Below are positions 1 through 64,000 of a stretch of DNA of 64,000 nucleotides, one piece after another; the stretch's first letter is position 1; each line of letters opens with the position of its first letter. The position numbers were made by a program, and so were the translations under genes. The stretch is from a bacterium. GTDB taxonomy: Bacteria > Pseudomonadota > Alphaproteobacteria > SP197. Location of the stretch: the NCBI GenBank assembly GCA_028821455.1, contig JAPPGE010000005.1, positions 103,030 through 167,029 on the forward strand, read 5' to 3'. Below the pieces are notes generated by a model that ran no database searches, was not told the DNA's origin, and saw nothing but the letters and a program-made list of their open reading frames with translations.

Positions 1-252
1 CCCGAGCTCACCCGACGCCTGAAGGCGATCGGACTGGATGTTCCCGAAAGCGTCGTCAATTTCGTCCTGGTGCGCTTCCCGGACGGCCCTTCCCAGGCCT
101 CGGCCGCGGAGCGGTTCCTGGCGTCGCAGGCCATTCTTGTCCGCGACCTTGGCGCCTACGGAATCCCCGACGGCCTGCGGATCAACATCGGTCTCGACGA
201 CGAGATGGAAGCGCTCATCGCCAGCCTCACCCGCTTCATGGGCAGGACATGA
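1..252 (+). CDS. hisC: histidinol-phosphate aminotransferase, C-terminal fragment (5' end lies outside the window)
   Basis: The frame is open from position 1 to the stop at 250-252. The C-terminal sequence ...NFVLVRFPDG...LRINIGLDDEME matches class-II aminotransferase HisC tails. Its stop overlaps the next start (ATGA). Confidence 0.7.
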   Translation, partial: PELTRRLKAIGLDVPESVVNFVLVRFPDGPSQASAAERFLASQAILVRDLGAYGIPDGLRINIGLDDEMEALIASLTRFMGRT

Positions 253-1136
253 CCCGCGAGCCGCTGTTCGATACGGTCTGTCTGATCGGCATCGGCCTGA
301 TCGGCTCCTCGCTCGCACGGGTCATGCGCCGCAAGGGCCTCGCGCGCCGCATCGTCGCCTGTGCGCGGCGGGACTCAACTCTCGACACGGTCACCAGACT
401 GGGTCTGGCCGACAGGGTGACGAAAGACCACGCCGAGGCCGCCCGCGGCGCCGACCTGGTGGTCATCTCCACGCCAATCGGCACCAACGGCACGATCGCC
501 CGAACCATCGCGCCTGTCCTGGAACCGGGTCAGATCGTCACCGATGTGGGGTCCGTGAAGCAGGCCGTCATCCGCGACGTGGCGCCCGTCATTCCGGAGG
601 GCGTTCACTTTGTTCCCGGCCATCCTCTTGCCGGCACGGAGGAGTCGGGTCCGGAAAGCGGCTTCGACACCCTGTTCGAGGGTCGCTGGTGCGTGCTGAC
701 GCCCCTTGACGGCACCGCTCCCGAAGCCATCGAAAGGGTCTCCGAACTGTGGCGCCGTGCCGGATCCATGATCGATATCATCGATGCCGAACACCACGAC
801 TGGGTGATGGCGCTGACCTCCCATCTGCCGACTCTGATCGCCTTCAACATCGTCGGGACCGTCGCCGACATGGAGAACCACACCAGGCAGGAGGTCATCA
901 AGTATTCGGCGAGCGGATTCAGGGACTTCACAAGAATCGCCGCCCAGGATCCCGTGATGTGGCGCGATGTCTACCTCAACAATCGCGAAGCCGTCCTCGA
1001 AATGCTCCAGCGATTCAGCGAGGATCTCTCCAGACTCCAACGCGCCATTCGCTGGGGCGAGGGCGAGGAACTCGAGGATCTTTTCCGCAGAAGCCGGGAT
1101 ATCCGCCGCGGCATCATTGACGCAGGCCAGGCCTGA
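249..1136 (+). CDS. tyrC: cyclohexadienyl/prephenate (arogenate) dehydrogenase
   Basis: 295 aa with an N-terminal Rossmann motif (CLIGIGLIGSS) and a conserved HLP/TyrA core (GHPLAG, SHLPT). A hisC-tyrC operon is typical of alphaproteobacteria. Confidence 0.85.
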   Translation: MTREPLFDTVCLIGIGLIGSSLARVMRRKGLARRIVACARRDSTLDTVTRLGLADRVTKDHAEAARGADLVVISTPIGTNGTIARTIAPVLEPGQIVTDVGSVKQAVIRDVAPVIPEGVHFVPGHPLAGTEESGPESGFDTLFEGRWCVLTPLDGTAPEAIERVSELWRRAGSMIDIIDAEHHDWVMALTSHLPTLIAFNIVGTVADMENHTRQEVIKYSASGFRDFTRIAAQDPVMWRDVYLNNREAVLEMLQRFSEDLSRLQRAIRWGEGEELEDLFRRSRDIRRGIIDAGQA

Positions 1137-1137
1137 C

Positions 1138-1175
1138 CGTCATCCCTTGCAGGACCGTTCCCGCAAGGGATGACG
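1138..1175. terminator. GC-rich 13 bp-stem hairpin between convergent tyrC and the SBP gene (putative bidirectional terminator; no clear U-tract)
   Basis: CGTCATCCCTTGC-(12 nt loop)-GCAAGGGATGACG lies immediately after the tyrC stop, between convergent genes. Confidence 0.4.
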
Positions 1176-1186
1176 TTGAGGAAGTG

Positions 1187-2347
1187 CTACAGACCCACTC
1201 TTCCGATCCATGCATTTGAAGACCAGGTCTGCGAGGCGCCTGCGCTGTCGAGCGCCTCGAGGATCGACAGGTCGACGCCGTCCTCGGAAGAGGCGAACGA
1301 GTCGATGACACCGGCCTCCATGTAGACCTCGCCAAAGAGATCCCAGGTGGCCGCAAGATAGCCGGCCGCACAGTCAGGCTCGCCGCCGAACAGCATGTCA
1401 CCCCAGCCGCTTGGCTCCGCCGGCGGCTCCGGTGCTCCTTCCGGCAGACTCTGGCAGACAGGCTTGCCGTCGCCTACACCGAATGCGCCGAGATTCTGGT
1501 CAAGATTCAGCATGATCGCGCCGTACTGCGTTTCGCGTACATCCGCGACAGGCCAGTCGAGACCCTGGGCCACCAGATCGTTCCCTTCTTCGGGATTGGC
1601 CTTCCACCAGTCCACAGCTTCAAACCACGCCCTCAGGAGTTCCGTGGCGACATCGGGCTTGTCCGCCAGCCAGTTCTCGTTGCAGGCGATGGACTCGGAG
1701 ATGAGACCGCGTTCCCAGGTCCGGTCCGTCAGGCTGGTCTTGAGAATACGGGAACCGGCGCGGTCGGCCGACTGGGATGAAAATGGCTTGTAGTTGACAT
1801 CGATGTCGAGCTGACCGCTGGTGAATGCGGCGGCGCTGTCCTGGGGAAGCATGATCTTGTGATCGAGGGCGTCGAACGCGATGCCCGCCTTCTTCAGCGT
1901 GAGCAGCATCCACATGTGATTGAGGAAGGCGAAGTCGGCGCCGTAGCTCTTTCCCGGAAAGTCGTCGACGGATTCAATGGACTCATCGACGATCATCTCG
2001 TCGAGCCCGTACGACATCGCCGGTATGGCGATGACCTTGACGGGAACGCCCGAGGCGCGGGCCACGACAACCGAATCGAGGGTATTGAGCATGCACTGGA
2101 CCGTTCCGGTCGTCAGCGCCGCATTCTTTGCGGTGATGTCCTCGATAATCCGTATGTTGAGATCGATATCGCGGGCAAGACCCCGTTCCTGGACGATGTA
2201 CCAGGGTGCATAGGGCGAAAACGATATGATCGCGATGTCCACCTGCTCGGCCGCCCGGGCCGGTTGCGGCGCGATGCCGTGAATGCCGGCGACAAGGGCC
2301 GCCAGCAGAATCGGCCCCACAAGTCGTGAAACGCTCTTGAATGTCAT
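1187..2347 (-). CDS. ABC transporter periplasmic substrate-binding protein (NMT1/THI5-like, aliphatic sulfonate/nitrate/taurine family)
   Basis: 386 aa with an N-terminal signal peptide (LLAALVAGIHGIAPQPARA) and an SsuA/TauA-like fold signature. There is no cognate permease or ATPase adjacent. Confidence 0.6.
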   Translation of the reverse strand: MTFKSVSRLVGPILLAALVAGIHGIAPQPARAAEQVDIAIISFSPYAPWYIVQERGLARDIDLNIRIIEDITAKNAALTTGTVQCMLNTLDSVVVARASGVPVKVIAIPAMSYGLDEMIVDESIESVDDFPGKSYGADFAFLNHMWMLLTLKKAGIAFDALDHKIMLPQDSAAAFTSGQLDIDVNYKPFSSQSADRAGSRILKTSLTDRTWERGLISESIACNENWLADKPDVATELLRAWFEAVDWWKANPEEGNDLVAQGLDWPVADVRETQYGAIMLNLDQNLGAFGVGDGKPVCQSLPEGAPEPPAEPSGWGDMLFGGEPDCAAGYLAATWDLFGEVYMEAGVIDSFASSEDGVDLSILEALDSAGASQTWSSNAWIGRVGL

Positions 2348-3222
2348 GATGCCTCCTCGGTTTGCCTGTTGTCTGCAAGTATGGCGCCTCGTTCGAGACG
2401 GGCAATGATGTCGTCGAGCTGCTGAAGTGTCCGGTAGGTCAGTGTCAGCTTCCCTCTTTCGCCCTTCGAAGTGATCGCAACCTTCAGGCCGGTTGCCTCG
2501 CCAAGCCGCCTTTCGAGCGCCCGGACGTCGGGATCGACGGACCTTGTCGACCTGCTGCCACTCCCGCGTTGACGGTGATTGCGCACCAGTGCCTCGGTCT
2601 CGCGCACCGACAGTCCTTCCTTCAGGATGCGCGCGGCAAGTGCCTCGGGTTGGCGGGTCCCCAGCAAGGCTCGGCCGTGGCCTGCACTGAGCTCACCCTC
2701 GTTGATCAGCTTGCGCACAGGCTCGGGAAGCTGGAGGAGGCGCAGCGTGTTGGCGACATGGACCCTGCTCTTGCCGACAAGGACCGCCATGTCTTCCTGG
2801 GTCAGGGCGAACTCCTCGTTGAGACGGCGGTAGCCTGCCGCCTCCTCGACAGGGCCGAGGTCCTCGCGCTGCAGGTTCTCGACCAGTCCGTGCTCCAGGG
2901 CCTCGCGGTCACTCATGTCCTTGACGATAACCGGAACATCGTGGAGTCGGGCCCGCTGCGCCGCCCGCCAGCGCCTCTCACCGGCTACGATCTCCATCAT
3001 GCCGTCGGCAGCGGGCCTGACGATGATGGGCTGCATCATGCCGCTGTCCGTAAGGGACCGGGCGAGGCCGTCGATGTCCTCATCGTTGAATCGGGTGCGG
3101 GGCTGAAAGCGACCGGGCTTGAGTTCCGAGATTGAGACAGTCCGCATGCCGGAGGCGGATGTCCTTGCCGGCGTTCCGATGAGCGCGTCGAGGCCGCGTC
3201 CAAGACTTCTAGGTCTCGTCAT
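2344..3222 (-). CDS. parB: chromosome partitioning protein ParB
   Basis: 292 aa with the ParB box GERRWRAA, an HTH region and C-terminal dimerisation. It is immediately downstream of parA. Confidence 0.9.
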   Translation of the reverse strand: MTRPRSLGRGLDALIGTPARTSASGMRTVSISELKPGRFQPRTRFNDEDIDGLARSLTDSGMMQPIIVRPAADGMMEIVAGERRWRAAQRARLHDVPVIVKDMSDREALEHGLVENLQREDLGPVEEAAGYRRLNEEFALTQEDMAVLVGKSRVHVANTLRLLQLPEPVRKLINEGELSAGHGRALLGTRQPEALAARILKEGLSVRETEALVRNHRQRGSGSRSTRSVDPDVRALERRLGEATGLKVAITSKGERGKLTLTYRTLQQLDDIIARLERGAILADNRQTEEAS

Positions 3223-4022
3223 GCGGCACTCTTCGACTGCGTGGCATGGCGGCGCAGGAATTCACCTGCCAGGCGCACGTAGGCCCGCGTTCCCGCACAC
3301 TCAATATCGTATAAAAGCACCGGCTTACCGTGTGACGGCGCCTCGCTCACCCTGACGTTGCGCGGAATGAGCGTACGATAGACGAGATCGCCCATGACGC
3401 GGCGCACATCCCGTTCCACCTCGCGGGACAGGCGGTTCCGGCGATCGAACATCGTGAGCACGATCCCGCCGATATGCAGTCCCGGATTGTGGGTGCCGGC
3501 AATCCTCTCGATGGTGTCGAGCAGGAGCGAGAGACCTTCCAGGGCGAAGAACTCGCACTGCATGGGCACCAGGACCTCGTCGGCGGCCACCAGGGCGTTG
3601 AGCGTCAACAGGCTGAGTGACGGCGGACAGTCGACTAGCACGAACTCATGCCCCGCCATCACCTCGGAAAGCGCCGTTGCGAGAACGCTCTGGCGTTCGG
3701 AAACGTCAACCAGTTCGACATCGGCGCCGGAAAGATCGGCGGTCGCCGGAATGAGGGACAATCCCGGTATCATGGTGGGCGCCGGCGTCACCTTTTCCCC
3801 GTTCAGCAGGTCGTATGTCGTCGCGGTTCTGGCCGAAGGCTCGAAACCCAGACCCGTGCTGGCATTTCCCTGGGCGTCCGCATCGACGACGAGAACCTTG
3901 TGTCCCGTGGCGGCAAAGGCGGTTGCAAGGTTGATGACGGTGGTCGTCTTGCCCACCCCGCCCTTCTGGTTGGCCACGGCCACCACCAGGGGCCGCGCAA
4001 GGCGATCACGGTCGAGAGTCAT
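3219..4022 (-). CDS. parA: chromosome partitioning ATPase ParA/Soj
   Basis: Contains the deviant Walker A motif KGGVGKTT. The start is set at the internal ATG ([22 protein letters not shown]) preceded by AGGA. The ORF-track start at 4061 would overlap rsmG by 56 nt. Confidence 0.85.
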   Translation of the reverse strand: MTLDRDRLARPLVVAVANQKGGVGKTTTVINLATAFAATGHKVLVVDADAQGNASTGLGFEPSARTATTYDLLNGEKVTPAPTMIPGLSLIPATADLSGADVELVDVSERQSVLATALSEVMAGHEFVLVDCPPSLSLLTLNALVAADEVLVPMQCEFFALEGLSLLLDTIERIAGTHNPGLHIGGIVLTMFDRRNRLSREVERDVRRVMGDLVYRTLIPRNVRVSEAPSHGKPVLLYDIECAGTRAYVRLAGEFLRRHATQSKSAA

Positions 4023-4620
4023 GGTGTATCCTGTTGATGACCAGAACGCTGGATTGCTCATCCGAAAGACTGGGGTGTCGCGAGAACCACATGTGCCAGT
4101 GACGGGCGGCGGACTTCAGTTCCTCCTCCACCGACCTTCCCTTGGGGAAAATGGCAACGGAGCCCTCGCCCAGAAAGGGAGCCGTGACGGGCAGGAGAAC
4201 ATCGAGGGGAGCCAGGGCACGGGCCGTCACGACATCGGCCGATGCGCGAGGCAGATCCTCCACGCGCATGCGGTGAATGCCGACATCGACATCGCAGACA
4301 TGGGCTGCGGCATGAAGAAACGCCGCCTTGCTCTCGTCCCGCTCCACCATCTCGACGCCGGCAACCCCCATGATCGCAAGAATCAGGCCGGGCAGACCGG
4401 CACCGGAACCGAGATCGACGAGCCGCCGGCACGTCGGCGGCACATAGCGGGCAATCTGCCCGCAATCGAGAACGTGCCGCGACCATATCTCGTCAACAGT
4501 TCCGGGGCCGATCAGCTTGAGGCGCGATTGCCATTCACCGAGTACGGCAACATAGGCGGCGAGGCGCTCGGATGTCTCCGGCGACGCGCCAAGCAGCCGG
4601 CACACCTCGTCGCGGGTCAC
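4006..4620 (-). CDS. rsmG: 16S rRNA (guanine527-N7)-methyltransferase RsmG (GidB)
   Basis: The C-terminal 204 aa of the ORF-track ORF, with a GTG start that is in GTGA overlap with the mnmG stop. The SAM motif [10 protein letters not shown] is present, and the gene sits in the gidA-gidB-parAB cluster. Confidence 0.85.
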
Positions 4621-6479
4621 GCCGCATCCCGCCTGACGTGGCGGAGCAGGGCCTGCAGGGCGGCAGGTGTCACTCCGGGAAGCCGTGCTGCCTGTCCAAG
4701 CGTGGCCGGGCGGGCGGCTGACATCGTTTCGCGCATTTCCGCAGACAGTCCGCCAATGCGGGCGTAGTCGAGACCGGGAGGAAGATCGAGGGCCTCGTCC
4801 CGGCGGAACGCTGCGATGTCCGCCTCCATGCGGCCCAGGTAACCCCGGTAGCGGCCGGCAATTCTCACCTGTTCCATGGCGTGTTCGGGCCACGACGCGA
4901 TCTCCGGCCACAGGGCCAGCAGTCGTCGATCGTCCCCTGAGGCCGAAGCCGCGAGGTCGAACAGGTTTCGCCGACGGCCATCCCGATTGACATCGAACCC
5001 CGCGGCGCGCGCTTCGTCGGGACTGACCTGTAACGCGCAAGCCCGTGTCATGGCCGTCTCGACCTCCTGTCGGCGTCGGGAGAATGCGCGCCATCGGGTC
5101 TCCCCGACACACCCGGCCTCGCGGCCCTTTGCGGTAAGACGCAGGTCGGCATTGTCGGCCCTCAGGATGAGACGGTACTCCGCCCGGCTCGTGAACATGC
5201 GGTAGGGTTCACACGTCCCCCTCGTGACGAGATCGTCGATCATGACGCCCAGATAGGCTTCTGCCCGGTCAAATCGCACGCCTGGAAGACCTCCCGCGCA
5301 GCGCGCCGCGTTGATTCCGGCGACCAGCCCCTGACCCGCCGCCTCCTCGTATCCCGTGGTGCCGTTGATCTGGCCGGCCAGGAACAAACCTGGTATCCGC
5401 CTTGCCTGCAGCGTGTGATCGAGCTGGCGCGGATCGACGTAGTCATACTCGATGGCATAGCCGTGACGCAGGATGTGCGCCTTGGCAAGTCCCGGAATCG
5501 TGGCGATAAATTTCTCCTGTACATCGCGTGGCAACGACGTCGAGATGCCGTTCGGGTAGACCGTGGCAGTCCGGAGCCCCTCGGGCTCCAGAAAGATCCG
5601 GTGGCTCTCCCGGTCGCCAAACCGCACCACCTTGTCCTCGATGGACGGGCAGTATCGGGGACCGGTTCCGTCGATGCGGCCGGAGTAGACGGGCGCCCGG
5701 TCAAGGTTGGCGCGAATGACGTCGTGCGTGGCCTTCGTGGTGGCCGTCACATGACAGGGAACCTGCGGCACGGTGATGGCGCCGGTCAGCCACGAGAACG
5801 GTTGCGGAGGATCATCTCCGGGCTGAACCTCGAGGGCGGCATGGTCGATGGTCCGTCCATCGATCCGCGGCGGCGTCCCCGTCTTCAGCCTTCCAAGGGA
5901 AAAACGGTGCCTTTCGAGCGTTGCGGCTAGGGCCACGGCGGCGTCATCATCGATCCGTCCCGCCGGCCAGCGCTCGTCGCCGATGTGAATCATCCCGCGC
6001 AAAAATGTTCCGGTGGTGAGAATGACCGCGCGACCACGACAGAGCCTGCCGTCGGCAAGCCTGACACCGGCAATCTCTCCGGCATGGTTGATAGCCAGGT
6101 CGGAGGCTTCGCCTTCGAGGATGTCAAGTTCCTGTTGATTTTCAAGGAGTTCCTGGACCGTCTGCGCATAGAGCGACCGGTCGGCCTGGGCCCTGGGGCC
6201 TCGAACCGCCGGTCCCTTGCTGGCGTTGAGAAGACGGAACTGGATGCCCGAGCGATCGATGGCCAGCCCCATGATGCCGTCCAGGGCATCGATCTCGCGC
6301 ACTAGGTGCCCCTTGCCTAGCCCACCGATGGCGGGATTGCACGACATCGCGCCGATGGTCGAACGGCGCAGGGTCACAAGAAGCGTCGCGGCGCCACATC
6401 GCGCCGCCGCTGCCGCCGCCTCGGTGCCGGCATGCCCGCCGCCAATGACTATGACATCGTGAACGAAGGTGTGCGTCAT
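4617..6479 (-). CDS. mnmG: tRNA uridine-5-carboxymethylaminomethyl synthesis enzyme MnmG (GidA)
   Basis: The FAD motif [15 protein letters not shown] follows the start chosen here ([15 protein letters not shown]). The ORF-track start at 6527 is a GTG lying inside a parS palindrome, so the shorter start is preferred. Confidence 0.85.
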
Positions 6480-6519
6480 GCCTGGAATGTAGTGATGGCG
6501 CTCCGGTGGGTCAAAGCGT

Positions 6520-6535
6520 TGTTTCACGTGAAACT
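6520..6535. other. parS centromere-like site (15/16 match to TGTTTCACGTGAAACA)
   Basis: The sequence TGTTTCACGTGAAACT is read directly between the mnmE stop and the mnmG start. Confidence 0.75.
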
Positions 6536-6536
6536 G

Positions 6537-7844
6537 TCACTTTCCGATGCAGAACTCCGAGAAGATCACGTCGAGAAGGTCCTCCACATCCACCCTGCCG
6601 GTGAGTCGTCCCAGTGCCGTGGCTGCCACACGCAGGTCCTCGGCTGCCAGCGTCACGTCGCCTGCATCCGGACCCCGATAGCGCACCAAGGCGTCCGCGA
6701 CCTGGACAAGCGCAGCCCTGTGCCGGGTCCGCGACGGCGACAGCCCCGCTCCCTGCCAGGCCAGCCGGAAGCGTTGCGCCATGACCTCGACGAGATGATC
6801 GATCCCCTCCCCGGTCTTCGCCGAAAGGCCCGGGATGCCCGGGGGAGGACGGGCGAGGTCAGCCTTTCCGGCCACGACAAGCGCATCCTCATCGCAACGG
6901 GACTCGATGGCGGGCCAGGTCTCCTCCCATCGGCTGGCATCGGCAACGAGCAGCGTCAGGTCAGCCGTCTCCGCTCTCTTCAGCGCCCGCCTGATCCCTT
7001 CTCCCTCGACGCCTTGCGGCACCTCCCGCAACCCTGCGGTGTCGACAAGGGATACGGCAAAGCCGGCGATGTCCATGGTCACCTCGACCGTGTCCCGTGT
7101 TGTCCCCTCCTCCGCAGAGACAATGGCCGCGTCATGTCCGGCGAGGGCGTTGAGAAGACTCGACTTGCCGACATTGGGCGCGCCGAGAATGACGACGCTG
7201 AGACCCTCGCGCAGCCGTTCGCCACGGCGTCCGTCATCGAGGTGGGCGCGAACCTCCTCTTCGAGAACGGTCACCGCTGCCCGGTTGTCGTCGAGGAGTC
7301 CCGCCGGCAATTCCTCGTCGGGAAAGTCGATCACGGCCTCGAGACGCGCCATGGCGTCGACAAGGCGCTGACGCCACTCGTCATAGAGAGCCGAATGCAA
7401 CCCCTGGAGCTGATCGAGAGCCTGACTGCGCTGGCGTGACGTGTCCGCGGCGACAAGGTCCGCCACCGCCTCCGCCTCCACGAGGTCGATTCTGCCATTC
7501 AGCACCGCCCGCCTGGTGAATTCCCCCGGTTCGGCGGGCCGCACGCCAGGCACCGATGCAAGGGCATCGAGAACGCCGTACACCACCGCGCGTCCGCCGT
7601 GGACGTGGAATTCCGCCACATCCTCTCCCGTGACGGTGGCCGGCGCCGGAAACCATAGAACCAGGGATTGATCGATCACGTCTCCCGATCGACTGTCCTG
7701 AAGGTGGCGCAGGACGGCCTGCCGGGCGGCAGGCAGATCCCTGCCGCTGAGGAGCCTCACGGTCTCTCCGGCAGCCGGGCCCGACACCCGGATCACGGCG
7801 ATGGCGGCCCGGCCGGGGGCCGTGGCCAACGCGAAGATGGTCAC
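6537..7844 (-). CDS. mnmE: tRNA modification GTPase MnmE (TrmE)
   Basis: 435 aa with the G-domain motifs GAPNVGKSSLLN and DTAGLR and the C-terminal CIGK tetrapeptide. It has a GTG start. Confidence 0.9.
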   Translation of the reverse strand: MTIFALATAPGRAAIAVIRVSGPAAGETVRLLSGRDLPAARQAVLRHLQDSRSGDVIDQSLVLWFPAPATVTGEDVAEFHVHGGRAVVYGVLDALASVPGVRPAEPGEFTRRAVLNGRIDLVEAEAVADLVAADTSRQRSQALDQLQGLHSALYDEWRQRLVDAMARLEAVIDFPDEELPAGLLDDNRAAVTVLEEEVRAHLDDGRRGERLREGLSVVILGAPNVGKSSLLNALAGHDAAIVSAEEGTTRDTVEVTMDIAGFAVSLVDTAGLREVPQGVEGEGIRRALKRAETADLTLLVADASRWEETWPAIESRCDEDALVVAGKADLARPPPGIPGLSAKTGEGIDHLVEVMAQRFRLAWQGAGLSPSRTRHRAALVQVADALVRYRGPDAGDVTLAAEDLRVAATALGRLTGRVDVEDLLDVIFSEFCIGK

Positions 7845-7860
7845 TGTTTCACGTGAAACA
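7845..7860. other. parS centromere-like site (perfect 16 bp palindrome TGTTTCACGTGAAACA)
   Basis: The palindrome is read directly and abuts the mnmE start codon. Confidence 0.85.
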
Positions 7861-7866
7861 GGGCTG

Positions 7867-8106
7867 TCAGTCGCGCTTTGCCGGGTTCAGCATGTGGCGC
7901 CACATGTCCATCATCTGGTTCATGCCGTCACCAGACGCCCCCGTCCATTCCTTCAGCATGGCTTCGGGGTCGAACCGGGACAGTGCTTCGTTCATGCGTT
8001 CCTTCAGTCCGGCCATGAACTCCTCCTGCAGGGGACGGATGTCCGGCATGCCCAGAAATGCACGGGCTTCTTCAGGCTTACAGTCGATCTTGATTGTCAC
8101 TTTCAT
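7867..8106 (-). CDS. small hypothetical protein (about 80 aa)
   Basis: ORF with an internal ATG start (MKVTIKIDCKPEEARAFLGMPD...). It is Met-rich at the C-terminus and I do not recognise a domain. Confidence 0.35.
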   Translation of the reverse strand: MKVTIKIDCKPEEARAFLGMPDIRPLQEEFMAGLKERMNEALSRFDPEAMLKEWTGASGDGMNQMMDMWRHMLNPAKRD

Positions 8107-8173
8107 GGCGAATACCGGTTGAGAATGTCGAATGCAGCGGTCAGGGTAGGGTTCCTGAACCGGTGAACGCAAC

Positions 8174-10213
8174 ATGGTCCTGGATTTCCGGCGCAACAAC
8201 CTCGACGGGGAAACCAGTCCCTATCTCCATCAGCACCGGGACAATCCCGTCCACTGGCAGCCGTGGCGCCAGGAGGTCTTGCAGTATGCCCGGGAACACG
8301 ACAGGCCGATCCTGCTTTCGGTCGGCTACGCCGCCTGTCACTGGTGCCACGTCATGGCCCATGAGAGCTTCGAGAACGACGAGATTGCCGGCGTGATGAA
8401 TGACCTCTTCGTCAACATCAAGGTCGACCGGGAGGAACGGCCGGACATCGACGCCATCTACCAGTCGGCCCTGCAGCTGCTCGGCCAGCAGGGGGGATGG
8501 CCGCTCACCATGTTCCTGACGCCCGACGGGGAACCCTTCTGGGGCGGCACCTACTTTCCGTCGGCACCGAAGTTCGGTCGACCGGGATTCAACGAAGTGC
8601 TGAACGTGGTGGAAACGACTTACCGCAGTCAGCCCGACAGGGTTGAACACAATCGTGCGGCCCTCGCCGAAGCGCTGGCGAAGCTTTCGGCGGGACGGGG
8701 AGACGGCGACATCCCTCACGACATTGCGGACACCACGGCACGGCGTCTGCTCGACATCGTCGACATGCGGTTCGGCGGTCTTGGAGAAGCGCCGAAGTTT
8801 CCCCATGTCCCCGATCTCGACCTGTTGCTGCGCGCCTGGCGGCGGGAGGGAGAAGGGGCGTTCATGCAGGCTGTCGAGGTGTCGGCCGACGCCATGGCCC
8901 GAGGCGGCATCTACGACCATCTCCGGGGGGGCTGGGCACGCTACTCCGTTGACCGCTACTGGCTTGTTCCGCATTTCGAGAAGATGCTCTACGACAATGC
9001 CCTTCTGGTTGACTTCTACACGCGGTTGTGGCTCGTCACCGGAAAGGATCTCTACCGCCGCCGGGTGGAGGAAACCGTCGCCTGGCTGCAGGCCGAGATG
9101 ACCACCGGGGAGGGCGCTTTCTGTTCCAGCCTCGATGCCGACTCCCTGAACACCGAGGGACACGGGGAGGAGGGCGCTTTCTATGTCTGGACAGAGTCGG
9201 AAGTCGACGCGATTCTCGGAGAAGACTCCGCGTTTTTCAAGGAGTTCCATGACGTAAGGCCACACGGAAACTGGGAGGGAAAGACAATCCTGAACAGCCT
9301 TGTCCGGGAGCCCGATGCGGCCGGCGAGATCCGCCTTGCGCCGCTGCGCCGGCGTCTGCTCGAACATCGCGCGGAGCGTCCCCGGCCAGGCCTCGACGAC
9401 AAGGTGCTGGCAGACTGGAACGGTCTGATGATCCGGGCCCTGGCCCGCGCCGGCGCTGCCTTCGGGCGAAGAGAGTGGATCGCCATGGCGCGGCGCGCCT
9501 TCGATCATGTCTCGGGCGCCATGGCGTCAGGGGACCGTCTGGGACACAGCGCGAGGGCCGGCACCACTCTCGATGTCGCGATGATCGACGACTACAGCCA
9601 CATGACCGACGCGGCGCTCATCCTCCATGACGTGACCGGCGACGGAGCCCTTCTTGAACGGGCCCGTGCCTGGGTCCGCGTAGCAGACCAGTTCTACCGC
9701 GACAGCGATGGCGGCGGCTACTTCTTCACGGCCGACGATGCGGATGCGCTCATCGTGCGTACCAAGACGGCCATCGACAATGCCACGCCGTCGGGCAACG
9801 GCACCATGGTCGGCGTTCTGGCCCGGCTGTGGCACCTGACCGGGGAGACAGGGTACCGGGAAAGGGCCGAAGAGATCGTGGCCGCCTTCGCCGGGGACAT
9901 CGCGAGAAACCCCGCCGGCCATGCGGTCATGATTCTCAACATCGATCTCTTCTTGAGGGCGCTCGACGTCACCATCATCGGAACAAGAGGCGAGAAGGCG
10001 ACGGACTCCCTCATTGCCGAGGTGTGGAAGTCTGCACACATGCACCTGGTGCTTCGAGTCATCACGCCGGGAGAGTCCCTGCCCGCGACGCACCCGGCCG
10101 CCGGCAAGGGCGCGGTCGATGGCCGGCCAACGGCCTATGTCTGCCGTGGCCAGACCTGCTCGCTGCCGGTGACGGACGTCGAAAGCCTCGCGCAACTGCT
10201 TCATCAGCCATGA
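8174..10213 (+). CDS. thioredoxin-domain protein of the DUF255/YyaL family (N-acylglucosamine 2-epimerase-like C-terminal domain)
   Basis: 679 aa. The N-terminus (GETSPYLHQHRDNPVHWQPW...SVGYAACHWCHVMAHESFEN) carries the DUF255 CxxC thioredoxin-like signature, followed by a six-hairpin glycosidase-like region. Confidence 0.8.
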   Translation: MVLDFRRNNLDGETSPYLHQHRDNPVHWQPWRQEVLQYAREHDRPILLSVGYAACHWCHVMAHESFENDEIAGVMNDLFVNIKVDREERPDIDAIYQSALQLLGQQGGWPLTMFLTPDGEPFWGGTYFPSAPKFGRPGFNEVLNVVETTYRSQPDRVEHNRAALAEALAKLSAGRGDGDIPHDIADTTARRLLDIVDMRFGGLGEAPKFPHVPDLDLLLRAWRREGEGAFMQAVEVSADAMARGGIYDHLRGGWARYSVDRYWLVPHFEKMLYDNALLVDFYTRLWLVTGKDLYRRRVEETVAWLQAEMTTGEGAFCSSLDADSLNTEGHGEEGAFYVWTESEVDAILGEDSAFFKEFHDVRPHGNWEGKTILNSLVREPDAAGEIRLAPLRRRLLEHRAERPRPGLDDKVLADWNGLMIRALARAGAAFGRREWIAMARRAFDHVSGAMASGDRLGHSARAGTTLDVAMIDDYSHMTDAALILHDVTGDGALLERARAWVRVADQFYRDSDGGGYFFTADDADALIVRTKTAIDNATPSGNGTMVGVLARLWHLTGETGYRERAEEIVAAFAGDIARNPAGHAVMILNIDLFLRALDVTIIGTRGEKATDSLIAEVWKSAHMHLVLRVITPGESLPATHPAAGKGAVDGRPTAYVCRGQTCSLPVTDVESLAQLLHQP

Positions 10214-10241
10214 TGCAATCTATTGTAATCAGGAACTTTTC

Positions 10242-12233
10242 ATGACAGAGACACCCTTTCCCCATGTCTTCCGCCCGGTAAAGCTGCGCGGGCATGAGCT
10301 GAAAAACCGCATCGTTTTCGGAGCCCACACCGCCAACATGTCCGAAGGCGGCCTGCCGCTCGACAGGCACTTCGGATACTACCGGGAACGCGCCCGCGGC
10401 GGGGCGGCGATGATCGTCGTAGAACCGTCGCCGCCGCACCCGACGGCCATCCTCACCCGGGGCAACTTTCTTGCTGATGACGTGGTCATTCCGCATTTCC
10501 GCAAGGTGACCGAAGCCTGCCACGAACACGGCACCGTCATGTGCCACCAAATTTACCATGTCGGCGCCCACGGCGATCAGGACAATTCCTGGACCGCCTA
10601 CTGGTCTCCCTCGGGCCAGGTGAGTCACCACGACCCCTGGGGCAGCCACGTGATGACGGACCGGGAGATCGAGGAACTCGTCGACGCCTTCATCCGGCAG
10701 GCTGAACGCGATCAGGCCTGCGGTTTCGACGGTGTCGACCTCTTCGCCGGCTATTCCTGCCTGATCGATCAGTTCTGGTCGCCTCTGACCAACCGCCGCG
10801 ACGACCGCTGGGGCGGCAGCCTCGAGAACCGCCTGCGTTTCGTGACACGAATCGTCGAGGGCATCCGAAAGACCTGCGGCCAGAACTTCATCGTCGGCAT
10901 GACCGTTTCGGGTGGCGAGCCCTATCCGGGCGGGCTGACCATGACCGACAAGCAGGAGATCTTCGCATGGCTCGACGAGCGCGGCCTGTGCGACTACCTG
11001 TCCTGCGGCGCAGGAAGCTATCTCAACCAGTTCTCGAAGATCGTCCCGAGCTTTCATTTCCCAACACCCCTTGGCCCGGACGAGGCGGGAGAGATCAAGG
11101 ACGTGGTCACACACGCCCTGGTCACCGCCGAGGCGCGCGTGAAGACTCCACAGCGCGCCGAGGAGACGCTTGCCGCCGGCAAGTGCGACCTGGTCTCGAT
11201 CGTTCGCGGCCAGATTGCCGATCCCCACCTCGCCAACAAGGCGGCCAGCGGACGGGAAGAGGACATCCGTCCGTGCATATCGTGCAACCAGCTGTGCATC
11301 GGCCGGCGGCTGCGCGACTACTGGATTTCCTGCCTCGTCAACCCGTCGGTGGGACGGGAAACACTGTGGGATGGCGACAGCGCACCGCAGGTCGACAGTC
11401 CCCGCCACATCCTCGTCGTCGGGGGTGGTCCGGCCGGCCTCGAGACGGCGCGCGTGGCGGCCATGCGCGGTCATCGCGTCACACTTGTCGAGAAGGATGC
11501 CGAGCTCGGCGGCCAGTTCCGCCTTGCGGCCGGTCAGCCGGAAAGGGGAGAGGTCGGCGAGTTCCTGACCTGGTGCAGCCGCCAGCTGGAGAAACTCCAG
11601 GTGCGCGTCATTCTCAACACCGACATGTCGGCCGACGACATCCGAGGCTTCGGGGCGGATGACGTGATCCTTGCGACAGGGTCGGTGCCGACGCGGACAG
11701 GGTTCCAGCGCGCCTTTCCACATGTCGAACGCCTGGAAGGGGTCGAGCAAGACAACGTCATGACGGTCCACGACATTCTTGAGGGCAAGGCGGTTCCAGG
11801 CACCAATGTTCTCCTCCTCGACGACATCAACGGCTGGTGGCCCGCTTCCGGAACGGCACTGCACCTCGCCCTGGAGCGTCACATGGTGACCGTGGTGACG
11901 GCATCCGAGAAAGCCGCCGAACAGCTCGATTTCTCGCGGACCGGCGATACCACCCGCGAGCGGTTCTGGAAGCTCGGGGTCGAGGTCATCTGCGGTCATG
12001 CCTTGAGCGCATGGAAAGGCAACACCGCCACGCTCATGAACCTCTACACCGGGGATACCGAGGAACGCGACTTCGACAGCCTCGTTCTCGCCACCACGAA
12101 CACGGTGGAAGACAGCCTGCGCCGCGAGCTCGCCGATGACGATCTCCGGATTCACAACCTCGGCGATGCCGTCGCCGCACGCACCGCCTCCATGGCCATC
12201 TTCGAGGCCCGCACCCTCGCCATGTCCCTGTGA
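10242..12233 (+). CDS. NADH:flavin oxidoreductase of the 2,4-dienoyl-CoA reductase/OYE family, with a C-terminal FAD/NAD(P)-binding domain
   Basis: 663 aa with an N-terminal TIM-barrel OYE domain, a CISCNQLCIGRR Fe-S cysteine cluster and the dinucleotide motif VVGGGPAGLE. Confidence 0.8.
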   Translation: MTETPFPHVFRPVKLRGHELKNRIVFGAHTANMSEGGLPLDRHFGYYRERARGGAAMIVVEPSPPHPTAILTRGNFLADDVVIPHFRKVTEACHEHGTVMCHQIYHVGAHGDQDNSWTAYWSPSGQVSHHDPWGSHVMTDREIEELVDAFIRQAERDQACGFDGVDLFAGYSCLIDQFWSPLTNRRDDRWGGSLENRLRFVTRIVEGIRKTCGQNFIVGMTVSGGEPYPGGLTMTDKQEIFAWLDERGLCDYLSCGAGSYLNQFSKIVPSFHFPTPLGPDEAGEIKDVVTHALVTAEARVKTPQRAEETLAAGKCDLVSIVRGQIADPHLANKAASGREEDIRPCISCNQLCIGRRLRDYWISCLVNPSVGRETLWDGDSAPQVDSPRHILVVGGGPAGLETARVAAMRGHRVTLVEKDAELGGQFRLAAGQPERGEVGEFLTWCSRQLEKLQVRVILNTDMSADDIRGFGADDVILATGSVPTRTGFQRAFPHVERLEGVEQDNVMTVHDILEGKAVPGTNVLLLDDINGWWPASGTALHLALERHMVTVVTASEKAAEQLDFSRTGDTTRERFWKLGVEVICGHALSAWKGNTATLMNLYTGDTEERDFDSLVLATTNTVEDSLRRELADDDLRIHNLGDAVAARTASMAIFEARTLAMSL

Positions 12234-12690
12234 CGCCCACCGAAGGAAGGACACCCGAGGCGGAGGAACCGACGCGGCTTGCCCGTCTGTTCTCCGAGAG
12301 TCCCGATCACGACATCGGCAACTTCTGAAAGGAAGTGCTGCAGGCCGACGTCGCAATCAGCGAAAGAACGTGCAACGACATCGTTGTACGACAGCAGTGT
12401 TGTGGAAGTTCAGGGAAATCACGTACCGAGCCGTGCTGCCGCAGGTTGCCTTTCAACATGACCGTTCTGTCGGCGCGGGATGGGCTTGCCCGATGATTCG
12501 CAAGGCGTCGTCCTGAACAGGATGTGTCCCATCTCGTCACCGCCGGGCCGGGGACAGCAAGCCGAATAGAGGTGGACCGAGGCATAGCGGGATGATGAAC
12601 CGTCGATGCTGGGTCGTTTGAGTTCGCCAGCGACCTCAAGACGAGTCCGGGTCCGGACATCTTCGGCGAAGCGTGGCCTGATGGCGTCGA

Positions 12691-13524
12691 TTACTGCAGG
12701 GAGGCGAGCAAGCTACCCTGCCTCGTCACCGGAGCCACACCGAGCGATTTGAAGATGCGCCAGTAGAGTGCGATGTCGTGCGTGATCACGGGTTTTCCGA
12801 GCATGACCTCGAGTTCGGGCGCCAGACCGCAGAATCGCCGGGTCACGCCGTCGGATGCGCGCCGGAAATGGGCCGTGCCGTTGGCGAGGTAGGCGTCGAC
12901 ATGGGGCGCCTTGTCGGCAACCCAGGCCATGGACTTTTCCGCCAGTTCCTCGTCGAAACAGAATGTCTGGGCGTTGAGCTCCTCCTGGCTGGCGAACCAG
13001 CCCTGGTCGACGAAGTTGCCGGCCCACACGACATCGAAGCCTGCCTCGCGCAGAAAGCCCGCGGTACCCTGCCACCAGTCGGGCCAGTGGTAGACGGCAT
13101 TGAGCGCCACCTTCTCGACGTTGGCCGCATGCAGCGCTTCGACCATGGCGTAGCCCGCCATGTGGAACGCGGTCGCATAGGTCTCGCTCAACCGCTCGAT
13201 GTAGCGGCGGATGCCCTCGACCCCCAGATTCGAGGCATGAACCCAGTTCGAGCCAACCTGGGCGCAGACATCAGCGCCGGCGTTCGCCGCACACTCGACC
13301 ACCTCCTCGAGCAGCGCGAAGTTCTGCAGGCGCTGGTCGAGACGGTGTTCGTAGTCGGGTATGTGCAGCATGCGGCCATGGATTCCAACTGTATCCGGCG
13401 CCATGCGCACGAAGTCCGTCGGCCCCCCGCAATAGTCCCTGGGCGGGCAGGTGAAGACGACCTGGTGGGGAAAGAGCTTGTTGCGCGGATCCTCCCACTG
13501 TGCGGGCTTCCTGTATGGCGGCAA
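12691..13524 (-). CDS. Asp/Glu/hydantoin racemase superfamily protein (arylmalonate decarboxylase / maleate isomerase-like)
   Basis: A TTG start at 13524-13522 is preceded by a perfect AGGAGG at 7 nt spacing. The longer ORF-track N-terminus (starting at 13809) is Arg-rich junk. Family resemblance is to maleate cis-trans isomerase. Confidence 0.6.
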   Translation of the reverse strand: MPPYRKPAQWEDPRNKLFPHQVVFTCPPRDYCGGPTDFVRMAPDTVGIHGRMLHIPDYEHRLDQRLQNFALLEEVVECAANAGADVCAQVGSNWVHASNLGVEGIRRYIERLSETYATAFHMAGYAMVEALHAANVEKVALNAVYHWPDWWQGTAGFLREAGFDVVWAGNFVDQGWFASQEELNAQTFCFDEELAEKSMAWVADKAPHVDAYLANGTAHFRRASDGVTRRFCGLAPELEVMLGKPVITHDIALYWRIFKSLGVAPVTRQGSLLASLQ

Positions 13525-13784
13525 ACTCACACCTCCTATCCCCGTTGAGCCAGGCGGAGCCGGCAAGACGCGAGAAAAGCATGACCGGCAGGCGCCAGGA
13601 TCGCAACCCTGGCGATGCCGTTGCGTCCGGCGCAATACAGGGTCTGCTACGCAGGCATTCCGCGCTCGGGTGCACGTGACCGATCTGGTCGGATGAAGAC
13701 GGCGAGTTTCGTGTTGTTCAGCCTGATCTTTCTTGACACCTTGGCGTCTGCAGTTGCCATCTTGAAAGGACGGGGAAGAACGCC

Positions 13785-14285
13785 ATGACATTCGACAGAA
13801 GACGTGCATTGGGACTGGTCGTCGCCGTCGGGCTTCTGCAGGCTGGCCAGGGCTCGGCCGCTGCAGAAACCGGCAGTTTCGCCCTCACCTCGAGCCTGAC
13901 AAGCCAGTACGCAAGCATCACACACATGGACGGAACGATCTTCAGCGGAACCTCTGAGGGCACGAGCACCATTGTCAGGAGCAGTGGCGAACCCTTCGTC
14001 GAGGGACGATCCATGCAAACGTCGTGCATCGTGTCCGGAAAGACTTCGGCCGCCGGAACTGAACTCGATGGGGCCTGCACCAGCGCGAATTCTTCGGGCG
14101 ACATGCTGTTCTCGATTGCCAAGAGACGTGTGGATGGCGCCGCAGAAGAAGGCGGTGAGGGAGATCTGAAGCTGCTGGGCGGTGCCGGCAGGTTCGAGGG
14201 CATCACCGGAACATGCTCCTACGACACCGACTATCTGACGGAGACGGTCTACGTCACCTGGGCGGAGTGTACCTGGCAGCGATAG
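13785..14285 (+). CDS. exported hypothetical protein (166 aa, Ser/Thr/Gly-rich, 6 Cys)
   Basis: It has an RR-containing signal peptide (MTFDRRRALGLVVAVGLLQAGQGSAAAE) with an upstream GGGGAAG Shine-Dalgarno. The overlapping antisense ORFs look like GC-frame artefacts. Confidence 0.5.
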   Translation: MTFDRRRALGLVVAVGLLQAGQGSAAAETGSFALTSSLTSQYASITHMDGTIFSGTSEGTSTIVRSSGEPFVEGRSMQTSCIVSGKTSAAGTELDGACTSANSSGDMLFSIAKRRVDGAAEEGGEGDLKLLGGAGRFEGITGTCSYDTDYLTETVYVTWAECTWQR

Positions 14286-14354
14286 ACACAATCGGTTCGG
14301 GATCGGCGCACAGCCAGACCGTTGGGTCACGATCTCCTTGAACCACCTGTTCCG

Positions 14355-15389
14355 TCAGGATGACAGCGAGACCCTTTCGCGGGTGGCGGCCACCAACCGG
14401 TCGGCGCAGCGCACCATTCGAATGCGCCCGGCCCTGATTTCGGCTTCCCGCCGGCGCCAGCGTTCGGGAATGCCCTCGAGGCCGAAGCGGGCGCCAAGCA
14501 CGGCACCGGCAATGGCGCCGTTGGTATCGGTATCGCCGCCTGCCTCGATCACCTGGCGCAGACCCTGTTCGAAATCCCTCGCCCGCCAACAGGAAATCAG
14601 CGCTGCCTGGAGAGAGAGCAGCGTGTACCCCATGTCGCGACCGTCGAACTTCAGGTCATCCAGCGTTGAGACCGACGCCTCGTCAACCGCGTCCGCCACA
14701 CTCTGCGGCGCTCGCGTGTCGTAGCCATAGGTCTTAAGTCGCGGCAGGGATGCCGCCATGCCTGCCTCGGCTTCCCTCATCAGCATGTCCGGGCCGAGGG
14801 TCGTGCCAGTGAGAGCTGCGGCAGCGACGAGATTGGCGATCGCGCACGACCAGCCGCATCGCACGTCCCAGTGTGTCGGCACCGCCGAGACCACGCTCTC
14901 GCATACCAGCCGGTCCCTGGCATCGCGCCAGAGGATCGAAAGGGGTGCGGTGCGTATCAGTGCTCCATTCCCGGCGCGGCTACCTTTCCACCCCTTCCGC
15001 GACGCCTCGATGATCGGCATGCCGTCCGGCTTGCGGGGCTTGCCGGTCAGACGATTGCGGGCGAGCCGTTGTGGATAGGCGCCGCCATAGAGCGACAGGA
15101 CAGAGCCGGTCAGCCTGCCCATTCCCGCACCGTTCACTTCCGCCCAGTGCCAGAACCGCCGGCCAAGGTCGTCGATGTCGAGACCGTCTCCACCCGTTGC
15201 CGCTTCGGCAATGATGATGGCCTGCGCCAGATCGTCGTCGTCGGGATACCCGGGTCGTGCAGCGATGTTCTCCATACCCCGGTGAAAGGCCCTGGCGATC
15301 GAGGATCTTGGCCATCCCTCTGTCGTGATGCCGAGGAGATTGCCGACAGCCAGTCCGACCATCAGGCCCCGCGCGCGATCATCAACCAT
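14355..15389 (-). CDS. ADP-ribosylglycohydrolase family protein (ARH/DraG-like)
   Basis: Has the ARH fold signatures (GLMVGLAVGNLLG... DTDTNGAIAGAVLGARFG). Its start overlaps the upstream ARPP-1-like gene by 8 nt, so it is the second gene of the operon. Confidence 0.85.
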   Translation of the reverse strand: MVDDRARGLMVGLAVGNLLGITTEGWPRSSIARAFHRGMENIAARPGYPDDDDLAQAIIIAEAATGGDGLDIDDLGRRFWHWAEVNGAGMGRLTGSVLSLYGGAYPQRLARNRLTGKPRKPDGMPIIEASRKGWKGSRAGNGALIRTAPLSILWRDARDRLVCESVVSAVPTHWDVRCGWSCAIANLVAAAALTGTTLGPDMLMREAEAGMAASLPRLKTYGYDTRAPQSVADAVDEASVSTLDDLKFDGRDMGYTLLSLQAALISCWRARDFEQGLRQVIEAGGDTDTNGAIAGAVLGARFGLEGIPERWRRREAEIRAGRIRMVRCADRLVAATRERVSLSS

Positions 15390-16302
15390 GGTGTGCGCTC
15401 CCGGTGGTGTCGTACGAGAACGAGGCATGGATCAGCGCATCATCCAGGACCAGTGCCTGGCCGGTCAGACGTCGGTCGGTGACCCGGTGTTCGCAGCCGA
15501 GCCCGACACCCGGCGCGGTCCTGGCCGGTGATGTGCTCAGCCGCCTGATGTTCCTGAGGGCAAGTGTGGCTGACGGGCGTCCTTGGGACGGTCTGTTTTC
15601 GATGAAGTGCGACCGGACCAGCGCTCCCCAGTGTTTGCGGAGAAGGTGCGGCGCACCGAAGAGATCCATGGCTGTGACATCCCTGCCGTGCGCCACGACC
15701 ACGCCGCACTGTCCGGGAAGCGGACCACGTTCGACGAGAGCTTCGACGGTCTTCCAGCGGGAGTGATGCCGCCGGTAGGATTCTTCCAGGTCCGCGGCGG
15801 CGCCCGTTGGAGACGCGACACCTTCACGAAGCATCATGGCCGAGATGTCCTCCCAGATGGCGTGCTGGTCGCTCATCCGGTTCCGGTCGACACTGAAGGA
15901 CCTGTTGACGCTTGCCCGTTTCCTTTTCCGGATGCTCTCGGGCGCAAAGGCCTGCGCACGGCGCCATGCCCGGTGGCGTCCCCATCGACCCTGTTCCAGA
16001 CATGATACGGGAATGTCGAGCTTGGATCCGGCCGGAACGAGAACAGTGGCGTTGATGGTGCGATTCTGGTTGCCGCCGGTGAAATGCTCACCCTCGACGA
16101 TCAGGATCGGCTTGTCGGTTGGATTGGTGACCTTGAGGGCTCTCACTGTCGCGACATCGAACTCGCTCACGATCAGTCCCGATGACTCGCCGGTGTCGAT
16201 GGCCGGAAGGGGGTTGTGTGTCAGATAGACGGGGAAGAACGAGACACCGAGGCGCGTGATTGGAGATCCTACGGCGGAGATTTCAAGGCTGGGTATGGTC
16301 AT
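15382..16302 (-). CDS. ARPP-1-like protein (uncharacterised partner of ADP-ribosylglycohydrolase/Nudix modules)
   Basis: 306 aa with an ATG start behind GAGG. The assignment to the computationally described ARPP-1 family is from memory of NUDIX/ARPP-1/ARG gene triads and is not verifiable here. Confidence 0.55.
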   Translation of the reverse strand: MTIPSLEISAVGSPITRLGVSFFPVYLTHNPLPAIDTGESSGLIVSEFDVATVRALKVTNPTDKPILIVEGEHFTGGNQNRTINATVLVPAGSKLDIPVSCLEQGRWGRHRAWRRAQAFAPESIRKRKRASVNRSFSVDRNRMSDQHAIWEDISAMMLREGVASPTGAAADLEESYRRHHSRWKTVEALVERGPLPGQCGVVVAHGRDVTAMDLFGAPHLLRKHWGALVRSHFIENRPSQGRPSATLALRNIRRLSTSPARTAPGVGLGCEHRVTDRRLTGQALVLDDALIHASFSYDTTGSAHHG

Positions 16303-16320
16303 GCTGGCCTCATTCGGTTT

Positions 16321-16369
16321 ATTGTGATACTGACAATTATATGACGCTATATATTGTCATTGCAACAAT
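16321..16369. promoter_or_regulatory. two 17 bp palindromic operators (ATTGT-N7-ACAAT) in the NrtR-like/ARPP-1 divergent intergenic region, overlapping a sigma70-like promoter for the minus-strand operon
   Basis: ATTGTGATACTGACAAT is at 16321-16337 and ATTGTCATTGCAACAAT at 16353-16369. On the minus strand, TTGCAA (16365-16360) - 18 nt - TATAAT (16341-16336) forms the promoter, with the operators sitting on the -35 and -10/TSS. Confidence 0.6.
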
Positions 16370-16403
16370 AAAAGTGGCTTGGTCGAACCAGCGAGGAAAT
16401 ACC

Positions 16404-17261
16404 GTGAATTATCCGCCATTTGCCGTCACCGTCGACATAGCGCTCTTCACCATCGAGGATGACACCTTCAAGATTCTGCTGATCGAGCGTGGCGGTGATC
16501 CCTATCGCGGGGATCTCGCCCTGCCGGGTGGCTTCGTGCTTCCCGATGAGGACCTCGAGGCGGCAGCCGCCCGGGAACTCGAGGAGGAAACCGGTCTCGC
16601 CGAAGGTTCGTGGCACCTTGAACAACTCGCCGCCTATGGCGATCCGGCGCGGGATCCACGCATGCGGACGGTGACCGTCGCCTTCTGGGCCATCACCGCC
16701 GGTCTGCCCCGTCCCCGAGGCGGCGGCGACGCGGCGGCTGCCCATCTCGTGCCCGTGGACGGAATCGAAAGCGGTGATCTTCGTCTCGCCTTCGATCACG
16801 ATCGGATTGTCGGGGACGCGGTGAAACGGATCCGCTCACGACTCGAGACGACGACCATCGCCGCCCAGTTCTGTCCACCCGCCTTCACGGTGGCAGAGTT
16901 GCGCAGGGTCTACGAGACGATCTGGAACACTCCTCTCGATCCGGGGAACTTCCAGAGGTTCGTGCGCGACAGCGGCGTGTTCAGACCCGCACCGTCCGGC
17001 GGACCGGGTGCCCTCGCAGCACCATCCTCGGTCGCTCTCGAATCGGCGCCGTCCCTCGAGCGTCTTGAATCAGGGCAGGAGGTGATGCGTCGAGCGATCG
17101 ACGACGCAGAGAGCGCGCCTTCATCCGATGCGGAGCCGTCCATGGACCTCTCTGGGCCACGACAGCAAAGGCGCGGGCGACCGGCATCGAGATGGATGGT
17201 GCCGGAAGGGCGGCCGCGCCTGCTTGCCCGGCCGCTGCGCCGAAAGACCGGCGACCCGTGA
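16404..17261 (+). CDS. nrtR: NrtR-family Nudix hydrolase-like transcriptional regulator (Nudix domain plus C-terminal winged helix)
   Basis: A GTG start behind GAGG. The Nudix box is GGFVLPDEDLEAAAARELEEETGL, and the C-terminal FTVAELRRVYETIWNTPLDPGNFQRFV matches the NrtR winged-helix hallmark. It is divergent from the ARPP-1/ARG operon. Confidence 0.75.
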   Translation: MNYPPFAVTVDIALFTIEDDTFKILLIERGGDPYRGDLALPGGFVLPDEDLEAAAARELEEETGLAEGSWHLEQLAAYGDPARDPRMRTVTVAFWAITAGLPRPRGGGDAAAAHLVPVDGIESGDLRLAFDHDRIVGDAVKRIRSRLETTTIAAQFCPPAFTVAELRRVYETIWNTPLDPGNFQRFVRDSGVFRPAPSGGPGALAAPSSVALESAPSLERLESGQEVMRRAIDDAESAPSSDAEPSMDLSGPRQQRRGRPASRWMVPEGRPRLLARPLRRKTGDP

Positions 17262-17266
17262 TGCCC

Positions 17267-18451
17267 TCAGGTCGGGTCGAGCGGCACCAGGTCGAGGATG
17301 TTAGCCTGGAAGAAGGTCAGGGAGGTTTCACCGTGGTCGGCCAGTTCACCGGTCTTCATCATCGGGGAACGCAGGGCCTTTTGCTGCTGTTCGACGACCC
17401 ACATGTCCTCGATCTGAAAGTCGAGGGCCTCCATGGCGTGACAGCTCAGCTCATCAAGGGAAATGTAGCGCCGGCCATCCTTCATGATGTGACCATGACC
17501 GCTGGTTCCGCTCCTGTGCCCCTCTTTCTTCGTCTTGCCGTACTTCTCCCGGGGCGCCATCCAGGTGCGCAGTTCGAGGTAGCAGCGCTCCGGGCCTACC
17601 GGCACGATGACGTAGGCCGAAAAGAAGATGGAAGTAGCCAGGACCCCGGAATTGGGAAAGAACTGCCACACGACGGGACGCCGTCCCGACATCGTAGCTC
17701 CGGGTATGGTGGCATGGTGCGATCTCTCCCGGGACGGATTTTCTCCAAAGGCGATAGAAATCCAGTGACGGTGAACCGCATCCCAGTCCTGGTCCTCCAC
17801 GTCGGGACCCATGAGCGTCTTGTCGTGGAGATAGCTCAGGTGATAGCCATCCATCGCGTTTTCGCAGAACACCTTCCAGTTGCAGTGAATGTCGTAGCGG
17901 ATCGGGCGTTTCTCGGACAATCCTTCCAGTGAATGTGGCCACATGTGGGTCGTCTGCATGGATCCGATCCAGGTATCGAACTCCTCGTCGGGCCGAGCCA
18001 TCGGATTGACGAACACGAGATCGCCGATGATTCCGACACTGCCGGCATGCAGCGGCCAGTCCGCCAGGTTCATGCCGGCAAAGCAGAGGTCCTTCTTCGG
18101 CAGTCCGCGCAGACTGCCGTCGTCGATGTTGTAGGTCCACGCATGATAGGGGCAGACGATGCCATGACGGCAGTTGCCCTTCCCTTCCTCGAAGATCTGC
18201 GTTCCCCGGTGTCGGCAGGTGTTGTGATAGGCGCGCAGGGAACCGTCCTTCGTGCGCACGACAATCATCGGATAGCGGTTGATCTGGACCGCCTTGTAGT
18301 CACCGGCATGCGGCACGTCCTGAAGCGTGCAGGCAAAGGTCCAGGAGCGGCTGAACAACTCCTGGTGTTCCCGTTCGAACCAGGCGCTGGAGTAGTAGCA
18401 CTGCTTCGGCAACAGCTGTCGGGCCTCGTTCGGTTTCAGGGGAATGGTCAT
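17267..18451 (-). CDS. Rieske [2Fe-2S] non-heme iron oxygenase, alpha (catalytic) subunit
   Basis: Contains the Rieske motifs CRHRGTQ...CPYHAW. An internal ATG start (MTIPLKPNEARQL) is preceded by GAGGGAG. Confidence 0.8.
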   Translation of the reverse strand: MTIPLKPNEARQLLPKQCYYSSAWFEREHQELFSRSWTFACTLQDVPHAGDYKAVQINRYPMIVVRTKDGSLRAYHNTCRHRGTQIFEEGKGNCRHGIVCPYHAWTYNIDDGSLRGLPKKDLCFAGMNLADWPLHAGSVGIIGDLVFVNPMARPDEEFDTWIGSMQTTHMWPHSLEGLSEKRPIRYDIHCNWKVFCENAMDGYHLSYLHDKTLMGPDVEDQDWDAVHRHWISIAFGENPSRERSHHATIPGATMSGRRPVVWQFFPNSGVLATSIFFSAYVIVPVGPERCYLELRTWMAPREKYGKTKKEGHRSGTSGHGHIMKDGRRYISLDELSCHAMEALDFQIEDMWVVEQQQKALRSPMMKTGELADHGETSLTFFQANILDLVPLDPT

Positions 18452-18482
18452 TCCTGCAATCTCCCTCGTTGCCGCTGCCTCT

Positions 18483-20243
18483 TCACTCGATGGACGGCCG
18501 TGATTTGGATGCCCCCTGTTCGGGGCGCTCAACACGCGCGGTCAGGACGTCGGCATTGGTGAAGCTCTGGTGGTGGACCGACGATGCGTAGTGTCGCAGA
18601 AGTCGCAGGGAGAGCTCTCTTTCGATCATGGTCCTGTCGGGCTGCTCACCCAGCAACATGATCTCGTCCTCGATGTTGCCGTCGCTGCCCGAGGTGACGA
18701 ACTCAAGCTCGATGGACGAACCTTCCCCACGCGCCTTGACCACAAGCCGCCTCCCTTCACCGTCGTCATCGGCATCCATCAGGCTCGCAGCCATCTCGTC
18801 GCCAACCAGGATGAGACGGTCGGTCTGAGTCTCGCTCCAGCCGTGTGTCGAGCCGACCTTCTTCAGGAAGTCGGATACCTCCTGCGGTGCACCGTCTCCC
18901 TGTCTCGTTTTCAGGACCGCACTCTTCGGCGACATCAGGTTGAGACACACCGTCAGCGCGACGGCCGTGATGCCGCCGGCGGTCATGCCGTTGCCGACGA
19001 GACTGCCCACCCAGGGGCCCAGAAGGTCCGGAAAGATGACGCCGTGCTGAAAACCGGTGCCGATCCAGAAGGCCGTGCCGACCATCAGGCTCTTGCGGTA
19101 ATCCATACCGTCGCTGATCACGAGGCGCATGCCGGCGACAAAGAGAAGGCCGAGAAGAACAATCACGTAGGCGGCCGCCACCGCCGCCGGAATCGCCAGC
19201 ACGAGGGCCGCAAACTTCGGCACGAAGGCGACGATCACGAGAACCAGGCCAACGCAGACCCCGACCCTGCGCGAGGCGATGCCGGTCAGCTCGACGACCG
19301 CGATGCTCGTTGAATAGGTCGTGTTGGGAATCGTCCCGGCGAGTCCGGAAAGGAAGTTGCCTACTCCGTCGGCCGAAACGGCACCCTGAACCACCTTGTA
19401 GTCGATGGCTCGCCGACGCTTCCACGAGACCGTCTGAATGGCGACGGAATCGCCTATGGTCTCGATGGCACCGACATAGGTGACAAAGATGAAGGCCGGC
19501 AGCAGGATCCAGAACGTCGGTCCAAAATCAAGATCGAACCCCGGCCAGCCGCCATCCGGAACGCCGATCCAGCCGGCTGCAGCAACCCGGCCCGTGTCGT
19601 AAAGGCCAAACCATGCAGCGATGAGACAACCTGTGACAATACCGATGATGGGCGCCCACAGGCGCAGGCTGGAACGTGAGCCAAAGGCAATGGCAAGCAT
19701 GACGGCGAGCGTCGCGCCTGCCACCAATGGAGGGGCCAGCGGCTCCACATGCTCAGGAACATCCGCCAGCATGTCGAACACGATGGGCATGACGGTCACC
19801 GGAATCATCATGATGACGGTCCCCGTCACCGCCGGCGTCAGGATCCGGCGCAGGATCGACAGACGCTTCGCCAGCGTGAACTGGACCAGGGATGACAGGA
19901 ATACGAGTGTCGCCAGCATGCCTGGTCCGCCTTCGGCGAGAGCCGTGACACACACGGCGATGAAGGCGCCGGAGGTTCCCATGACGAGAATGTAGCCGGC
20001 GCCGAATGGCCCGATCCTGCGGGCCTGGAGAATGGTCGTCAGGCCACTCACGACCAGGGCGGCGAACGCGGCCCAGACAAGGAAGGCTTCACTGCCCCCG
20101 CCAGCCCTGACCACGATTGCTGGCGTCAGGACGATGCCGGTGACCACGATGATCGCGAACTGGGTTCCAAGACCGATGGTCAGGAGAAGCGGGGGTTTGT
20201 CTTCGGGCTCGAAGCGCACCCCGGTATCTCGGGTGTCGTTCAT
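18483..20243 (-). CDS. nucleobase:cation symporter-2 (NCS2, xanthine/uracil permease) family transporter with a C-terminal soluble extension
   Basis: Multi-TM NCS2 core with about 140 aa of acidic C-terminal tail. The start (MNDTRDTG) is 1 nt after the upstream ureohydrolase stop, suggesting tight coupling. Confidence 0.75.
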   Translation of the reverse strand: MNDTRDTGVRFEPEDKPPLLLTIGLGTQFAIIVVTGIVLTPAIVVRAGGGSEAFLVWAAFAALVVSGLTTILQARRIGPFGAGYILVMGTSGAFIAVCVTALAEGGPGMLATLVFLSSLVQFTLAKRLSILRRILTPAVTGTVIMMIPVTVMPIVFDMLADVPEHVEPLAPPLVAGATLAVMLAIAFGSRSSLRLWAPIIGIVTGCLIAAWFGLYDTGRVAAAGWIGVPDGGWPGFDLDFGPTFWILLPAFIFVTYVGAIETIGDSVAIQTVSWKRRRAIDYKVVQGAVSADGVGNFLSGLAGTIPNTTYSTSIAVVELTGIASRRVGVCVGLVLVIVAFVPKFAALVLAIPAAVAAAYVIVLLGLLFVAGMRLVISDGMDYRKSLMVGTAFWIGTGFQHGVIFPDLLGPWVGSLVGNGMTAGGITAVALTVCLNLMSPKSAVLKTRQGDGAPQEVSDFLKKVGSTHGWSETQTDRLILVGDEMAASLMDADDDGEGRRLVVKARGEGSSIELEFVTSGSDGNIEDEIMLLGEQPDRTMIERELSLRLLRHYASSVHHQSFTNADVLTARVERPEQGASKSRPSIE

Positions 20244-20244
20244 G

Positions 20245-21318
20245 TCACGCACCGCGTCCCTGCTTGCGCAGGGCAAGTCCTGCAGCCAGGTAGACGATGA
20301 TGTAGACGATGACCCGGTAGACGGCGGCCGAACCTGGCGGAATGCAGATGAAGCTGAAGCCTGTCACGCCGCGCCTGCCGATCTCGTGGGCAATGCGTAT
20401 GACCTCGTAGTCGGTCATGGCGATGGGTTCCACCAGTTCGCCGAGGATGTCTCCGGGCGCCGGCCCGGCGCCACCCATGACATCCATGTCGAAGTGGGCA
20501 TACACGCCCCGGGTGCCGTCCCAGGCGCGATCGAGTTCCCGCACGCATCCCTCGATCCCGAGACTCGTGCGCAGCTCCCACGAGGAGATGAAGCGGGCGC
20601 CGTCATCGAGATAGCGGCGAACGATGTCGCTTGTCTCCAGCATGCCACGTTCGCCGATCTCGACAAGATTGCGGGGATGCATGTTGTCGAGAAACTCGTA
20701 CATCTTGTGCTTCCAGGAAGCTGCGCCCGCAATCCGCGGATCGCCGGTCAGGTAGTCGAGAGGCTGGGCATCCCAGTGCGTATCGAGACTGACACATCCC
20801 ACTGCGCCCTCGGTGTGTTCGGCGCAGGCCTTGGCAATGGCATAGCTGCCGCAGGGGCTGTTCTGCCCGATCACCACCGGAACCGCTCCGGCTCGCAAGG
20901 CGTCCCGGCACTTCGCCTCCACGGCCTCCTGCGCGGCAAGGATGCGCTCCGGTGTCTGGTTCTCCATGACGTCCGGCGGAATGTCCGCATCGCCGTAGTC
21001 GACCATGGTCACGTGATCGAAGAGTTCCAGGTCGAAATCCTGGATGTAGCCGCCAGGGTAGCGTGCCGACTGCTGGCGGACCCGCTTGGGCGCTTCGATC
21101 CATTCCTCCATGGCAACACCGGCATACTTGCCATCCTCGGCAGCGACATAGGGGGCGCCGATGATGACCACATCCGCACCTTCAAGATCATCCGGCGTCG
21201 TTGCGACGGGGCGCGACATGAACGAGGGCGTCTCCGGTGCGACGAGCGGGAACTCTCTTCTGCCGGCGAAACTTGTCGCCAGGAAGGTCTCCCAGTCCGG
21301 ATAGCCTGTGCTGCTCAT
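20245..21318 (-). CDS. arginase/agmatinase/formimidoylglutamase family ureohydrolase
   Basis: 357 aa with binuclear-Mn motifs (HFDMDVMGG, DxD pattern) and a hydrophobic C-terminal tail. Confidence 0.7.
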   Translation of the reverse strand: MSSTGYPDWETFLATSFAGRREFPLVAPETPSFMSRPVATTPDDLEGADVVIIGAPYVAAEDGKYAGVAMEEWIEAPKRVRQQSARYPGGYIQDFDLELFDHVTMVDYGDADIPPDVMENQTPERILAAQEAVEAKCRDALRAGAVPVVIGQNSPCGSYAIAKACAEHTEGAVGCVSLDTHWDAQPLDYLTGDPRIAGAASWKHKMYEFLDNMHPRNLVEIGERGMLETSDIVRRYLDDGARFISSWELRTSLGIEGCVRELDRAWDGTRGVYAHFDMDVMGGAGPAPGDILGELVEPIAMTDYEVIRIAHEIGRRGVTGFSFICIPPGSAAVYRVIVYIIVYLAAGLALRKQGRGA

Positions 21319-21461
21319 GGAAATTCATCCTCGCTCAACTGTCCGCCACCAGCGTCGTGGTCCTCAGGAACAATTGCAAGACGCCAGAGACTGAATCCCG
21401 GGCTTGTCCTGTCGAGGCACTCCATGGCATGTCCCCTTGTCAGATGGAGGCTCTGGAAACG

Positions 21462-22652
21462 ATGCCAGGTGCATTGCACGGGGTGCGCGTCATCGATCTG
21501 ACCGGCATGGTGTCGGGACCGTCCGCCACCATGCTGCTCGCCGATCAGGGCGCCGATGTCGTCAAGGTCGAGAACCCAGCCCGCGGCGGAGATACCACGC
21601 GCGGCGTGTCGGCCAATGAACACGGTCTCGCATCGTCCTATCTCAACAACAACCGCAACAAGCGGTCCATCGCCATCGACCTCAAGCATTCCCGCGGCAT
21701 CGAGGTGCTGATGCGCCTTGTCGCGGGCAGCGATGTTCTGGTCCAGAACTTCCGGCCCGGAGTTGCGGAACGCATCGGCATCGGCGAGGACGACGTGAGG
21801 AAACACGCGCCCGACATCATTCACGTGTCGATCTCGGGCTTCGGCGCCACCGGCCCCTATGCGTCAAAGCCGGTCTATGATCCCCTCGTGCAGGCCCTCT
21901 CCGGGCTGACGACCGTTCAGGCCGGATCGGACGAGGCGCGGCCGCGCCTGGTACGGACCATCATCCCTGACAAGCTCACCGGCATCGTCGCCGCCCAGGC
22001 GATCGCGGCGGCACTCTTCAACCGGGAAAGAACCGGAGAGGGCCAGGCGATCCATGTCTCAATGCTCGATTCGGTCATCGCCTTCCTGTGGGGATCGGAC
22101 ATGGAATCCCAGACCATGGTCGATCACGGTATCCGCCAGCAGCATGCCCAGAGCTTCATCGATCTCATCTACGAGACGAGCGACGGCTACATTTCGGTGG
22201 CGGTCCAGCAAGACAAGGAATGGGAAGCGCTCACGCGCGCCCTCAAGAGGCCCGAGTGGCTCGACGACGAGCGCTTTCGCACGCCGGCGGGGCGCCAGCG
22301 TCACATCGACGCAAGGCTCGAGCTGACCCAGGAGGTCCTGAAAACGGCCACCAGCGCCGAATGGCTGGAGCGACTCGAGGCTGAGGATGTCCCCTGTGCT
22401 CCCGTCCTCAACCGCAGCGAGATGATCCGTCACCCGCAGATCGCCGCCAACGGCATCGTGACCGAACACGATCATCCCCTCGTTGGTAGGGTCCGCCAGG
22501 CACGTCCCGCCGCGCGGTTCTCGAAGTCCGATTTCGAGTTGCGCGAACCCGGCGCGCAGCTCGGCGAGAACACGGACGAGATCCTGAAGGAGGCCGGCTA
22601 CGACTCCGGAACCATCGACACACTGCGCTGCGCCGGGGTCTTCGGGAACTGA
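21462..22652 (+). CDS. CoA-transferase family III (CaiB/BaiF) protein
   Basis: Contains GVRVIDLTGMVSGPSATMLLADQGADVVKVE and is about 397 aa from the chosen ATG (GGAGG upstream). Confidence 0.8.
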   Translation: MPGALHGVRVIDLTGMVSGPSATMLLADQGADVVKVENPARGGDTTRGVSANEHGLASSYLNNNRNKRSIAIDLKHSRGIEVLMRLVAGSDVLVQNFRPGVAERIGIGEDDVRKHAPDIIHVSISGFGATGPYASKPVYDPLVQALSGLTTVQAGSDEARPRLVRTIIPDKLTGIVAAQAIAAALFNRERTGEGQAIHVSMLDSVIAFLWGSDMESQTMVDHGIRQQHAQSFIDLIYETSDGYISVAVQQDKEWEALTRALKRPEWLDDERFRTPAGRQRHIDARLELTQEVLKTATSAEWLERLEAEDVPCAPVLNRSEMIRHPQIAANGIVTEHDHPLVGRVRQARPAARFSKSDFELREPGAQLGENTDEILKEAGYDSGTIDTLRCAGVFGN

Positions 22653-22655
22653 ACG

Positions 22656-23360
22656 ATGATCGACTTCTACTACTGGCCGACACCCAACGGCTGGAAGGTC
22701 GCCATTCTCCTCGAGGAGCTCGGTGTGCCCTACAGGCTGGTCCCTGTCGACATTTCACGGGGTGAACAGTTCGCGCCCGACTTCCTCGAGACAAGCCCGA
22801 ACAACCGCATTCCCGCCATCGTTGATCATGATCATCCAGGAGCACCGCTGCCTGTCTTTGAATCGGGCGCCATCATGTTTCATCTCGCCCGCAAGCACCG
22901 GCAATTCCTGGCTGACGACGCGATTGGCGAAAAGGAAACCCTTGAATGGCTGTTCTGGCAGGTGGGCAACCAGGGACCCATGGCAGGTCAGCTCTCCCAC
23001 TTCGTCAACTACGCGCCGGACGGGCAGCCTTATGCCCGCGAACGCTACGCCCGGGAATACGACCGCTGTCTGGGAGTTCTGGAGCGCCGCCTCGCCGGGC
23101 GCACGTGGCTGGTCGGGGAGTCCTATTCGATCGCCGACATGATCTGCTGGCCCTGGGTCCTGATCGCAAGGCCACTCACGGCAAGCCTTGATGACGTTCC
23201 CAACGTGCGGGACTGGCGGCAGCGGATCAAGGAACGCCCGGCGGTGCAGCGCGCCGTGGATCTCGGCAAGGAGTTCCGGCGTTCCGACCCGCCGTCCGAG
23301 GAGGAGCGCGACATTCTCTTCAACCAGACCGCCGCAACGGCCCGTCGCTGGCAGGCGTGA
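22656..23360 (+). CDS. glutathione S-transferase (Nu-class, YfcG/YghU-like)
   Basis: Has an N-terminal thioredoxin-like domain (YYWPTPNGWKVAILLEELG) and a C-terminal GST helical domain. Confidence 0.8.
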   Translation: MIDFYYWPTPNGWKVAILLEELGVPYRLVPVDISRGEQFAPDFLETSPNNRIPAIVDHDHPGAPLPVFESGAIMFHLARKHRQFLADDAIGEKETLEWLFWQVGNQGPMAGQLSHFVNYAPDGQPYARERYAREYDRCLGVLERRLAGRTWLVGESYSIADMICWPWVLIARPLTASLDDVPNVRDWRQRIKERPAVQRAVDLGKEFRRSDPPSEEERDILFNQTAATARRWQA

Positions 23361-24917
23361 TCAGTGGCGGAAGTGACGCACGCCCGTCATCACCATGGCC
23401 ATGTCGTGTGCATCCGCGGCGGCGATCACCTCCTCGTCCCGCACACTGCCGCCCGGCTGAATGACGGCCGTCGCCCCGCCTTCGGCGGCCTCGAGCAGGC
23501 CATCGGCAAAGGGAAAGAAGGCATCCGACGCGACCACCGATCCGGTGATCGCAAGACCGGACCGGCCGGCCTTCTGGCGGGCGATCATGGCGCTGTCGAC
23601 ACGGCTCATCTGGCCCGCCCCGATCCCGAGGGTCTGGCCGTTGCGGGCATAGACGATGGCATTGGAGCGCACGTGCTTGACCACACGGAAGGCAAACAGC
23701 ATGTCGTCGAGTTCACCGGCGTCCGGCCGGCGTCTGGTCACGACCTTCATGTCGTCGGCTGTCAGGTGGTACCGGTCGGCGGATTGCGCCAGCAGACCTG
23801 AGCCGGCAGACCGGATCACCAGGGAGCCTCCATCCGTTGGCGGACCATCGGCCAGAAGCAGTCTCGGGTTTTTCCTCCCTTCCAGGATGCCCCGCGCCGC
23901 ATCGCTGGCGCCGGGTGCGATGACCACTTCCGTGAAGATGCCGGTGATGGCCTGCGCCGTCTCTTGATCGAGCGGCTGGTTGGCCGCAACCACGCCGCCG
24001 AACGCGCTCAACGAATCACAGGCAAGCGCCTTGCGGTAGGCATCGATCAGAGAGTCCCCGAGCGCCACGCCGCAGGGATTGGTGTGCTTGACGATGACGA
24101 CAGCGGGTCCATCACGGTCGGGATCGAATTCCGCGACGGCCTCCAGGGCGGCGTCGGCATCGCTGAGGTTGTTGTAGGAGAGGTCCTTGCCGCCATCCTG
24201 GCGCAGAGGTGTCACGCGCGGCGGCCTGCTCCCGACATGATAGTACGCGGCAGCCTGATGAGGATTTTCTCCATAGCGCAAACGGCGGTCGAGCCGGCCC
24301 GAGACGGTGAGTCGCCGAGGAAAGGTCTCGTTCGACTCTCCCAGAAATCGTGTCGCCACGGCGGTATCGTAGGCCGCCGTCATCTGGTAGGCGATGCCGG
24401 CCATTCGCAAGCGAAAGTCTCCGGAGGTGGCGCCATCCCCCTGTTCCATCTCGTCAACGAGGTGGGGATAGTCTTCGGGATCGGTCATCACGGTCACGAA
24501 GGCATGGTTCTTGGCCGCCGCCCGAAGAAGCGCCACGCCGCCGATGTCGATGGCCTCGATCGTTCCGCTCCAGTCGGCGCCCCTGGCAACCACGTCCTCG
24601 AAGGCATAGAGATTGACCACCACGAGATCGATACCCCTGATGCCGTGTTCGGACATCTCGCGGATGTGATCTGCGGCATCCCGACATCCCAGGATTCCGC
24701 CGTGAATGGCTGGATGCAGTGTCTTCACCCGGCCATCCAGGATCTCGGGGAAGCCCGTGATCTCGCTGACGGGGGTCACGGGCAGACCCTCGGCGGCAAG
24801 TGCCGCGGCGGTGCCGCCCGTCGATATCAGTTCGACGCCCCGGGAATCGAGAAACCGGGCAAGGTCGACCAGACCGGTCTTGTCGGTGACGGAGAGAAGC
24901 GCCCGCCTGATGGTCAT
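23361..24917 (-). CDS. purH: bifunctional AICAR transformylase / IMP cyclohydrolase
   Basis: 518 aa with an MGS-like N-domain ([12 protein letters not shown]) and an AICARFT C-domain. Confidence 0.9.
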
Positions 24918-24941
24918 TCAGGGGTCTCGGAGAAACCTGGA

Positions 24942-26258
24942 TCAGGTGTTCATGGAGTCGAAGAAATCGCTGTTGTTCTTCGTGCTCTTGAGCTTGTCGA
25001 TGAGAAACTCCATGGCGTCCACGGAACCCATGGGCATGAGAATACGCCGCAGGACCCACATCTTGGCGAGTTCGGCCCGGCCGACCAGGAGTTCCTCCTT
25101 GCGGGTGCCGGACTTGCCGATATCGATGGCCGGGAAGATTCGCTTGTCGGCAATCTTGCGATCCATGACGATTTCCGAATTGCCGGTGCCCTTGAACTCC
25201 TCGAAGATGACCTCATCCATCCTGCTGCCGGTCTCGATGAGCGCTGTGGCAATGATGGTCAGGCTGCCGCCGCCCTCGATGTTGCGCGCCGCCCCGAAGA
25301 ATCTCTTGGGACGCTGCAGGGCATTGGCATCGACACCACCGGTGAGCACTTTGCCCGAGGACGGCACGACCGTGTTGAAGGCCCGTGCCAGGCGGGTGAT
25401 CGAATCCAGCAGGATCACGACATCGCGTTTCTGTTCGACGAGGCGCTTGGCCTTCTCGATCACCATCTCGGAGACGGCAACATGGCGGCTGGCCGGTTCA
25501 TCGAAGGTCGAGGCAATGACCTCGCCCCTGACCTGGCGCTGCATGTCGGTGACCTCTTCGGGACGCTCGTCGATGAGCAGGACGAGAAGGTAGACTTCCG
25601 GATGGTTGCTTTCGATCGCATGGGCGATGTTCTGCATGAGAACGGTCTTGCCGGCACGCGGCGGTGACGTCAGCAGGGCCCGCTGTCCCTTGCCAAGGGG
25701 GGAAATCAGCTCGATGACCCTGGTCGACAGGTCCTTCCGGGTGGGATCCTGGACCTCAAGGCTCAGTTTTTCCTCAGGATAAAGCGGTGTCAGATTGTCG
25801 AACGGCACCCTGTGGCGCGTCGTCTCGGGTTCCTGGAAATTGATGTGGCTGAGCTTGACGAGGGCGAAATAGCGTTCGTTTTCCCGGGGGCTGCGGATCG
25901 TTCCCTCCACCGTGTCGCCGGTCTTGAGGGAGAACCGCCTGATCTGTCCGGGACTGACATAGATGTCATCGGGACCGGGCAGGTAGTTGGCCTCGGGGCT
26001 GCGCAGGAAGCCGAATCCGTCCGGCAACACCTCGAGCACGCCCTGGCCGCTGATCGGCACGTCCTGTTCCGCCATCTCCTTGAGAATGGCGAACATGAGA
26101 TCCTGTTTTCTGAGGACACTCGCTCCCTCGATACCGAGTTCCTCGCCATAGGCAAGAAGCTCCTCGGGTTTGCGATTTTTGAGTTCCTGCAGATTGAGCG
26201 CCCCATGACTTATGGCTGCAAACCCGGTCTGCACATTTTCATTGCCCGTTAAGGTCAT
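24942..26258 (-). CDS. rho: transcription termination factor Rho
   Basis: Has an N-terminal RNA-binding domain, a RecA-like ATPase ([10 protein letters not shown]) and a long leader upstream (26259-26450). Confidence 0.9.
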
Positions 26259-26450
26259 GATGAACCTGCTGAATGGCGATGGGAGATAACGAAACGACGA
26301 ATGTGGTGTGACGTCTCGACAGGGTGTCGAACTGCGTCCCGGAAAGCCGGGTGATTCGACAGAACCGGTGAACGGCCAGGAAAGGGGGGAACCTAGAGCA
26401 GGTCATCCGGGCCTGTCAATTCCGATTCTGAAGCGTCGCGCGATTGCCGG

Positions 26451-26900
26451 CTAGAATGGCCTGACGACGACCATGATGACAATGACGACCAGCAGCACGG
26501 TCGGCACCTCGTTGATCAGCCGAAAGAAGCGGCTGGTGTGGTGGTTGCGGTCCTCGGCGAAGGCCCGCCACAACGTCACGAACCACCCGTGAACGGCGGA
26601 CATCACCAGGAACGCTGCAGCTTTCACGAGCCACCAGCCCTCGCTCCACAGCGCCCAACCGGCATCGAGCATCAGGAGGATGCCGAAGACGAAGGTGGCA
26701 ATCATCGCCGGATTGATGATTCCCTTGAGGAGGCGGCGTTCCATGACCTTGAAGGTCTCGGACTGCCGTGATGCCGGCTCGCAGTCGACGTGATAGACGA
26801 AGAGCCTGGGGAGATAGAGCATGCCGGCCATCCAGGCGATTACCGCCAGGATGTGAAACGCCTTGATGACGTCATGCCAGGCACCCAGGAAACCGTCCAC
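26451..26900 (-). CDS. hemJ: protoporphyrinogen IX oxidase HemJ (CopD-like membrane protein)
   Basis: 149 aa with 4 TM segments and HemJ family motifs. It sits in the heme cluster with hemH and hemE. Confidence 0.7.
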   Translation of the reverse strand: MDGFLGAWHDVIKAFHILAVIAWMAGMLYLPRLFVYHVDCEPASRQSETFKVMERRLLKGIINPAMIATFVFGILLMLDAGWALWSEGWWLVKAAAFLVMSAVHGWFVTLWRAFAEDRNHHTSRFFRLINEVPTVLLVVIVIMVVVRPF

Positions 26901-26901
26901 G

Positions 26902-27933
26902 TCACACTGTCCTCAAGGGGCACCGTTTGAACGACGCCGGACAGATCCTGCCTCCATGTCCGGACGCAAGCTCCGGCCGGTCCTCGTCCAGAACGGACCT
27001 GACGAGCGCCGCCAGGCCTTCGATGAAGGTGTCGTCGCACGAAACCGCCGGTATGCGCCTGAAGAAGGGACATCCCGCGTCCCGGGCCCGCTGGCGATAC
27101 TCGATATCGAGCTCGACAAGGGTCTCGCTGTGCTCGCTGACGAAGGCGACGGGTACAACAACGACACCGGTCCCTTCCCTGCCGGCCCTGTCGATTTCCC
27201 CGTCCGTTGACGGACCGATCCAGTCCAGCGGTCCGACGCGCGACTGATAGCACACCGTCCAGTCGAGATCGCTGCGCCCGATGTCATCGACGATGGCTGA
27301 AGCCGTCTGCTCGACCTGCCACTGGTAGGGGTCGCCGCCTCGAATGATCTTTTCCGGCAATCCGTGAGCGGAAAACAGAACCCTCGCCGGCTGTCCCGCG
27401 GTGTCGTCGAGGGCACTCCTGACGGCCGCCGCATAGCTGCCGACAAATCCGCAAGCCCGCGGCCAACAGCACACGGCCCTGGTCGTCACCTCGTATCCAT
27501 GACGTCTCCAGGATCGGACCCACTGCTTCATCGACGATGCCGTCGTCGTCGTCGAGAACTGGGGATAGAGAGGCAGCAGCACCACCCTTTGCGGCTCGAA
27601 CTCGGCCACCTCGAGTGCCGTATCCTCGCTCATCGGATGCCAGTAGCGCATGGAGACGAACACCCTGATCGCATCATTGTCCAGGGCCGCCTCGAGTGCC
27701 CGGGCCTGCTGACGCGTGTTCTCGAGAAGTGGCGAATGCCCGCCGATCGCCTCATAGATCTTCTTCGCCTCGCTCTGGCGGCGATGCGATATCACCGAGG
27801 CAAGAACAGGACGCAATGGCCAAGGAATGGAGATGATCGCCGGATCATTGAAGAGATTGTTGAGAAAGGGCTGTATGGCCGCCGGAGAATCGGGACCACC
27901 CAGGTTGAAGAGCACGACCGCCGTTCTGTCCAT
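26902..27933 (-). CDS. hemH: ferrochelatase
   Basis: 343 aa with the conserved ferrochelatase N-terminus (VVLFNLGGPDS) and C-terminal Cys residues. Confidence 0.9.
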   Translation of the reverse strand: MDRTAVVLFNLGGPDSPAAIQPFLNNLFNDPAIISIPWPLRPVLASVISHRRQSEAKKIYEAIGGHSPLLENTRQQARALEAALDNDAIRVFVSMRYWHPMSEDTALEVAEFEPQRVVLLPLYPQFSTTTTASSMKQWVRSWRRHGYEVTTRAVCCWPRACGFVGSYAAAVRSALDDTAGQPARVLFSAHGLPEKIIRGGDPYQWQVEQTASAIVDDIGRSDLDWTVCYQSRVGPLDWIGPSTDGEIDRAGREGTGVVVVPVAFVSEHSETLVELDIEYRQRARDAGCPFFRRIPAVSCDDTFIEGLAALVRSVLDEDRPELASGHGGRICPASFKRCPLRTV

Positions 27934-27947
27934 GACCTCAACGTCCC

Positions 27948-28982
27948 TCAGGAACGCACGGCATTCACCAGGTCCGCAACATGTGATGGCGGTGTGTCCT
28001 TGATGATGCCGTGTCCGAGATTGAAGACGTGACTCCCCCCTGAAAGACCCGTCACGATGGATTGCGCCCGGCGTCTCATCGCCTCGCCCCCGGCCAGGAG
28101 GATCCCGGGATCGAGATTGCCCTGAACCGGGCAGATCGACTGCAGGTCCCGCATCATGTCAAGGGGCACGTCCTGATCGACCTGCAGGGCATGGATACCG
28201 GTCCCGCGGGCGAACTCCGCGTAGCGCCGGCCCGCTCCTCGTGGAAAGCCGATCACGGGAATCCGGGGATGAACGTCTCTCACGCGTGCGACGATGCGCC
28301 GTGTCGGACTGACGCACCACCGGGCAAAACTGACGTCGTCATCGAGAAGACCGGCCCAGCTGTCGAAGATCTGGACAGCATCGGCGCCGGCCTCGACCTC
28401 GGCCAGCAGCAGTCCGGTGACAGCGTCAGCGAGGCGAGCGACCAGGCGATCAACCAGACCAGGATCATCCTTGATCAGCCGCTTCGTCGCCGGAAACGCG
28501 CCGCCCGATCCGTCGATCATGTAGGCGGCAATCGTGATTGGACCGCCGGCAAATCCGATGAGGGCAGTCCTGCCGTCGAGTTTGCGGCGCACCAGGCGCA
28601 GGGTTTCCATGAGAGAGCGGTTCTTCTCGACGGCGCCCTCCGCATCGAGAGCATCAATGTCCGCCTGACAACGAAGAGGCGTCAGGTAGGGACCCTCGCC
28701 TTCGAGAAAGCGAACCGTGCGACCCATGCCATGGGGAACGATCAGGATGTCCGAGAAGACGATGGCTGCATCAACGGCAAAGCGGTCAACCGGCTGAAGC
28801 GTAATTCTCGCGGCAAGTTCCGGGGTGTTGCACAGGGCAAGGAAGTCGGGACTTTCCCGGCGTAGTTCCCTGTATTCAGGAAGATAGCGCCCGGCCTGGC
28901 GCAGAAACCAGACCGGAGGAGGGCTGCAGTCAGCCCCCTTAAGGACGGCAATCAGAGGCTTTTCGGCAGCGGAAAGGGACAT
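27948..28982 (-). CDS. hemE: uroporphyrinogen decarboxylase
   Basis: Contains the PPVWFLRQAGRYLPEY motif. The start is set at the internal ATG (MSLSAAEKPL). The ORF-track start is a GTG at 29009. Confidence 0.85.
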   Translation of the reverse strand: MSLSAAEKPLIAVLKGADCSPPPVWFLRQAGRYLPEYRELRRESPDFLALCNTPELAARITLQPVDRFAVDAAIVFSDILIVPHGMGRTVRFLEGEGPYLTPLRCQADIDALDAEGAVEKNRSLMETLRLVRRKLDGRTALIGFAGGPITIAAYMIDGSGGAFPATKRLIKDDPGLVDRLVARLADAVTGLLLAEVEAGADAVQIFDSWAGLLDDDVSFARWCVSPTRRIVARVRDVHPRIPVIGFPRGAGRRYAEFARGTGIHALQVDQDVPLDMMRDLQSICPVQGNLDPGILLAGGEAMRRRAQSIVTGLSGGSHVFNLGHGIIKDTPPSHVADLVNAVRS

Positions 28983-29379
28983 GACCGGCATGATCCGTCG
29001 AATTGGCACCGCATTACCACATCAAAGATTCATTCATAAAAGTAGGTGGTAATGATGGGTCTTGTGCATCATGTGGATGCAAGACTGTACTGGTGACTGT
29101 CAACAGTCCGGCTCTCCAGGAAGACATTGTCCGGGGTGCCTGTGCACTGTTGGAAGCGAATCGCGACGCAGAGCCAGTGGGCCTGCTGCGTGACATGTGG
29201 AACGGTGGACGGATGAGTGTGGATCACCGGTTTGTGTGCACGATATTCACCATGTCCCGGTTCCGTTTGTCCCCGGGCAAGAACGGTCGCACACATGGCG
29301 TCCAGGAGTGTGATACCCTGCGCCGGCTATCTCGGGAGCCGGTCGTTCACAGGGTGATCAGCCTTTCTTCCCCATATCC
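28983..29379. other. candidate chromosomal replication origin (oriC) in the hemE/DUF299 divergent intergenic region
   Basis: DnaA-box-like 9-mers GCATCCACA (revcomp of 29072-29080), TGATCCACA (revcomp of 29218-29226) and a weaker one at 29196-29204. There is an AT-rich 25 nt block flanked by the 9 bp inverted repeat CATTACCAC/GTGGTAATG (29012-29054). This hemE-DUF299 position is the conserved alphaproteobacterial origin location. Confidence 0.5.
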
Positions 29380-30198
29380 ATGACCAGGTTTCATGTGCAC
29401 CTCATCTCCGACGCGACAGGCGAGACAGTCCTTGCGGTGGGTCGTGCTGCGGTTGCCCAGTTCGAGAATGTCGATGTGGTCGAGCATGTGTGGACCCTGG
29501 TCCGGACGTCGCGGCAGATTGACAGGATTCTCAAGGCTCTCGAATCCAGCCCCGGAATCGTCATCTTCACGCTGGTCAATCCGGAACGCCGCGACCAGTT
29601 GGTCAAGGGATGCCAGAATCTCGGGATCGTTTCGGTACCGCTTCTCGATCCTGTTCTTGCCGCCCTGTCAGGTGTTCTCGACCAGCCGGTCAAGGGACAG
29701 CCCGGAGGGCAGCATGCCCTCAACGCAGACTATTTCGACAGGGTCGAGGCCATCCAGTTCGTCGTCCGCCATGACGATGGCCAGTCGCCCCACGATCTCG
29801 ACGAAGCCGATGTCATCGTTGTCGGTGTGTCACGCACCTCCAAGACGCCGACCTGCTTCTACCTCGCCAACCGGGGCGTCAAGGCAGCCAATGTGCCCAT
29901 CGTTCCGGGTATGGCACCTCCGGTGGAACTTCTCCAGGCTACCAGGCCGCTCATCGTTGCCCTCAGTCAGAACATGGAACGCCTGGTCCAGGTCCGGCGC
30001 AACCGCATGAAGCTTCTTCACCAGGACGAGGAAAGCGACTACATCGAGCCGGATGCGGTTCGCCGCGAGATGGCCGAGGCCCGCAGGCTTTACGAGGAAA
30101 GGGGCTGGCCGGTGATCGACGTCACACGGCGTTCCATCGAGGAAACCGCCGCGGCCATTCTTCAGTTCTACAGGGAGCGGTTCGGCTCGCTTCCCTGA
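29380..30198 (+). CDS. pyruvate,phosphate dikinase / PEP synthase regulatory protein family (DUF299, kinase/pyrophosphorylase)
   Basis: 272 aa with the P-loop GVSRTSKTPT. It is the homolog of the origin-adjacent DUF299 gene in other alphaproteobacteria. Confidence 0.8.
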   Translation: MTRFHVHLISDATGETVLAVGRAAVAQFENVDVVEHVWTLVRTSRQIDRILKALESSPGIVIFTLVNPERRDQLVKGCQNLGIVSVPLLDPVLAALSGVLDQPVKGQPGGQHALNADYFDRVEAIQFVVRHDDGQSPHDLDEADVIVVGVSRTSKTPTCFYLANRGVKAANVPIVPGMAPPVELLQATRPLIVALSQNMERLVQVRRNRMKLLHQDEESDYIEPDAVRREMAEARRLYEERGWPVIDVTRRSIEETAAAILQFYRERFGSLP

Positions 30199-31322
30199 CC
30201 GTCCAGGGCATCGCGCACCATCCTGTGGAAGTGGTGGACGACATGTTCGCCCACACCGCTGTCCTCGCTGTCGACGATGAACCGGCCCTGATCGTAACCG
30301 CGCGAGAACAGTCCCCTTTGAACCGATTCGCACAGCAGCAGGTCCTCCTTTCCGAGTACGTTCTCCAGGTAGTTGCGCCGGTCCTTGCTGTCAGGCGTAC
30401 CATCGGGGGAGAACCGGTAATTGATGAACCGCGTGGCGAGGTGGTTGACCGGTACCGCGGTGGTGATCAGGAGATCCCCTTCTCCGGGCATGACGTTGAT
30501 GGTCGTGGTCGGCCATACGTACCAGAAGAGCGAATGGGGCATGCGGGCATCCTTAGCAAGGCGGTAGGCGGTGTTGTCATGGAAGACGTCCCAGCCTTTC
30601 TGACGCGCCGTGATGCCATCGATGGTGTTCTCGTAGGTCGGCATCGAGATGATGTCGCAGAACTGCGGATGCGCCACTTCGCAGTGGTAGCATTCGACAT
30701 AGTTGTCGATGACCACCTTCCACCCTGCTTCTATGGCCCGGCCGCCAAAGTCATAAGACTCGGTGAGGGTGAGGTCCTTCCAGTAGGGAAGTTCCCGGCA
30801 GATGTCGGCCTCGAGGTTGGGCGCCTGGCTGGCAAGGGGAATCGCATCGTTGTCGAGGTTGACGAAGACAAGGTTGCACAGGACCTCGACGCGGACAGGC
30901 TTCAGGGAAAACTGCGACTTGTCGAAGCCCTCCACACCATCACTGTTGCGGGCGGTGCGGAGCTGGCCATCGAGTCCATAGGCCCAGGCGTGATAGGGGC
31001 ACGTGATGGTGGCCTTGAGTGTGCCCGAGCCCTCGACGAGGCGATGCGCCCGGTGCTGGCAGACATTGTAGTAGCCGCGCAACTGATCCGAACGATCGCG
31101 CACCACGAAAACATCCTGATCGAGGATGCTGCCGGCAAGGTAGTCGCCAGAACGGGCAATCTCGCTGGCATGGCACAGGTACATCCACGAACGGTAGAAG
31201 ATCTTCTCGCGTTCCAGTTCGAAGATCTCGGGATCGGTATAGTAGCGCGACGGCAACGTGTAGGAACGGCGGGGATCGGCGCCAAGCGGACGGGCAAAGT
31301 CGACCTGAAGAACCTCGGCCAT
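30168..31322 (-). CDS. Rieske oxygenase alpha subunit of the glycine-betaine/carnitine/stachydrine monooxygenase (GbcA/CntA/Stc2-like) type
   Basis: Contains CQHRAHRL...CPYHAW and a non-heme Fe motif NYVECYHC. Its 3' end overlaps the convergent DUF299 gene by 31 nt. Confidence 0.75.
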   Translation of the reverse strand: MAEVLQVDFARPLGADPRRSYTLPSRYYTDPEIFELEREKIFYRSWMYLCHASEIARSGDYLAGSILDQDVFVVRDRSDQLRGYYNVCQHRAHRLVEGSGTLKATITCPYHAWAYGLDGQLRTARNSDGVEGFDKSQFSLKPVRVEVLCNLVFVNLDNDAIPLASQAPNLEADICRELPYWKDLTLTESYDFGGRAIEAGWKVVIDNYVECYHCEVAHPQFCDIISMPTYENTIDGITARQKGWDVFHDNTAYRLAKDARMPHSLFWYVWPTTTINVMPGEGDLLITTAVPVNHLATRFINYRFSPDGTPDSKDRRNYLENVLGKEDLLLCESVQRGLFSRGYDQGRFIVDSEDSGVGEHVVHHFHRMVRDALDGQGSEPNRSL

Positions 31323-31398
31323 GACATCCGGCCTCCCTTGTCAGCACTGAAGAATCATAGCACGCAACCTCGATGGGAACGATATCCGGCGTTTCCGG

Positions 31399-31997
31399 TC
31401 AAACCTGCCAGGAGGCGACGATCTCCGCGGTCGTGCCGATCTCGATCTGATCCTCGAATCGACGGTAGACGAGATCAAGCATCGCCCTGTGAGCCTCTTC
31501 ATCGGAACTGGTAACGGCGTCTTCGGCAATGATCACGCGATATCCGCGGTCCACGCCCGTCATCACGGTGGCAAGGACGCACACGTCCGTCTCGACACCG
31601 CTGACAACGAGGGTCCGGCAGGCCATGGCGTCGAGAAGACTGACGAAGGCGTCGCTCTCGAAGGCCGAATAGGTGGTCTTGTCGATGACATGGGCCGGCG
31701 GAATGAAGGACCGGAAATCGCTCATGACATCGAGGAGCGCAGGCTCCATGTGCGATGTGGTGACGCTCGTCCAGCGCCGGTAATAGGTGCGCCATGCGCC
31801 ACTCGTCTCATCCGCCGTATGGGGCGTCATGAAACGGGTGAATATGGTGCGGTCGCTCCGGTGGGCCACGAGACGCAGGATACAGGGGGTGATGGCGGGC
31901 ATGGACGGCGTGTGCCACGCGGTTGGGCCAGCGAAGAGATCCTGCATGTCGACGACGACATGGACCGCATCCTGGCCAATCGGGCGGACGTCCTGCA

Positions 31998-31998
<1 letters not shown>
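31399..31998 (-). CDS. isochorismatase-family cysteine hydrolase
   Basis: 199 aa with the conserved D...K...C triad context (VVSGVETDVCVL). Confidence 0.7.
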
Positions 31999-33040
<1,042 letters not shown>

Positions 33041-33044
<4 letters not shown>

Positions 33045-33841
33045 CGTTCGCCTCCGAACTTCGAGAGGCGGGCAAACAGCAGGAGGGCCGTCATGGAGAT
33101 CACGATCATGATGGTGGAGATGGCGTTGACCTCTGGCGTGAATCCCTTGCGGATGGCGGAAAAGATCTCGACGGGAAGGACCGAGACGCCTGGCGGCGCC
33201 AGGAAATAGGAGATGACGAACTGGTCGAACGACACGGCAAAGGCAAAGAGGGCGGCAGCGACAATGCCTGGCGCCATGACGGGAATCTGCACCCGCACCA
33301 GGGACTGGAATGGCGTCGCGCCAAGACTGGCAGCAGCCTCCTCGAGGTCCGGTCCGATGCTCGCCAGGCGGGCACCGACGACGATGATGACATAGGGCAG
33401 GGAGAGTGCCACGTGCCCTAAGAGCATGGCATGGAGTCCCCGGCCGATACCCGTCCAGAAGAACAGCACCAGCATCGAGGTGCCGATGATGAGCCAGGGA
33501 ATGGTAATGGGGGGAAACAGCAGCAGCTGCAAGACCGTGCGTCCGCGAAACCGGTATCGGGCGAAGGCGAGGGCCGCCATGGTTCCCAGTATGGTGGCGA
33601 TGACCGTGTTGGCCAACGCCACCGCAACGCTGTTGAAGCTGGCCTGCAAGAGCCGCTCGTTGCTCGCCAGATCCTCGTACCAGCGCGTCGTGAACGTGAA
33701 CGGAAGGGTGTAGTGCACCGAATCGTTCAATCCCATGACGGCCAGCACAAGTATGGGAAGGTAAAGAAAGACCAGCACCAGAAAGAGCCAGAGTCGCCCC
33801 GCGCCCTCGCTCACCAACACCGTCAAGCGCGCCTGGTTCAT
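33041..33841 (-). CDS. ABC transporter permease (PotC-like)
   Basis: Six TM segments with an internal ATG start (MNQARLTV) in ATGA overlap with the upstream permease stop. Confidence 0.8.
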
Positions 33842-34701
33842 GTCGTTCTCATGTGGTTCTTCAGAACCGGCGCCGCCACGGCGAGGATGAGCAGGACGAT
33901 GGCCAGCAGGATGAACGAGAGGGCGCCGCCCAGTGGCCAGTTGGAGACGACGGTAAACTGTTCCTCGATCACCGTGCCGATCACCGTCCCCTTGGGTCCG
34001 CCCAGCAGGCGTGGCTCGAAGAAGGAGCCGATCACCGGAACGAAGATCAGGATGGAACCTGCAGCAAGGCCGGGAACGGCAAGCGGCAGGATGATTCTCA
34101 CCAGGATGGTCCACGATCGCGCGCCAAGGCTGCGGGCCGCCTCGAGAAGCGACTCGTCGATCGCCTGCAGGGAGAGGAAGCATGTGAGAATCATGTAAGG
34201 GAGGTAGGAATGAACGAGTCCGATGATGATGGCTGGATAGGAGTCTGTCAGATCAATGGCGGGCAGCCCGGGGATCACAGATTGAACGGCGCGGTCAAGG
34301 ACACCGTCAGGCCGGAGCACGATCGTCCAGGAAAAGACGCGGACAAGGGCATTTGACCAGAACGGCAGGACGATCAGCAGGAACAGGGCTTCGCGCCAGC
34401 GCCCGCGGATGCGTCGGGCCAGCCAGTAGGCGGCGGGAAAGCCGATGAGGATGCACAGGCCGGTGACGTGGAATCCCATTTCCAGCGACCGCCACATGAG
34501 GTCCTGGAGATAGCCCTTGGTGAAGAAGGCCTCGTAGTGCTTCAGCGAGAATTCGCTGGCGTGTTTGCCGAAGGGGCCCTTCTTCTGGAAACTGAAGTAG
34601 AGCATCGCTGACAGCGGCAGGAAGATCGTCACCGCAAGCCAGAGATAGGCAGGCCCCGTCAACCATGCGATCGCCCAGCGCCGCCGGGTCTCGATACGCA
34701 T
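33838..34701 (-). CDS. ABC transporter permease (PotB-like)
   Basis: TM protein with an EAA-like loop, starting at the internal ATG (MRIETRRRWAIAWL). Confidence 0.75.
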   Translation of the reverse strand: MRIETRRRWAIAWLTGPAYLWLAVTIFLPLSAMLYFSFQKKGPFGKHASEFSLKHYEAFFTKGYLQDLMWRSLEMGFHVTGLCILIGFPAAYWLARRIRGRWREALFLLIVLPFWSNALVRVFSWTIVLRPDGVLDRAVQSVIPGLPAIDLTDSYPAIIIGLVHSYLPYMILTCFLSLQAIDESLLEAARSLGARSWTILVRIILPLAVPGLAAGSILIFVPVIGSFFEPRLLGGPKGTVIGTVIEEQFTVVSNWPLGGALSFILLAIVLLILAVAAPVLKNHMRTT

Positions 34702-34774
34702 GGTCAGCGGCGCCGCCGGGGTGCCGGACAGCCCGCCGAGAGAGCGGGACCGTCCGGCGAAACCCAAAGATCAG

Positions 34775-35827
34775 CTATTCGGCGTACCAGGCCTTCGTTT
34801 CCTCCCAGATCTCCAGGAAGGTCTCCCGCGTCTCGTCCGAGAGCGGAGCCATGAACTGGAGATTGGCCGTGGCGGCGGGATCGCCGAGCACCTGACGGTT
34901 GAAGGCGTCTTCGGGCAACTGGTTCATGGCCACGCCATTGGCCGAAGCGGGTGCTCCGACCTCGGTGTCCCAGCGCACGAAATGGTCCGGACTGACCATG
35001 TAGTCGATGAACTGGAGCGCTCCGGCCGGATTGGCCGAGCCGGCGGCAAGGGAGAGGCCGTCGAGCCAGGCGATGGCGCCTTCCTTGGGAATGAGATAGC
35101 CGACCGGCAGCCCGAAGGCCTTGGCGCTGCGCGAGGCCGAACCCGACCAGTAGACCGCGACATCGAAGGCGTCGGCAGCGAACTCCTTGTTCCACTCGTC
35201 CTCCGATGACCAGAACGTGCGGATCTGCGGCTTGAGATCGCGCAGTTTCTGGCGGATCGCATCGAGGTCTTCCGGCGCGTTCATGTTCTGACCGGTGGCG
35301 AGTGCGGCAAGGTAGACGTTCTCGACGGAATCGTCCCGCACGGCGACGTTGCCGGCATGGGCCGGATCCCACAGGATCTCGATGGAGTTGCCGGGATCGA
35401 CTTCCTCGGTGTCATAGGCAATCGAGGTCAGGCCCCAGGTCCAGGCGACGCCGTAGAGGTCTCCGTCGAGCCTGAACTCCGCAGCATCCCTCAAGCCCGG
35501 CGAAAGGTCGCCGAAGTTGGAGATGGCCGCGCTGTCGATGGGCTGGATGAGGCCTTCCTCGGCGGCCTGGATGGTGAAGGCGGAGTTGATCAGCACGACG
35601 TCGTAGGCGCCGGGACTGGTGCGCAGCTTGGTCAGCATTTCCTGTTCGGAATTGAAGTAGTCGTGCACCACCGTGTGGCCCGTCGCCGCCTCGAAGGCCT
35701 CGACACCCCAGGCCTCGTCGGTCCCGTATCCCTGCCAGTTCAGCACCCTGACTTCGGCGGCGGCCAGCGGTTGGGCTGCCACCGCGGCGGCCAGCAATGC
35801 AGAGGCAATCATTCCTGATATGCGCAT
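34775..35827 (-). CDS. ABC transporter periplasmic substrate-binding protein (PotD/PotF polyamine/quaternary-amine family)
   Basis: 350 aa with a signal peptide (MRISGMIASALLAAAVAAQPLAAAE). It is the first gene of the transporter operon. Confidence 0.8.
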   Translation of the reverse strand: MRISGMIASALLAAAVAAQPLAAAEVRVLNWQGYGTDEAWGVEAFEAATGHTVVHDYFNSEQEMLTKLRTSPGAYDVVLINSAFTIQAAEEGLIQPIDSAAISNFGDLSPGLRDAAEFRLDGDLYGVAWTWGLTSIAYDTEEVDPGNSIEILWDPAHAGNVAVRDDSVENVYLAALATGQNMNAPEDLDAIRQKLRDLKPQIRTFWSSEDEWNKEFAADAFDVAVYWSGSASRSAKAFGLPVGYLIPKEGAIAWLDGLSLAAGSANPAGALQFIDYMVSPDHFVRWDTEVGAPASANGVAMNQLPEDAFNRQVLGDPAATANLQFMAPLSDETRETFLEIWEETKAWYAE

Positions 35828-35976
35828 TGTTCTTACGTCTCCCCGGAGATGATGTTGTGGCAGAGGACGCTGTCACAGCATTCGCCGGTCGTCAACGCAG
35901 GCGCTCTCTTGCGGCCCGGGGCCTGGCAGGCGCTCCGGGGCGTGTGATAGACCGGCCAAAGGCGGTGAAGACGAGC

Positions 35977-38900
35977 ATGATGAAGCGACACCTGCGTCCC
36001 GGGCTCTACGAGGATCTCGTGACCTCGTCCCTGAAGCGGGAAATCGGGATCCTGCTCGAGGACAACTGGTCGGTCGAGACAGGCATGGCCGAAGAGAACC
36101 GGCGTGCGGATGTTCTGGCCCGCCACGTCGCGGACCTGCTGCGCCGCGCCCTCGACGGAATGTCCGCAGAGCGCCAGATCGAACTGGCAAACCGTCTGCT
36201 CGGAATGCTTGGCAACTACGGGGTGCCGGAGGATGAACAGGTCGCCGGGACGGCAGAATTGCTGCTTTCCGTCTTCCGGAGCCAGGGACTCGAGGATCAG
36301 CCGGCGGCAGCGGAGCGGCCGATACGATCGCTGCGCGACACGGGTCTTCTCGTCAATGGCCGGCGCGACGTGCAGGTCTCCGGCGAGATCGTTCGCGAGA
36401 TACCGAGCGCCGACGGCATCGACCTCCTTTGCGCCTTTGTCCGCTATTCGGGACTGCGGCTGTTCCAACGGGAGCTGGGGGAGAGAATTGCGGCCGGTGT
36501 CCCGGTACGCGTCATCACCACCGTCTACACGGGGACGACGGAACGGCGGGCTCTCGATGCACTCCACGAACTGGGGGCCAAGGTCAAGGTCTCCTTTGAT
36601 GTCGCCCGCACCCGTCTCCATGCCAAGGCGTGGCTGTTCCGAAGGGAGAGCGGTCACCATACCGCCTACATCGGGTCTTCGAACCTCACGCACACGGCCC
36701 AGGTGGACGGCCTCGAGTGGAACGTGCGGGTCAGCGCCACCCGCAATCCGGAGGTGATCGACAGGTTCCAGGCAACCTTCGAGCAGTACTGGCAGGAGTC
36801 CGAGTTCGAGACCTATGACCCGGAATGCGATGGCCCGCGTGTTGATGAAGCGGGCAAAAGGGAGCGTGGCGACAAGCCGGGTGTCACGCTCTACATCGAT
36901 GCCGTTGCCAAACCCCACCAGGAAGCCGTTCTCGAGGCCCTTGAAGCCGAACGGAGGCGGGGTCATCACCGCAACCTCGTGGTCGCCGCCACGGGAACGG
37001 GAAAGACATGGGTCGCTGCCTTCGATTTCCGCAGGCTGCGCCAGGACCACCAGGTTCAATCCCTGCTGTTCATTGCTCACCGCAGGGAAATCCTTTCCCA
37101 GAGTCAGCAGGTTTTCCAGATCGTCCTGCGTGATTCCTCGTTTGGCGAACAGCTGGTTGCCGGCAAGCGCCCGCAGGAGGGACGGCACGTCTTTGCCTCC
37201 GTGCAGTCCCTGCAGAACCGCATTGACGGTATCGATCCGTCAGGATTCGATGTCGTCATCATCGATGAGTTCCACCACGCCGCAGCCAGCAGCTACGAGC
37301 GCCTGCTCGAGCGTCTGCGGCCCCGGTTTCTCCTTGGTCTGACGGCCACACCGGAACGGACCGACGGCAAGTCGGTCCTCGACTGGTTTGATGGCCGCAT
37401 CGCCTCCGAATCAAGGCTCTGGGACGCCCTCGATCAAGGACTCCTGTGCCCCTTCCACTACTTCGGGATCAACGACGGCACCGACCTCTCCGGCGTGCGG
37501 TTCCAGCAGGGACGTTACGTGGCAGGCGAGCTCGATACTCTCTTTACCGGTGATCATGTTCGAGCACACCGGATTGTTCAGGCCGTTGTCGACCATGTTC
37601 CCGACCCGCAAAGGATGCGTGCCCTGGGATTTTGCGCCGGGGTCGGCCATGCGCACTTCATGGCCGAGCGGTTTTCCCGCGAGGGACTGAAAGCAGCGGC
37701 CCTCGATGCGGCGACACCGCATCCGGAACGTGACAGGGCCCTCACCGGCCTGCGCACGGGCGATCTCCACATCATCTTCACCGTCGATCTCTTCAACGAG
37801 GGTGTCGATCTTCCCGAAGTCGATACCGTTCTCATGCTGCGTCCGACCGAGAGCGCCACCGTTTTTCTGCAGCAGCTTGGCAGGGGATTGCGCTGGGCCG
37901 AGGGCAAGCAGGTGCTGACCGTTCTCGATTTCGTCGGTCAGGCCCGGCGCGAATACCGCTTCGACATGCGCTACCAGGCTCTCATCGGCGGTACCCGCCA
38001 ACAGGTCAGGAAGGCCGTCGAGGAGAACTTCCCCTATCTGCCGCCCGGGTGCGCGCTCAGACTGGACCGCATCGCCAGAAAGGCCGTGCTCGACAACCTG
38101 AGCCATGCCCTGAGGACAGCGCGCAGTCATCTCGTGGAGGACCTTCGCGCCCTTGGCCCCTCGGCCCGGCGCATTCGTCAAGGCTTCGGGCGCCGACCTT
38201 CTCGACATCTACCGCAGACCGTCCTCCGGCCATTGTTTCACGGACCTTCTTGAGCGGGCGGGTTTCACCTCCCGATCCACGGAAAGATCACTCATGAAGG
38301 CGGTGGGCCGCATGCTTCACGTGGATGACGGCGAACGACTGGAAGCCTGGCGTTCCATCCTGACGGACGACGTCACGGTGGGCCAGCTTCCTCCTCGACA
38401 GCGCCGCCTCGCATGGATGTTTTTCGGTCTGCTGGCCGGCGACAGGCCTCTCGGCGATGTCGATGAGGTCTTTGCAGCCGTCCGCGCCCGGTCCGACATG
38501 CGTGACGAGCTGATCGACCTCCTCGACATTCTCGCAGACCGCTCACGTACCCTTGCCCAGCCGCTCGAAGGCGGGGACGTGAATCCGCTTGCCAGTCATG
38601 CCACCTATTCGCTTGTGGAGATCACCGCCGCCTATGGCCTGACCGATGCCAGGGGTGTTCTCAAGAGGCCACGCGAAGGCGTTCTCTGGGAGAAAGCGTC
38701 AGGGACGGACCTGCTGTTCATCACCCTCGAGAAGTCGGAGAAGGACTATGCGCCTTCGGTCCGCTATGCCGACTATCCGATTTCTCCACAGCTCTTCCAC
38801 TGGGAGACCCAGAACACGACGTCACCCGACTCCGGCACCGGACAGAGGTACATCAGCGGGACGGGGAAGGTTGTTCTCTTCGTGCGTGAGCGCAAGCGCG

Positions 38901-39049
38901 ATGACCGGAACGAGACACGGGCCTATCATTGTCTCGGATACGCCAGCTGCCGGCGCCACGAGTCATCGCGGCCGATGAAGATCGTCTGGGCACTTGAGCG
39001 CATGATGCCGGGATGGCTCTACCAGGCCGGCAAGGTGGTCGCCGGTTGA
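35977..39049 (+). pseudogene. PLD-family nuclease / SF2 (DEAH, ResIII-type) helicase / DUF3427 fusion gene, interrupted by a +1 frameshift near 38155-38170
   Basis: The N-terminal PLD HxK motif is RLHAKAWLFRRESG...GSSNLT. The helicase motifs are VVAATGTGKT (I) and DEFHH (II). The DUF3427-like C-terminal domain continues in the +1 frame (TTG-initiated ORF 38153-39049, ...GADLLDIYRRPSS...). The frame switch is at the GGCCCC run at 38156-38160. Confidence 0.65.
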
Positions 39050-39057
39050 AGACCGCA

Positions 39058-39678
39058 TCACGCCAGTCCGGGCACCAGATTCATGTGGACGACACGCCAC
39101 GTGGCCTCGTGCTGATGCGTTGTCGTGTAGTGATCGATGCGGGTCACGGAGAGATTCTCGGTCGCGAACTTCAGTGATGTTTCGGGATCAAGTCCCAGGG
39201 CGAGGCCCAGGGCTGCGCGAATGGTCCCGCCGTGGGCGACGGCAATGATGTCCTCACCAGCCCATTCCGCTGTCAGCCGACGGATCACCGGGGTGACGCG
39301 GTCACAGAGATCGGCAAAGCTCTCGCCGTTGGGTGGCGTCGTGGTGGCCGGGGCAAGCCAGAAGCGATGGGCAGCCACCGATGCGGTGAGTTCGTCGTAC
39401 TTTCTGCCGTGCCAGTCACCAAAGTCCTGTTCACCGAGACCGGTTTCGACTTCGGCGCTGATTGTTCTCCGGCCCGCCGCGGCGATGCTCCGGGCTGTCT
39501 GCCGGGTCCGCCGCAGATGACTCGTCACCCAGCGCGCCTCCTGCGGCAGCAGGGCTGCGAGAGCCAGAAAACTCTCGAGATCGCCGGTATCCGCGTTGGG
39601 ATCGGTGGCGCCGTAGATCCGCCCGCCGGTCTCGGTGACCGGCGCATGGCGCACCCACCACCAGCGTGTCGAGGTCAT
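39058..39678 (-). CDS. cobC: histidine phosphatase family protein, probable alpha-ribazole-5'-phosphate phosphatase
   Basis: Has the RHG motif (WWVRHAPV) of the phosphoglycerate-mutase-like family and is adjacent to cobS with a 4 nt overlap. Confidence 0.65.
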   Translation of the reverse strand: MTSTRWWWVRHAPVTETGGRIYGATDPNADTGDLESFLALAALLPQEARWVTSHLRRTRQTARSIAAAGRRTISAEVETGLGEQDFGDWHGRKYDELTASVAAHRFWLAPATTTPPNGESFADLCDRVTPVIRRLTAEWAGEDIIAVAHGGTIRAALGLALGLDPETSLKFATENLSVTRIDHYTTTHQHEATWRVVHMNLVPGLA

Positions 39679-40436
39679 GTCACGGCCACGACGCCGGCAA
39701 GGACGCCAATCTCCGAAACCTGCTGGATGGCGCCCAGAACGTCGCCGGTCTTGCCCCCCAGGACCGTCATGGCCAGCCAGCCCACGATGCAGGCAGCGAT
39801 GCCGCCGCAGGCCAGCGCCGCGATCCAGGCCCAGGGAAAGAGGAGCACCAGGGCCAGGACGGCGCCGACGATGAGGGCGATCAGGACCTGATCGAATGCC
39901 GGTTCGCCCGCTGCCGCCGCCATGCCGTCCTCCCTGGCATCCGGCATCGTTCGCATCGCCACCGCCATGAAGGCCCGGGAAAGAGCGGCGGCAACGACCA
40001 GGGCCGCCAGGACGTCCATGGCGTGCTGAAGGTCAGCCACGGCGGCAACGCGGGCGCCGATGACGATGATGAGCGCCATGGCGCCGAAAGCGCCGATCCG
40101 GCTGTCGCGCATGATGGCGAGCCGTCCCTCCCGGTCCGTGTGCGCGCCAAGGCCGTCCGCAAGGTCCGCCAGCCCGTCTTCATGGAGGCAGCGGGTGAAG
40201 ACCAGCATGGCGACGACGCAGACGATCGCCGCCAGGACCGGGCCGAGGCCGAGCCAGGCGGCGGCGGCGTAGAAGAGTGCGCCGACGAGACCGATGGCCG
40301 CCCCCACCACGGGGAACATCACCACGCTCCCCGCGAGCGGGCGATCATGTCCGTCACCTGCCGGAATCAGGGTCAGAAACTGTGTGGCAGCCGCCAGGCT
40401 GGCGGCAAGCCCCGGTCTTTCCAGATGGTCCGGCAT
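39675..40436 (-). CDS. cobS: adenosylcobinamide-GDP ribazoletransferase (cobalamin synthase)
   Basis: Polytopic membrane protein with the CobS family pattern. An internal ATG start (MPDHLERPGL) gives about 253 aa. Confidence 0.75.
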   Translation of the reverse strand: MPDHLERPGLAASLAAATQFLTLIPAGDGHDRPLAGSVVMFPVVGAAIGLVGALFYAAAAWLGLGPVLAAIVCVVAMLVFTRCLHEDGLADLADGLGAHTDREGRLAIMRDSRIGAFGAMALIIVIGARVAAVADLQHAMDVLAALVVAAALSRAFMAVAMRTMPDAREDGMAAAAGEPAFDQVLIALIVGAVLALVLLFPWAWIAALACGGIAACIVGWLAMTVLGGKTGDVLGAIQQVSEIGVLAGVVAVT

Positions 40437-40509
40437 GGTGGTGCTTATCCGATTGTTGGCAGGTGAGGTCAAGGGTAAGAAGGACGTGTCGACCGTCTCC
40501 GGATCCACC

Positions 40510-41526
40510 ATGATCTCGTCCCTTGCCGACATCAGGAACCTCATGCGGGACCTCCCGTCCCCCGATGCAGACGCTGCGGCCGCAACGGCTGCGCGCAATG
40601 ACAGGCTGACGAAACCGCCCGGATCACTCGGCAGGCTGGAGGAGACGGCTGTCTGGATGGCGTCCTGGCAGGGCCGTCATCCACCGCGGGCAAGCGACGT
40701 CTTCTGCATGGTGTTTGCCGGCAATCACGGCGTGACGGCAAGGGGCGTGTCAGCCTTTCCCGCCGATGTCACGGAGCAGATGGTCGCCAACTTCGCCGCC
40801 GGGGGTGCAGGCATCAACCAGCTGGCGCGGTTGCTCGACGCCCGTCTCGAGGTAGTGCCGTTGTCGCTCGAGCGGCCCACCGGGGACATCTCGCGGGAGC
40901 CGGCGATGACCGCAGCCGAGACCTGCGATGCCTTCAGGAAGGGCTTCGAAACGGTTCAGAAGGCGGATATCGCGCTGATCGGTGATATGGGGATCGGCAA
41001 CACGACCGTGGCGGCTGCCCTTGGCGCCGCTCTCTTCGGCGGAGACGGCGCCGACTGGGCGGGCCCCGGAACCGGTCTGGATCAGGAGGGCGTGGATCAC
41101 AAGGCCGCCGTGATCGACCGGGCGCTGGAACGCCATCGCCGGCAGCCGGCGGACTCCCTCGAAACACTTGCGTCACTGGGCGGACGGGAGATTGCCGCCA
41201 TGGCGGGGGCCATTCTCGCCTGCCGGCTGAACAGGACACCGGTGATTCTCGATGGCTTCGTCAACTGCGCGGCGGCCAGCGTGCTCCATTGTCTCGACGC
41301 CCGGGCTCTCGATCACTGCGTGGCCGGACATGTCAGCGCCGAGCCCGCGGCAGGACGGTTTCTCGACCACCTTGGAAAGAAACCGCTGCTCGATCTCGGC
41401 ATGCGTCTGGGCGAGGGGTCGGGTGCTGCCTGCGCTGCCCTCGTCGTCAGGGCGGCCGTCGCGCTCCACGACGGCATGGCGACCTTCGACGAAGCGGGTG
41501 TCAGCGGCAAACGGGATGATCCGTGA
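40510..41526 (+). CDS. cobT: nicotinate-nucleotide--dimethylbenzimidazole phosphoribosyltransferase
   Basis: Contains KPPGSLGRLEE...GNHGVTARGVSAFP...GDMGIGNTT, which are hallmark CobT motifs. The start is chosen at MISSLADIRN. Confidence 0.8.
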   Translation: MISSLADIRNLMRDLPSPDADAAAATAARNDRLTKPPGSLGRLEETAVWMASWQGRHPPRASDVFCMVFAGNHGVTARGVSAFPADVTEQMVANFAAGGAGINQLARLLDARLEVVPLSLERPTGDISREPAMTAAETCDAFRKGFETVQKADIALIGDMGIGNTTVAAALGAALFGGDGADWAGPGTGLDQEGVDHKAAVIDRALERHRRQPADSLETLASLGGREIAAMAGAILACRLNRTPVILDGFVNCAAASVLHCLDARALDHCVAGHVSAEPAAGRFLDHLGKKPLLDLGMRLGEGSGAACAALVVRAAVALHDGMATFDEAGVSGKRDDP

Positions 41527-41954
41527 ACGACGGCCGGCAACGCGCCCTGGATCTTGCCCGCGGCATTGGCCGCATGTTCGCCGCCATGAACCAGGCGAGC
41601 GTGACGGAATTCACGGCGAGGAACGGCAGGAGAGCCGATGTCCTGGCGCTCGACGGCAAGGGGCGTTTCACCATCGTCGAGGTCAAGACCTCCGTCGCCG
41701 ATTTCCAGTCCGATGCCAAGTGGCCCGACTACCTCGACTACTGCGATTTCTACTATTTCGGCGTGCCCGAGGACTTCCCGGCCGACATCCTGCCGGAAGA
41801 GCACGGCCTCATCATCGCCGACCGCTACGGCGCCGCAATCGTGCGTCAGGCAGTCGAATCACCGGTCAATGCGGCACGCCGCAAGGCCCAGACCCTCGCC
41901 TTCGCCATCCAGGCGGCACGCCGCCTGCGCCAACTGACCGATCCCGGGGTATAG
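41523..41954 (+). CDS. MmcB-like DNA repair protein (PD-(D/E)xK-type putative endonuclease)
   Basis: 143 aa (TEFTARNGRRADVLALDGKGRFTIVEVKTSVADFQSD...) resembling the MmcB family. It is in ATGA overlap with the cobT stop. Confidence 0.65.
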   Translation: MNDGRQRALDLARGIGRMFAAMNQASVTEFTARNGRRADVLALDGKGRFTIVEVKTSVADFQSDAKWPDYLDYCDFYYFGVPEDFPADILPEEHGLIIADRYGAAIVRQAVESPVNAARRKAQTLAFAIQAARRLRQLTDPGV

Positions 41955-42042
41955 ATTCCGCCAGGTATGCCCGAACCAGACGTCAACATGGCGCATGACG
42001 ATCGGCCAGGTTGAACGTCCCGTCTTGCCGACAATCACTTGT

Positions 42043-42705
42043 CTACATGCAGTGGCGTTCCGCAGTTTCCGGCGCATGGCGTGTCCGGTACTCCGACAGC
42101 TGCCGCGCGACTTCTTCACCGAGGGCGCGGAATATGTCGGAAGCCGATGCGCGGAACACGCTCTCAAGACATCCAGTCGGCGGGCATTGGGCTGGAAGCG
42201 CGACTTCGACCACAGGCGCGGTTCCGCCAATAGACGTGCCCGATTGGACATCGTAGATGCTGATATCCGGGTCGACTCTGAGGAATTGCGGCCGGTCGTG
42301 CCATATCCTCACGTACACCCTCACGGTGATCAGGAAGGGAATGCAGGTGCCGGCCTCGTCCGCGGAGAGGTGCATCGCTCCGGAGAGAAAATCCTCGTCC
42401 AGCCACCGGCCCCAAGGGCCCTCTCCACCGCTGTCGAGGTCGAACGCGCCCTCGAACGCTTCCTCACCCATCGCGCGAAAGCCGTATTGCGCCAGGGCTT
42501 GTTCAAGGTTCACAAATGCGGTCTCGCGGAACAACGGGGAATCGCGCCGAATCAGATGGGGGTTGACAGCCTCTTCGTTGCCCACGACGAGGACCGGAAT
42601 CGCGACATCTTCCATGTCTGAAGCAACAGCCACTCCGGCAGACAGCCCGAGCGCAAGGGCAGCTGCAATCAAGGGGCTCATTCTCCGGTCAAGCCGCCTT
42701 CCCAT
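42043..42705 (-). CDS. exported hypothetical protein (signal peptide; no recognisable domain)
   Basis: The N-terminus MGRRLDRRMSPLIAAALALGLSAGVAVASD is a classic signal peptide, with GGAGG upstream of the 42705 start. An alternative start at 42681 would be in ATGA overlap with the antitoxin stop. Confidence 0.5.
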   Translation of the reverse strand: MGRRLDRRMSPLIAAALALGLSAGVAVASDMEDVAIPVLVVGNEEAVNPHLIRRDSPLFRETAFVNLEQALAQYGFRAMGEEAFEGAFDLDSGGEGPWGRWLDEDFLSGAMHLSADEAGTCIPFLITVRVYVRIWHDRPQFLRVDPDISIYDVQSGTSIGGTAPVVEVALPAQCPPTGCLESVFRASASDIFRALGEEVARQLSEYRTRHAPETAERHCM

Positions 42706-42932
42706 GCTTTCAACTCTTCCTCCAGCAGAGGGTCAAGGAAACTGTCGTCAACGACCATGCTGTCCTTCATGGCACCAAACACAGGTCGGCCTGCAGGATT
42801 GTAGGGAACGAGGCAAGCGACCGGCTCGCCTCGCCTGGCAATGATAACCTCCTCGCCAGCCTCCACGTGCGCCAACAACCGTGATAGACAGGTCTCGGTC
42901 TGACGTACGTCCACGACGGGCAAGGTCCGCAT
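42678..42932 (-). CDS. type II toxin-antitoxin system Phd/YefM-family antitoxin (VapB-like), with no toxin partner present
   Basis: MRTLPVVDVRQTETCLSRLLAHVEAGEEVIIARRGEPVACLVP matches the Phd/YefM fold. The C-terminal tail resembles VapC-neutralising VapB proteins. The start is uncertain (a GTG at 42971 is also possible). Confidence 0.65.
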   Translation of the reverse strand: MRTLPVVDVRQTETCLSRLLAHVEAGEEVIIARRGEPVACLVPYNPAGRPVFGAMKDSMVVDDSFLDPLLEEELKAWEGGLTGE

Positions 42933-43092
42933 CCCTCTCGTGGGATGATAGCTGAAATCATGACTAGGCACGAACGCATGACCCTGCCACCATGCCGCAC
43001 GCGGACAGGATCACTGATCGAAGCCGTTACTCACGTTTCTCCGCGACCGGGTTTGACAAGATCCGGCGGCTTGCGGTACCGCACCGGCGGGC

Positions 43093-44346
43093 ATGACATC
43101 ATTTTCCTTCATTCACTGCGCCGATATCCATCTTGACAGTCCCCTGAGGGGGCTGGCGGCCCAGGAGGGTCACGCGCCCCGCCTCATTCGCTCTGCCTGC
43201 CGCCGGGCTTTCGAGATTCTCGTGGATCACGCGATCGACGAGGGCGTCGCCTTCGTCGTCATCGCCGGAGACCTCTATGACGGCACCTGGCGGGACTGCA
43301 ACACCGGTTTCTTCTTCATTCGCCAGATGGGGCGGCTCAACGAGGCGGGTATCGACGTCTACCTGGTCTACGGCAACCACGATGCCGAAAGCAGGATTAC
43401 CAGACAGCTGACCCTTCCCTCCAATGTCCATGCATTCGGCGCCTCCGGTGCCGGCACCTTCATCCACGAGGCGACGGGAGCGGCGATCCATGGCCGCAGC
43501 TACGCGACGCCCGATATCACGGAGAACCTCGTCCCCTCCTATCCCGGTCCGGTTGCGGACGCGTTCAACGTCGGCGTGCTCCATACCGGTCTGGGCGGCA
43601 TGGGCGGCCATGCCGACTACGCCCCCTGCACACTCGCCGATCTCGTGGCACGGGGCTACGACTACTGGGCCCTGGGTCATGTCCATCGCCAGGAGGTTCT
43701 GCACCGGGACCCCTGGGTGGTGTTCCCGGGGAACATCCAGGGACGCCACATCCGCGAAACCGGTCCCCGGGGATACATGCGCGTGACGGTCACCGACCAC
43801 GGTGTCGAGACCCTTCCGGTTCCCGTCGATGTCGTCCGCTGGGCCCATGTCACCGTGGACGCTGACGGCCTTGACGATCTCGACGACCTTCTGCTCCGGA
43901 TGGCCCGGGCCATCGAGGACGCGGTGGATCAGGATGCCGACGGCCGTCTCATGGCCTGCAGGGTTGAACTTACGGGCGCGACCGGACTTCACGGAACACT
44001 CGCCCTCAGGGAACACCAGCTTCTCGACGAGGCACGCGCCATGGCCCTGGGCCTGGGAGAGGAACGGGCCTGGATCGAGCGCGTTGTCGTCTCCACCAGC
44101 ATGGCGGCAGAGACCGGTGCCGATGGCAGTATCGCGGACATCGCCGACCTGATGGCGGGGGCGGCCGATGATCCGGACCTCGTGGAGGCGATCAGGAGCG
44201 ACATCGCGAAACTGCTGGCAAGACTTCCCCGAGAGATCACCTCCAGTCCCGAAACGGATCTCATCAGGCTGGCGAGGGAACAGGATGCCGGCACGCTTCT
44301 CGAACAGGAACGAGCCGGCGTCATGTCCCGTCTGCTTGGAGGCTGA
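43093..44346 (+). CDS. DNA repair exonuclease of the SbcD/Mre11 metallophosphoesterase family (YhaO-like)
   Basis: Has calcineurin-like phosphoesterase motifs (FIHCADIHLD, GDLYD, GNHD). Confidence 0.8.
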   Translation: MTSFSFIHCADIHLDSPLRGLAAQEGHAPRLIRSACRRAFEILVDHAIDEGVAFVVIAGDLYDGTWRDCNTGFFFIRQMGRLNEAGIDVYLVYGNHDAESRITRQLTLPSNVHAFGASGAGTFIHEATGAAIHGRSYATPDITENLVPSYPGPVADAFNVGVLHTGLGGMGGHADYAPCTLADLVARGYDYWALGHVHRQEVLHRDPWVVFPGNIQGRHIRETGPRGYMRVTVTDHGVETLPVPVDVVRWAHVTVDADGLDDLDDLLLRMARAIEDAVDQDADGRLMACRVELTGATGLHGTLALREHQLLDEARAMALGLGEERAWIERVVVSTSMAAETGADGSIADIADLMAGAADDPDLVEAIRSDIAKLLARLPREITSSPETDLIRLAREQDAGTLLEQERAGVMSRLLGG

Positions 44347-44348
44347 TC

Positions 44349-47300
44349 ATGAGGGTTTGCCGCCTCGACCTCCTCAGCTACGGGCATTTCAGCAACCGGT
44401 CCCTGGAGTTCCCCGAAGACGGCCATGATCTCCACATCATTGTCGGCGCCAACGAGGCCGGAAAGTCGACGTCGCGCAACGCCCTGGAAGACGCCCTCTT
44501 CGGCATTCACCAGCGCTCGACCTTCGGCTTCAGGCACGGCTATTCCGGCATGATGGTGGGAGCCCTCATCGAACACGAAGGCCGCCGCCTGGAGTTCCGC
44601 CGCCGCAAGGGGAAGTCGAACACGCTTCTCGACACCGATGGCCAGGCGCTTGCGCCCGATGCCCTGCGGTTCTTTCTGGGTGGCGCCGACCGGAGCTTTC
44701 TCGAGCGCATGTTCAGCCTCTCCCACGAACGCCTGAGGAGGAGCGGTCAGGAACTCTCCGACCCGCAAAGCGAGACCGCAGCCTTGATCTTCGGAGCTGC
44801 CACCGGAACCGAGGAGATCGCCAGCCACATACGCGCCATGAAGGAAGAGGCCGGATCACTCTTCACGCCAAGGAGAACGGCGGGGAAGCCATTCTACCAG
44901 CTTGTTGACCGGCTCAACGAGGCCACCGCGGCCCTCGGTGAGGCCACGGTGACCGGAGATGACTGGAAGCGGGCCCGGGAGGAGGCGCACGAGGCCCGAA
45001 CGCTCCTCGAGGACCTGAGGCGACAGCGTGCCGATCTGTTCCAGGCGAACGCGCGTCTGAACCGCATCCGGCTCGTCTATCCGGACCTCATGCGCAAGAA
45101 GGAGGTGCTCGCCACCCTGGCCGGGCTTGGCGATGTCCAGCCGTTTGCCGACGATGTCCTGGAGGTTCTGGACAGGGCCGAGCGGACGGTGTCGCTGCAC
45201 GATGCGAAGATCGAGCAACTCGAGAAGCAGATCTCCCGGGAAAACGAAGAGGCGGCGTCCATCATGATCGACCGCGCGCTGCTGGAGAACGCAAGGGAAA
45301 TCACGGATCTCGACCAGCGTCGCATCCAGTTGGAACCGGAAAGGGAAGATCTTCCCAAGAGACGCAACGAACTGGCAGACGTGGAGCGGCGCCTGCAAAA
45401 CCGGGCCCGGGATCTCGGCGTGGAGGAGCTGGAGGCGTGGTGCATGCCGGCACCCCATGTCGTGGCGCGGCTGCGCGAACTCGGCGACGAGTGGATCCGT
45501 CTGGGACACGTCGGCGACCTGGCGCGCCAACAAGCGAGGGACGCAGGGGACCGCGTCCGGATCCTGGACGAACGTCTTCAGGAGATGGGACCGCAGGCGG
45601 ATGTCGGACCGCTGCAGACTGCCCTGCAGGCAATGGACGGAAGTGCCGATCCGGAAACGGCCCGCAAGGCGGTGGAGCGCGAGCACCGTGAACTGGCGTC
45701 GCGCAGCGAGACGCTGGTCCGGCCCTTGTTGTCGCTGGTTGGCGACGTCGATCGCCTGGCCGGACTCTGGGTGCCGCCGCTGGAACGCGTCCAGGAGTTG
45801 CGGGACAGCCTCAGGCAGGCCATTGACCGTCGGAATGCATGTCGGGACGAACTCGCATCCGTAGAACGCGACCTCGCAAGCCATGAAGTGCAGCGCAAGA
45901 ACCTTGTCGTGACCGGCGAGATTGTCACGGCCGAAGAGATCGCATCACTGAGGCAGACCCGCGATCAGCATCTCGACACGGTGCGCACCTGCCTCGCCGG
46001 CGGACAAGCGGATGCCGGAGGTGATCCCGTGGGTGATCTCGCGGAGGCGATTCACCGGGCCGACGAAGCGGCGGACAGGCGGTTCTCCGCCGCCCGGACG
46101 GTGGCCCGCCTCGAGGAAATCGCCGATGCCATGGATCGCCTGCAGTCCAGGCGCACGGCGCTTGGTGCGGAGCGCGACGAGCATGACCGCCTGGTGTGTG
46201 GCCTCCACGAGACATGGAACGATCTCTTGAGTGATCTTCCCGGCGAACCGCTCGATCCCGATGCCATGGTGAAGTGGCTGATTGATCGCCAGGCCGCGCT
46301 GCAGGCACACGAAGAGGAGAGGAGGGCTGCGCGGGCCCTCGCGGCTTGCACCGCGGAAGAGCGCAAGGCACGCAACCTTCTCATTGCCGAAGCGACGGCG
46401 CTCGGCATGGAGACGAACGGTCTGGACGCAAGGCCCTTCAGTGTTGTCCGGCCCCTCGTTGCCAGCCATTGCGACACGCTGAACGACAGGAACCGCCAGC
46501 GCGCCGACCTTGCACGCGACCTGGAAGAGGCACGGCGCGAGGAACGGGAGAAGGCGTCGGCCCTTGCCGGGAAGGAAGCGGGCATCCTGTCCCTGCGTGA
46601 GGCCTGGCGCACCGCCGCCGAAGGAATCGACGCCCTTGAGTCGCCTGACCAGGCCGGCGACAGACTTCGCATCATCGAGGAGATGCGCGGCGACATGGAC
46701 CGCGCGGCAGAACTGAAGGAAAGGCGGATCGGCAAGATCGAGCGTGATCTCGAGGCCTTCGCGACCCGTGTCGGCAGACTTGTGGAGGTCGTGGCCGAGG
46801 AACCGGGGGCGAGCGATGTCGACACCGTTGTCAGGGATCTCGCCCGGCGGCTGTCGGATGAGATGGCGAAACGGGACCGACTCGAACGCATGAAGGAATC
46901 AATTGCGCAACGTGGACAGGAGCTTGACGGGATGCGCCATGCCAGACGCGAGGCGGACATCACGATCCGTGATCTCATCGCCCGCGCCGGCGTTGAAACC
47001 GTCGGTGGCTTGCGCCGCGAAATCGCGCGATCGGATGAAGCCAAGCGTCTCGGACGCGAGATCGAGGAACTCACCGAATCCCTGGCGAAGAACGGCGGCG
47101 GGCGTTCCGAAAGAGAACTGGAAGAGGAGGCCCGGGACGTGGATCCCGATCGGCTGGGCGCCGAGATTGACTCCATGTCCGACAGACTGAAGGAGCTCGA
47201 TGATCCAATCGACAGGGCGGCCCTTGCGGAACGGCAGGCGGCGGACACCCTCGAATCCATCGATGGCAGAGAAGCCGCCATTGCGGCTGCCTGGGATCGC

Positions 47301-47822
47301 CAGGCAATTCTGGCTGAACTGGAAGACATCGCGGCGCGCTATGTGCGTGCACAGACCGGGCTGAGACTCCTCCAGTGGGCCGTCGACCGTTATCGGGCCG
47401 AACAGCAGGCGCCGCTGTTGACGAGGGCCTCAAGCCTCTTTGCCACCCTGACACTGGGATCCTTCAACGGTCTTGGCCTCGTCTGCGACGAGAAGGATCA
47501 GGCGGTCCTGGCCGGCACGCGGCCCGACGGCAGCGAGGTCGACGTCACGGGCATGAGCGACGGCACGGTGGATCAGTTGTGGCTTGCACTGAGGCTTGCC
47601 GCGATTGACGGCTGGCTGGAAGAAAATGCCGCCCTGCCGTTCGTCGCCGACGATCTCTTCGTCAACTTCGACGACGATCGGGCGGGCGCTGGCCTGGAAG
47701 TGCTCCACCGTCTGGCCGGCAGCTGCCAGGTCATGGTGTTCACGCACCATGCACACCTTGTCGGCCTTGCCCGCCAGGTCCTGGGTGACAATGTTTCGGT
47801 CGTCGACCTCGATGCTGCCTGA
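44349..47822 (+). CDS. SbcC/Rad50-like AAA ATPase with long coiled coil (YhaN-like)
   Basis: 1157 aa with an N-terminal Walker A (GANEAGKST), a very long Glu/Arg/Ala-rich coiled-coil region, and a C-terminal D-loop/H-loop (DDLFVNFDDDR...VFTHH). It starts 3 nt after the SbcD-like stop. Confidence 0.8.
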   Translation: MRVCRLDLLSYGHFSNRSLEFPEDGHDLHIIVGANEAGKSTSRNALEDALFGIHQRSTFGFRHGYSGMMVGALIEHEGRRLEFRRRKGKSNTLLDTDGQALAPDALRFFLGGADRSFLERMFSLSHERLRRSGQELSDPQSETAALIFGAATGTEEIASHIRAMKEEAGSLFTPRRTAGKPFYQLVDRLNEATAALGEATVTGDDWKRAREEAHEARTLLEDLRRQRADLFQANARLNRIRLVYPDLMRKKEVLATLAGLGDVQPFADDVLEVLDRAERTVSLHDAKIEQLEKQISRENEEAASIMIDRALLENAREITDLDQRRIQLEPEREDLPKRRNELADVERRLQNRARDLGVEELEAWCMPAPHVVARLRELGDEWIRLGHVGDLARQQARDAGDRVRILDERLQEMGPQADVGPLQTALQAMDGSADPETARKAVEREHRELASRSETLVRPLLSLVGDVDRLAGLWVPPLERVQELRDSLRQAIDRRNACRDELASVERDLASHEVQRKNLVVTGEIVTAEEIASLRQTRDQHLDTVRTCLAGGQADAGGDPVGDLAEAIHRADEAADRRFSAARTVARLEEIADAMDRLQSRRTALGAERDEHDRLVCGLHETWNDLLSDLPGEPLDPDAMVKWLIDRQAALQAHEEERRAARALAACTAEERKARNLLIAEATALGMETNGLDARPFSVVRPLVASHCDTLNDRNRQRADLARDLEEARREEREKASALAGKEAGILSLREAWRTAAEGIDALESPDQAGDRLRIIEEMRGDMDRAAELKERRIGKIERDLEAFATRVGRLVEVVAEEPGASDVDTVVRDLARRLSDEMAKRDRLERMKESIAQRGQELDGMRHARREADITIRDLIARAGVETVGGLRREIARSDEAKRLGREIEELTESLAKNGGGRSERELEEEARDVDPDRLGAEIDSMSDRLKELDDPIDRAALAERQAADTLESIDGREAAIAAAWDRQAILAELEDIAARYVRAQTGLRLLQWAVDRYRAEQQAPLLTRASSLFATLTLGSFNGLGLVCDEKDQAVLAGTRPDGSEVDVTGMSDGTVDQLWLALRLAAIDGWLEENAALPFVADDLFVNFDDDRAGAGLEVLHRLAGSCQVMVFTHHAHLVGLARQVLGDNVSVVDLDAA

Positions 47823-48001
47823 TCGTTTCAGACCACGGGCGCCGATGGGCCGGACCGATGACCGGTCCCTCGCGCGTCATGAACGCGCCGGACCCAACTG
47901 ACTTGCGGCAAACCCTTTGGCGGTGACGGTGAGAAGGCCATGTACAGGGGAGACGACAGGCCAGGGTTCGGCCACAATCAAGTGTGTCGCACCCCGAGGG
48001 G

Positions 48002-48892
48002 TCAGAGCCTGCGCACGTCCTTGCTCAAGACCCCGTGCTCCTCGCCGGCAGCGTAGAGATCGACGTTGGCCTCCGACGTTTCCTCGTAGCCCTGCAGCAG
48101 TTTCAGTGGCTCCTGAAGGTCGTACCAGCCCAGGAAGGGTCGATGAACCTGATAGCCGATCAGCCGCTGGAGCTGTTCGGGGTAGTGCCGGGCCACCTCG
48201 ACCGGACTGACCAGGTACTGGTTCTCCTCCTGGCGCAGCCAGCCGACCACATAAGAGAGGAACAGGGCGTGGCGCCAGACATCTTTCGTCGTGTTGGCGC
48301 CGCCGCCGTGGTGAACGGCGTAGGTGAAGACAAGGCACGAACCCTTGTCCATCACGGCCTGGGCAAACTCGTCCTCCTGCGCGACGCGCTCGTCGTCCCA
48401 GCGGTGGCTTCCCGGAACCACGCGGGTTGCACCATTTTCCCTGGTGAACTCGGCCAGCGCCCAGAAGGCGGTCATGTAGGCCACGCGCTCTGTTGGATGC
48501 CTGAATGGAAACATCAGGGCATCCCGGTGAACTTCCTGTGCCGTCTCACCTGGTCCGATCGATGTCGTCGAGCTTGAGCTCAGCTGATAGTTGTCGCACC
48601 AAGGTCCCAGCATCCGGTCAAGGATCGCGAGTAACTCTGGATTGCAGATTTCGTCGCGAACCGCCTGTGACTTGGCGACCAGGCCGTGAGTGCGTCTCGT
48701 CCTGAAGCCCAACCACTCTCCGGCACCGGTCGGCACCTTGCTCATCCAGGGATGCAGTTCATCGAGAATCTGATCGCATCGCGCCTCGCTGATCAGTCTG
48801 TCGATAATGACGCAGCCGTCCCGATCGAGGATCTCGACAATGCTGTCGATCGATGTTCCAGCGGCCACGTGTTCGATGCGTGCTTCGGACAT
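48002..48892 (-). CDS. phytanoyl-CoA dioxygenase (PhyH) family Fe(II)/2-oxoglutarate oxygenase
   Basis: The PhyH-type HxD...H context is present (EVHRDA ... VHHGG). An internal ATG start is preceded by GGAAGGAG. The ORF-track N-terminal 89 aa look spurious. Confidence 0.7.
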   Translation of the reverse strand: MSEARIEHVAAGTSIDSIVEILDRDGCVIIDRLISEARCDQILDELHPWMSKVPTGAGEWLGFRTRRTHGLVAKSQAVRDEICNPELLAILDRMLGPWCDNYQLSSSSTTSIGPGETAQEVHRDALMFPFRHPTERVAYMTAFWALAEFTRENGATRVVPGSHRWDDERVAQEDEFAQAVMDKGSCLVFTYAVHHGGGANTTKDVWRHALFLSYVVGWLRQEENQYLVSPVEVARHYPEQLQRLIGYQVHRPFLGWYDLQEPLKLLQGYEETSEANVDLYAAGEEHGVLSKDVRRL

Positions 48893-48954
48893 CAACAGCG
48901 CTCCTTCCGGTGAACGGGGAATGCGAGGTACCAGGCCCAATCCAAGGAGGATTA

Positions 48955-49075
48955 TACGACATGTGTCTCGATTTCCAAAGTCGGCGGCAGTTTGGGTGAG
49001 GTCATGTCGATCCCGTCGACATGTCACGTCAACGTGTCGATGACGTGAGAGCACATCGACACATGCGGCAATTGC
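48955..49075. promoter_or_regulatory. cluster of palindromes and repeated CATGTCGA(T)-like motifs in the PhyH/amidohydrolase divergent intergenic region
   Basis: CATGTCGA-tcccg-TCGACATG (49003-49023) is a perfect 8 bp inverted repeat. CACGTCA-N9-TGACGTG is at 49025-49047. ATCGACACATG-like copies occur at 48961-48975 and 49054-49066. Confidence 0.45.
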
Positions 49076-49263
49076 GGGCTTGTGAGCCGGTGAGGAGCCG
49101 GACCCGGTTGCCGTGCGCTCCATCGGCGACGGGAACGCGAACGTATCGCTCCCGTGCACGTGCCGGTCGAGGATGCGCGTTTTGGTGGAGAGATCCGTGG
49201 GGCTTGAGTCGTGTCCGCTGTCGGGTGCACTCTTGCCTGAACGTGAGGGGACGGGAGCGAACG

Positions 49264-50361
49264 ATGAGCGATCAGCGCGTGATCTCGGCTGACAGCCACG
49301 TGCAGGAACCTCCGGAACTCTACGGGGAGAGGCTGGACAGGAAGTACCGGGACCGCGTCCCGCGGTTCGAGGAACGCGACGGCGCCACCTACTTCGTGGT
49401 GGACGGCAAGAAGCCTCGGCGCGTCGACCTTGCCTCTGAGCGCACGGACGAGGACGACCAGAATCGCGAGTTCCGCAATGACCCCAGCGGCGGCCGGGAT
49501 ATCGAGCGTCGCCTGGCGGACCAGGTCCGTGACGGCATCAGCGCCGAGGTCCTCTATCCCAACACCTCGCTCTTTCTCTACAACTCCAGGGATCCGGGCT
49601 ACCAGTTCGCCGTGGCCCGCGCCTACAACGACTGGTGCATCGAGCATTTTGGCGGACACCGCGAGCAGTTTGTTCCCGTCGCCATCGTTCCCGTCATCGA
49701 TCTCGACGAAGCCGTTCGCGAGGTCGCGAGGGTGGCGCGGGAAGGGTACCGCAGCATCAAGATTCCCCTGACCGTGGACGACAGGCCCTACAACCTGCCC
49801 GACTATGACCGGCTGTGGTCGGCCTGCGCCGATCATGATCTCGTCATCTCGCTGCATGCCTTCACCGAGAGCGAGGACCAGTATCCCGATGACTGGGGCG
49901 AGGAGGAGGGCCATGGCGGAGCCCTTGCCCACATGGCCATGAGCATGGCCAGGGGGCAGAGTCCGGTGGCCCTGTTGATCGCGTCAGGTGCGCTGCAGCG
50001 TTATCCCGATCTCAAGTTCGTCGTTGTCGAGTGCGGCGCCGGGTGGCTTGCCTGGCTGCTCCATGTGCTCGACGAACAGGTTGAGAAGAAGCACATGTGG
50101 ATCCGTCCCCAGCTGGAGATGAGACCGAGCGAGTTCTTCCGGCGACAGGGAGCGGTGACCTTCAGCGACGATCCTGTCGCGCTGCGCCTGCTGGACTTCA
50201 CCAGCGCCGATGTCCTGCTCTGGGGCAGTGATTATCCTCACGACGAAGGCACGTTTCCGCACAGCCAGGAGGTGATCGAACGGACCTTCGCCGGCCTTGC
50301 GGCCGAGGACCGCCGCAAGATCGTCTACGACAACGCCAGGCGCATCTACGGTTTCGCCTGA
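49264..50361 (+). CDS. amidohydrolase-2 family (PF04909-like, ACMSD-type metal-dependent hydrolase/decarboxylase)
   Basis: Has the N-terminal ISADSHV metal-binding motif and a TIM-barrel hydrolase pattern. It uses an internal ATG start. Confidence 0.7.
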   Translation: MSDQRVISADSHVQEPPELYGERLDRKYRDRVPRFEERDGATYFVVDGKKPRRVDLASERTDEDDQNREFRNDPSGGRDIERRLADQVRDGISAEVLYPNTSLFLYNSRDPGYQFAVARAYNDWCIEHFGGHREQFVPVAIVPVIDLDEAVREVARVAREGYRSIKIPLTVDDRPYNLPDYDRLWSACADHDLVISLHAFTESEDQYPDDWGEEEGHGGALAHMAMSMARGQSPVALLIASGALQRYPDLKFVVVECGAGWLAWLLHVLDEQVEKKHMWIRPQLEMRPSEFFRRQGAVTFSDDPVALRLLDFTSADVLLWGSDYPHDEGTFPHSQEVIERTFAGLAAEDRRKIVYDNARRIYGFA

Positions 50362-50368
50362 GGATGCG

Positions 50369-51223
50369 ATGATCCTTGTCACGGCGGCAACGGGACAGGT
50401 CGGTCGCGAGCTCGTGACGGTGCTGCGGTCACGCGGGCTTGCCCAGCGCGCCCTCGTGCGGGGCGCGGCGCTCGAGGGTGGCGTCGAATGCGTCCGCGGC
50501 GATTTTCGCGATTCAGCCAGTCTCGCCGCCGCTATGGCCGGCGTCGAGCGCATGTACCTCGCCTGCGCGCCAACCCCGGATCAGGCCGACCTCGAGATGC
50601 GGGCAATCGACGCGGCGGCACGCAACGGTGTCCGTCACGTCGTCAAGCTCTCGGCCTACGATGCGCACGACGCCAACGCGTCGGATTTTCGACGCTGGAA
50701 CGGCGTTGCCGAACGCCACCTCTTCAATTCGGGCCTGGCGTGGACGATTCTGCGTCCGACCGCGTTCAACCAATCGCTCGATCCCCGCGCCGTCGTCGAG
50801 CGGGGTGTGCTGCGTTCGCCCCAGGGCGCGGCCACGACGCCGTTTGTCGATACGCGCGACGTCGCTGAAGTGGCCGCCGCCGTTCTCGGCGGGACCGGCC
50901 ATAATGGCCGAATCTACGATCTCACAGGCCCGGAGGCCTTCACGCAGCCGGCCCTGGCAGCGCTCATCGCGGAGGTCTTCGCGAGGCCGGTTGCCTGCCG
51001 TCCGGTGAGCGATGCCGAGGCGTTGCGCGAGCTTCTCGAAAGCGGCATGGACGAAGGCTTCGCGCGGTCGATGATCGTGCACTGGCAATCATACCGCGCC
51101 CGGCCTGCGACCCTGGTCTCGGGCTGGATCGAGATCCTGACCGGGCAGGCGCCGCGAACCCTGCGCGCCTACCTCGAGGAATGCCGGGCGGCCGCGCCGG
51201 TTGGCATGCCTGCGGCGTCCTGA
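50369..51223 (+). CDS. NmrA-like / NAD(P)H-binding SDR-family protein
   Basis: Has the Rossmann motif ILVTAATGQVGRELV. It begins 8 nt after the amidohydrolase stop. Confidence 0.7.
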   Translation: MILVTAATGQVGRELVTVLRSRGLAQRALVRGAALEGGVECVRGDFRDSASLAAAMAGVERMYLACAPTPDQADLEMRAIDAAARNGVRHVVKLSAYDAHDANASDFRRWNGVAERHLFNSGLAWTILRPTAFNQSLDPRAVVERGVLRSPQGAATTPFVDTRDVAEVAAAVLGGTGHNGRIYDLTGPEAFTQPALAALIAEVFARPVACRPVSDAEALRELLESGMDEGFARSMIVHWQSYRARPATLVSGWIEILTGQAPRTLRAYLEECRAAAPVGMPAAS

Positions 51224-51237
51224 TCGGGGAGGCTGTC

Positions 51238-52551
51238 ATGCATCGTGTACCGTTGATCATGGTGGTCACCAGCGACCTTGCCGGCCAGGTGAGGGGCAAG
51301 GGATTTCCTGCGAGCGAGCGCGACGAGCGGCTTCTCAAGGGGGTCGGCTACACGTTCACCAATCACATGATCAACTGCTGGGGCCAGATCCCGGCGACAC
51401 CCTGGGGGCCGCTGGGTGATCTTGTCCTGATGCCCGATGCGGCCACCGCCGTCGAGGTCGACTTCGGCGATGGCAGCATGGCGGAGCGCTTCATGCTGGG
51501 CGACCTTTTCCGCATGGACGGCGCGCCCTGGGACTGCTGCCTGCGCCACTATCTCCGCAGCGCGCTCCGCGAGCTGGAAAGCGAGACCGGACTGCAGCTG
51601 ATCGCCGCCTTCGAGCACGAGTTCCACGATGGTGGCCTGGAGAAGCGCGAAGGCGATTCCTACAGCCTCGACAAGGTGAGGCGAGGCGGCGACTTTCCGG
51701 GCGCCGTACTCCACGCGCTGCAGGCCGCGGGCGCCGAGCCCGAGACCTTCCTTCCGGAGTTCGGCAGGAGCCAGTTCGAATTCACTGTCAAGCCGGCGCC
51801 GGCCATGGTGGCGGCGGATCGCGCCATCATCGCCCGGGAAATGGTGCGCGCCGCCGCCCGGCGCCTCGGCCGGGATGTCAGCTTCTCGCCCCAGGTCGAT
51901 CCCGCCGGTCCCGGCAACGGCGTCCACATCCACATGAGCTTCCAGGACCGCGAAGGCCGTCCGGTCAGCCACGATCCGACGCAACCCTCGAACCTCTCCG
52001 GCGTCATGGGGAGCTTTGTCGCCGGAATCCTGAAGCGCCTGCCGGCGATGGTTGCTGTCACGGCGCCGTCGGCGGCCTCCTACCAGCGCCTCAAGCCGCA
52101 TTCCTGGAGTTCCGCCTACAACAATCTGGGCTGGCGGGACCGCGAGGCGGCGATCCGCATCTGCCCGGGCCCGGAAACCCCCGGCGCCGATGTCGCCTCG
52201 GCCTTCAATGTCGAATTCCGCGCCGGTGACGCGGCCGCCAGTCCCTGGCTCCAGCTCGGCATCCTCGTGCGGGCCGGTCTCGAAGGAATCCGCGAGGGCC
52301 TGGCGACGCCGCAACCGGTGTCATCGGATCCCGATGCGATGAGTGACAGTGAACGCCGCAGGTACGGAGTCGAGCGCCTGCCGGTCTCGCTCGGTGAGGC
52401 CCTCGACCGCCTCGAGCGCGCCTCCGATGCCGGGACACTCCTGCCGGGCGAATTTCTCGAGGCCTACATCATGCACAAGCGCGGGGAACTGGAGGCGGTT
52501 TCAGGATTGACGCCGGAGGAGATCTGCCGGCGCTACGGGGATGTCTACTGA
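51238..52551 (+). CDS. glutamine synthetase-family protein (type III / gamma-glutamyl-amine ligase-like, catalytic domain)
   Basis: Has the GS catalytic-domain signature ([12 protein letters not shown] ... [12 protein letters not shown] ... [14 protein letters not shown]). GGAGG lies 5 nt upstream of the start. Confidence 0.75.
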
Positions 52552-52997
52552 TGGCCGAAGAACCTTTCTGGCGCACCAAGTCCCTGGAGGAGATGGACAC
52601 CCAGGAATGGGAATCGCTCTGTGACGGCTGCGGCAAGTGCTGCCTCGTGAAGCTCGAGGACGTCGATGACGGCACCATCTCCAACACCGATGTGGCGTGC
52701 TTCCTTCTCGACACCGTCACCTGCCGCTGCCGGGACTATGCGAGGCGCCTCGAGCGGGTTCCGGAGTGCATCCGCATCACGCCGGATACCATCTCCTCCC
52801 TGCTGGCGTGGCTGCCCGGCACCTGTGCCTATCGCCTGCTCCACGAGGGTCGCGATCTTCCCGATTGGCACCCTCTGGTGTCGGGCGATCCCGACAGCGT
52901 TCATCGCGCCGGGGTGTCGCTCTCGAACCGTGTCGTCTCGGAGGCCGATGTCGACGACGAGGACCTTCCCGACCATGTCGTCGACTGGCCGGTCTGA
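52551..52997 (+). CDS. YcgN-family (UPF0260) cysteine-cluster protein
   Basis: 148 aa with CDGCGKCC...C...CRC motifs. It is in TGATG overlap with the GS-like gene stop. Confidence 0.7.
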
Positions 52998-53227
52998 CCA
53001 GACCGGCAGGATATCCCTCACGCGTCCATCACGTCGCCGGACGGCAACGCCCTCGCCGGCACCAGCGGCGAGGCAGGATGTCAAGGAATGTGCCAAGTAA
53101 CGCGTCAGATATGACGTGTGGATCCCGTATCTCTTTGATGCAGAAATGATATTCCGGAAAGAAGAGTGTCAGACAGAGTGTCACATTGAATGTCGCTCCA
53201 AGTGGCGGCGCAGGATGTGTTTGCCCG

Positions 53228-54637
53228 CTACTGCACCAGTCTGGTGTTCGGGAACGCGGCGTGCCAGCCGAACCAGAAAGCCCGCTGCGCCGGGATGCGG
53301 GGGAGCATGCGTCCGTCTTCGGCGGCGAGGCCGTGCTCGTCCATCGTCCAGATCATGCCGGAGCTGTCCTCGACGCTCCGGTCGCCGTCGTAGCGCACGA
53401 ACGTTGCGTCCTCGCTGGCGAAAGCGCGGTTCGCGCCCGAGGGATCGGTGAGCACCACGAGTGACGTGTCCTCGATCGCATCGTGATGGACGGGGGTTGC
53501 TGCGAGGAACTCGGCCGATATGGCAAGCGGCGCCTCGGGGTGACGGTCAAGCAGCACCGTGAAGACCTCGTCCTTGTTCTTCAATCGCGTATCAAGGGCC
53601 GGGACCGGAAACATCAGCTCGTCGGTCGCGAAGTAGTCGCGGTAGGCAGCCCCTTCGGCATAGTCGCGCAGGTGGCCGGTATCGAGAGAGAGCACCAGGG
53701 TTTCGGGATGCCGCCGACGCCACTCGCTCCAGGTGGTCGTCACCACGGATCCCCTCTCCAGCACGATGCCTTGTCCGGCAAGCGGGCCGACGACCGGCGC
53801 GCCCCGCATGGTGCTCCACAGTGACTGGGTGGCCTGGTCGTACATGAGCTTGTTCGAACGGTAGAGAAAACCGCTCGTGCCCAACGCGTGATTCACGCCC
53901 TCGTGCTCGGTGTGGTAGAGGATCACAGTACCGCACAGGGTGCAGTAGACGCCGGCGACCGGCACACCGCCCACCGTGTCGACGAACATCTCGTGCCAGG
54001 CGAGGATGCGCTTCGGGTATGCGCGGGCATCGCCGTTGACGGAAAGGCCGAACACAATGTCGCCATCCTCCAGGTAGCCGGCGCTTTCCGCGGACAGCAT
54101 CGCCGGGCTGCGAAGCGGCGGGATGCCGTCCTGCCGCACGCCGCCCCAGACGATCTCGTCGAGCCGAATCAGTGTCGTGCGGTCCGTGTCGAAGTACGCC
54201 GAGAACCGCGGATCGATGATGCTGTAGAGAGCGCTCTTGAAGGCGGCATAGCGCGGGTGCCGGGCTTCCGGGGCATTCCACATCTCGCGCTGCCAGGCGT
54301 CCATGTCGTGGCCGTGCCCGGCGCCGGTCTTGCGCTGCATGATACCCACCAGGGCGCCAGAGACTTCCGCGCTGCGGGTCAGGCGCATCACCTCGAGAGC
54401 CATCGGCATGAACGACGGCTCCCATTGGGCCTCGATCAGCACCCGAGCGTGCGCCCTGTCGTCCGCCTCCCCGGCGATGAGGGTCAGGAACGCCCGGGTG
54501 ACGGCGCGGTCGGTGATCTCTGCACGGGGCTGAACGGCTATCGCCACCAGCATCAGGAAGATGCCGAGGGCGACGACGAGGATGCGTGCGGCAGGTCCGG
54601 GATGTCTTCTCGACCTGTGCCCCGGCGATTCCCGCAT
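53228..54637 (-). CDS. DUF3179-domain protein with an N-terminal transmembrane anchor
   Basis: 469 aa with N-terminal TM ([17 protein letters not shown]). The DUF3179 assignment is from memory of the family. Confidence 0.5.
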
Positions 54638-54651
54638 GGTCGCGAAGCCGG

Positions 54652-57315
54652 TCAGATGGTGCCGGCGGCGCGGCGCAGCACGTAGTGCAGGATGCCGCCA
54701 TTGAGGTAGTAGGCGGCCTCGTTGCCGGTATCGATCCTGCAGGTGAGAGTCGTGTCGATGATGGAACCATCTCCTCTGCGGATGGTGGCCGGCACATCCA
54801 TGCCGGGCACGATGCCGTCTTCGAGACCGGTGATGTTCCAGGTTTCGCTGCCGTCAAGGGCGAGACTCTCGCGGTTCTCGCCCTCGCGAAACTGCAGGGG
54901 CAGGACTCCCATGCCGATGAGATTGGAGCGGTGAATGCGCTCGAAACTCTCGGCGATCACCGCCTTCACGCCCAGGAGGGCGGTGCCCTTGGCGGCCCAG
55001 TCGCGTGACGAGCCGGTGCCGTACTCGCGGCCCGCGACGATGACGAGAGGGATGCCGTCGTCGCGGTAGCGCATCGCTGCCCCGAAGATCGACATCTCCT
55101 CGCCGCTCTCCTGGTAATGCGTGACGCCGCCCTCGGATCCGGGAACCATGAGGTTCCTCAGGCGAATGTTGGCAAAGGTTCCCCGCATCATCACTTCGTG
55201 GTTGCCGCGCCTGGAGCCATAGCTGTTGAAGTCCCGCTGGCCGACCTGGCGCTCGTTGAGCCAGGTGGCGGCGGGACTGCCCGATGCGATGCCGCCGGCA
55301 GGAGAGATGTGATCCGTCGTGATGCTGTCACCGAGCAGGGCGAGGACCCTGGCATTGATGATGTTGTCGGGAGCGGCGGCCGGCTGGCGCGGCATGTCGT
55401 CGAAGAAGGGCGGGCGGTGAATGTAGGTGCTTCCCGCATCCCATGCGTAACCGCGTCCTTCGGCAATGGCGACGGCCTTCCAGGCATCATCGCCGCTGAA
55501 GACGTCGGCGTAGCGCTTCTTGAACATGTCGGGCGTGAGGTGGCGGCCGATAGCGTCCACGATCTCGTCATTCGAGGGCCAGACGTCCTTCAGGTAGACC
55601 GGTTCGCCGCTATCCGCCGTCCCCAGGGGTTCGGAGGTGATGTCGATCGCCATCGTGCCTGCCAGGGCGTAAGCCACGACCAGTGGCGGCGAGGCGAGAT
55701 AGTTCGCCCTGGTGAGCGCGTGGACCCGGCCCTCGAAATTGCGATTGCCCGAGAGCACCGAGGCGACAACGAGATCGCTTGCCTCGATCGCCTCCTCGAC
55801 CGGCTGCGGCAGGGGTCCTGAGTTTCCGATGCAGGTCGTGCAGCCGTATCCGACAATGTGGAAGCCCTGTTCCTCGAGAGCCTCGAGAAGTCCGGCTGCC
55901 CGCAGATAGTCGGTCACCACCTGGCTCCCCGGCGCCAGGGACGTCTTGACCCAGGGTCTCGTCCTGAGGCCGCGTTCGAGAGCCTTCCTGGCGACAAGGC
56001 CGGCAGCGATCATCACGGAGGGGTTGGACGTGTTGGTGCAACTGGTGATGGCGGCGATGACGACATCGCCGTCCTTTAGCCGGCTGCCATCGGTCATGGC
56101 CGCCGAGACCGGGTGGTCAGCGTCGCGGCCGGCCTCGGCCATCACCTTGCGGAAGGCGCTGCCGGCGCAGGAAAGGACGATGCGGTCCTGTGGCCGCTTC
56201 GGACCGGCGAGGCCGGGTTCCACGTCACCGAGATCGAGTTCGAGGACATCGGTAAAGAAGGGTTCCTCGTCGCCGCGCCACAGGCCCTGTTCCTTCGCGT
56301 AGGCCTCGACGAGACGGACCTGGGCATCCGGACGCCCGGAGAAGGCAAGGTAGTCGACGGTCTGTCCGTCGATTGGAAAGAGTCCCGCGGTGGCGCCGTA
56401 CTCGGGCGCCATGTTCGAGACGGTGGCGCGGTCTGCCAGGGAGAGGTGCCTGAGCCCGTCGCCAGTGAATTCGACGAATCTGCCGACGACCCCCTTTTCG
56501 CGCAGCATCTGTGTGGCCTTGAGAACAAGGTCGGTGGCGGTCGTCCCTTCCCGCGGTTCTCCGACAAGACGGAATCCGACGACCTCGGGAATCAGCATCG
56601 AGATCGGCTGGCCCAGCATCGCCGCCTCCGCCTCGATGCCGCCCACGCCCCAGCCGAGGACCGCGAGGGCGTTCACCATCGTGGTGTGGCTATCGGTTCC
56701 GACCAGGGTGTCCGGACAGGCGACGCCGCCGTCCGTCCACACAACCTGTGCCAGGTACTCGACATTGACCTGATGGCAGATGCCGGTTCCCGGAGGCACC
56801 ACCCTCAGGTTATCGAATGCCGTCTGGGCCCAGCGCAGGAACCGGTAGCGCTCCTGGTTGCGTTCCATTTCCCGATCGACGTTGTGCCTGAAGGCATCCG
56901 GGCTGGCGAAGCGGTCCACCTGCACGGAATGATCGATGACGAGATCGACGGGAGTGAGGGGATTGATGCGGTCCGGATCGCCGCCGAGAGAGGACATGGC
57001 ATCGCGCATGGCAGCGAGGTCGACCACCGCCGGCACGCCGGTGAAGTCCTGCATGAGGACCCGCACCGGTCTGAAGGCGATCTCCCGCGAGACGGACCGT
57101 GTCGACGTCCAGCCGGCAAGCGCGGCGATGTCGTCGTCGGTGACGGTGTCGCCATCCTCGTGGCGCAGCAGGTTCTCCAGCAGGATCTTCAGCGAGACGG
57201 GCAGCCGGACTATGCCGCCCAGCGTCCGGTCGGCCTCCGCCAGGCTGAAGTAGTCGTAACGCGTGCCGTCGACCTCCAGGGTACGACGGCAGTCGAGATG
57301 ATTGGCGCTGGACAC
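54652..57315 (-). CDS. acnA: aconitate hydratase A
   Basis: 887 aa with a full-length aconitase family pattern, including Fe-S ligand cysteines and a swivel domain. Confidence 0.9.
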
Positions 57316-57389
57316 GGGCTGGCGATTCCCTATCTGGACATCACACGGCCAACATGCCGTGCCTTGCCCGACAAGGCAATGTGGCGGGG

Positions 57390-58265
57390 TCAGGTGAAGG
57401 GCTGGCCGGTCAGCCGTTCGCAGGCCTCGACATAGCCATGACGGATGCGCTCGACGATCTCCTGGGGAAGGTCGGGCGCCGGTGGCGTGCGTGCCCAGGA
57501 GGTCCGGGTTTCAAGCCACGCGCGCAGGATCTGCTTGTCCAGCGAGACGGGAAGGGTGCCGGGCTGCCAGGTGTCGGCCGGCCAGAAGCGCGAACTGTCA
57601 CTGGTCAGGCACTCGTCAACCAGAACGATGTCGTCGTCGATGATGCCGAACTCGAACTTGGTGTCGGCGACAATGATGCCGCGCCTGCCGGCCTCGGCAT
57701 GCGCTTCTTCGTAAAGCTCGAGGGCGAGAGAACGCAGGCGGCCGGCGCGTTCGCGTCCCAGCCTGTCGACGACACCGGCAAAGGCGATGGTTTCGTCGTG
57801 CATCCCGAGGGGCGCCTTGGTCGAGGGCGTGAAGACGGGTTCGGGAAGCCTGTCGCCCTGTCGCAGGCCCTTGGGCAGCTGCAGCCCGGCAATGGCGCCG
57901 TTGGCCTGGTAGTCCTTCCAGCCGCTGCCGGCGAGATAGCCGCGCACGACACACTCCACGGGCAGAACCCGTGCCTCGCGCACGATCATGCTGCGTCCTT
58001 CGAGCCAGGCACGGTCGCTCTCCGCGAGGTCAAGGCCGGAAAGATTGGTGGAGATCACGTGGTTGGCGACGACGGGCCGCAGATGGTCGAACCAGAAGCG
58101 GGAGAGACGGGTGAGGATCCTTCCCTTGTCCGGAATGGCCGTCGGCATCACCACGTCAAAGGCGGAGATGCGATCGCTGGCCACCATCAGCAGGCGGGAG
58201 TCGAGCCGGTAGAGGTCACGCACCTTGCCCCGTGTAACCAGCTCAAGGTCGTCGAGGGTCACCAT
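57390..58265 (-). CDS. purC: phosphoribosylaminoimidazole-succinocarboxamide (SAICAR) synthase
   Basis: 291 aa with GKVRDLY...SDRISAFD...ADTKFEFG motifs. Confidence 0.9.
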   Translation of the reverse strand: MVTLDDLELVTRGKVRDLYRLDSRLLMVASDRISAFDVVMPTAIPDKGRILTRLSRFWFDHLRPVVANHVISTNLSGLDLAESDRAWLEGRSMIVREARVLPVECVVRGYLAGSGWKDYQANGAIAGLQLPKGLRQGDRLPEPVFTPSTKAPLGMHDETIAFAGVVDRLGRERAGRLRSLALELYEEAHAEAGRRGIIVADTKFEFGIIDDDIVLVDECLTSDSSRFWPADTWQPGTLPVSLDKQILRAWLETRTSWARTPPAPDLPQEIVERIRHGYVEACERLTGQPFT

Positions 58266-58527
58266 ACACGACTGTTTCCCCTTGCCGGCGGGGTCCTGTC
58301 AACCAGGGGGATGAGGGGCCGGAGGCATCGCGGCAAGGACAAACGCGCCAGAAGCGCGCCGAGGAGGATCCAAAGCCGAATCTGAGGGAGGAAACGGTGC
58401 CTCCGGCAGAACGATACATGGAACGTGAAAGACAAAAGTTCAATTGCGTATCCCGAAACCGAGATACGCAAAAAACGCATGGCTGGAACCGTCTTGAAAC
58501 GGCCGGGATTCCCTGCAAGCTTCCGGG

Positions 58528-59262
58528 ATGGAGGAGCATGCCATGGTGTCCATCCTTGCCATCGAGTTCTGGCCGTCCAGCCACCTCGGCACCATTGCCG
58601 ACACCTTCGAGAGGTGTGGCGCCAGGACGGTCTACGTGCGCCCGGAAGAAGGCGAGCCGCTGCCGCGGGAGCCGGGACACTGGGACGGCCTGGTCATGCT
58701 CGGCGGCCCACAGAATGCCGAAGAAGATGTCCGCTATCCCTACCTCGGTGATGCGGCGCGCCTGGCAGCGGCGTTTCACGACGCCTCGCGACCGGTCCTC
58801 GGGGTCTGTCTCGGCAGCCAGATCCTTGCCCGGGCGCTCGGTGCCCGGGTGAGGAGGCAGGGCTGGACGGAGGTCGGGTTCGAGGAACTCGAACCGACCG
58901 GAGCTGCCGACAGCGATCCGCTGCTGACGGGAATCGGTCCGGTCAGGATCCTCGAGTACCACGAGGACTCCTTCGACATTCCCGATGGGGCCACCCTGCT
59001 CATGACGGGCGAACGGTGCCGCAACCAGGCCTTCCGTCTTGGCGGAAGCTATGGCTTCCAGTGTCATTTCGAGTGTTCGAGCGCCCTATGGCAGGAATGG
59101 TGGCCGCAGATGAGCGATTCGCTCCTCGAGACCGACCCCGACTTCCACGCCGGATGGCCGGAAGAGTTCGCCAGGCACGAGGCGGGGGCACTGGCCTTTT
59201 GTGATGCCGTCTCCAGCCGCTGGCTCGATCTCGTCGAGGCAAGCCGCCGCCTGGCGGCCTGA
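58528..59262 (+). CDS. class I glutamine amidotransferase-like protein
   Basis: The GATase1 nucleophile-elbow motif VLGVCLGSQ is present, along with His/Glu late in the sequence. The start is either 58528 or 58543. Confidence 0.7.
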   Translation: MEEHAMVSILAIEFWPSSHLGTIADTFERCGARTVYVRPEEGEPLPREPGHWDGLVMLGGPQNAEEDVRYPYLGDAARLAAAFHDASRPVLGVCLGSQILARALGARVRRQGWTEVGFEELEPTGAADSDPLLTGIGPVRILEYHEDSFDIPDGATLLMTGERCRNQAFRLGGSYGFQCHFECSSALWQEWWPQMSDSLLETDPDFHAGWPEEFARHEAGALAFCDAVSSRWLDLVEASRRLAA

Positions 59263-59265
59263 GCG

Positions 59266-59841
59266 TCAGGGACCACCGTCGATCTCGAACAGGCTGTTGT
59301 CGAGCTCGACGTCGAAGCGGGGACTGACGAGCGTAATGCGCGTGACCACGCCCTGGGCATCGCGAACCAGCCACTGCTCGAGGGCCAGAGGGTCCTCGGC
59401 AAGAATGAGCGAGATCGACCCTGTCCCCGGTTCGTCCGCCGACTCCAGGGTGACGGCCACGAAACCGCCGTCCCGCCTCACGTCGGCAACCCGCACGTCG
59501 TCGCCGAACCGGATTTGCGGACGCAGCAGAAACTGTGCCGGCGTGCCGTCGACCGAACCCTCCGTGATCTCTCCGGTCTCGCCGTCGCGAAACACGAGAC
59601 GCTCTCCCCTGGCGACGATCAGGGTCGGCGGATCGTCGTAGGCGAAGCGCAGAAAGTGCGGTCGCTTGAGCTGGAACGACCCGGAGAGATGCGACATGTC
59701 CTGGTTCGTCTGGACGAACCGTGAATCGAGCGACGTGATCGAATCGAGATAGGCCTCGATCCGTTCCAGGAGTGCCTCATTGTCGTCCGCCGCCGCGGTC
59801 AGGGTGACGAGGACCAGAAGGGCGGCGAGGCGGCCGATCAA
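59266..59841 (-). CDS. lolA: outer-membrane lipoprotein carrier protein LolA-like
   Basis: 191 aa with a signal peptide and the LolA family pattern ([20 protein letters not shown]...). Confidence 0.7.
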
Positions 59842-60383
59842 TCAAGTTCTCCCGAGTTGGAAATCCGCGCTGCGTTGTTTGCGGAAACCTCGATTTTCCT
59901 CACCACGTCCATGCCCTCGACGACATGGCCGAAGACGACATGCTTGCCGTCAAGCCACGGTGTCGGAACGGTGGTGATGAAGAACTGCGACGAGTTGGTG
60001 TCGGGACCCCGGTTCGCCATGGAAAGAAGGCCCGCCCCGGTATGCTTCAGGGTGAAATTCTCGTCCTCGAACATGGCGCCGTAGATCGACTTGCCCCCGG
60101 TTCCGTTGCCCCGGGTGAAGTCGCCTCCCTGGATCATGAAGTCGGCAATCACCCGGTGAAACCGTGAACCCTCGTACCCGAAACCCGCCTCGCCGGTGGC
60201 AAGCTGGCGGAAGTTCTCAGCGGTCTTAGGGGCGACGTCCATTCTCAACTCGATGACGATTCGCCCGGCCGGCTCGTCGTTGATCTCGATATCGAAGAAC
60301 ACCTGCGGATTGTCATCCGCCGCCGCTCCGGCCGCGCCGAGGCCGGCGACGACCGTGAGAGCGGAAACAAGTCGTTGTATCAT
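59838..60383 (-). CDS. ppiA: peptidyl-prolyl cis-trans isomerase (cyclophilin type), periplasmic
   Basis: Has a signal peptide plus cyclophilin motifs ([30 protein letters not shown]). Confidence 0.85.
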
Positions 60384-60405
60384 GGTTCAAGTTCTCCCTG
60401 GAGCA

Positions 60406-61311
60406 TTACTGTGACGCTGTCTTGAGGCGGTAACGTGTCCGTTCGTCCGGCGTGCCGTCTGCTTCGATCAGTCCCTGGTGAACGAGACGGATGATGTGGG
60501 CCAGAACGGAGCGCCGGGCCGCCGGAAAGAGGCGGCGGTCGGTGGTGGCGTAGAGTGTCTCGACCATGGACGGAATGGTCCCGATCCCGTCATCAAGGCA
60601 GGCGATGATCTGCCGGTCGCGCATCCTGCGATGATCGATGAGGGCACGGACAAAGATCGCCGGATCGGTGATGGCGGCGCCGTGGGTCGGCCTGAGGATG
60701 GCATCGCCGCGTTCGAGGACAAGTTCGAGGCTGTCGAGATAGGCCGCCATGTCGCCATCGGGCGGCGACACGACAGTTGTCGACCAGCCCATGACGTGAT
60801 CGCCCGAGAAGAGAGTCTCCTCCTCCTGCAGGGCATAGCACATGTGATTGGAGGCGTGACCGGGCGTGTGCACGGCCTCGATGGTCCACCCCGCGCCTGC
60901 GATTCGATCGCCGTGTCGGAGCAGGTGATCGGGAGCAAAGGCATGGTCCTCGCTTTCGTCCACGGGAGTCATGCCGTCATCGCCTCCGGTGGCCGGGCCC
61001 CAGGCCCAGATTTCGGCGCCGGTGGCGTGCTTGAGGAGCCGGGCGGCGGGCGAATGATCGCTGTGGGTGTGTGTGATGAACTGGTGCGTGATGGTCTCGC
61101 CCCGGGTGGCGTCGAGAATGGCCTCGACGTGGCGCTCCAGTGCCGGACCGGCGTCGATCACCGCCACCTCCCCGTGGCCGACGATGAACGTGCCGGTGCC
61201 GTGATAGGTGAAGACCGAGGGATTGTCGGCGACGACGCGACGCACCAGAGGCGAGATGCGGGTGGCCGTGCCCCTCACCACCTCGCGTTCCTGAATGAAG
61301 GGAACGGACAC
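60406..61311 (-). CDS. MBL-fold metallo-hydrolase
   Basis: Has the HTHSDH motif and downstream His/Asp ligands. It is 301 aa. Confidence 0.8.
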   Translation of the reverse strand: MSVPFIQEREVVRGTATRISPLVRRVVADNPSVFTYHGTGTFIVGHGEVAVIDAGPALERHVEAILDATRGETITHQFITHTHSDHSPAARLLKHATGAEIWAWGPATGGDDGMTPVDESEDHAFAPDHLLRHGDRIAGAGWTIEAVHTPGHASNHMCYALQEEETLFSGDHVMGWSTTVVSPPDGDMAAYLDSLELVLERGDAILRPTHGAAITDPAIFVRALIDHRRMRDRQIIACLDDGIGTIPSMVETLYATTDRRLFPAARRSVLAHIIRLVHQGLIEADGTPDERTRYRLKTASQ

Positions 61312-61314
61312 CCC

Positions 61315-62253
61315 TCAAAGACCGTAGCGTTGCCAGAGGAGCCGTTCCTCCACGGCGCCAACGAGCTCATCCGCCAGGCCGTCGGTCATGACGATGCTGC
61401 GCGGGACGAGACCGCCCAGGGGCTGGCGCCTGGCGATGGTCCTGAAGCGGGTGTTGTCGCCGAACCGTTCACGCATGACGGAGCGACAGTCACCGATACC
61501 GTCGACGAGACCCAGGGCGAGGGCCCGGTCCCCGGTCCAGAACTCGCCCGAGAACAGCGTTCTGGCGCTGGACTTCAGGCGGTCGCCGCGGCGTTCGCGC
61601 ACGTGATTCCTGAAGGTGACGTGCAGTTCCTTCAGCAGCGACGACAGACGCTTGATGTCCTGTTCGGATTCCGGAACGAAGGGGTCAAGCATCGCCTTGC
61701 GGTCGCCGGCGGTGTGGAGACGGCGCTCGATGCCATGGTTCTCGAGGAAGCCGTGCAGGCCGAACCCGGCATGGATCACGCCGATCGAGCCGATGATCGA
61801 ACTGTGGTTGACATAGATCTCGTCTGCGGCGCAGGCAAGCCAGTAGCCTCCGGACGCGGCGACATCCTCGGCGAAGGCGACGACAGGGAGCTTCTTCTCG
61901 TCGGCCAGCGTCCGGATCCTTGCCGCAATGAGCGCCGACTGCACCGGCGAGCCGCCCGGAGAGTTGATGACAAGGGCGACGGCGGCCGGCCGGCCGGCCG
62001 AGAAGGCACGGTCGAGCAGGGGCTCGAGGCCGGCCAGATTGAGGCCGCGCCTGAAGCGCGAGGCCGCCATGATCGTCCCCTCGAGCCTGAGGACGTTGAC
62101 CACCCGGCGCCTGCCGGACACGCCGACAAGGGGAAGCCACTTCAGGGGTGGTTTGCTGCGCAAAGTCTGGAGGACCATGGCGATCACATAGTGCCATTGG
62201 AAGCCGGCAACAAGCCCCGGGATGCCCTTGACCGGCATGCCACCACGCCACAT
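61315..62253 (-). CDS. sppA: signal peptide peptidase SppA (S49 family, 36K type)
   Basis: S49 peptidase core (GGYWLACAADEIYVNHSSIIGSIG) behind a TM segment. The start is uncertain (62253, 62238 or 62328), all with weak Shine-Dalgarno. Confidence 0.7.
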   Translation of the reverse strand: MWRGGMPVKGIPGLVAGFQWHYVIAMVLQTLRSKPPLKWLPLVGVSGRRRVVNVLRLEGTIMAASRFRRGLNLAGLEPLLDRAFSAGRPAAVALVINSPGGSPVQSALIAARIRTLADEKKLPVVAFAEDVAASGGYWLACAADEIYVNHSSIIGSIGVIHAGFGLHGFLENHGIERRLHTAGDRKAMLDPFVPESEQDIKRLSSLLKELHVTFRNHVRERRGDRLKSSARTLFSGEFWTGDRALALGLVDGIGDCRSVMRERFGDNTRFRTIARRQPLGGLVPRSIVMTDGLADELVGAVEERLLWQRYGL

Positions 62254-62294
62254 AACCCCTGCGGGCGGCGATGTTTCCGGGTGCGAACCGACAA

Positions 62295-64000
62295 GTGCAG
62301 ATTCACCATTCCAACAGTCTCGAGGCACTCGCCGGCGATGTCGCGGCGCGTGTTCGGCAGTATCCGGCCGATCCCATCGCTGCCGAGAGGGTGGTGGTGT
62401 CGCACCCGACCATGCAGCGCTGGCTCACCCTGGAGCTGGCCCGCGCCAACGGAATCGCGGCGAACTACCGCATTGAGCTGCCGGCACAGTTTGCCTGGTC
62501 GATGATGCGTGATGTGGTCCCCGATCTGCCCGAGGCGCAGCCCTTTGCTCCGGACAACCTCAGGTGGCGCCTGTTCGACATGCTGCCCGGGTTCACGAAA
62601 AAGCCCGTCGCCGCGCCGGTCAGGCGCTACCTGGAGGACGGGGATCCATGCAAGCGATTTGATCTCTCTGGCGAGCTCGCCCGGATGTTCGACCGTTGCC
62701 TGCTCTACCGGCCGCAGTGGATCCGGGAGTGGGAAGCCGGCGCGTCACCGCACTGGCAGGCACGATTGTGGCAGGACCTGGTGGCCGCCGCCGGCAAGGG
62801 GCACTGGGTCAGCGCCCTCGATCGCTTCCATGCCGCCATGGATGGCGGCACCGTTCCCGGCCGGTGGCCCGCACGCGTCACGTTCTTCGCCGTGCCGGCG
62901 CTTTCTCCGTCCTACCTCGACCTGCTCCGCCGTATCGCCTCCAGGGTGGAGATCCACTACTGCCTCATCAATCCCTGCAGGCAGTACTGGGGCGACATCT
63001 TCACCCGCTTCGAGACCGTGGTGCGTTCCGGGGAGGACGATCCCGCAGAGCTTCACATCACCGAGGGAAACGAGCTTCTGGCGGCCTGGGGGCGCATCGG
63101 GCGCGACACCTTCGATACCCTCGTCGACATGGAAGATGCACAGGCTTTCGACCACTTCGTCGAACCGGAAGGATGCCACTGCCTGGCGGACCTGCAGCGC
63201 GACATTCTCGATCTGAGGCTTGCCCGGGAAGAAAAGTCAGACGATGTGCGGGCCGACGGTTCGCTGCAAATCCACTCCTGCCACTCCGCCACGCGCGAGG
63301 CCGAGGTTCTCCACGACTGTCTTCTCGACCTCTTCGAGAAGAACCCGGACATTCAGCCGGCGGACGTGCACGTCCTCACCCCCGATCCCGCACGCTACGA
63401 ACCCGCGATCTCGTCGGTCTTCGAATCGCGGGGACGGATTCTGGTGACGCTCTCGCGCGGGCGAACCGTCGAGGCGGCCTCGCTGCGGGCCTTCTTCGAT
63501 CTGCTGCACCTGGTTCGCTCGCGATGCGGCGCCGAGGAGATGATGGCGCCTCTCGATGCGCCGCTGGTCTGCCGGTGTTTCGGTATCGACGAGGAAAGCC
63601 TGGTCGACATTCGCCGCTGGGTGCATGACGCGGCGATCCGCTGGGGGGTCGATGGCGATCACCGCAGGGACGAGGGCCAGGACCCTCAATCCCGCAATAC
63701 ATGGTACGAGGGCCTGCGCCGCCTTCTTCTGGGGTATGCGGTGGCGGATGTCCGCCACACCTTTCACGGCGTCGCACCCTGCCGGCTGGAGAGCGGGGGC
63801 TTTCGGTTCGCCACGGAAAGCGAGTACCAGGTCCTGGGCCGCTTCGTCTCCTACTGCGAGGCCGTCTTCAGCCTGCGCGGCAGCCTGGGAGCGGAACGCG
63901 GCGCCGCAGACTGGGTTCTCGCCCTTCACGACATGATCGACCGCTTCTTCGTTCCGACGGTGGGCAGGCTCTTGACCGAGGAGGCGGATGAGGTCGATGC
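62295..64000 (+). CDS. recC: exodeoxyribonuclease V gamma subunit RecC, N-terminal portion (runs off the window end)
   Basis: Has a GTG start, no in-frame stop to the window end, and clear similarity to RecC (HHSNSLEAL, YRPQWIREWE, NPCRQYWGDI, AWGRIGRD, HSCHSATREAEVLHD). It is absent from the ORF track because it is incomplete. Confidence 0.8.
   Translation, partial: MQIHHSNSLEALAGDVAARVRQYPADPIAAERVVVSHPTMQRWLTLELARANGIAANYRIELPAQFAWSMMRDVVPDLPEAQPFAPDNLRWRLFDMLPGFTKKPVAAPVRRYLEDGDPCKRFDLSGELARMFDRCLLYRPQWIREWEAGASPHWQARLWQDLVAAAGKGHWVSALDRFHAAMDGGTVPGRWPARVTFFAVPALSPSYLDLLRRIASRVEIHYCLINPCRQYWGDIFTRFETVVRSGEDDPAELHITEGNELLAAWGRIGRDTFDTLVDMEDAQAFDHFVEPEGCHCLADLQRDILDLRLAREEKSDDVRADGSLQIHSCHSATREAEVLHDCLLDLFEKNPDIQPADVHVLTPDPARYEPAISSVFESRGRILVTLSRGRTVEAASLRAFFDLLHLVRSRCGAEEMMAPLDAPLVCRCFGIDEESLVDIRRWVHDAAIRWGVDGDHRRDEGQDPQSRNTWYEGLRRLLLGYAVADVRHTFHGVAPCRLESGGFRFATESEYQVLGRFVSYCEAVFSLRGSLGAERGAADWVLALHDMIDRFFVPTVGRLLTEEADEVD

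Follow-up and report, generated by a model that had tools for sequence, protein, structure and literature searches.

Whether a Nudix-type transcription regulator that diverges from genes for an ARPP-1-like protein (ARPP) and an ADP-ribosylglycohydrolase (ARH) governs a self-contained ADP-ribose (ADPr)-responsive unit or serves NAD salvage, and what such a unit would do, is the question raised by a locus in a 64,000-nt stretch of bacterial DNA, hereafter the window. The first-pass annotation of the window described such a module, but the idea is not novel: nrtR-draG loci were reported in 2008 (Rodionov et al., NAR, PMC2330246), and systems joining an ADP-ribosylglycohydrolase (ARG), a Nudix or WYL regulator and an ARPP, together with a model of ADPr-induced de-repression, were published in 2022 (Iyer, Burroughs, Anantharaman, Aravind, Viruses, PMC9503650, section 3.8). 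We found no laboratory work on such units in the literature, including on protection from viral ADP-ribosylation.

The gene identities, divergent order and overlap that had been claimed were all borne out by Pfam searches and gene calls, with the public calls on the source contig giving proteins of 344, 306 and 285 aa for ARH, ARPP and the regulator, respectively. ARH, an ARH/ARG-family ADP-ribosylglycohydrolase, occupies 14355–15389 on the minus strand, and the open reading frame containing it (14355–15428, minus) matches ADP_ribosyl_GH (PF03747) with an E-value of 3.4e-46 over profile positions 1–287 of 287. ARPP lies immediately upstream on the same strand (15382–16302), and the two genes overlap by 8 nt (15382–15389; the minus strand reads ATGGTTGA), such that the ARPP stop codon at 15382–15384 follows the ATG start of ARH at 15389; the gene calls at L081 (10001–10921 and 10914–11948) agree with this arrangement. 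The overlap suggests that ARPP and ARH are translationally coupled. The regulator gene (16404–17261, plus strand) starts with GTG at 16404, preceded by a GAGGAA ribosome-binding site, and is separated from the ARPP-ARH pair by a 101-bp intergenic region. No convincing terminator was found 3' of ARH (fold z-score 0.41), and the region 13500–18000 had no Rfam match.

The metal-site motifs of ARH are in place (DDDD at residues 50–53 and GGDTDT at 284–289) in the alignment with its best PDB relative, 2cwc (2.7e-17). The protein scores well below the NCBIfam equivalog cut-offs for DraG (66.6 bits vs 337) and Tri1 (74.6 bits vs 490), both of which are ARH-fold hydrolases that take ADP-ribose off a modified target. 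Unlike DraT/DraG, Tre1/Tri1 and DarT/DarG, the locus has no partner transferase nearby, and DarG, moreover, is a macro-domain enzyme whereas the window protein is an ARH. Within ±10 kb no gene was called for NAD biosynthesis or salvage, an ADP-ribosyltransferase (ART), a sirtuin or a macro domain, in keeping with the earlier statement that NAD genes are missing from the vicinity.

The regulator combines a NUDIX domain (PF00293, 5.1e-17 for the open reading frame 16260–17261, plus strand) with a C-terminal winged helix-turn-helix (wHTH) domain matching NrtR_WHD (PF21906, 6.8e-8, 33 bits vs a cut-off of 27). Its relatives in the PDB are 2fml, AraR (5bs6) and NrtR (3gz5); AraR is the second-best match, with an alignment that extends through the wHTH. 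Bacteroides AraR likewise has the Nudix-wHTH build and regulates an operon other than NAD genes, but its role is in L-arabinose utilisation and not in ADP-ribose or NAD metabolism. With the canonical NrtR repressors of Shewanella oneidensis, Synechocystis and Mycobacterium the window regulator shares the Nudix-wHTH architecture, a 21-bp GT-N7-AC operator and, probably, a mechanism in which ADPr acts as anti-repressor; in vitro, two NrtRs dissociated from DNA in response to ADPr (PMC2330246). It differs from them in having targets other than NAD genes, in reaching only 110 bits against the cut-off of 400 of the NCBIfam equivalog for the NAD-regulon repressor (NF050029), and in its Nudix box, which is degenerate in the characterised canonical repressors. 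In the window regulator the box (GFVLPDEDLEAAAARELEEETGL) fits GX5EX7REUXEEXGU and is intact, as it is in 68 of 75 regulator homologues; an intact box has been linked to ADPr pyrophosphatase activity (PMC2330246).

Operators of the NrtR family are 21-bp palindromes with a GT-N7-AC core (PMC2330246), and two predicted operators of this type, with the consensus T(T/A)ATTGT-N7-ACAAT(A/T)A, are present in the 101-bp intergenic region. The ARPP-proximal copy (16319–16339, TTATTGTGATACTGACAATTA) has the GT-N7-AC core and no mismatch to ATTGT-N7-ACAAT, and the ARPP-distal copy (16351–16371, ATATTGTCATTGCAACAATAA), which begins 32 bp further on, is likewise a 21-bp palindrome and an exact match. They are interleaved with both predicted promoters. 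The proximal operator overlaps the −10/start region of a sigma-70-like ARPP-ARH promoter (16336–16365, minus strand; TTGCAA, 18 nt, TATAAT; 10/12 matches) and the −35 element of a weaker candidate promoter of the regulator (16330–16357, plus strand; CTGACA, 16 nt, TATTGT; 9/12 matches), while the distal operator covers the −35 of the former and the −10 of the latter. Both hexamers of the regulator promoter thus fall within operators, which implies autoregulation. In other phyla the equivalent −35 element, TTGACA, also lies within the distal operator, and the −10 element, TATTAT, runs into the proximal one.

The same sites recur, in a conserved position, across several phyla: of 80 related loci, 75 carry one operator or more, and 67 carry two or more beside the ARPP start. 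The promoter zones of the 80 loci hold 142 sites and all their flanks only five, which corresponds to 5.5 vs 0.005 operators per kb, a roughly 1000-fold difference. The five loci that have no operator also have no adjacent regulator; at one further locus (L061) operators are present and the regulator was undetected. Apart from the two intergenic copies, the 64-kb window contains no exact ATTGT-N7-ACAAT site. Since the operators are confined, within the window, to the divergon and conserved in 75 of the 80 loci, the regulator is probably local and autoregulated rather than a regulator of NAD salvage. The earlier proposal of a module distinct from NAD salvage is therefore upheld as far as the regulator is concerned; it was to be refuted if NrtR-family sites lay only upstream of NAD biosynthesis genes elsewhere and not here, and such sites do lie here.

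The 306-aa protein matches ARPP-1/DUF6569 (PF20208) over its full length (residues 11–295; 5.2e-64, 216.8 bits vs a cut-off of 27), a family of uncharacterised orphan fold comprising 8104 representative clusters at 50% identity. In an alignment of 96 diverse sequences drawn from 50%-identity representatives, E47, Q79, R81, C101, R106, W107, R125, Q146 and W150 are invariant; C101, Q79 and Q146 thereby provide the absolutely conserved Cys and Gln that the family requires. The AlphaFold2 (AF2) model built from this alignment is confident (pLDDT 95.4, pTM 0.93); an earlier run on a shallow alignment of 34 sequences reached a pLDDT of 41 and was discarded. The order of strands and helices in the model, and the way in which invariant residues cluster within a strand-rich insert (residues 44–115), are consistent with a duplicated beta-meander core and an inserted beta-barrel bearing the conserved residues. 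No structural relative was found in the PDB by sequence or by fold, the only matches of the sequence profile being spurious ones to DARPins, nor among viral structures (BFVD). The statement that ARPP-1-type proteins lack experimental characterisation agrees with our search of the literature, which found none and only a single paper that mentions the domain.

Close homologues of ARPP are fused to ARH or to rhodanese-phosphatase domains, and fusions of ARPP with Nudix and vWA domains also occur. A plasmid search with ARPP returned four distant matches only, and on a Pimelobacter plasmid the gene order is ARPP, ARH, RecB-like nuclease. The domain fusions and the plasmid locus link ARPP to ADPr chemistry. 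The expected genomic tie of ARPP-1 to ARG and/or rhodanese-phosphatase domains is likewise present, in the overlap with ARH and in the fused homologues. Across phyla ARPP identity is 52–60%, and the protein seems to be under strong purifying selection, highly conserved rather than fast-evolving.

Conservation of the neighbourhood indicates which partners belong together. The Rieske-oxygenase/regulator/ARPP/ARH order is syntenic in six related alphaproteobacterial metagenome-assembled genomes (MAGs; L001–L005 and L007), and a seventh (L006) retains Rieske fragments, the regulator and ARPP without ARH. Of the 80 related loci, 75 have the regulator but only 29 have ARH, so the conserved core is the regulator and ARPP; most related loci consist of these two genes alone amid unrelated flanks (sulfatases, enolase-superfamily proteins). 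Recurrent neighbours of about 500 aa, considered as transposases, proved to be sulfatases and periplasmic binding proteins. The regulator-ARPP pairing and its operators thus recur in several phyla, and the proposed loop, with ARH supplying the ADP-ribose sensed by the regulator, fails as a general logic, as the pair persists in the roughly two thirds of loci from which ARH is missing; with ARH missing from 51 of 80 loci, ADPr released by ARH is not the universal inducer. As to the setting, the placement near the origin fits (the window contains parA, mnmG, mnmE and rho), but the description of an accessory-looking block finds no support, given the ordinary GC content of the locus and its synteny in relatives.

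The unit resembles the systems of Iyer et al. (PMC9503650) in having an ARG with no coupled ART (neither ART nor sirtuin within ±10 kb), a Nudix-HTH protein predicted to be a one-component negative regulator, an ARPP with the conserved Cys and Gln, and the same predicted logic of ADPr-induced de-repression. It is minimal by comparison, with no rhodanese-type or other phosphatase, chaperone, REase or helicase; a coupled phosphatase and/or chaperone is optional and occurs in about half of ARG-centred systems (PMC9503650). Whereas those systems are centred on ARG, the invariant pair of the window subfamily is the regulator and ARPP, and neither this two-gene neighbourhood of Nudix regulator and ARPP nor a definition of the operator appears in PMC9503650. 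In the Streptomyces locus nrtR1-draG-SCO1765 and the nrtR<>nrtX-nrtY divergons, assigned to 'reversible protein ADP-ribosylation', an NrtR-family gene likewise stands beside an ADP-ribosylglycohydrolase or unknown genes with predicted NrtR sites (PMC2330246), but nrtR1-draG-SCO1765 is an operon and the window locus a divergon.

Cumulatively, these findings are best explained by a self-contained, negatively autoregulated divergon that is released by ADPr, a reading to which we assign a probability of about 0.55. The NrtR-type repressor would bind both 21-bp operators and blanket its own promoter and that of ARPP-ARH, keeping the unit off by default. Binding of a nucleoside-diphosphate-sugar ligand, likeliest free ADP-ribose or a close derivative, to the Nudix domain would release the repressor, upon which ARH would strip ADP-ribose from modified macromolecules and ARPP, probably a cysteine-dependent enzyme, would act on ADPr, or on an ADPr adduct, at the ribose or ribose-phosphate moiety. 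With its complete Nudix box, the repressor might in addition break down its inducer by hydrolysis, thereby resetting the switch. Repression, ADPr as the ligand, and the activities and substrates of ARH and ARPP are what we infer here; the trigger might be phage, host or endogenous ADP-ribosylation, and the unit may have a role in biological conflict. The divergon model is supported by the independent proposal of this mechanism for systems of the same class (PMC9503650). Against it count the ability of Nudix-wHTH regulators to take other ligands, as the AraR match illustrates, and the lack of a structural analogue of ARPP, which leaves its enzymatic role without an anchor.

Iyer et al. see such systems as an antiviral counter-measure, in which modification by a phage ADP-ribosyltransferase induces the operon and ARH, together with ARPP, takes the modification off again, restoring host functions (PMC9503650). 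We regard this published model for ARG/Nudix-or-WYL/ARPP systems as unlikely for the present locus. The absence of a cognate ART or sirtuin nearby would mean that the ADPr stems from an outside enzyme; ARPP is adjoined at one locus (L019) by a helicase with a REase-like domain, as it is by the RecB-like nuclease on the Pimelobacter plasmid; the patchy distribution across phyla looks like horizontal transfer, and multiple copies occur in some genomes (one MAG holds L051, L055 and L056). A part in a phage arms race is nevertheless opposed by the results from PADLOC-DB v2, in which ARH and ARPP had no match and the regulator only a marginal Nudix match (0.0023), and by the absence of any ARPP homologue from IMG/VR, INPHARED phages and BFVD. 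It also sits poorly with a locus that has metabolic genes around it, lies near the origin and is syntenic in relatives, with the high conservation of ARPP, and with the unrelated sulfatase and enolase-superfamily flanks of most regulator-ARPP pairs.

The same regulatory mechanism could instead serve housekeeping or stress physiology, the only difference from the ADPr-released divergon as set out above being the trigger: free ADPr would rise through NAD turnover or through an NADase or ADP-ribosyl cyclase of an animal host, and the unit would remove ADPr adducts, whether of enzymatic or non-enzymatic origin, and detoxify the reactive sugar. This, too, we hold to be doubtful. Stable chromosomal synteny, ordinary composition and the purifying selection on ARPP would suit it, as would an intact Nudix box able to destroy ADPr; all of the closest relatives come from uncultured MAGs, a good number of which bear names given to sponge or coral symbiont bins, and the window contig itself belongs to the ROBB21 sponge metagenome set. 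A patchy multi-phylum distribution is, however, unusual for such functions, some loci have nuclease or helicase partners, and ADPr exposure in these habitats is presumed.

A quite improbable alternative is that the signal for the regulator is a pentose or another sugar or sugar phosphate, as it is for AraR, with ARPP working in carbohydrate metabolism and ARH an occasional passenger. The rank of AraR among solved relatives fits this, and ARPP also occurs beside polysaccharide deacetylases (PMC9503650), while related loci frequently have sulfatase, enolase-superfamily and GFO/IDH genes in their flanks; these flanking genes, however, vary from locus to locus, the domains to which ARPP is fused (ARH, Nudix, rhodanese-phosphatase) speak for ADPr, and a Nudix box with a complete catalytic motif is characteristic of nucleoside-diphosphate-X binding. 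That the main job of the regulator is to control NAD biosynthesis or salvage elsewhere, its adjacency to ARPP-ARH being incidental, is scarcely credible, for although it belongs to the NrtR family (Nudix plus NrtR_WHD) and the majority of the NrtR genes examined in 2008 had links to NAD genes (PMC2330246), both of its operators in the window lie in its own divergon, 75 of 80 loci from several phyla retain the operators and the pairing with ARPP, the surrounding ±10 kb contain no NAD gene, and the equivalog score falls far short of its cut-off.

Building on the divergon model, a more speculative reading, which we offer only tentatively and consider unlikely, makes ARPP rather than ARH the real conserved effector. 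ARPP would represent a new Cys-dependent enzyme fold capturing or processing ADP-ribose-derived ribose adducts, under a bifunctional NrtR-type repressor able to sense its inducer as well as to hydrolyse it. Horizontal transfer would have carried this pair of genes between phylogenetically distant symbionts of sponges and corals, as an adaptation to chemistry of ADPr, cADPr or NADase to which the animal host or phages expose them.

With the concept already in the literature, the value of the locus lies in its tractability rather than in discovery. ARPP-1/DUF6569 comprises about 8100 clusters at 50% identity, for which we found no solved structure, structural analogue or experimental data, and the present locus and its relatives offer a clean entry point to the family: a three-gene unit whose predicted operator and promoter are defined, a likely ligand, a structural model of high confidence and a short list of invariant residues. 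The function of ARPP, once shown, would test the sole published hypothesis that bacteria possess dedicated systems for undoing foreign ADP-ribosylation.

Within positions 14355–17261 of the window, three genes were found: ARPP and, downstream of it, an ADP-ribosylglycohydrolase (ARH) on the minus strand, with a regulator gene running divergently on the plus strand. All three gave full-length, high-scoring Pfam matches, the 306-residue ARPP-1 protein (15382–16302) to PF20208 (5.2e-64), the 344-residue ARH to ADP_ribosyl_GH (3.4e-46) and the 285-residue regulator to NUDIX (5e-17) and NrtR_WHD (6.8e-8), in agreement with the first-pass annotation, including its tentative ARPP-1 assignment. The lengths are those of the public gene calls for contig ROBB21-1_SAMN13943213 scaffold_146 (175,902 bp), and because these calls fix both positions, we place the ARH start at ATG 15389 and the regulator start at GTG 16404, the latter preceded by a GAGGAA ribosome-binding site. 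Read from sequence and gene calls, the divergent layout and the 8-nt overlap between the ARPP stop codon and the ARH start (ATGGTTGA) are as originally described. The ARH carries the metal-site motifs DD and GGDTDT and resembles Thermus ARH, DraG and ARH3; as a candidate DraG or Tri1 equivalog, it scored under both cut-offs.

The 101-bp region between ARPP and the regulator contains two 21-bp palindromes, TTATTGTGATACTGACAATTA (16319–16339) and ATATTGTCATTGCAACAATAA (16351–16371), spaced 32 bp start to start, which share their 21-bp symmetry and GT-N7-AC core with the operators of most NrtR groups (Rodionov et al., PMC2330246). Beyond this intergenic pair, no further ATTGT-N7-ACAAT site with up to one mismatch was present in the 64-kb window. 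A consensus scan placed a predicted ARPP-ARH promoter (TTGCAA, 18 nt, TATAAT) and a weaker predicted regulator promoter (CTGACA, 16 nt, TATTGT) inside the palindromes, so that protein bound there would occlude both.

We then compared the locus with its 80 closest ARPP relatives (L001–L080), collected with an ARPP-homologue profile from species-representative genomes, all of them MAGs, and belonging to Alphaproteobacteria, Paracoccaceae, Vicinamibacterales, Bryobacterales, Spirochaetia, Longimicrobiales, Rhodothermales, Thermodesulfobacteriota and Actinomycetota. An NrtR-like gene adjoins ARPP in 75/80 loci, divergently as a rule, and at least one operator lies in the promoter zone of 75 (at least two in 67), giving 142 sites in promoter zones vs. 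5 in all flanking DNA (5.5 vs. 0.005 per kb). The five operator-less loci are loci without an adjacent regulator, and a single locus (L061) has operator sites without a detectable regulator. In most phyla the −35 element, TTGACA, comes from the distal operator's right half, and the −10 element, TATTAT, extends into the proximal one. This conservation of operators and of the regulator-ARPP pairing argues strongly that the regulator's target is its own divergon. Only 29 of the 80 loci have an ARH within 2.5 kb of ARPP or fused to it, and the comparison thus shows the regulator and ARPP as the putative functional pair that is conserved, with ARH a frequent but dispensable third part. The remaining flanking genes are heterogeneous (sulfatases, an enolase-superfamily protein, an IS481 transposase, a GFO/IDH oxidoreductase).

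The confinement of operators to the divergon within the 64 kb and the recurrence of the regulator and of the operators beside ARPP, each in 75/80 loci, uphold the local, non-NAD role that had been proposed. As a candidate NAD-regulon NrtR equivalog, the regulator scored 110 bits vs. the 400 needed. PncA nicotinamidases are members of the isochorismatase family, and a gene of this family lies beside a second Rieske ring-hydroxylating oxygenase on the minus strand (30171–32049); no NrtR-type operator was found nearby, and there is therefore no conflict with the conclusion that no NAD genes are under the regulator. Conversely, since ARH is missing from most related loci, the suggested feedback loop, with ARH producing the signal that the regulator senses, was overstated and cannot be the core logic.

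The regulator, whose solved relatives include 2fml, AraR (5bs6) and Shewanella NrtR (3gz5), has retained the Nudix box GX5EX7REUXEEXGU in full (GFVLPDEDLEAAAARELEEETGL), and so have 68/75 homologues. In contrast, the box is degenerate and activity absent in most NrtRs, while in NuhA an intact box accompanied high ADPR pyrophosphatase activity (Rodionov et al., PMC2330246). ARPP, labelled DUF6569 by NCBI, forms a very large family of 8104 representative clusters at E ≤ 1e-3. In a diverse 96-sequence alignment, E47, G71, G76, Q79, R81, V99, C101, R106, W107, R125, Q146, W150, G200 and G269 are invariant, and the AlphaFold2 model built from it is of high confidence (pLDDT 95.4, pTM 0.93); fold searches with this model were negative. 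Because family members are fused to ARH, Nudix, vWA and rhodanese-phosphatase domains, ARPP is tied to ADP-ribose chemistry, though the fusions do not reveal the reaction. More distant ARPPs have different surroundings: some lie near a sigma54/RtcR-like activator, SNF2 helicase or ECF sigma factor, and a Pimelobacter plasmid carries ARPP, a hypothetical protein, ARH and a RecB-like nuclease in that order.

At the DNA level, architecture and conservation were observed directly; for ligand, activities and trigger, we infer from family knowledge the following mechanism. A repressor, probably one dimer per palindrome, would silence both promoters until its Nudix domain binds a nucleoside-diphosphate-sugar, most plausibly ADP-ribose, and it comes off the DNA. 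ARPP would then be produced, plus ARH where present; ARH would strip ADP-ribose off modified targets, ARPP would work on the ribose or ribose-phosphate part, perhaps via C101, and the regulator's own Nudix activity may degrade the inducer and so reset the system. The trigger may be phage ADP-ribosylation, host-derived ADP-ribose chemistry or endogenous NAD turnover. Evidence leans both ways on whether this is a classical arms-race defence island: the patchy, multi-phylum and at times multi-copy distribution and the helicase or nuclease partners at some loci (e.g. an HTH-SNF2 helicase-NOV_C protein at L019) speak for it, but there is no PADLOC match or viral homologue, ARPP is strongly conserved, the flanks are metabolic and relatives show synteny at the locus. 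Given this synteny and the normal composition of the block, the description of the surroundings as an accessory block went too far.

The chromosomal position near the origin that had been suggested is consistent with the presence of parA, mnmG, mnmE and rho (within 3222–7886 and 24945–26402). A plus-strand 166-aa protein (13785–14285), convergent with ARH and bearing an RRR-containing signal-like N-terminus and four Cys, had no Pfam, NCBIfam or PADLOC match and is probably not part of the module, because it is kept beside it only in L001, L002 and L005. Also on the plus strand are an 833-aa protein with PLD-like nuclease and ResIII/SNF2-type helicase domains (35752–38250), which lies about 20 kb away from the module and is built like a defence or restriction protein, and a 1216-aa SbcC/YhaN-like protein with an N-terminal AAA_27 domain (44172–47819), possibly an ATPase of repair or defence.

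Although the 80 loci come from uncultured MAGs of no fewer than eight phyla or classes, their proteins are 50–93% identical. By record names, many of the bins, called APA_ (Aplysina aerophoba), COS, RHO3_, Plut_ and bin36/bin52, and the window's own ROBB21 set indicate symbiont metagenomes of sponges or corals; together with the identities, this suggests that the regulator-ARPP cassette spread horizontally within host-associated communities. One Vicinamibacterales MAG (CAXXVU020000002.1) has three copies (L051, L055, L056), two of which, L055 and L056, seem to be exact duplicates and have ARH downstream of their regulator; an alphaproteobacterium has two (L009, L010), and L008 has two tandem ARH genes. 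Genes recurring downstream of ARPP in Acidobacteria had no Pfam match (~247 aa in L013, L029, L039; ~320 aa in L036, L055, L056; ~315–445 aa in L013, L029, L034, L039) and could be the chaperone-like partners described in 2022.

An nrtR-draG-SCO1765 arrangement in Streptomyces was reported in 2008 (PMC2330246), as were functionally unassigned nrtR<>nrtX-nrtY divergons in Streptomyces, Kineococcus, Frankia, Proteus mirabilis and Hahella (Table 1 therein); nrtX may be ARPP/DUF6569, in which case the association would date to 2008. Iyer et al. 2022 (PMC9503650, section 3.8) gave ARPP its name, pointed out a novel fold with a conserved Cys and Gln, reported ARG-centred systems whose components include Nudix-HTH or WYL repressors, phosphatases, chaperones, REases and ARPP, and proposed ADP-ribose-induced de-repression countering viral ADP-ribosylation. 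The window locus therefore belongs to a computationally known kind, of which it is a minimal form, and its novelty had been overstated; the statement that no ARPP-1-type protein is known to have been characterised experimentally is supported, as full-text literature on the ARPP domain, PF20208 or DUF6569 yielded nothing beyond Iyer et al. 2022 and no experiment. Our analysis adds the operator and predicted promoter design, the invariance of the regulator-ARPP pair within this subfamily, the conserved, putatively catalytic Nudix box, the high-confidence ARPP model with its negative fold searches and the apparent concentration of closest relatives in uncultured sponge- or coral-associated MAGs. 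While the type of system is not itself new, the locus gives tractable access to a large uncharacterised family and to a published hypothesis.

Follow-up and report, generated by a model that had tools for sequence, protein, structure and literature searches.

Twin palindromes over the promoter of an ARPP-1/ADP-ribosylglycohydrolase operon as predicted operators of the adjacent NrtR-family regulator

Two palindromes that separate an NrtR-family regulator gene from a divergent operon encoding ARPP-1 and an ADP-ribosylglycohydrolase are most probably (at about 80%) the operators of this adjacent regulator, which would bind each site as a dimer, repress the operon, limit its own synthesis, leave the DNA upon binding of an inducer of the ADP-ribose type and then reset the switch. 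The reading of the region as a set of repressor and operators is well supported computationally. Sequence comparisons established the family of the regulator, the two predicted operators, their conservation in related loci and their overlap with a conserved promoter.

The window analysed here is a 64 kb stretch of DNA in which a minus-strand ATG (16302) and a plus-strand GTG (16404) enclose a gap of 101 bp. Reading of the gap revealed two palindromic cores, ATTGTGATACTGACAAT at site 1 (16321-16337) and ATTGTCATTGCAACAAT at site 2 (16353-16369), 32 bp apart from start to start. A pattern search for ATTGT-N7-ACAAT that tolerated up to one mismatch found two places in the entire window, each of them an exact match, compared with 0.007 exact matches expected from base composition, confirming that the pair exceeds chance. 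A preliminary description of this DNA had reported such twin palindromes between the regulator and the operon, in otherwise GC-rich DNA, and both points were borne out, the GC content being 40% in the gap vs ~65% in its flanks. At the full length of 21 bp derived below, the palindromes become operator O1, TTATTGTGATACTGACAATTA (16319-16339), and operator O2, ATATTGTCATTGCAACAATAA (16351-16371), which are assigned to neither strand and take the form TTATTGT-N7-ACAATTA and ATATTGT-N7-ACAATAA. Using a weight matrix built from the other loci, with the window left out, we obtained scores of 35.3 for O2 and 30.5 for O1. The best non-site position in the 64 kb window scored 1.0, so by this measure the window contains no further operator.

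On the minus strand, a promoter scan identified TTGCAA (16365-16360)-N18-TATAAT (16341-16336), with 10 of 12 matches, in agreement with the promoter proposed earlier for the ARPP-1 operon. The -35 hexamer (16360-16365) occupies positions 8-13 of O2, over the centre and right part of the site, and is fully enclosed by it. The last two bases of the -10 hexamer (16336-16341) are the outer bases of the O1 right arm, and transcription probably starts near 16329, in the spacer of site 1. O1 would hence span three elements of the operon: the final two nucleotides of its -10, its predicted transcription start and the beginning of its 5' UTR. The earlier claim that one palindrome sits on the -35 and the other on the -10 and start site was thus correct for site 2, which holds the -35, and for the predicted start within site 1, with one refinement: site 1 overlaps the -10 by 2 nt only. 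Putative Shine-Dalgarno sequences were recognised on both sides of the gap: GAGG (16308-16311, minus strand) 5 nt 5' of the ARPP-1 ATG, where relatives mostly carry GGAGG or GAGG, and GAGGA (16393-16397, plus strand) 6 nt 5' of the nrtR GTG, where gaggaa is found in loci L001-L008 and ggagac in L009.

We collected related loci by a search with an alignment of 32 homologues, using one genome per bacterial or archaeal species. This search yielded 80 loci (675 kb), all of them from metagenome-assembled genomes (MAGs), many of which are mutually related, so that the 80 loci do not amount to as many independent observations. Exact ATTGT-N7-ACAAT matches occurred 74 times in these 675 kb, vs 0.07 expected, and the 69 exact matches in full-length loci were all located 30-260 bp upstream of nrtR. 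When all palindromes with 5-nt arms and spacers of 3-11 nt were counted, ATTGT-N7 ranked first, being present in 54 of the 80 loci vs none in the control region, and was followed in the same count by TATTG-N9, TTGTC-N5 and TTATT-N11. Because these register-shifted palindromes are also enriched, the palindrome appears to extend to ~21 bp, TTATTGTC...GACAATAA, with the consensus TTATTGT-N7-ACAATAA. Two canonical sites were found in 48 related loci (49 with the window), and many of the remaining loci have two variant sites, for instance ATTGTCA-N3-TGTCAAT at 26-bp spacing. The preliminary description had argued that absence of the palindromes from orthologous intergenic regions would speak against an operator; we found them conserved there, with at least one exact site in 54 of the 80 loci.

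In the 48 loci with two canonical sites, each arm position carries ~2 bits of information, vs ~0.1 bit for each position of the O1 spacer, and the separation of the arms is fixed at 7 bp. The same arms were present in MAGs labelled as Alphaproteobacteria, Acidobacteriota, Gemmatimonadota and Spirochaetia, and NrtR identity across phylum labels reaches up to 90%. A lineage-specific operator, as had been suggested, is therefore not what we observed, since identical arms recur in at least four phylum-level groups. Many of the source bins carry names resembling those of sponge symbionts. A scan of viral contigs for twin sites returned 71 matches, none of them beside a homologue of NrtR, ARPP-1 or ARG (the ADP-ribosylglycohydrolase). 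We discarded these matches as related operators: their median GC content of 38% corresponds to chance occurrence in A/T-rich phage DNA, and in the five GC-rich viral contigs the sites belong to a degenerate, short-period repeat of what appears to be coding sequence and are unrelated.

The promoter varies among relatives together with the operators. The best minus-strand promoter scored 10-11 out of 12 in 37 of the 49 twin-site loci, and in 39 of the 49 the -10 was located at the right edge of O1 (positions 15-23), with the -35 within O2. In most related loci this -10 has the form TAT(A/T)AT or TATATT, occupying O1 positions 15-21 and ending in the outer bases of the right arm. When the sites are 33-38 bp apart, the -35 is TTGACA at O2 positions 3-8 (32 of 35 loci); when they are 30-32 bp apart, it is found at O2 positions 8-13, as TTGCAA or TTGATT, in 8 of 14 loci. 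At the shorter spacing, use of O2 positions 3-8 would give a promoter spacer of 13 bp, whereas positions 8-13 restore 17-18 bp. In other words, where the distance between sites changed from 36 to 32 bp, as in the window, the -35 was shifted by 5 bp inside site 2. This relocation of the -35 with site spacing is good evidence, from comparison of the loci, that the promoter is real and that promoter and operators have been selected together. Both sites cover a promoter of the sigma-70 type that is conserved ahead of the divergent operon, which is where a repressor would be expected to bind, in line with the repressor architecture originally proposed.

The same comparison disposes of one feature of that proposal, namely that the 32 bp between the palindromes, about three helical turns, form part of the design. 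Spacing among the twin-site loci ranges from 30 to 38 bp, with 36 bp as the commonest value (21 of 49), so that a three-turn spacing is not conserved; this range also led us to reject same-face cooperative binding at 32 bp as a conserved feature. Judging from the aligned loci, the distance between the sites follows promoter geometry rather than helical phase.

We considered whether there might be no repressor site at all, the symmetry being a by-product of overlapping divergent promoters whose TTGACA- and TATAAT-like hexamers mimic ATTGTCA and TGACAAT. Most relatives do take their -35 from the left arm of O2, TTGTCAA, which reads TTGACAA on the opposite strand, and A/T-rich -10 elements adjoin the right arms of both sites. 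However, no promoter hexamer reaches the left arm of O1, which falls in the 5' UTR, and yet all 48 loci share its positions 2-5 (TTGT) and 47 of the 48 its position 1; the right-arm core of O2, ACAA, is likewise invariant. Moreover, the window clade retains ATTGTC even though its -35 has moved into the O2 spacer, the 7-bp separation of the arms stays constant while the distance between sites varies from 30 to 38 bp, and the motif fits the independently defined consensus of a transcription-factor family (PMC2330246). We regard an origin of the symmetry in promoters alone as very improbable.

The plus-strand gene, nrtR (16404-17261, GTG start), encodes an NrtR-family regulator of 285 amino acids. 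Its identification as a Nudix regulator in the preliminary description was confirmed by Pfam, which recognised a Nudix domain (PF00293, 63.1 bits, residues 13-128) and an NrtR winged helix (NrtR_WHD, PF21906, 33.4 bits vs a cut-off of 27), as well as by structural matches to NrtR and AraR proteins. An AlphaFold2 model (pTM 0.72) had as its best structural matches BtAraR (5bs6) and the Shewanella oneidensis NrtR in an NrtR-DNA complex (3gz6), with target-normalised TM-scores of 0.71-0.73. In the window clade, NrtR has an N-terminus shorter by 14 residues, with the Shine-Dalgarno sequence and the GTG start. The Nudix box, GX5EX7REUXEEXGU, is intact in the window protein and in 118 of 120 homologues, and the recognition motif LDPGNFQR, present in the window protein, was found in 116 of the 120. 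LDPGNFQR aligns with the DNA-contacting DKRNFRK of BtAraR, the adenine-contacting Asn being common to both. In the wing, the window protein contains a disordered insertion of ~55 amino acids, a point of caution since it may affect DNA binding, ahead of a conserved RRGRPAxxW. We considered and rejected the possibility that RRGRPAxxW is a free AT-hook tail: in most homologues it is located ~21 residues past the recognition helix, which is the wing position, and in the model it folds back on the winged helix (pLDDT 82-87). A minor-groove position of this modelled RRGRPAxxW wing would agree with the A/T flanks conserved at the sites.

Several observations point to NrtR as the protein that binds the palindromes. 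The sites accompany nrtR even where ARPP-1 is not its neighbour (loci L045 and L062), the motif fits the NrtR consensus, and the near-invariant LDPGNFQR parallels the invariance of the arms. Most NrtR sites in the literature are palindromes of 21 bp built around a GT-N7-AC core (PMC2330246), a description that TTATTGT-N7-ACAATAA fits, so that the half-site is not, as previously stated, unlike NrtR motifs. Alternatively, the palindromes could be bound by another transcription factor encoded elsewhere, and the proximity of nrtR would then be incidental. We found no support for such an unlinked factor, whereas all exact matches in the 675 kb sit upstream of nrtR homologues and the sites follow nrtR both upon a change of neighbour and across phyla, which leaves this explanation with little credibility.

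Characterised NrtR proteins are repressors, and in vitro ADP-ribose detached the two that were tested from their DNA (PMC2330246). By analogy, binding of a dimer to each site, repression and release by ADP-ribose may be expected here. One NrtR dimer would occupy each 21-bp site of the form TTATTGT-N7-ACAATAA, its recognition helices contacting ATTGT and ACAAT through the major groove and its arginine-rich wing, RRGRP, the A/T flanks through the minor groove. Occupancy of O2 would mask the -35, and occupancy of O1 the start site along with the last bases of the -10; either would block RNA polymerase, and the two sites together would give tight repression. ADP-ribose or a close derivative would then bind the Nudix domain, causing NrtR to leave the DNA and the operon to be switched on. 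Because the catalytic box is intact, NrtR may in addition hydrolyse its inducer and thereby reset the switch.

The effector is the part of this scheme for which a different answer has most to be weighed. Operators and repressor would be as described, but the inducer would be something other than free ADP-ribose, either a modified or phosphorylated ADP-ribose or another nucleotide or sugar, and the switch would then report something besides NAD breakdown. By its scores the window NrtR is a family member outside the ADP-ribose-responsive repressor equivalog NF050029 of NCBIfam, as it reached 109.6 bits vs a curated cut-off of 400; ADP-ribose as effector cannot be transferred with confidence across so large a shortfall. 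Ligand switching can occur in the family, since BtAraR responds to L-arabinose (PMC4666351), and, according to one section of a survey of ADP-ribosylation systems, WYL-domain factors, proposed sensors of other nucleotides, can take the place of the Nudix factor in these gene neighbourhoods (PMC9503650). Moreover, the invariant partner of nrtR is ARPP-1, whose substrate is unassigned, and not the glycohydrolase. On the other hand, the Nudix box is retained in nearly all homologues, the neighbouring enzyme, where present, releases ADP-ribose, and NCBIfam and the PDB gave ADP-ribose pyrophosphatase domains and an NrtR-ADP-ribose complex as the best relatives of the Nudix domain. On balance we consider a different inducer rather unlikely, and favour ADP-ribose or a close derivative.

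The regulator probably also limits its own synthesis, as the same sites overlap a much weaker candidate promoter for nrtR. This tentative promoter, CTGACA (16330-16335)-N16-TATTGT (16352-16357) on the plus strand (16330-16357), scored 9 of 12 in the promoter scan and places its -35 on the right arm of O1 and its -10 on the left arm of O2, with a start expected near 16364; equivalent hexamers in the clade with 32-bp spacing are TTGACA-N16-TATTGT in L003 and GTGACA-N16-TATAGT in L001. In 33 of the 49 loci, a plus-strand promoter TTGAT(A/T)-N17-TAT(A/T)TT brackets site 2 exactly and the nrtR ATG follows ~6 nt past the -10, so that the transcript would be leaderless and under repression through site 2. 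The window clade has lost these bracketing hexamers. The earlier suggestion of autoregulation is therefore clearly backed by a promoter over site 2 in most relatives, but in the window clade only by CTGACA-N16-TATTGT, and at the window locus autoregulation is plausible on a weak promoter call.

We also asked whether the inverted repeats could instead act as RNA hairpins in a leader, affecting termination, stability or translation. The whole gap, taken as minus-strand RNA, folds at -22.3 kcal/mol (z = -2.0 vs shuffled sequences), a modest z-score that follows from the nested repeats. Since the predicted starts fall inside the repeats, neither transcript would contain both arms of a palindrome; the arms are just 5-6 bp long and A/T-rich, a scan of the gap found no terminator-like site, and an Rfam search of the gap did not rise above chance (16.7 bits vs a 40-bit cut-off, E = 0.44). 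The spacer varies among loci and the arms never change, so that no compensatory pattern is available. Among the explanations examined, a function at the RNA level appears the most remote, and we retain the palindromes as predicted DNA-level operators of NrtR.

The operon under this predicted control begins with the ARPP-1 gene (15382-16302, minus strand, 306 amino acids; Pfam PF20208, E = 5e-64, 216.8 bits). Its second and last gene encodes the ADP-ribosylglycohydrolase (14355-15428, minus strand, 357 amino acids as the longest ORF; Pfam PF03747, E = 3e-46), which may truly start at an internal ATG at 15389. Further 3', a convergent plus-strand ORF (13785-14285) has a signal-peptide-like start and encodes a small, exported-looking protein. 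We rejected a minus-strand ORF (13647-14330) as a third operon gene, because its composition is not protein-like and the opposite ORF at 13785-14285 is more plausible. Four flanking ORFs scanned by Pfam include a Rieske oxygenase, a permease and an outer ORF without a Pfam match; two nearby ORFs look old-yellow-enzyme-like and racemase-like, as judged by eye only. A coupled phosphatase, chaperone or effector nuclease was not found in the operon, which ends at ARG, and PADLOC gave no meaningful match. The operon contains ARG, and screening for transferases reached a minority of the window ORFs.

Across the related loci, ARPP-1 lies upstream of nrtR and divergent from it in ~73 of 80. The glycohydrolase gene is located 3' of ARPP-1 mainly in an alphaproteobacterial subset and is missing from the close relatives L005 and L007, so the conserved core in most of the 80 loci consists of nrtR and ARPP-1 without ARG. 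Gene content thus identifies ARPP-1, not the glycohydrolase, as the invariant partner of nrtR. In loci labelled Actinomycetota, ARPP-1 is fused to a vWA domain. A search of plasmids for ARPP-1 returned four distant matches only, annotated as DUF6569 and 26-29% identical.

An NrtR-type operator at a divergent promoter shared by regulator and target is a known arrangement, and the layout is that of an ordinary repressor and its operators. Examples from NAD metabolism are S. oneidensis NrtR (PDB 3gz6), which acts on prs-nadV, and the nrtR-nadABC divergon of Mycobacterium, with the operator GTTTTCGA-N7-TCGAAAAC (PMC6800001). The window system resembles these in its regulator of Nudix domain and winged helix, in the 21-bp palindrome with a GT-N7-AC core and in the shared divergent promoter region with overlapping promoter elements. 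In contrast, its targets are ARPP-1 and an ADP-ribosylglycohydrolase instead of genes of NAD synthesis or salvage, its arms are ATTGT and ACAAT, and two full sites are present, one at the -35 and the other at the -10/start site. The proteins differ as well: the two biochemically tested NrtRs have degenerate Nudix boxes and no hydrolase activity, while cyanobacterial homologues with ADP-ribose pyrophosphatase activity tend to be those whose box is intact (PMC2330246); the box of the window protein is intact, and the protein scores below the NCBIfam equivalog cut-off.

Outside NAD metabolism, nrtR-nrtX-nrtY divergons and an nrtR1-draG operon with predicted sites have been reported in Proteus mirabilis, Hahella, Kineococcus, Frankia and Streptomyces (PMC2330246). 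As in the window, the divergons place an NrtR-family gene opposite a two-gene operon of unknown function, with predicted sites between them, and the Streptomyces system is likewise linked to an ADP-ribosylglycohydrolase. Should nrtX and nrtY correspond to ARPP-1 and ARG, the prediction of the regulatory link would date from 2008, leaving only the details of the motif and its phylogenetic spread as new. BtAraR, the arabinose repressor of Bacteroides thetaiotaomicron (PDB 5bs6 and 5dd4; PMC4666351), is both the best structural match to the window model and similar in its operators: it uses 21-bp sites and, at its main operon, occupies a tandem pair of them with one dimer per site, and its wing inserts Lys204 and Arg205 into the minor groove. 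It differs in its effector, L-arabinose, in its recognition helix (DKRNFRK vs DPGNFQR in the window NrtR) and in the sites themselves, which are semi-palindromic and 3 or 42 bp apart.

A further parallel is provided by the ARG-centred neighbourhoods of PMC9503650, whose section 3.8, the sole part mentioning ARPP or NrtR, presents ARPP together with a Nudix-HTH negative regulator as a proposed ADP-ribose sensor with a role against viral ADP-ribosylation. Features in common with that account are the ARG domain, an ARPP (here nrtR adjoins an ARPP-1 of family PF20208), the one-component Nudix-HTH regulator and a wide, patchy phyletic spread with variable accessories, such as the vWA-ARPP fusion of the Actinomycetota loci. 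Differences are that the section describes neither operator nor promoter, that most of our 80 loci have the nrtR and ARPP-1 core without ARG, and that no phosphatase, chaperone or nuclease gene accompanies the window module; in that survey such coupled genes are optional, the phosphatase being present in ~55% of the systems.

Set against these precedents, the analysis adds the sequence of the operators, their placement as a pair on the -35 and the -10/start, the compensating change in the promoter and the conservation across phyla. The loss of 4 bp between the operators, answered by a new -35 that arose 5 bp further on within the operator spacer, is an instance of operator-promoter co-evolution. 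More speculatively, nrtR and ARPP-1 with their ~100-bp control region might form a self-contained, horizontally mobile cassette, an alarm triggered by ADP-ribose that resets itself and drives a novel activity, directed at ADP-ribose or ribose, that serves in conflicts with phages or neighbours. We put this forward as a possible but doubtful extension. If true, the cassette would bring along a sigma-70 promoter close to consensus and both invariant operators, and would thus be correctly regulated on arrival in distant hosts, as different as Alphaproteobacteria, Acidobacteriota, Gemmatimonadota and Spirochaetia.

For the family, the analysis supplies an operator and promoter map for Nudix-HTH regulators of ARPP/ARG genes, a module known from gene-neighbourhood analysis only. 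The 21-bp consensus, the two-site layout and the predicted starts should make gel-shift, reporter and inducer-screening work straightforward, and screening inducers on this switch would probably be the fastest route to the signal that turns on ARPP-1, a widespread, uncharacterised protein. The main value of the finding would therefore lie in an experimental entry to ARPP-1 and to the predicted conflict systems centred on ADP-ribose.

When window positions 13612-15186 are compared with two close relatives, L005 and L007, whose DNA is 80-85% identical, the ADP-ribosylglycohydrolase gene is missing from both, and both retain ARPP-1, nrtR and the two operators. From this comparison of sequences, the constant gene under the predicted regulation is ARPP-1. 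Beyond the glycohydrolase gene, and convergent with it, lies an ORF of 166 aa (13785-14285, + strand) with a signal-peptide-like N-terminus (MTFDRRRALGLVVAVGLLQAGQGSAAA); conservation of the surrounding stretch (13612-14344) is restricted to the closest relatives L001, L002 and L006.

The start of nrtR looks leaderless in most relatives (L011-L034 and other loci with a site spacing of 33-38 bp, at about 3930-3995). There, a TATATT -10 element abuts site 2, the second operator, and the ATG or GTG of nrtR follows about 6 nt downstream of it. In the window's clade, nrtR instead begins with GTG, preceded by a 5' UTR of about 40 nt that contains GAGGA. A repeat search of the window also returned a 16-nt inverted repeat with 81% complementarity, in which 16273-16288 pairs with 16402-16417. 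It connects the first codons of ARPP-1 and of nrtR across the gap between them and is probably due to chance.

Seven Actinomycetota-type loci (L055, L063, L065, L066, L074, L076 and L080) encode a vWA-ARPP-1 fusion, which is 549 aa long in L055. Canonical ATTGT-N7-ACAAT sites are absent from these loci, and their nrtR upstream regions have TTGACAATAAC...GTTCTTGTCCTGTCAAC in common, possibly a rearranged operator. Paired ATTGT-N7-ACAAT palindromes with a spacing of 30 bp were also found in five GC-rich viral contigs (L084, L116, L119, L125 and L150; e.g. L116 5839-5885). Here the palindromes are part of a degenerate repeat of short period in what looks like coding sequence, no NrtR, ARPP or ARG was found near them in any of the five contigs, and we rejected them as relatives of the operators.

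In the regulator itself, the Nudix box (window 16530-16598, residues 43-65) carries the complete catalytic signature GX5EX7REUXEEXGU, as do 118 of the 120 homologues, whereas both NrtR repressors tested biochemically have degenerate signatures. Judging from this difference, the regulator may also hydrolyse its own ligand. A low-complexity insertion of about 55 residues, modelled with a pLDDT below 50, interrupts its wing (residues ~200-264 of the protein encoded at 16404-17261) and is followed by a conserved RRGRPAxxW motif. The long insertion is limited to the window's clade; in most homologues merely ~21 residues separate the recognition helix from this motif.

Finally, the nrtR/ARPP-1 module occurs in MAGs under at least seven phylum-level labels (L001-L080), and NrtR core identity between labels reaches 90%, for example between Vicinamibacterales and Spirochaetia, the labels being those of the MAG record titles. 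Many source bins bear sponge-symbiont-style names (Spongiisocius, APA, RHO, COS). Taken together, this suggests recent horizontal transfer of the module inside one community type.

Follow-up and report, generated by a model that had tools for sequence, protein, structure and literature searches.

The 397-bp stretch between hemE and a divergently transcribed DUF299 gene (positions 28983-29379) raises the question of whether the chromosome of an uncultured alphaproteobacterium begins its replication there. The window, i.e. the whole 64-kb stretch of DNA that was analysed, is part of a metagenome scaffold (ROBB21-1_SAMN13943213 scaffold_146, 175.9 kb). The gap between hemE and COG1806 has been the established placement of the origin in Alphaproteobacteria since Brassinga et al. 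(as summarised in PMC1914354), and the criteria for such an origin are the hemE/COG1806 boundary, a non-coding gap of ca. 400 bp, DnaA sites, AT content and skew (PMC1914354). The hemE-linked cluster marks the origins of Caulobacter, Rickettsia, Azospirillum and Magnetospirillum (PMC1914354, PMC6393856, PMC2818188), and hemE also serves Ori-Finder as an indicator gene (PMC2275245). Judged from its sequence, the hemE-DUF299 gap is probably the chromosomal oriC: the boundary genes, the cluster of DnaA-box-like sites, the AT content, a nearby skew switch and conservation in relatives all appear to support the origin that the sequence-only reading had proposed here.

Gene neighbourhood and replication polarity

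Gene identities in the window were assigned by Pfam and NCBIfam domain searches, with the following results (the candidate origin is listed between its boundary genes).

2344-3222, minus strand: parB
3219-4061, minus strand: parA
about 4058-4620, minus strand: rsmG
4617-6527, minus strand: mnmG
6537-7844, minus strand: mnmE
23361-24917, minus strand: purH
24942-26258, minus strand: rho
26451-26900, minus strand: hemJ/UPF0093
26902-27933, minus strand: hemH
27948-28982, minus strand: hemE (uroporphyrinogen decarboxylase; PF01208, 3.7e-102), left boundary gene
28983-29379: candidate oriC, the entire non-coding hemE/DUF299 gap (397 bp)
29380-30198, plus strand: DUF299/Kinase-PPPase (COG1806, PpsR-like; PF03618, 6.2e-91), right boundary gene

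These assignments bear out the origin-proximal order parB-parA-rsmG-mnmG-mnmE ... rho-hemJ-hemH-hemE / DUF299 that had been read from the sequence, with purH adjoining rho and with ca. 15.5 kb of unrelated genes, the interval represented by the ellipsis, separating mnmE from purH. The two genes that flank the gap are divergently transcribed; in the public gene call, the start of hemE is the ATG at 28991, which places the gap at 28992-29379. The GC content of the gap is 55.7%, compared with ca. 63.5% for the window (AT 44% versus ca. 36%), and its size of 397 bp fits the class of hemE-linked alphaproteobacterial origins of ca. 380-450 bp, for which gaps of 383-404 bp have been published in Rickettsia and Caulobacter (PMC1914354, Table 1).

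The usual right-hand partners of the origin, maf-aroE-coaE-dnaQ, were not found in the window. Six closer relatives, obtained from a metagenome scan and a protein search, carry DUF299 proteins that are 71-97% identical to that of the window (L082, 97%; L131, 84%; L133, 84%; L132, 76%; L083, 74%; L134, 71%). A Rieske oxygenase/ABC-transporter block comes after DUF299 in the window and in L082, L133 and L131; in L131, remnants of a toxin-antitoxin system, IS91 and an integrase lie between DUF299 and this block. The canonical DUF299-maf-aroE-coaE-dnaQ order is retained in the relatives with DUF299 71-76% identical.

The polarity of the region was analysed over 80 kb, i.e. the window extended with the scaffold flanks. 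Cumulative GC skew over this region declines from the left end, forms a plateau between 22 and 30 kb and climbs thereafter, with the polarity that would be expected of an origin. The best change points are found at 23.7-28.7 kb (80 kb; permutation p = 0.007), and a regression of third-position skew with the effect of gene strand removed locates the switch at 27.5-30.5 kb. Numerically, the cumulative skew is lowest at 23.6 kb, which is 5.4 kb left of the gap and within a plateau that is broad; as an origin site in its own right this position was rejected, as two convergent genes abut there and leave no non-coding DNA. The bias of gene strands, which had been taken as a sign of replication diverging from the gap, is evident only on the left, where the minus strand carries 18 of 24 genes, and barely on the right, where the plus strand carries 16 of 29; the genes at 30-36 kb point toward the proposed origin.

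Two parS sites are present in the window, compared with 0.09 expected, and both lie 21-22 kb to the left of the gap, with parAB up to 26 kb away on the same side, so that parABS is nearby.

6520-6535, plus strand: parS-like TGTTTCACGTGAAACT (one mismatch)
7845-7860, plus strand: perfect parS TGTTTCACGTGAAACA, just upstream of mnmE

DnaA-box-like sites and the candidate unwinding element

The gap contains about ten box-like sites on both strands. Sites were scored with a position matrix built from 259 boxes in the gaps of relatives, from which the boxes of the window were excluded.

29063-29071, minus strand: DnaA-box-like TGATGCACA, the member of a tandem pair nearer to the AT-rich block (matrix score 6.2)
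29072-29080, minus strand: DnaA-box-like GCATCCACA, the distal member of the abutting tandem pair
29097-29105, plus strand: DnaA-box-like CTGTCAACA (matrix score 8.1)
29196-29204, minus strand: weak DnaA-box-like CGTTCCACA, at the most conserved box position
29218-29226, minus strand: best DnaA box TGATCCACA (matrix score 11.6, rank 6e-5 in the window)
29235-29243, minus strand: DnaA-box-like TCGTGCACA (matrix score 6.0)
29243-29251, plus strand: degenerate box ATATTCACC
29267-29275, plus strand: weak box TTGTCCCCG
29343-29351, plus strand: DnaA-box-like TCGTTCACA (matrix score 8.0)
29366-29374, plus strand: DnaA-box-like TCTTCCCCA, just upstream of the DUF299 ATG

The three boxes named in the sequence-only reading are therefore present, all on the minus strand, but they make up only part of a larger, two-stranded set. 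The one described there as weaker (29196-29204) is indeed weak, and it also occupies the box position that is most widely conserved in the alignment of relatives. None of the gap sites is a perfect consensus DnaA box, and only one lies within one mismatch of the consensus. TCCCCA-type weak sites are also present in the gap, and presumably resemble the weak boxes of Caulobacter Cori. The best box, TGATCCACA at 29218-29226, differs from TTATCCACA at one position, by the T-to-G change typical of the Caulobacter ‘G-box’ (PMC4468827).

The extent to which this clustering exceeds chance depends on how the sites are counted. Sites that differ from TTATCCACA or TGATCCACA at no more than one position occur at chance level over the whole 64-kb window, and such counts therefore carry no weight by themselves. 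The gap is unique among the 397-bp stretches of the window in having at least three TCCACA cores (Poisson 0.0015 per stretch), and it contains seven matrix sites in the window's top 0.1% (0.8 expected), which is the highest count for any 397-bp stretch of the window; shuffles of the gap itself average 1.6 matrix sites, compared with the seven found (p about 0.001). Box density alone nevertheless fails to single out the gap, because the runner-up (38320-38800), which lies within the coding region of a DUF3427 gene, contains six matrix sites. Among the true non-coding gaps of the window longer than 300 bp, that between hemE and DUF299 alone has more than one box, the others containing 0-1; the apparent gaps at 4062-4616, 20277-21236 and 38254-39231 are actually coding. 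The last of these, a ‘978-bp gap’ with five boxes, was considered as a rival site and rejected as coding sequence for DUF3427, and the most AT-rich block of the window (16318-16360) was rejected as it is devoid of boxes.

On the hemE side of the gap, an AT-rich block bracketed by a 9-bp inverted repeat is present as first described from the sequence, with a spacer of 25 nt between the arms.

29012-29020, plus strand: left arm of the inverted repeat, CATTACCAC (flank shuffles, p = 0.005)
29021-29045: AT-rich spacer ATCAAAGATTCATTCATAAAAGTAG, candidate DNA-unwinding element by its AT content
29046-29054, plus strand: right arm of the inverted repeat, GTGGTAATG

The segment 29013-29052 is 70% AT and ranks second in AT content among the 40-mers of the window. 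Its spacer contains a GANTC site at 29027 and the NAN triplets TAA AAG TAG at 29037-29045, an arrangement that invites comparison with the basal unwinding system (BUS) of the Bacillus subtilis model. The published search rule calls for a box with at most two mismatches, optionally a tandem second box with at most four, 0-16 bp from at least three NAN triplets (PMC8287927). In common with this system, the gap has spacer-free tandem boxes, neither of which departs from the consensus at more than two positions; on the strand on which they read TGTGGA, the pair points toward the AT-rich block, and the three NAN triplets end in the consensus TAG (PMC8287927). Unlike in this system, the triplets are 17 nt from the nearer box, one beyond the 16-nt limit (PMC8287927), so that a canonical DnaA-trio/BUS fit fails the spacing rule by a single nucleotide; membership of the class is not established by the triplets, because three of them easily arise by chance in AT-rich DNA. 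Within the gap, the most likely unwinding site would be 29021-29045, given the proximity of the tandem pair to the NAN triplets at the edge of the AT-rich block.

As the sequence-only reading had noted, TTAA-N7-TTAA sites for CtrA are absent, in fact from the entire 64 kb, although this says little because only 0.04 would be expected in the window by chance. The further suggestion that their absence hints at a regulation different from that of Caulobacter is not borne out, as such absence is the norm outside Caulobacter (PMC4468827). Relaxed TTWW-N7-TTWW sites are likewise not found in the gap, nor is there a match in the gap to the IHF consensus WATCAN5WTR (pattern as in PMC1914354), and the two GANTC sites of the gap represent chance level. 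Without CtrA sites, the gap is not classed as a Cori-type, CtrA-controlled origin, and nothing suggests that it is under CtrA control.

Conservation in relatives and comparison with known origins

Alignment of the gap with those of the six closer relatives reveals 50 invariant columns, 19 of which lie within the 63 nt of the seven matrix sites, compared with 7.9 expected (P = 3e-5), and shows that box-like sites recur across the lineages in the same nine alignment columns. Conservation within the clade extends to the abutting tandem pair (29063-29080), whose counterpart in L133 is TCATCCACA together with CAATCCACA. The column of 29063-29071 has a box-like site in the window, L082 and L133 and an invariant TGT in all seven sequences, while that of 29072-29080 has an invariant G..GGA in the seven sequences, with TCATCCACA in L133 and CCATCCACA in L131. 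Also invariant in all seven sequences are TC.ACA at 29097-29105 and CC.CA at 29366-29374. At the position of 29196-29204, L132 carries TTGTCCACA, L083 carries TGATCCACA and L134 carries TCATCCACA; at 29243-29251 the corresponding sequences are ATATCCACC in L082, ATATCCACG in L133 and CATTCCACA in L083, and at 29343-29351 both L083 and L134 have TTATCCACC. The site at 29235-29243 is identical in L082, and that at 29267-29275 belongs to a block with 100% conservation between the window and L082, where the more distant relatives carry inverted TCCCCA/TGGGGA pairs.

Relative to L082, the left 100 bp of the gap (the AT block and the tandem boxes) and its right 135 bp are ca. 93% identical, above the 76-80% found at third codon positions in the genes on either side; identity in the middle of the gap is 60-80%, with the TGTGGA cores retained.

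The same layout extends to more distant relatives. Scans with hemE and DUF299 gave 127 related loci, of which 110 contain both genes; the two genes are divergent in all 110, with a median gap length of 409 bp (10th-90th percentile 383-452). One-mismatch boxes occur in the gaps of these relatives at 5.8 per kb, versus 0.14 per kb in the flanks (ca. 40-fold), and they accumulate, counted from the hemE start, at 210-229(-), 250-269(+), 300-309(-) and 350-379(+). On the same scale, the box-like sites of the window are at 214(-), 236(-), 253(-), 261(+), 361(+) and 384(+), and the AT block is at 30-72. The weak site at 29196-29204 coincides with the 210-229(-) peak, the degenerate box at 29243-29251 is within the 250-269(+) peak and the site at 29343-29351 is within the 350-379(+) peak. 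In 78% of 105 distinct gaps of relatives the block richest in AT lies toward hemE, as it does in the window. Read from these positions and motifs, the gap of the window is the layout of its distant relatives with degraded boxes. A search of the window with an nhmmer profile of 86 distant hemE-DUF299 gaps gave no match at E <= 10, so that homology to the distant gaps rests on position and motifs rather than on alignable sequence; this fits the published observation that the sequences of origins can be aligned only between close relatives (PMC1914354).

By its flanking genes, the gap corresponds in position to Caulobacter Cori and to other hemE-linked alphaproteobacterial origins, whether mapped or only predicted. 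The Cori of Caulobacter crescentus (hemE / CCNA_00001 duf299) has the same boundary genes in divergent orientation, is of the same size class (404 bp, compared with 397 bp here; PMC1914354, Table 1), and combines an AT-rich block on the hemE side with an array of weak to moderate DnaA boxes, none of which matches the consensus. The best box of the window, TGATCCACA, has the T-to-G change that defines the G-boxes of Cori, which are of moderate affinity (PMC4468827, PMC6393856). In contrast to Cori, the gap analysed here lacks CtrA sites and an IHF consensus, contains only two GANTC sites, is not followed by maf-aroE-coaE-dnaQ after DUF299, and has abutting tandem boxes adjoining the AT-rich block; there is no detectable nucleotide similarity between the two.

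Closer agreement in the placement of individual boxes is seen with the origins of the Hyphomicrobiales (Rhizobiales), which also consist of a divergent hemE/DUF299 gap (ca. 410 bp) with the AT-rich block on the hemE side. Their boxes are found at ca. 215(-), 260(+) and 370(+) from the hemE start, compared with 214(-), 261(+) and 361(+), on the same strands, in the window. The two differ in that the Hyphomicrobiales origins have several perfect or one-mismatch TTATCCACA boxes, whereas in the window the boxes are degenerate and no counterpart of the 300-309(-) box can be recognised. One hemE-DUF299 origin of this kind, the oriC of Sinorhizobium meliloti, was reportedly defined experimentally by Sibley et al. 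in 2006.

The predicted origins of Azospirillum and Magnetospirillum (oriC between yqfL and hemE) were, like the present one, called from skew and hemE (PMC2818188; bioRxiv 10.64898/2026.09.14.751567). Their cluster is rho-hyp-hemH-hemE-hyp-maf-aroE-coaE-dnaQ, the left-hand part of which is common to the window and the right-hand part of which has been lost from it, and parAB is ca. 12 kb from the origin in Azospirillum versus ca. 25 kb here (PMC2818188; bioRxiv 10.64898/2026.09.14.751567).

Proposed initiation and alternative readings

If the gap is the origin, DnaA would occupy an array of about ten mostly weak boxes (29063-29374), laid out with minus-strand boxes in the left and middle parts and plus-strand boxes toward DUF299. 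The tandem pair at 29063-29080 would set a DnaA oligomer beside the AT-rich block at 29021-29045, which would then melt and allow the replicative helicase to be loaded and bidirectional replication to begin. The promoters of hemE and DUF299 would also lie within the gap, as in Caulobacter.

It is rather unlikely that the gap is instead a divergent hemE/DUF299 promoter region with relic or incidental box words, the active origin having moved in this lineage (e.g. to a site beside dnaA or a locus outside the window). Such a reading would be in keeping with the imperfection of every box, the chance-level counts over the window and the coding region of similar site density, as well as with the broken synteny on the right, where L131 has traces of mobile elements near DUF299, and with the breadth of the skew plateau; dnaA is not in the window, and promoters alone could account for the conserved ends of the gap. 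Weak boxes are, however, normal at the experimentally mapped Caulobacter origin (PMC6393856, PMC4468827), and the conserved columns concentrate in the box cores rather than in promoter-like hexamers. A sigma-70 promoter scan gave no promoter-like site; it did return one terminator-like hairpin (29341-29359), at chance level. The match of box positions and strands to those of distant origins, the switch in skew polarity within a few kb of the gap and the proximity of parS also argue against a mere promoter region.

A very unlikely variant holds that the boxes serve DnaA as a transcription factor for hemE and/or DUF299, without any origin function. DnaA regulates genes, and boxes are found near both start codons, e.g. 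at 29366-29374 before the DUF299 ATG. Approximately ten sites over 310 bp, together with an AT block and a tandem pair, exceed the needs of a promoter operator, however, and regulation and origin function can coexist; the same architecture is present at experimentally mapped origins (PMC6393856).

That the gap encodes a product of its own, either a 126-aa protein (ORF 29003-29383) or a small RNA, which would explain the conserved blocks, is extremely unlikely: the frame is open across the whole gap, the inverted repeat could form an RNA hairpin and Caulobacter Cori encodes a small RNA (PMC6393856), but the ORF, rejected as a gene, has no Pfam match, is absent from the public gene call, has a low GC3 (0.57 versus 0.69-0.85 for real genes) and carries two 1-bp indels relative to L082, while the hairpin is weak (-6.2 kcal/mol, z = -1.7) and an Rfam search of 26-32 kb at a permissive threshold found no family in the gap.

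As the probable oriC, the hemE-DUF299 gap is an ordinary further example of a well-known origin type and nothing new in kind; what is known of replication initiation is unchanged, and origin finders based on hemE would be expected to give the same call (PMC2275245). The assignment places an origin on the scaffold of an uncultured lineage, for which a scan of GTDB (one genome per species) with hemE gave no match closer than ca. 52% identity. It could be used for the orientation of the metagenome-assembled genome (MAG), for growth-rate estimates based on coverage (peak-to-trough ratio) and for comparing how hemE-linked origins change, the candidate combining decay of the boxes toward weak G-box-like sites with a lack of CtrA sites and the loss of the maf-aroE-coaE-dnaQ neighbours.

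The inverted repeat around the candidate unwinding element is conserved only in part. The exact 9-bp repeat is not conserved, as L082 has an uncompensated mismatch in the left arm, and it is not claimed here as a conserved hairpin, given the weak fold and the fact that only the repeats of the window and L131 exceed shuffles; at this position the other relatives have only chance-level repeats. The combined p is 0.015. It is quite unlikely that within the clade the repeat is kept as a structure while its sequence changes. If it were, it could act as a hairpin or cruciform that aids melting or helicase loading, or as part of a structured hemE leader or origin RNA, and a structured repeat would then be at work in an origin that has weak boxes only and is without CtrA control. 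In L131 the same place is occupied by a different perfect 9-bp pair, CCATCATCA/TGATGATGG (p = 0.035), 7-8 nt from the tandem DnaA boxes.

Triplets and a possible rearrangement at the candidate origin

Between the AT-rich block of the candidate origin and its tandem DnaA-box-like pair, the sequence at 29046-29057 shows a three-base periodicity on the plus strand with T as the middle base, and T-centred three-base periodicity is also found in the matching alignment columns of four loci from closer relatives (L131, L132, L083 and L134). The T-centred triplets at this position differ from the canonical NAN pattern of DnaA-trios.

Triplets in the same alignment columns
29046-29057, plus strand, window: GTG GTA ATG ATG
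L131, plus strand: GTG ATG ATG GTG
L134, plus strand: GTT GTT GTA GTA GTG

On the right flank, the place of maf-aroE-coaE-dnaQ, the usual neighbours of DUF299, is taken by a minus-strand block of genes (Rieske oxygenase, isochorismatase and ABC transporter; 30168-35827), with the 3' ends of the Rieske gene and DUF299 overlapping by 31 bp. At the corresponding junction of L131, in which DUF299 is 84% identical to that of the window, fragments of HigB/HTH, IS91 Zn_Tnp and integrase are present (L131 10734-14043), which suggests that a mobile element drove rearrangement directly at the origin. The Rieske-type ring-hydroxylating oxygenase alpha-subunit genes form two paralogues, one on each side of the candidate origin.

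Rieske-type oxygenase alpha-subunit genes
17267-18535, minus strand
30168-31322, minus strand

Box-like words and AT-rich sequence elsewhere in the window

Ranked by density, the cluster of DnaA-box-like sites at 38320-38801 (6-7 sites, including TTCTCCACA at 38782) comes second in the window. It falls in coding sequence, within a DUF3427-coding ORF ca. 9 kb away from the candidate origin, and could be a chance cluster or a DnaA-titrating one. This ORF overlaps the preceding helicase ORF in a different frame, and the region 35797-39049 looks like a single helicase-DUF3427 gene that a frameshift or sequencing error has broken in two.

Overlapping ORFs
35797-38253, PLD-nuclease/ResIII helicase ORF
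38153-39049, DUF3427-carrying ORF, frame different from that of the helicase ORF

Within a CobT-like (DBI_PRT) gene, the minus strand carries two TGATCCA-type words, TGATCCAGA and TGATCCACG, 15 bp from one another (41076-41099). The AT-richest block of the window (16312-16372, 75% AT over 40 nt), situated between two minus-strand genes, contains TTGTCA/TGACAA-type palindromes and no DnaA boxes, and is probably an operator or promoter.

parS sites, an SbcCD-like pair and a database record

mnmE has a parS site on either side, one of them perfect and the other with one mismatch; neither adjoins parB.

parS sites
6520-6535
7845-7860

Further to the right, a Metallophos phosphoesterase gene followed by a gene for an AAA_27 ATPase of 1157 aa (43093-47822) is an SbcCD-like pair. 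Among the related loci, a hemE-DUF299 locus is also found in L036, a contig (JAHREI010000001.1) whose title reads 'Bacillus subtilis strain SK6B4'. The intergenic gap of this locus is identical to that of L035, from a Rhizobiales isolate; the public record of L036 is probably mislabelled or contaminated.

Follow-up and report, generated by a model that had tools for sequence, protein, structure and literature searches.

A SauUSI-family type IV restriction gene, probably inactivated by a 5-bp deletion, in an alphaproteobacterial contig

What is a nuclease-helicase gene that reads as two overlapping ORFs: a defence gene that has been disabled, an intact gene that appears broken in the assembly, or a working pair of genes? 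The question is raised by positions 35977-39049 (plus strand) of the window, i.e., the 64-kb stretch of contig analyzed here, where a protein of about 1025 aa, composed of a PLD nuclease, an SF2 ATPase and a DUF3427 domain, is encoded as two such ORFs. An earlier interpretation made from the nucleotides alone (the sequence-only reading) had offered a pseudogenized defence gene, a sequencing error in a homopolymer and a split gene as its three options, and had likened the protein to Hna.

Architecture, setting and family of the protein

The restriction gene begins with an ATG at 35977, which is also the start of the intact homologues L001-L003 (L numbers denote homologous loci), and ends with a stop codon at 39047-39049; the limits given in the sequence-only reading are thus correct. 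ORF1 and ORF2 overlap by 101 nt. The features of the gene and its upstream region are as follows:

35828-35976 (no strand): divergent intergenic region between the solute-binding-protein gene of an ABC transporter and the restriction gene (ORF list)
35977-38253 (plus): ORF1, PLD nuclease, SF2 ATPase and start of the coupler (Pfam, PADLOC, SauUSI alignment)
36472-36792 (plus): PLD-family nuclease domain (Pfam PLDc_2, E 2.7e-11)
36910-37896 (plus): SF2 helicase-like ATPase (Pfam ResIII, E 2.9e-36; Helicase_C, E 6.6e-15)
38153-39049 (plus): ORF2, remaining alpha-helical coupler and SRA-fold target-recognition domain, DUF3427 (Pfam, PADLOC, AlphaFold/Foldseek)
38717-38803 (plus): predicted 5-methylcytosine pocket, ORF2 residues F189, I190, D207 and W217 (SauUSI alignment)

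The gene occupies a slot between an ABC-transporter operon, whose solute-binding-protein gene lies at 34775-35827 on the minus strand, and cobC/cobS/cobT. The transporter and cobalamin neighbours had been recognized in the sequence-only reading, which considered the site a plausible island position; this latter suggestion did not hold. The GC content of the gene (0.62-0.65) is the same as that of its flanks, and the same syntenic slot is occupied in relatives down to 82% protein identity, which together rule out a recently acquired genomic island. The locus is a conserved chromosomal position and forms no compositional island. The promoter is presumably located in the intergenic region, where a consensus scan of 35828-35976 detected one weak sigma-70-like site only, on the minus strand.

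In ORF1, the PLDc_2, ResIII and Helicase_C matches cover aa 166-272, 312-461 and 546-640, respectively, and ORF2, which comprises 298 codons from a TTG, matches DUF3427 (E 1.5e-18), in keeping with the domain order that had been anticipated. The motifs named in the same reading are also present in the translation: the nuclease domain contains the catalytic HxK residues H215 (36619-36621) and K217 (36625-36627), followed by IGSSNLT, and the ATPase contains VVAATGTGKT (Walker A GTGKT at 36994-37008) and DEFHH (37264-37278), in addition to TATPER and QQLGRGLR. In the PDB alignment, H215/K217 line up with H119/K121 of SauUSI, residues of the nuclease motif named in PMC7913695, and GTGKT, DEFHH, TATPER and QQLGRGLR align with their SauUSI counterparts. 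The acidic residue of the SauUSI H(X)K(X)4E motif is replaced by Arg in the window copy and by Arg or His across the clade.

The AlphaFold model of ORF2 (pLDDT 84.9, pTM 0.79) retrieved SauUSI as the top Foldseek match (7clg_A, E 2.3e-8), followed by AbaSI, SUVH6, SUVH9, MspJI and TagI. In SauUSI, DUF3427 is an SRA-fold reader of 5mC and 5hmC, and its pocket residues have been named as F841, I842, D858 and W868 (PMC7913695). These align with F189, I190, D207 and W217 of ORF2, although at the sequence level this alignment is weak (domain i-Evalue 26) and leans on the fold match. The four residues are invariant or at least 90% conserved among family members (n=43). Judging from homology and the conserved pocket, the intact enzyme may recognize 5mC or 5hmC, a specificity extrapolated from SauUSI, with which ORF2 shares only 16% identity when the structures are aligned.

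The best-scoring defence model was the PADLOC/REBASE-type mREase_IV model PDLC03659, which matched ORF1 with 682 bits (model positions 11-637 of 945, E 2.8e-205) and ORF2 with 174 bits (positions 650-939, E 9.2e-52). Jointly, the two ORFs cover positions 11-939, with 12 positions uncovered between the matches, at the junction. The best PDB match was SauUSI of Staphylococcus aureus USA300 (7CLG, chain 7clg_A, E 7.7e-84), of which residues 31-612 were aligned to ORF1 (match span 124-708). The PADLOC check proposed earlier therefore supports the supposed defence role for both ORFs; the window gene is an ordinary member of a known family, whose clade is already included in curated defence-system models. 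The proposed likeness to Hna gave way to this assignment, and no Hna model occurs among the best 25 of the 28 PADLOC matches (E <= 0.01). Mokosh had rightly been dismissed from the outset: the sole related match is a marginal one to the MkoB PLD domain, with E 2.3e-6 as against E 2.8e-205 for mREase_IV. Hna and Mokosh resemble the window protein in being single-protein or compact nuclease-helicase defence systems, but neither has a DUF3427/SRA reader. Conversely, MspJI, AbaSI, TagI/ScoA3IV and YenY4I share the modified-cytosine reader fold with ORF2 (PMC6765204), but in these enzymes the reader is paired with a PD-(D/E)XK or HNH nuclease, with neither an ATPase motor nor ATP-dependent translocation.

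Like SauUSI, the window protein consists of four parts in the same order (PLD nuclease, SF2 ATPase, helical coupler and SRA-fold DUF3427 reader), carries HxK, Walker A, DExH, TATPER and QxxGRxxR motifs, and is encoded with no companion methyltransferase. Unlike SauUSI, it is about 70 residues longer at the N-terminus, its host is a high-GC alphaproteobacterium and its gene is frameshifted. Neither a motif scan nor tblastn with the PF00145 C5-methyltransferase detected a companion methyltransferase beside the gene or elsewhere in the 64-kb window, as expected for a type IV enzyme. A regex match to PPCQVFS at 29660 was discarded, as it falls in a spurious plus-strand ORF opposite a Rieske oxygenase gene.

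The family trait that the window copy lacks is the presence of all domains on one polypeptide. The best 120 family matches are all single proteins of about 1014-1144 aa that contain every domain, and PDLC03659 models a single polypeptide, whereas in the window a 5-bp deletion has spread the match over two ORFs that lie in different frames. Homologues at 59-67% identity are distributed across phyla. What the window holds is a disrupted, not a functional, member of the SauUSI family.

Nature and age of the frame change

Three-frame translation places the switch from frame 1 to frame 2 within the ORF overlap, 38153-38253. The +1 change noted in the sequence-only reading is thus confirmed in the assembled sequence; its location, a C-run at 38156-38160, is not. 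The intact L003 has the same CCCC run as the window has at 38157-38160, 7 nt upstream of the gap, such that a homopolymer slip was rejected. The nucleotide alignment that had been advised for placing the indel (here to L001, L002, L003, L007 and L008) revealed that the window is without 5 bp (GGCTT) between 38167 and 38168, with the following features:

38167-38170 (plus): site of the proposed inactivating lesion (nucleotide alignments, microhomology enumeration)
38168-38253 (plus): out-of-frame ORF1 tail, RIRQGFGRRPSRHLPQTVLRPLFHGPS, followed by a stop codon (three-frame translation)

The placement of the deletion is ambiguous over a 3-nt GGC microhomology (equivalents GCTTG, CTTGG and TTGGC). 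Codons R731-L732 are partly lost, and a +1 frameshift results. The 758 codons of ORF1 thus comprise 731 native residues, ending with the first ~20 residues of the coupler, and a 27-residue out-of-frame tail before the premature stop. Frame 2 of 38168-38253 encodes native coupler sequence, and ORF2 is native from 38168 (G733). In three records with 96% protein identity, the gene is a single intact ORF (1025-1026 aa) in identical synteny.

The gap could have been introduced by sequencing, polishing or MAG consensus (e.g., a minority haplotype or a mis-polished site), the gene being intact in the organism. Such an artefact would agree with the functional appearance of both halves, which have dN/dS values of about 0.21, no stop codons and conserved pocket residues, and with the fact that the deletion allele occurs in no other record while the 96%-identity relatives are intact. 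An exact-pattern scan of JGI metagenomes gave neither allele, and the exact ORF2 product is absent from the gene collection searched. Against an artefact, no coding indel other than the 5-bp gap breaks a frame in ~14 kb compared with relatives; four other small indels all fall between called genes, and the eight flanking genes are all intact. The assembly is therefore not generally indel-prone, and general genome decay was rejected on the same grounds. Moreover, the common sequencing platforms do not typically err by dropping 5 bp outside a homopolymer. Sister genomes carry lesions at this locus that cannot be errors (an IS insertion, a gene replacement and a 266-bp insertion), from which it follows that true inactivation is common here. 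We therefore consider an artefact unlikely; the gap, which lies outside a homopolymer, is flanked by GGC and is accompanied by intergenic indels and intact neighbours only, is likely to be a real mutation.

On balance, we favour, with a probability of roughly 0.7, the interpretation that a chromosomal gene for an ATP-dependent type IV (modification-dependent) restriction endonuclease of the SauUSI family has recently been disabled by a 5-bp deletion, flanked by microhomology, within the coupler region. The inactivation appears to be recent, because both halves have the same low dN/dS and the residues of the 5mC pocket have been retained. The window's own branch carries 23 synonymous and 17 non-synonymous changes, nine of the latter representing a linker allele common to L008; this cluster of nine seemingly window-specific replacements (aa 279-299) was consequently not counted as new mutations. 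The dN/dS and branch counts rule out an old pseudogene. ORF2 displays no decay at all, as would be expected equally of an artefact and of a very recent mutation.

Could the two ORFs instead form a functional system, in which the nuclease-motor of ORF1 and the coupler/reader of ORF2 act in trans? Some SauUSI-like systems do encode the specificity domain as a separate nearby protein (Lutz et al. 2019, PMC6765204) and thus provide natural precedents. The Pfam DUF3427 match begins just downstream of the break, ORF2 folds confidently alone in silico, and a GGAGG is located 12 nt upstream of the TTG at 38153. This GGAGG, however, is part of the gene's own Val-Glu-Asp codons at a spacing longer than optimal, the start is a TTG and the ORFs overlap by as much as 101 nt. 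Furthermore, the break falls inside the coupler that has been proposed to relay recognition to the ATPase in SauUSI (PMC7913695), and the split derives from a 5-bp deletion relative to the 96%-identity relatives, hence the arrangement is not conserved.

The sequence-only reading had recognized that homologues split at the same place would imply a genuine two-gene system. Among 83 loci there is no conserved split: leaving aside copies truncated by a contig end or broken independently, each gives one full-length match. A natural split was also sought with ORF2 alone as query, and the three matches followed (L084, L085 and L086) are each independently broken or truncated. In L084, the frame is lost through a 1-nt deletion of its own, 13 nt upstream of where the window copy is broken, a closeness that is not meaningful because the search selected proteins starting where ORF2 starts. 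L085, next to an AbiEii gene, is a remnant that lacks its 5' part. The ~300-aa "standalone DUF3427" calls examined arose where the gene caller restarted at a conserved internal Met of a broken or truncated copy, which again argues against a two-piece enzyme; we consider such an enzyme very improbable. Calls of this kind merit suspicion in annotation, and ORF1 and ORF2 are best reported as one pseudogene.

Programmed ribosomal frameshifting would restore the full-length protein by the very +1 change that is needed, in a G/C-rich stretch. Every intact homologue is single-frame, however, and the site is a deletion relative to relatives rather than a conserved slippery motif, with no conserved stimulatory element seen; the chance of such recoding appears negligible. 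The pseudogenized defence gene is thus the one of the three original options that stands, the homopolymer error having lost its rationale with the 5-bp deletion, and the split gene being at odds with single-frame homologues.

Predicted consequence of the deletion

The domain map and mechanism of SauUSI have been described (PMC7913695, PMC3141236, bioRxiv 10.1101/2025.10.16.682607). By analogy, the intact enzyme would be a homodimer joined via its N-terminal PLD nuclease domains, and its C-terminal SRA-fold domain would flip out and recognize 5-methyl- or 5-hydroxymethyl-cytosine in incoming DNA. The recognition signal would then pass through the helical coupler to the SF2 ATPase and lead to translocation along the DNA, upon which the PLD dimer would cut, and finally shred, the modified molecule; host DNA would be spared because it lacks the modification. 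In the deletion allele, translation would end after residue 731 and 27 junk residues instead of running on to a full-length product of ~113 kDa, yielding a nuclease-motor with neither coupler nor reader; the stranded reader would lack a credible start for its own translation. Methyl-directed restriction is expected to be lost. A published SauUSI truncation that removes both coupler and reader was not found in the literature. Natural loss-of-function sauUSI alleles are known in S. aureus (strain RN4220). In PMC3141236, RN4220 is described only as a permissive laboratory strain.

Recurrent inactivation in sister genomes

Five of the 11 syntenic copies of the restriction gene are broken, each by a different lesion, and the eight flanking genes are never broken (P = 0.0033). 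The lesions in the sister genomes consist of an additional G at aa ~294 (L008), an IS4/IS5 insertion at aa ~646 (L041), a Peptidase_M23 gene in place of aa 208-567 (L058) and a 266-bp insertion with an IS110-type fragment at aa ~565 (L086). For L008 (OZ219917.1), the change involves a single nucleotide within an A/G-rich stretch, and could be an error in its own right. Counting the loss in the window, this gene has been inactivated independently at least five times at a single chromosomal position in closely related MAGs; the host clade probably comprises sponge-associated bacteria, represented by MAGs labelled Alphaproteobacteria. The clade's complete genomes include OZ219747, OZ243917, OZ219917, OZ220705, CBDAUG01 and CBDBNO01. 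Such recurrent loss points to gene-specific relaxed or negative selection and not to general genome decay. By itself, the window gene matters little, being a recognizable disabled copy of a characterized defence enzyme family. The more interesting point is evolutionary, namely that one gene in one slot has been inactivated repeatedly by unrelated lesions while its neighbours remained intact.

A speculative extension, which we regard as doubtful, is that the repeated knock-outs reflect positive selection in symbionts to lose 5mC-dependent restriction, driven either by acquired cytosine methyltransferases, which would render the enzyme self-toxic, or by a benefit of methylated DNA exchanged among co-resident symbionts; in a still less likely variant, the frameshifted allele would work as a two-piece enzyme in trans. 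Sponge microbiomes have been reported to be methyltransferase-rich and gene-exchanging (PMC8163846), and selected loss, if true, would provide a natural example of modification-dependent restriction pitted against such a community. Self-toxicity from a nearby C5-methyltransferase was rejected for the window, none having been found in its 64 kb. More distant lineages contain further broken copies, one of them located 4 kb from two C5-methyltransferase ORFs.

Domain organization and family of the interrupted gene

The gene under study consists of two overlapping open reading frames, whose features are as follows:

35977-38253, plus strand: ORF1, frame 1, with an ATG at 35977 supported by homologues (the open frame extends upstream of it) and a stop at 38251-38253
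residues 166-272 of ORF1, plus strand: PLDc_2 (Pfam)
residues 312-461 of ORF1, plus strand: ResIII (Pfam)
residues 546-640 of ORF1, plus strand: Helicase_C (Pfam)
38153-39049, plus strand: ORF2, frame 2, with a TTG at 38153 and a stop at 39047-39049
within ORF2, plus strand: DUF3427 (Pfam)

The domain architecture and frame change proposed in the sequence-only reading are borne out by the ORF coordinates and by Pfam E-values far beyond chance, and the motifs cited there, VVAATGTGKT, DEFHH and (in the PLD domain) HxK, are all present. Its likening of the protein to the Hna family was not upheld, as the PADLOC scores favour mREase_IV. In the PADLOC library, model PDLC03659 has 945 positions, of which 11-637 align with ORF1 (E = 2.8e-205, 682 bits) and 650-939 with ORF2 (E = 9.2e-52), so that at the sequence level the predicted family is unambiguous in PADLOC: a type IV methyl-directed restriction enzyme. 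Among the 25 PADLOC matches listed there is no Hna model, and the sole Mokosh-related hit is a marginal one to MkoB, via the PLD domain. NCBIfam offers no equivalog for the protein.

The conceptually repaired protein has as its top PDB sequence match 7clg_A (953 aa, E = 7.7e-84), the crystal structure of SauUSI (PMC7913695), an ATP-dependent type IV restriction endonuclease of S. aureus. In SauUSI the PLD nuclease occupies residues 1-191; an SF2 helicase-like ATPase comes next, then an alpha-helical coupler (618-805), and the chain ends in a target-recognition domain of SRA fold (806-953) (PMC7913695). The enzyme cuts DNA that contains S5mCNGS or S5hmCNGS and is not accompanied by a methylase (PMC3141236, PMC7913695). 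The top 120 homologue hits are all single proteins of about 1014-1144 aa with every domain present, the two highest-ranking being 96% identical to the repaired query. The family is already known, and the copy in the window is a new member of it, albeit a disabled one.

The putative reader domain was assessed by modelling ORF2 with AlphaFold from 43 family sequences (mean pLDDT 84.9, pTM 0.79); in the model a helical bundle precedes a beta-rich domain. In a Foldseek search of the PDB its sole significant match was SauUSI (E = 2.3e-8, probability 1.0), and the runners-up (AbaSI, SUVH6, SUVH9, MspJI and TagI) are all SRA-type readers of modified cytosine. The SauUSI pocket residues F841, I842, D858 and W868 correspond in the HMMER alignment to F189, I190, D207 and W217 of ORF2, which are invariant or nearly so across the family.

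Site and type of the lesion

Gene order is common to the window and three intact copies (L001, L002 and L003, 96% protein identity): an ABC-transporter ATPase, two permeases and a binding protein (minus strand); this gene; cobC and cobS (minus strand); and cobT. This shared order, together with a GC content (0.62-0.65) no different from that of the flanks, speaks against the island position suggested earlier.

Nucleotide alignment with these three copies reveals one frame-breaking indel, the absence of five bases (GGCTT) between 38167 and 38168; the gap is also seen against two further relatives, L007 (91%) and L008 (94%). Because GGC flanks both sides, the deleted block can be written in four ways, and a 5-bp gap so flanked has the signature of a putative microhomology-mediated deletion. 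The C-run at 38157-38160, where a slip had been proposed, is unaltered relative to the intact L003. Of the options offered in the sequence-only reading, pseudogenization is probably the right one. With the five bases put back, the gene encodes a protein of 1025 aa (...DLRALGPSARLGAFVKASGADLLDIY...); unrepaired, ORF1 runs to residue 731, adds 27 out-of-frame residues and ends. The alignment of window residue 708 with SauUSI residue 612 places the break in the early part of the coupler.

For SauUSI, dimer formation, recognition of flipped 5mC or 5hmC, ATPase activation, translocation and cutting have been demonstrated (PMC7913695; bioRxiv 10.1101/2025.10.16.682607). By analogy, the intact enzyme of the window family would dimerize via its PLD domains, its SRA domain would recognize a flipped 5mC or 5hmC, and the coupler would relay this recognition and switch on the ATPase; the enzyme would translocate directionally along DNA with looping, and the PLD dimer would cut repeatedly, shredding the modified DNA. 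The window allele retains a nuclease-motor without coupler and reader, so that the ATPase-activating recognition step is missing, and methyl-directed restriction is expected to be lost. We found no published SauUSI truncation of this kind, with coupler and reader removed.

That ORF1 and ORF2 instead form a genuine, functional two-gene system appears highly unlikely. The specificity domain is a separate neighbouring protein in some SauUSI-like systems (Lutz et al. 2019, PMC6765204), but the only start of ORF2 is a TTG, and the GGAGG 12 nt upstream of it is made up of the gene's own Val-Glu-Asp codons. A search with ORF2 only returned C-terminal fragments throughout, including a group of about 296-300 aa starting almost where ORF2 does. 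This word-indexed search recovered none of the full-length proteins from the earlier family search; its length distribution is therefore no evidence that standalone DUF3427 proteins predominate. Those of the proteins of about 296-300 aa that were inspected are gene-caller restarts, beginning at an internal Met that the family conserves (consensus F-M-R) and where the window has Val. In L084, a more distant locus, the helicase part is present upstream in another frame, owing to an independent 1-nt deletion (CTT-GCCCC versus CTCGGCCCC in L050, 91% identical), 13 nt upstream of the window lesion. This proximity is no sign of a mutational hotspot, as the search had selected for that start position. 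Joining of the two frames by programmed frameshifting has a negligible probability.

Recurrent disruption and the reality of the deletion

In a family scan restricted to one genome per species (80 loci), synteny with the window at 82-94% protein identity was found in six (L004, L005, L007, L008, L041 and L058), and L086, found via a fragment hit, is likewise syntenic. Five of the 11 syntenic loci carry broken copies, with five different lesions:

window: 5-bp deletion at residue 731
L008: extra G at about residue 294
L041: IS4/IS5-family element (DDE_Tnp_1 and DUF4096), CTGA-flanked, inserted at about residue 646
L058: residues 208-567 replaced by a Peptidase_M23 gene on the minus strand
L086: 266-bp insertion with an IS110-type transposase fragment at about residue 565

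Across the 11 loci the eight flanking genes show zero disruptions, save where a 100-N scaffold gap or the end of a locus cuts a copy; if lesions are assumed to be uniform per unit length, the chance of all five falling in this gene is 0.0033. Among more distant loci, L056 is truncated after residue 640, L085 is a 5'-truncated remnant adjoining AbiEii, and L084 is frameshifted. The modest interest of the case lies in this gene-specific recurrent inactivation rather than in the gene itself.

We also considered whether the 5-bp gap is an artefact, not real in the organism, which we judge unlikely. In its favour, the two parts of the gene each have a dN/dS of about 0.21 in comparison with relatives; with neither half decayed, the lesion is either very recent or not real. 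Against it, losing 5 bp where there is no homopolymer is atypical of sequencing-platform errors, the four other indels found against the relatives in about 14 kb compared (near 29137, 31398, 34701 and 40487) are all intergenic, all eight flanking genes in the window are intact, and in sister lineages the same gene bears lesions impossible as errors. A real mutation is therefore favoured.

The window's own branch carries 23 synonymous and 17 non-synonymous changes, 9 of the latter belonging to a linker allele (residues 279-299) that is shared with L008 and not new, so that amino-acid changes specific to the window look more numerous than they are. In this linker between nuclease and ATPase (36811-36873) the window matches L008, resembles L041 and differs from its closest relatives, L001-L003 and L007, which suggests that the segment was recombined or is an ancestral polymorphism.

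Host context and neighbouring variation

The related records are MAGs whose names (IRC, COS and RHO bin prefixes, 'ROBB21' ENA assemblies, Candidatus Poriferihabitaceae) suggest a sponge origin, and the window itself probably shares it. The names fit the sponge genera of Robbins et al. 2021 (PMC8163846), who described sponge symbionts as enriched in restriction-modification genes. Homologues at 59-67% protein identity (L009-L055) come from MAGs whose labels span at least six phylum-level groups (Alphaproteobacteria, Gammaproteobacteria/Arenicellales, Binatia, Thermodesulfobacteriota, Acidobacteria and Poriferihabitaceae), and those of cultured Streptosporangiaceae reach just ~45%. This distribution suggests that the gene has passed laterally between co-resident bacteria, probably ones living with sponges.

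The 64-kb window encodes no C5-methyltransferase. In L084 (positions 1-7401; ENA ERZ24894577 ctg498034l) two PF00145 C5 DNA-methylase ORFs are found some 4 kb from the frameshifted homologue (56% identity), and the interval holds genes for a SAM-methyltransferase, a Fic protein and an HNH_4 protein. The juxtaposition fits the idea of a gain of cytosine methylation selecting for loss of a 5mC-dependent nuclease.

Directly downstream of the intact homologue in L004 (12182-16893; OZ219747.1), a 4.7-kb insertion lies between a duplicated cobC/cobS segment and encodes proteins of 693 aa (weak PIN_4, E = 7e-4) and 420 aa (P-loop, BrxC/BrxD, E = 3.5e-6), neither of which has a PADLOC match. It may be an uncharacterized defence-like two-gene module, which would suggest the 3' flank of the restriction gene as an insertion hotspot. 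In L007 (11091-12514) and L008 (11089-12620) an MFS_1 transporter gene (about 440 aa, E = 6.5e-33) has been inserted between the restriction gene and cobC, with about 85-100 bp of the restriction gene 3' end and flank duplicated on each side. Further along the window, alignment to relatives is poor or absent at 41955-42692 and on to about 47400; this segment holds a PIN toxin gene in L001 and L003, accompanied in L001 by a PhdYeFM antitoxin and followed in L003 by an SbcCD-like pair made up of a Metallophos gene and an AAA_27 gene (about 1157 aa).
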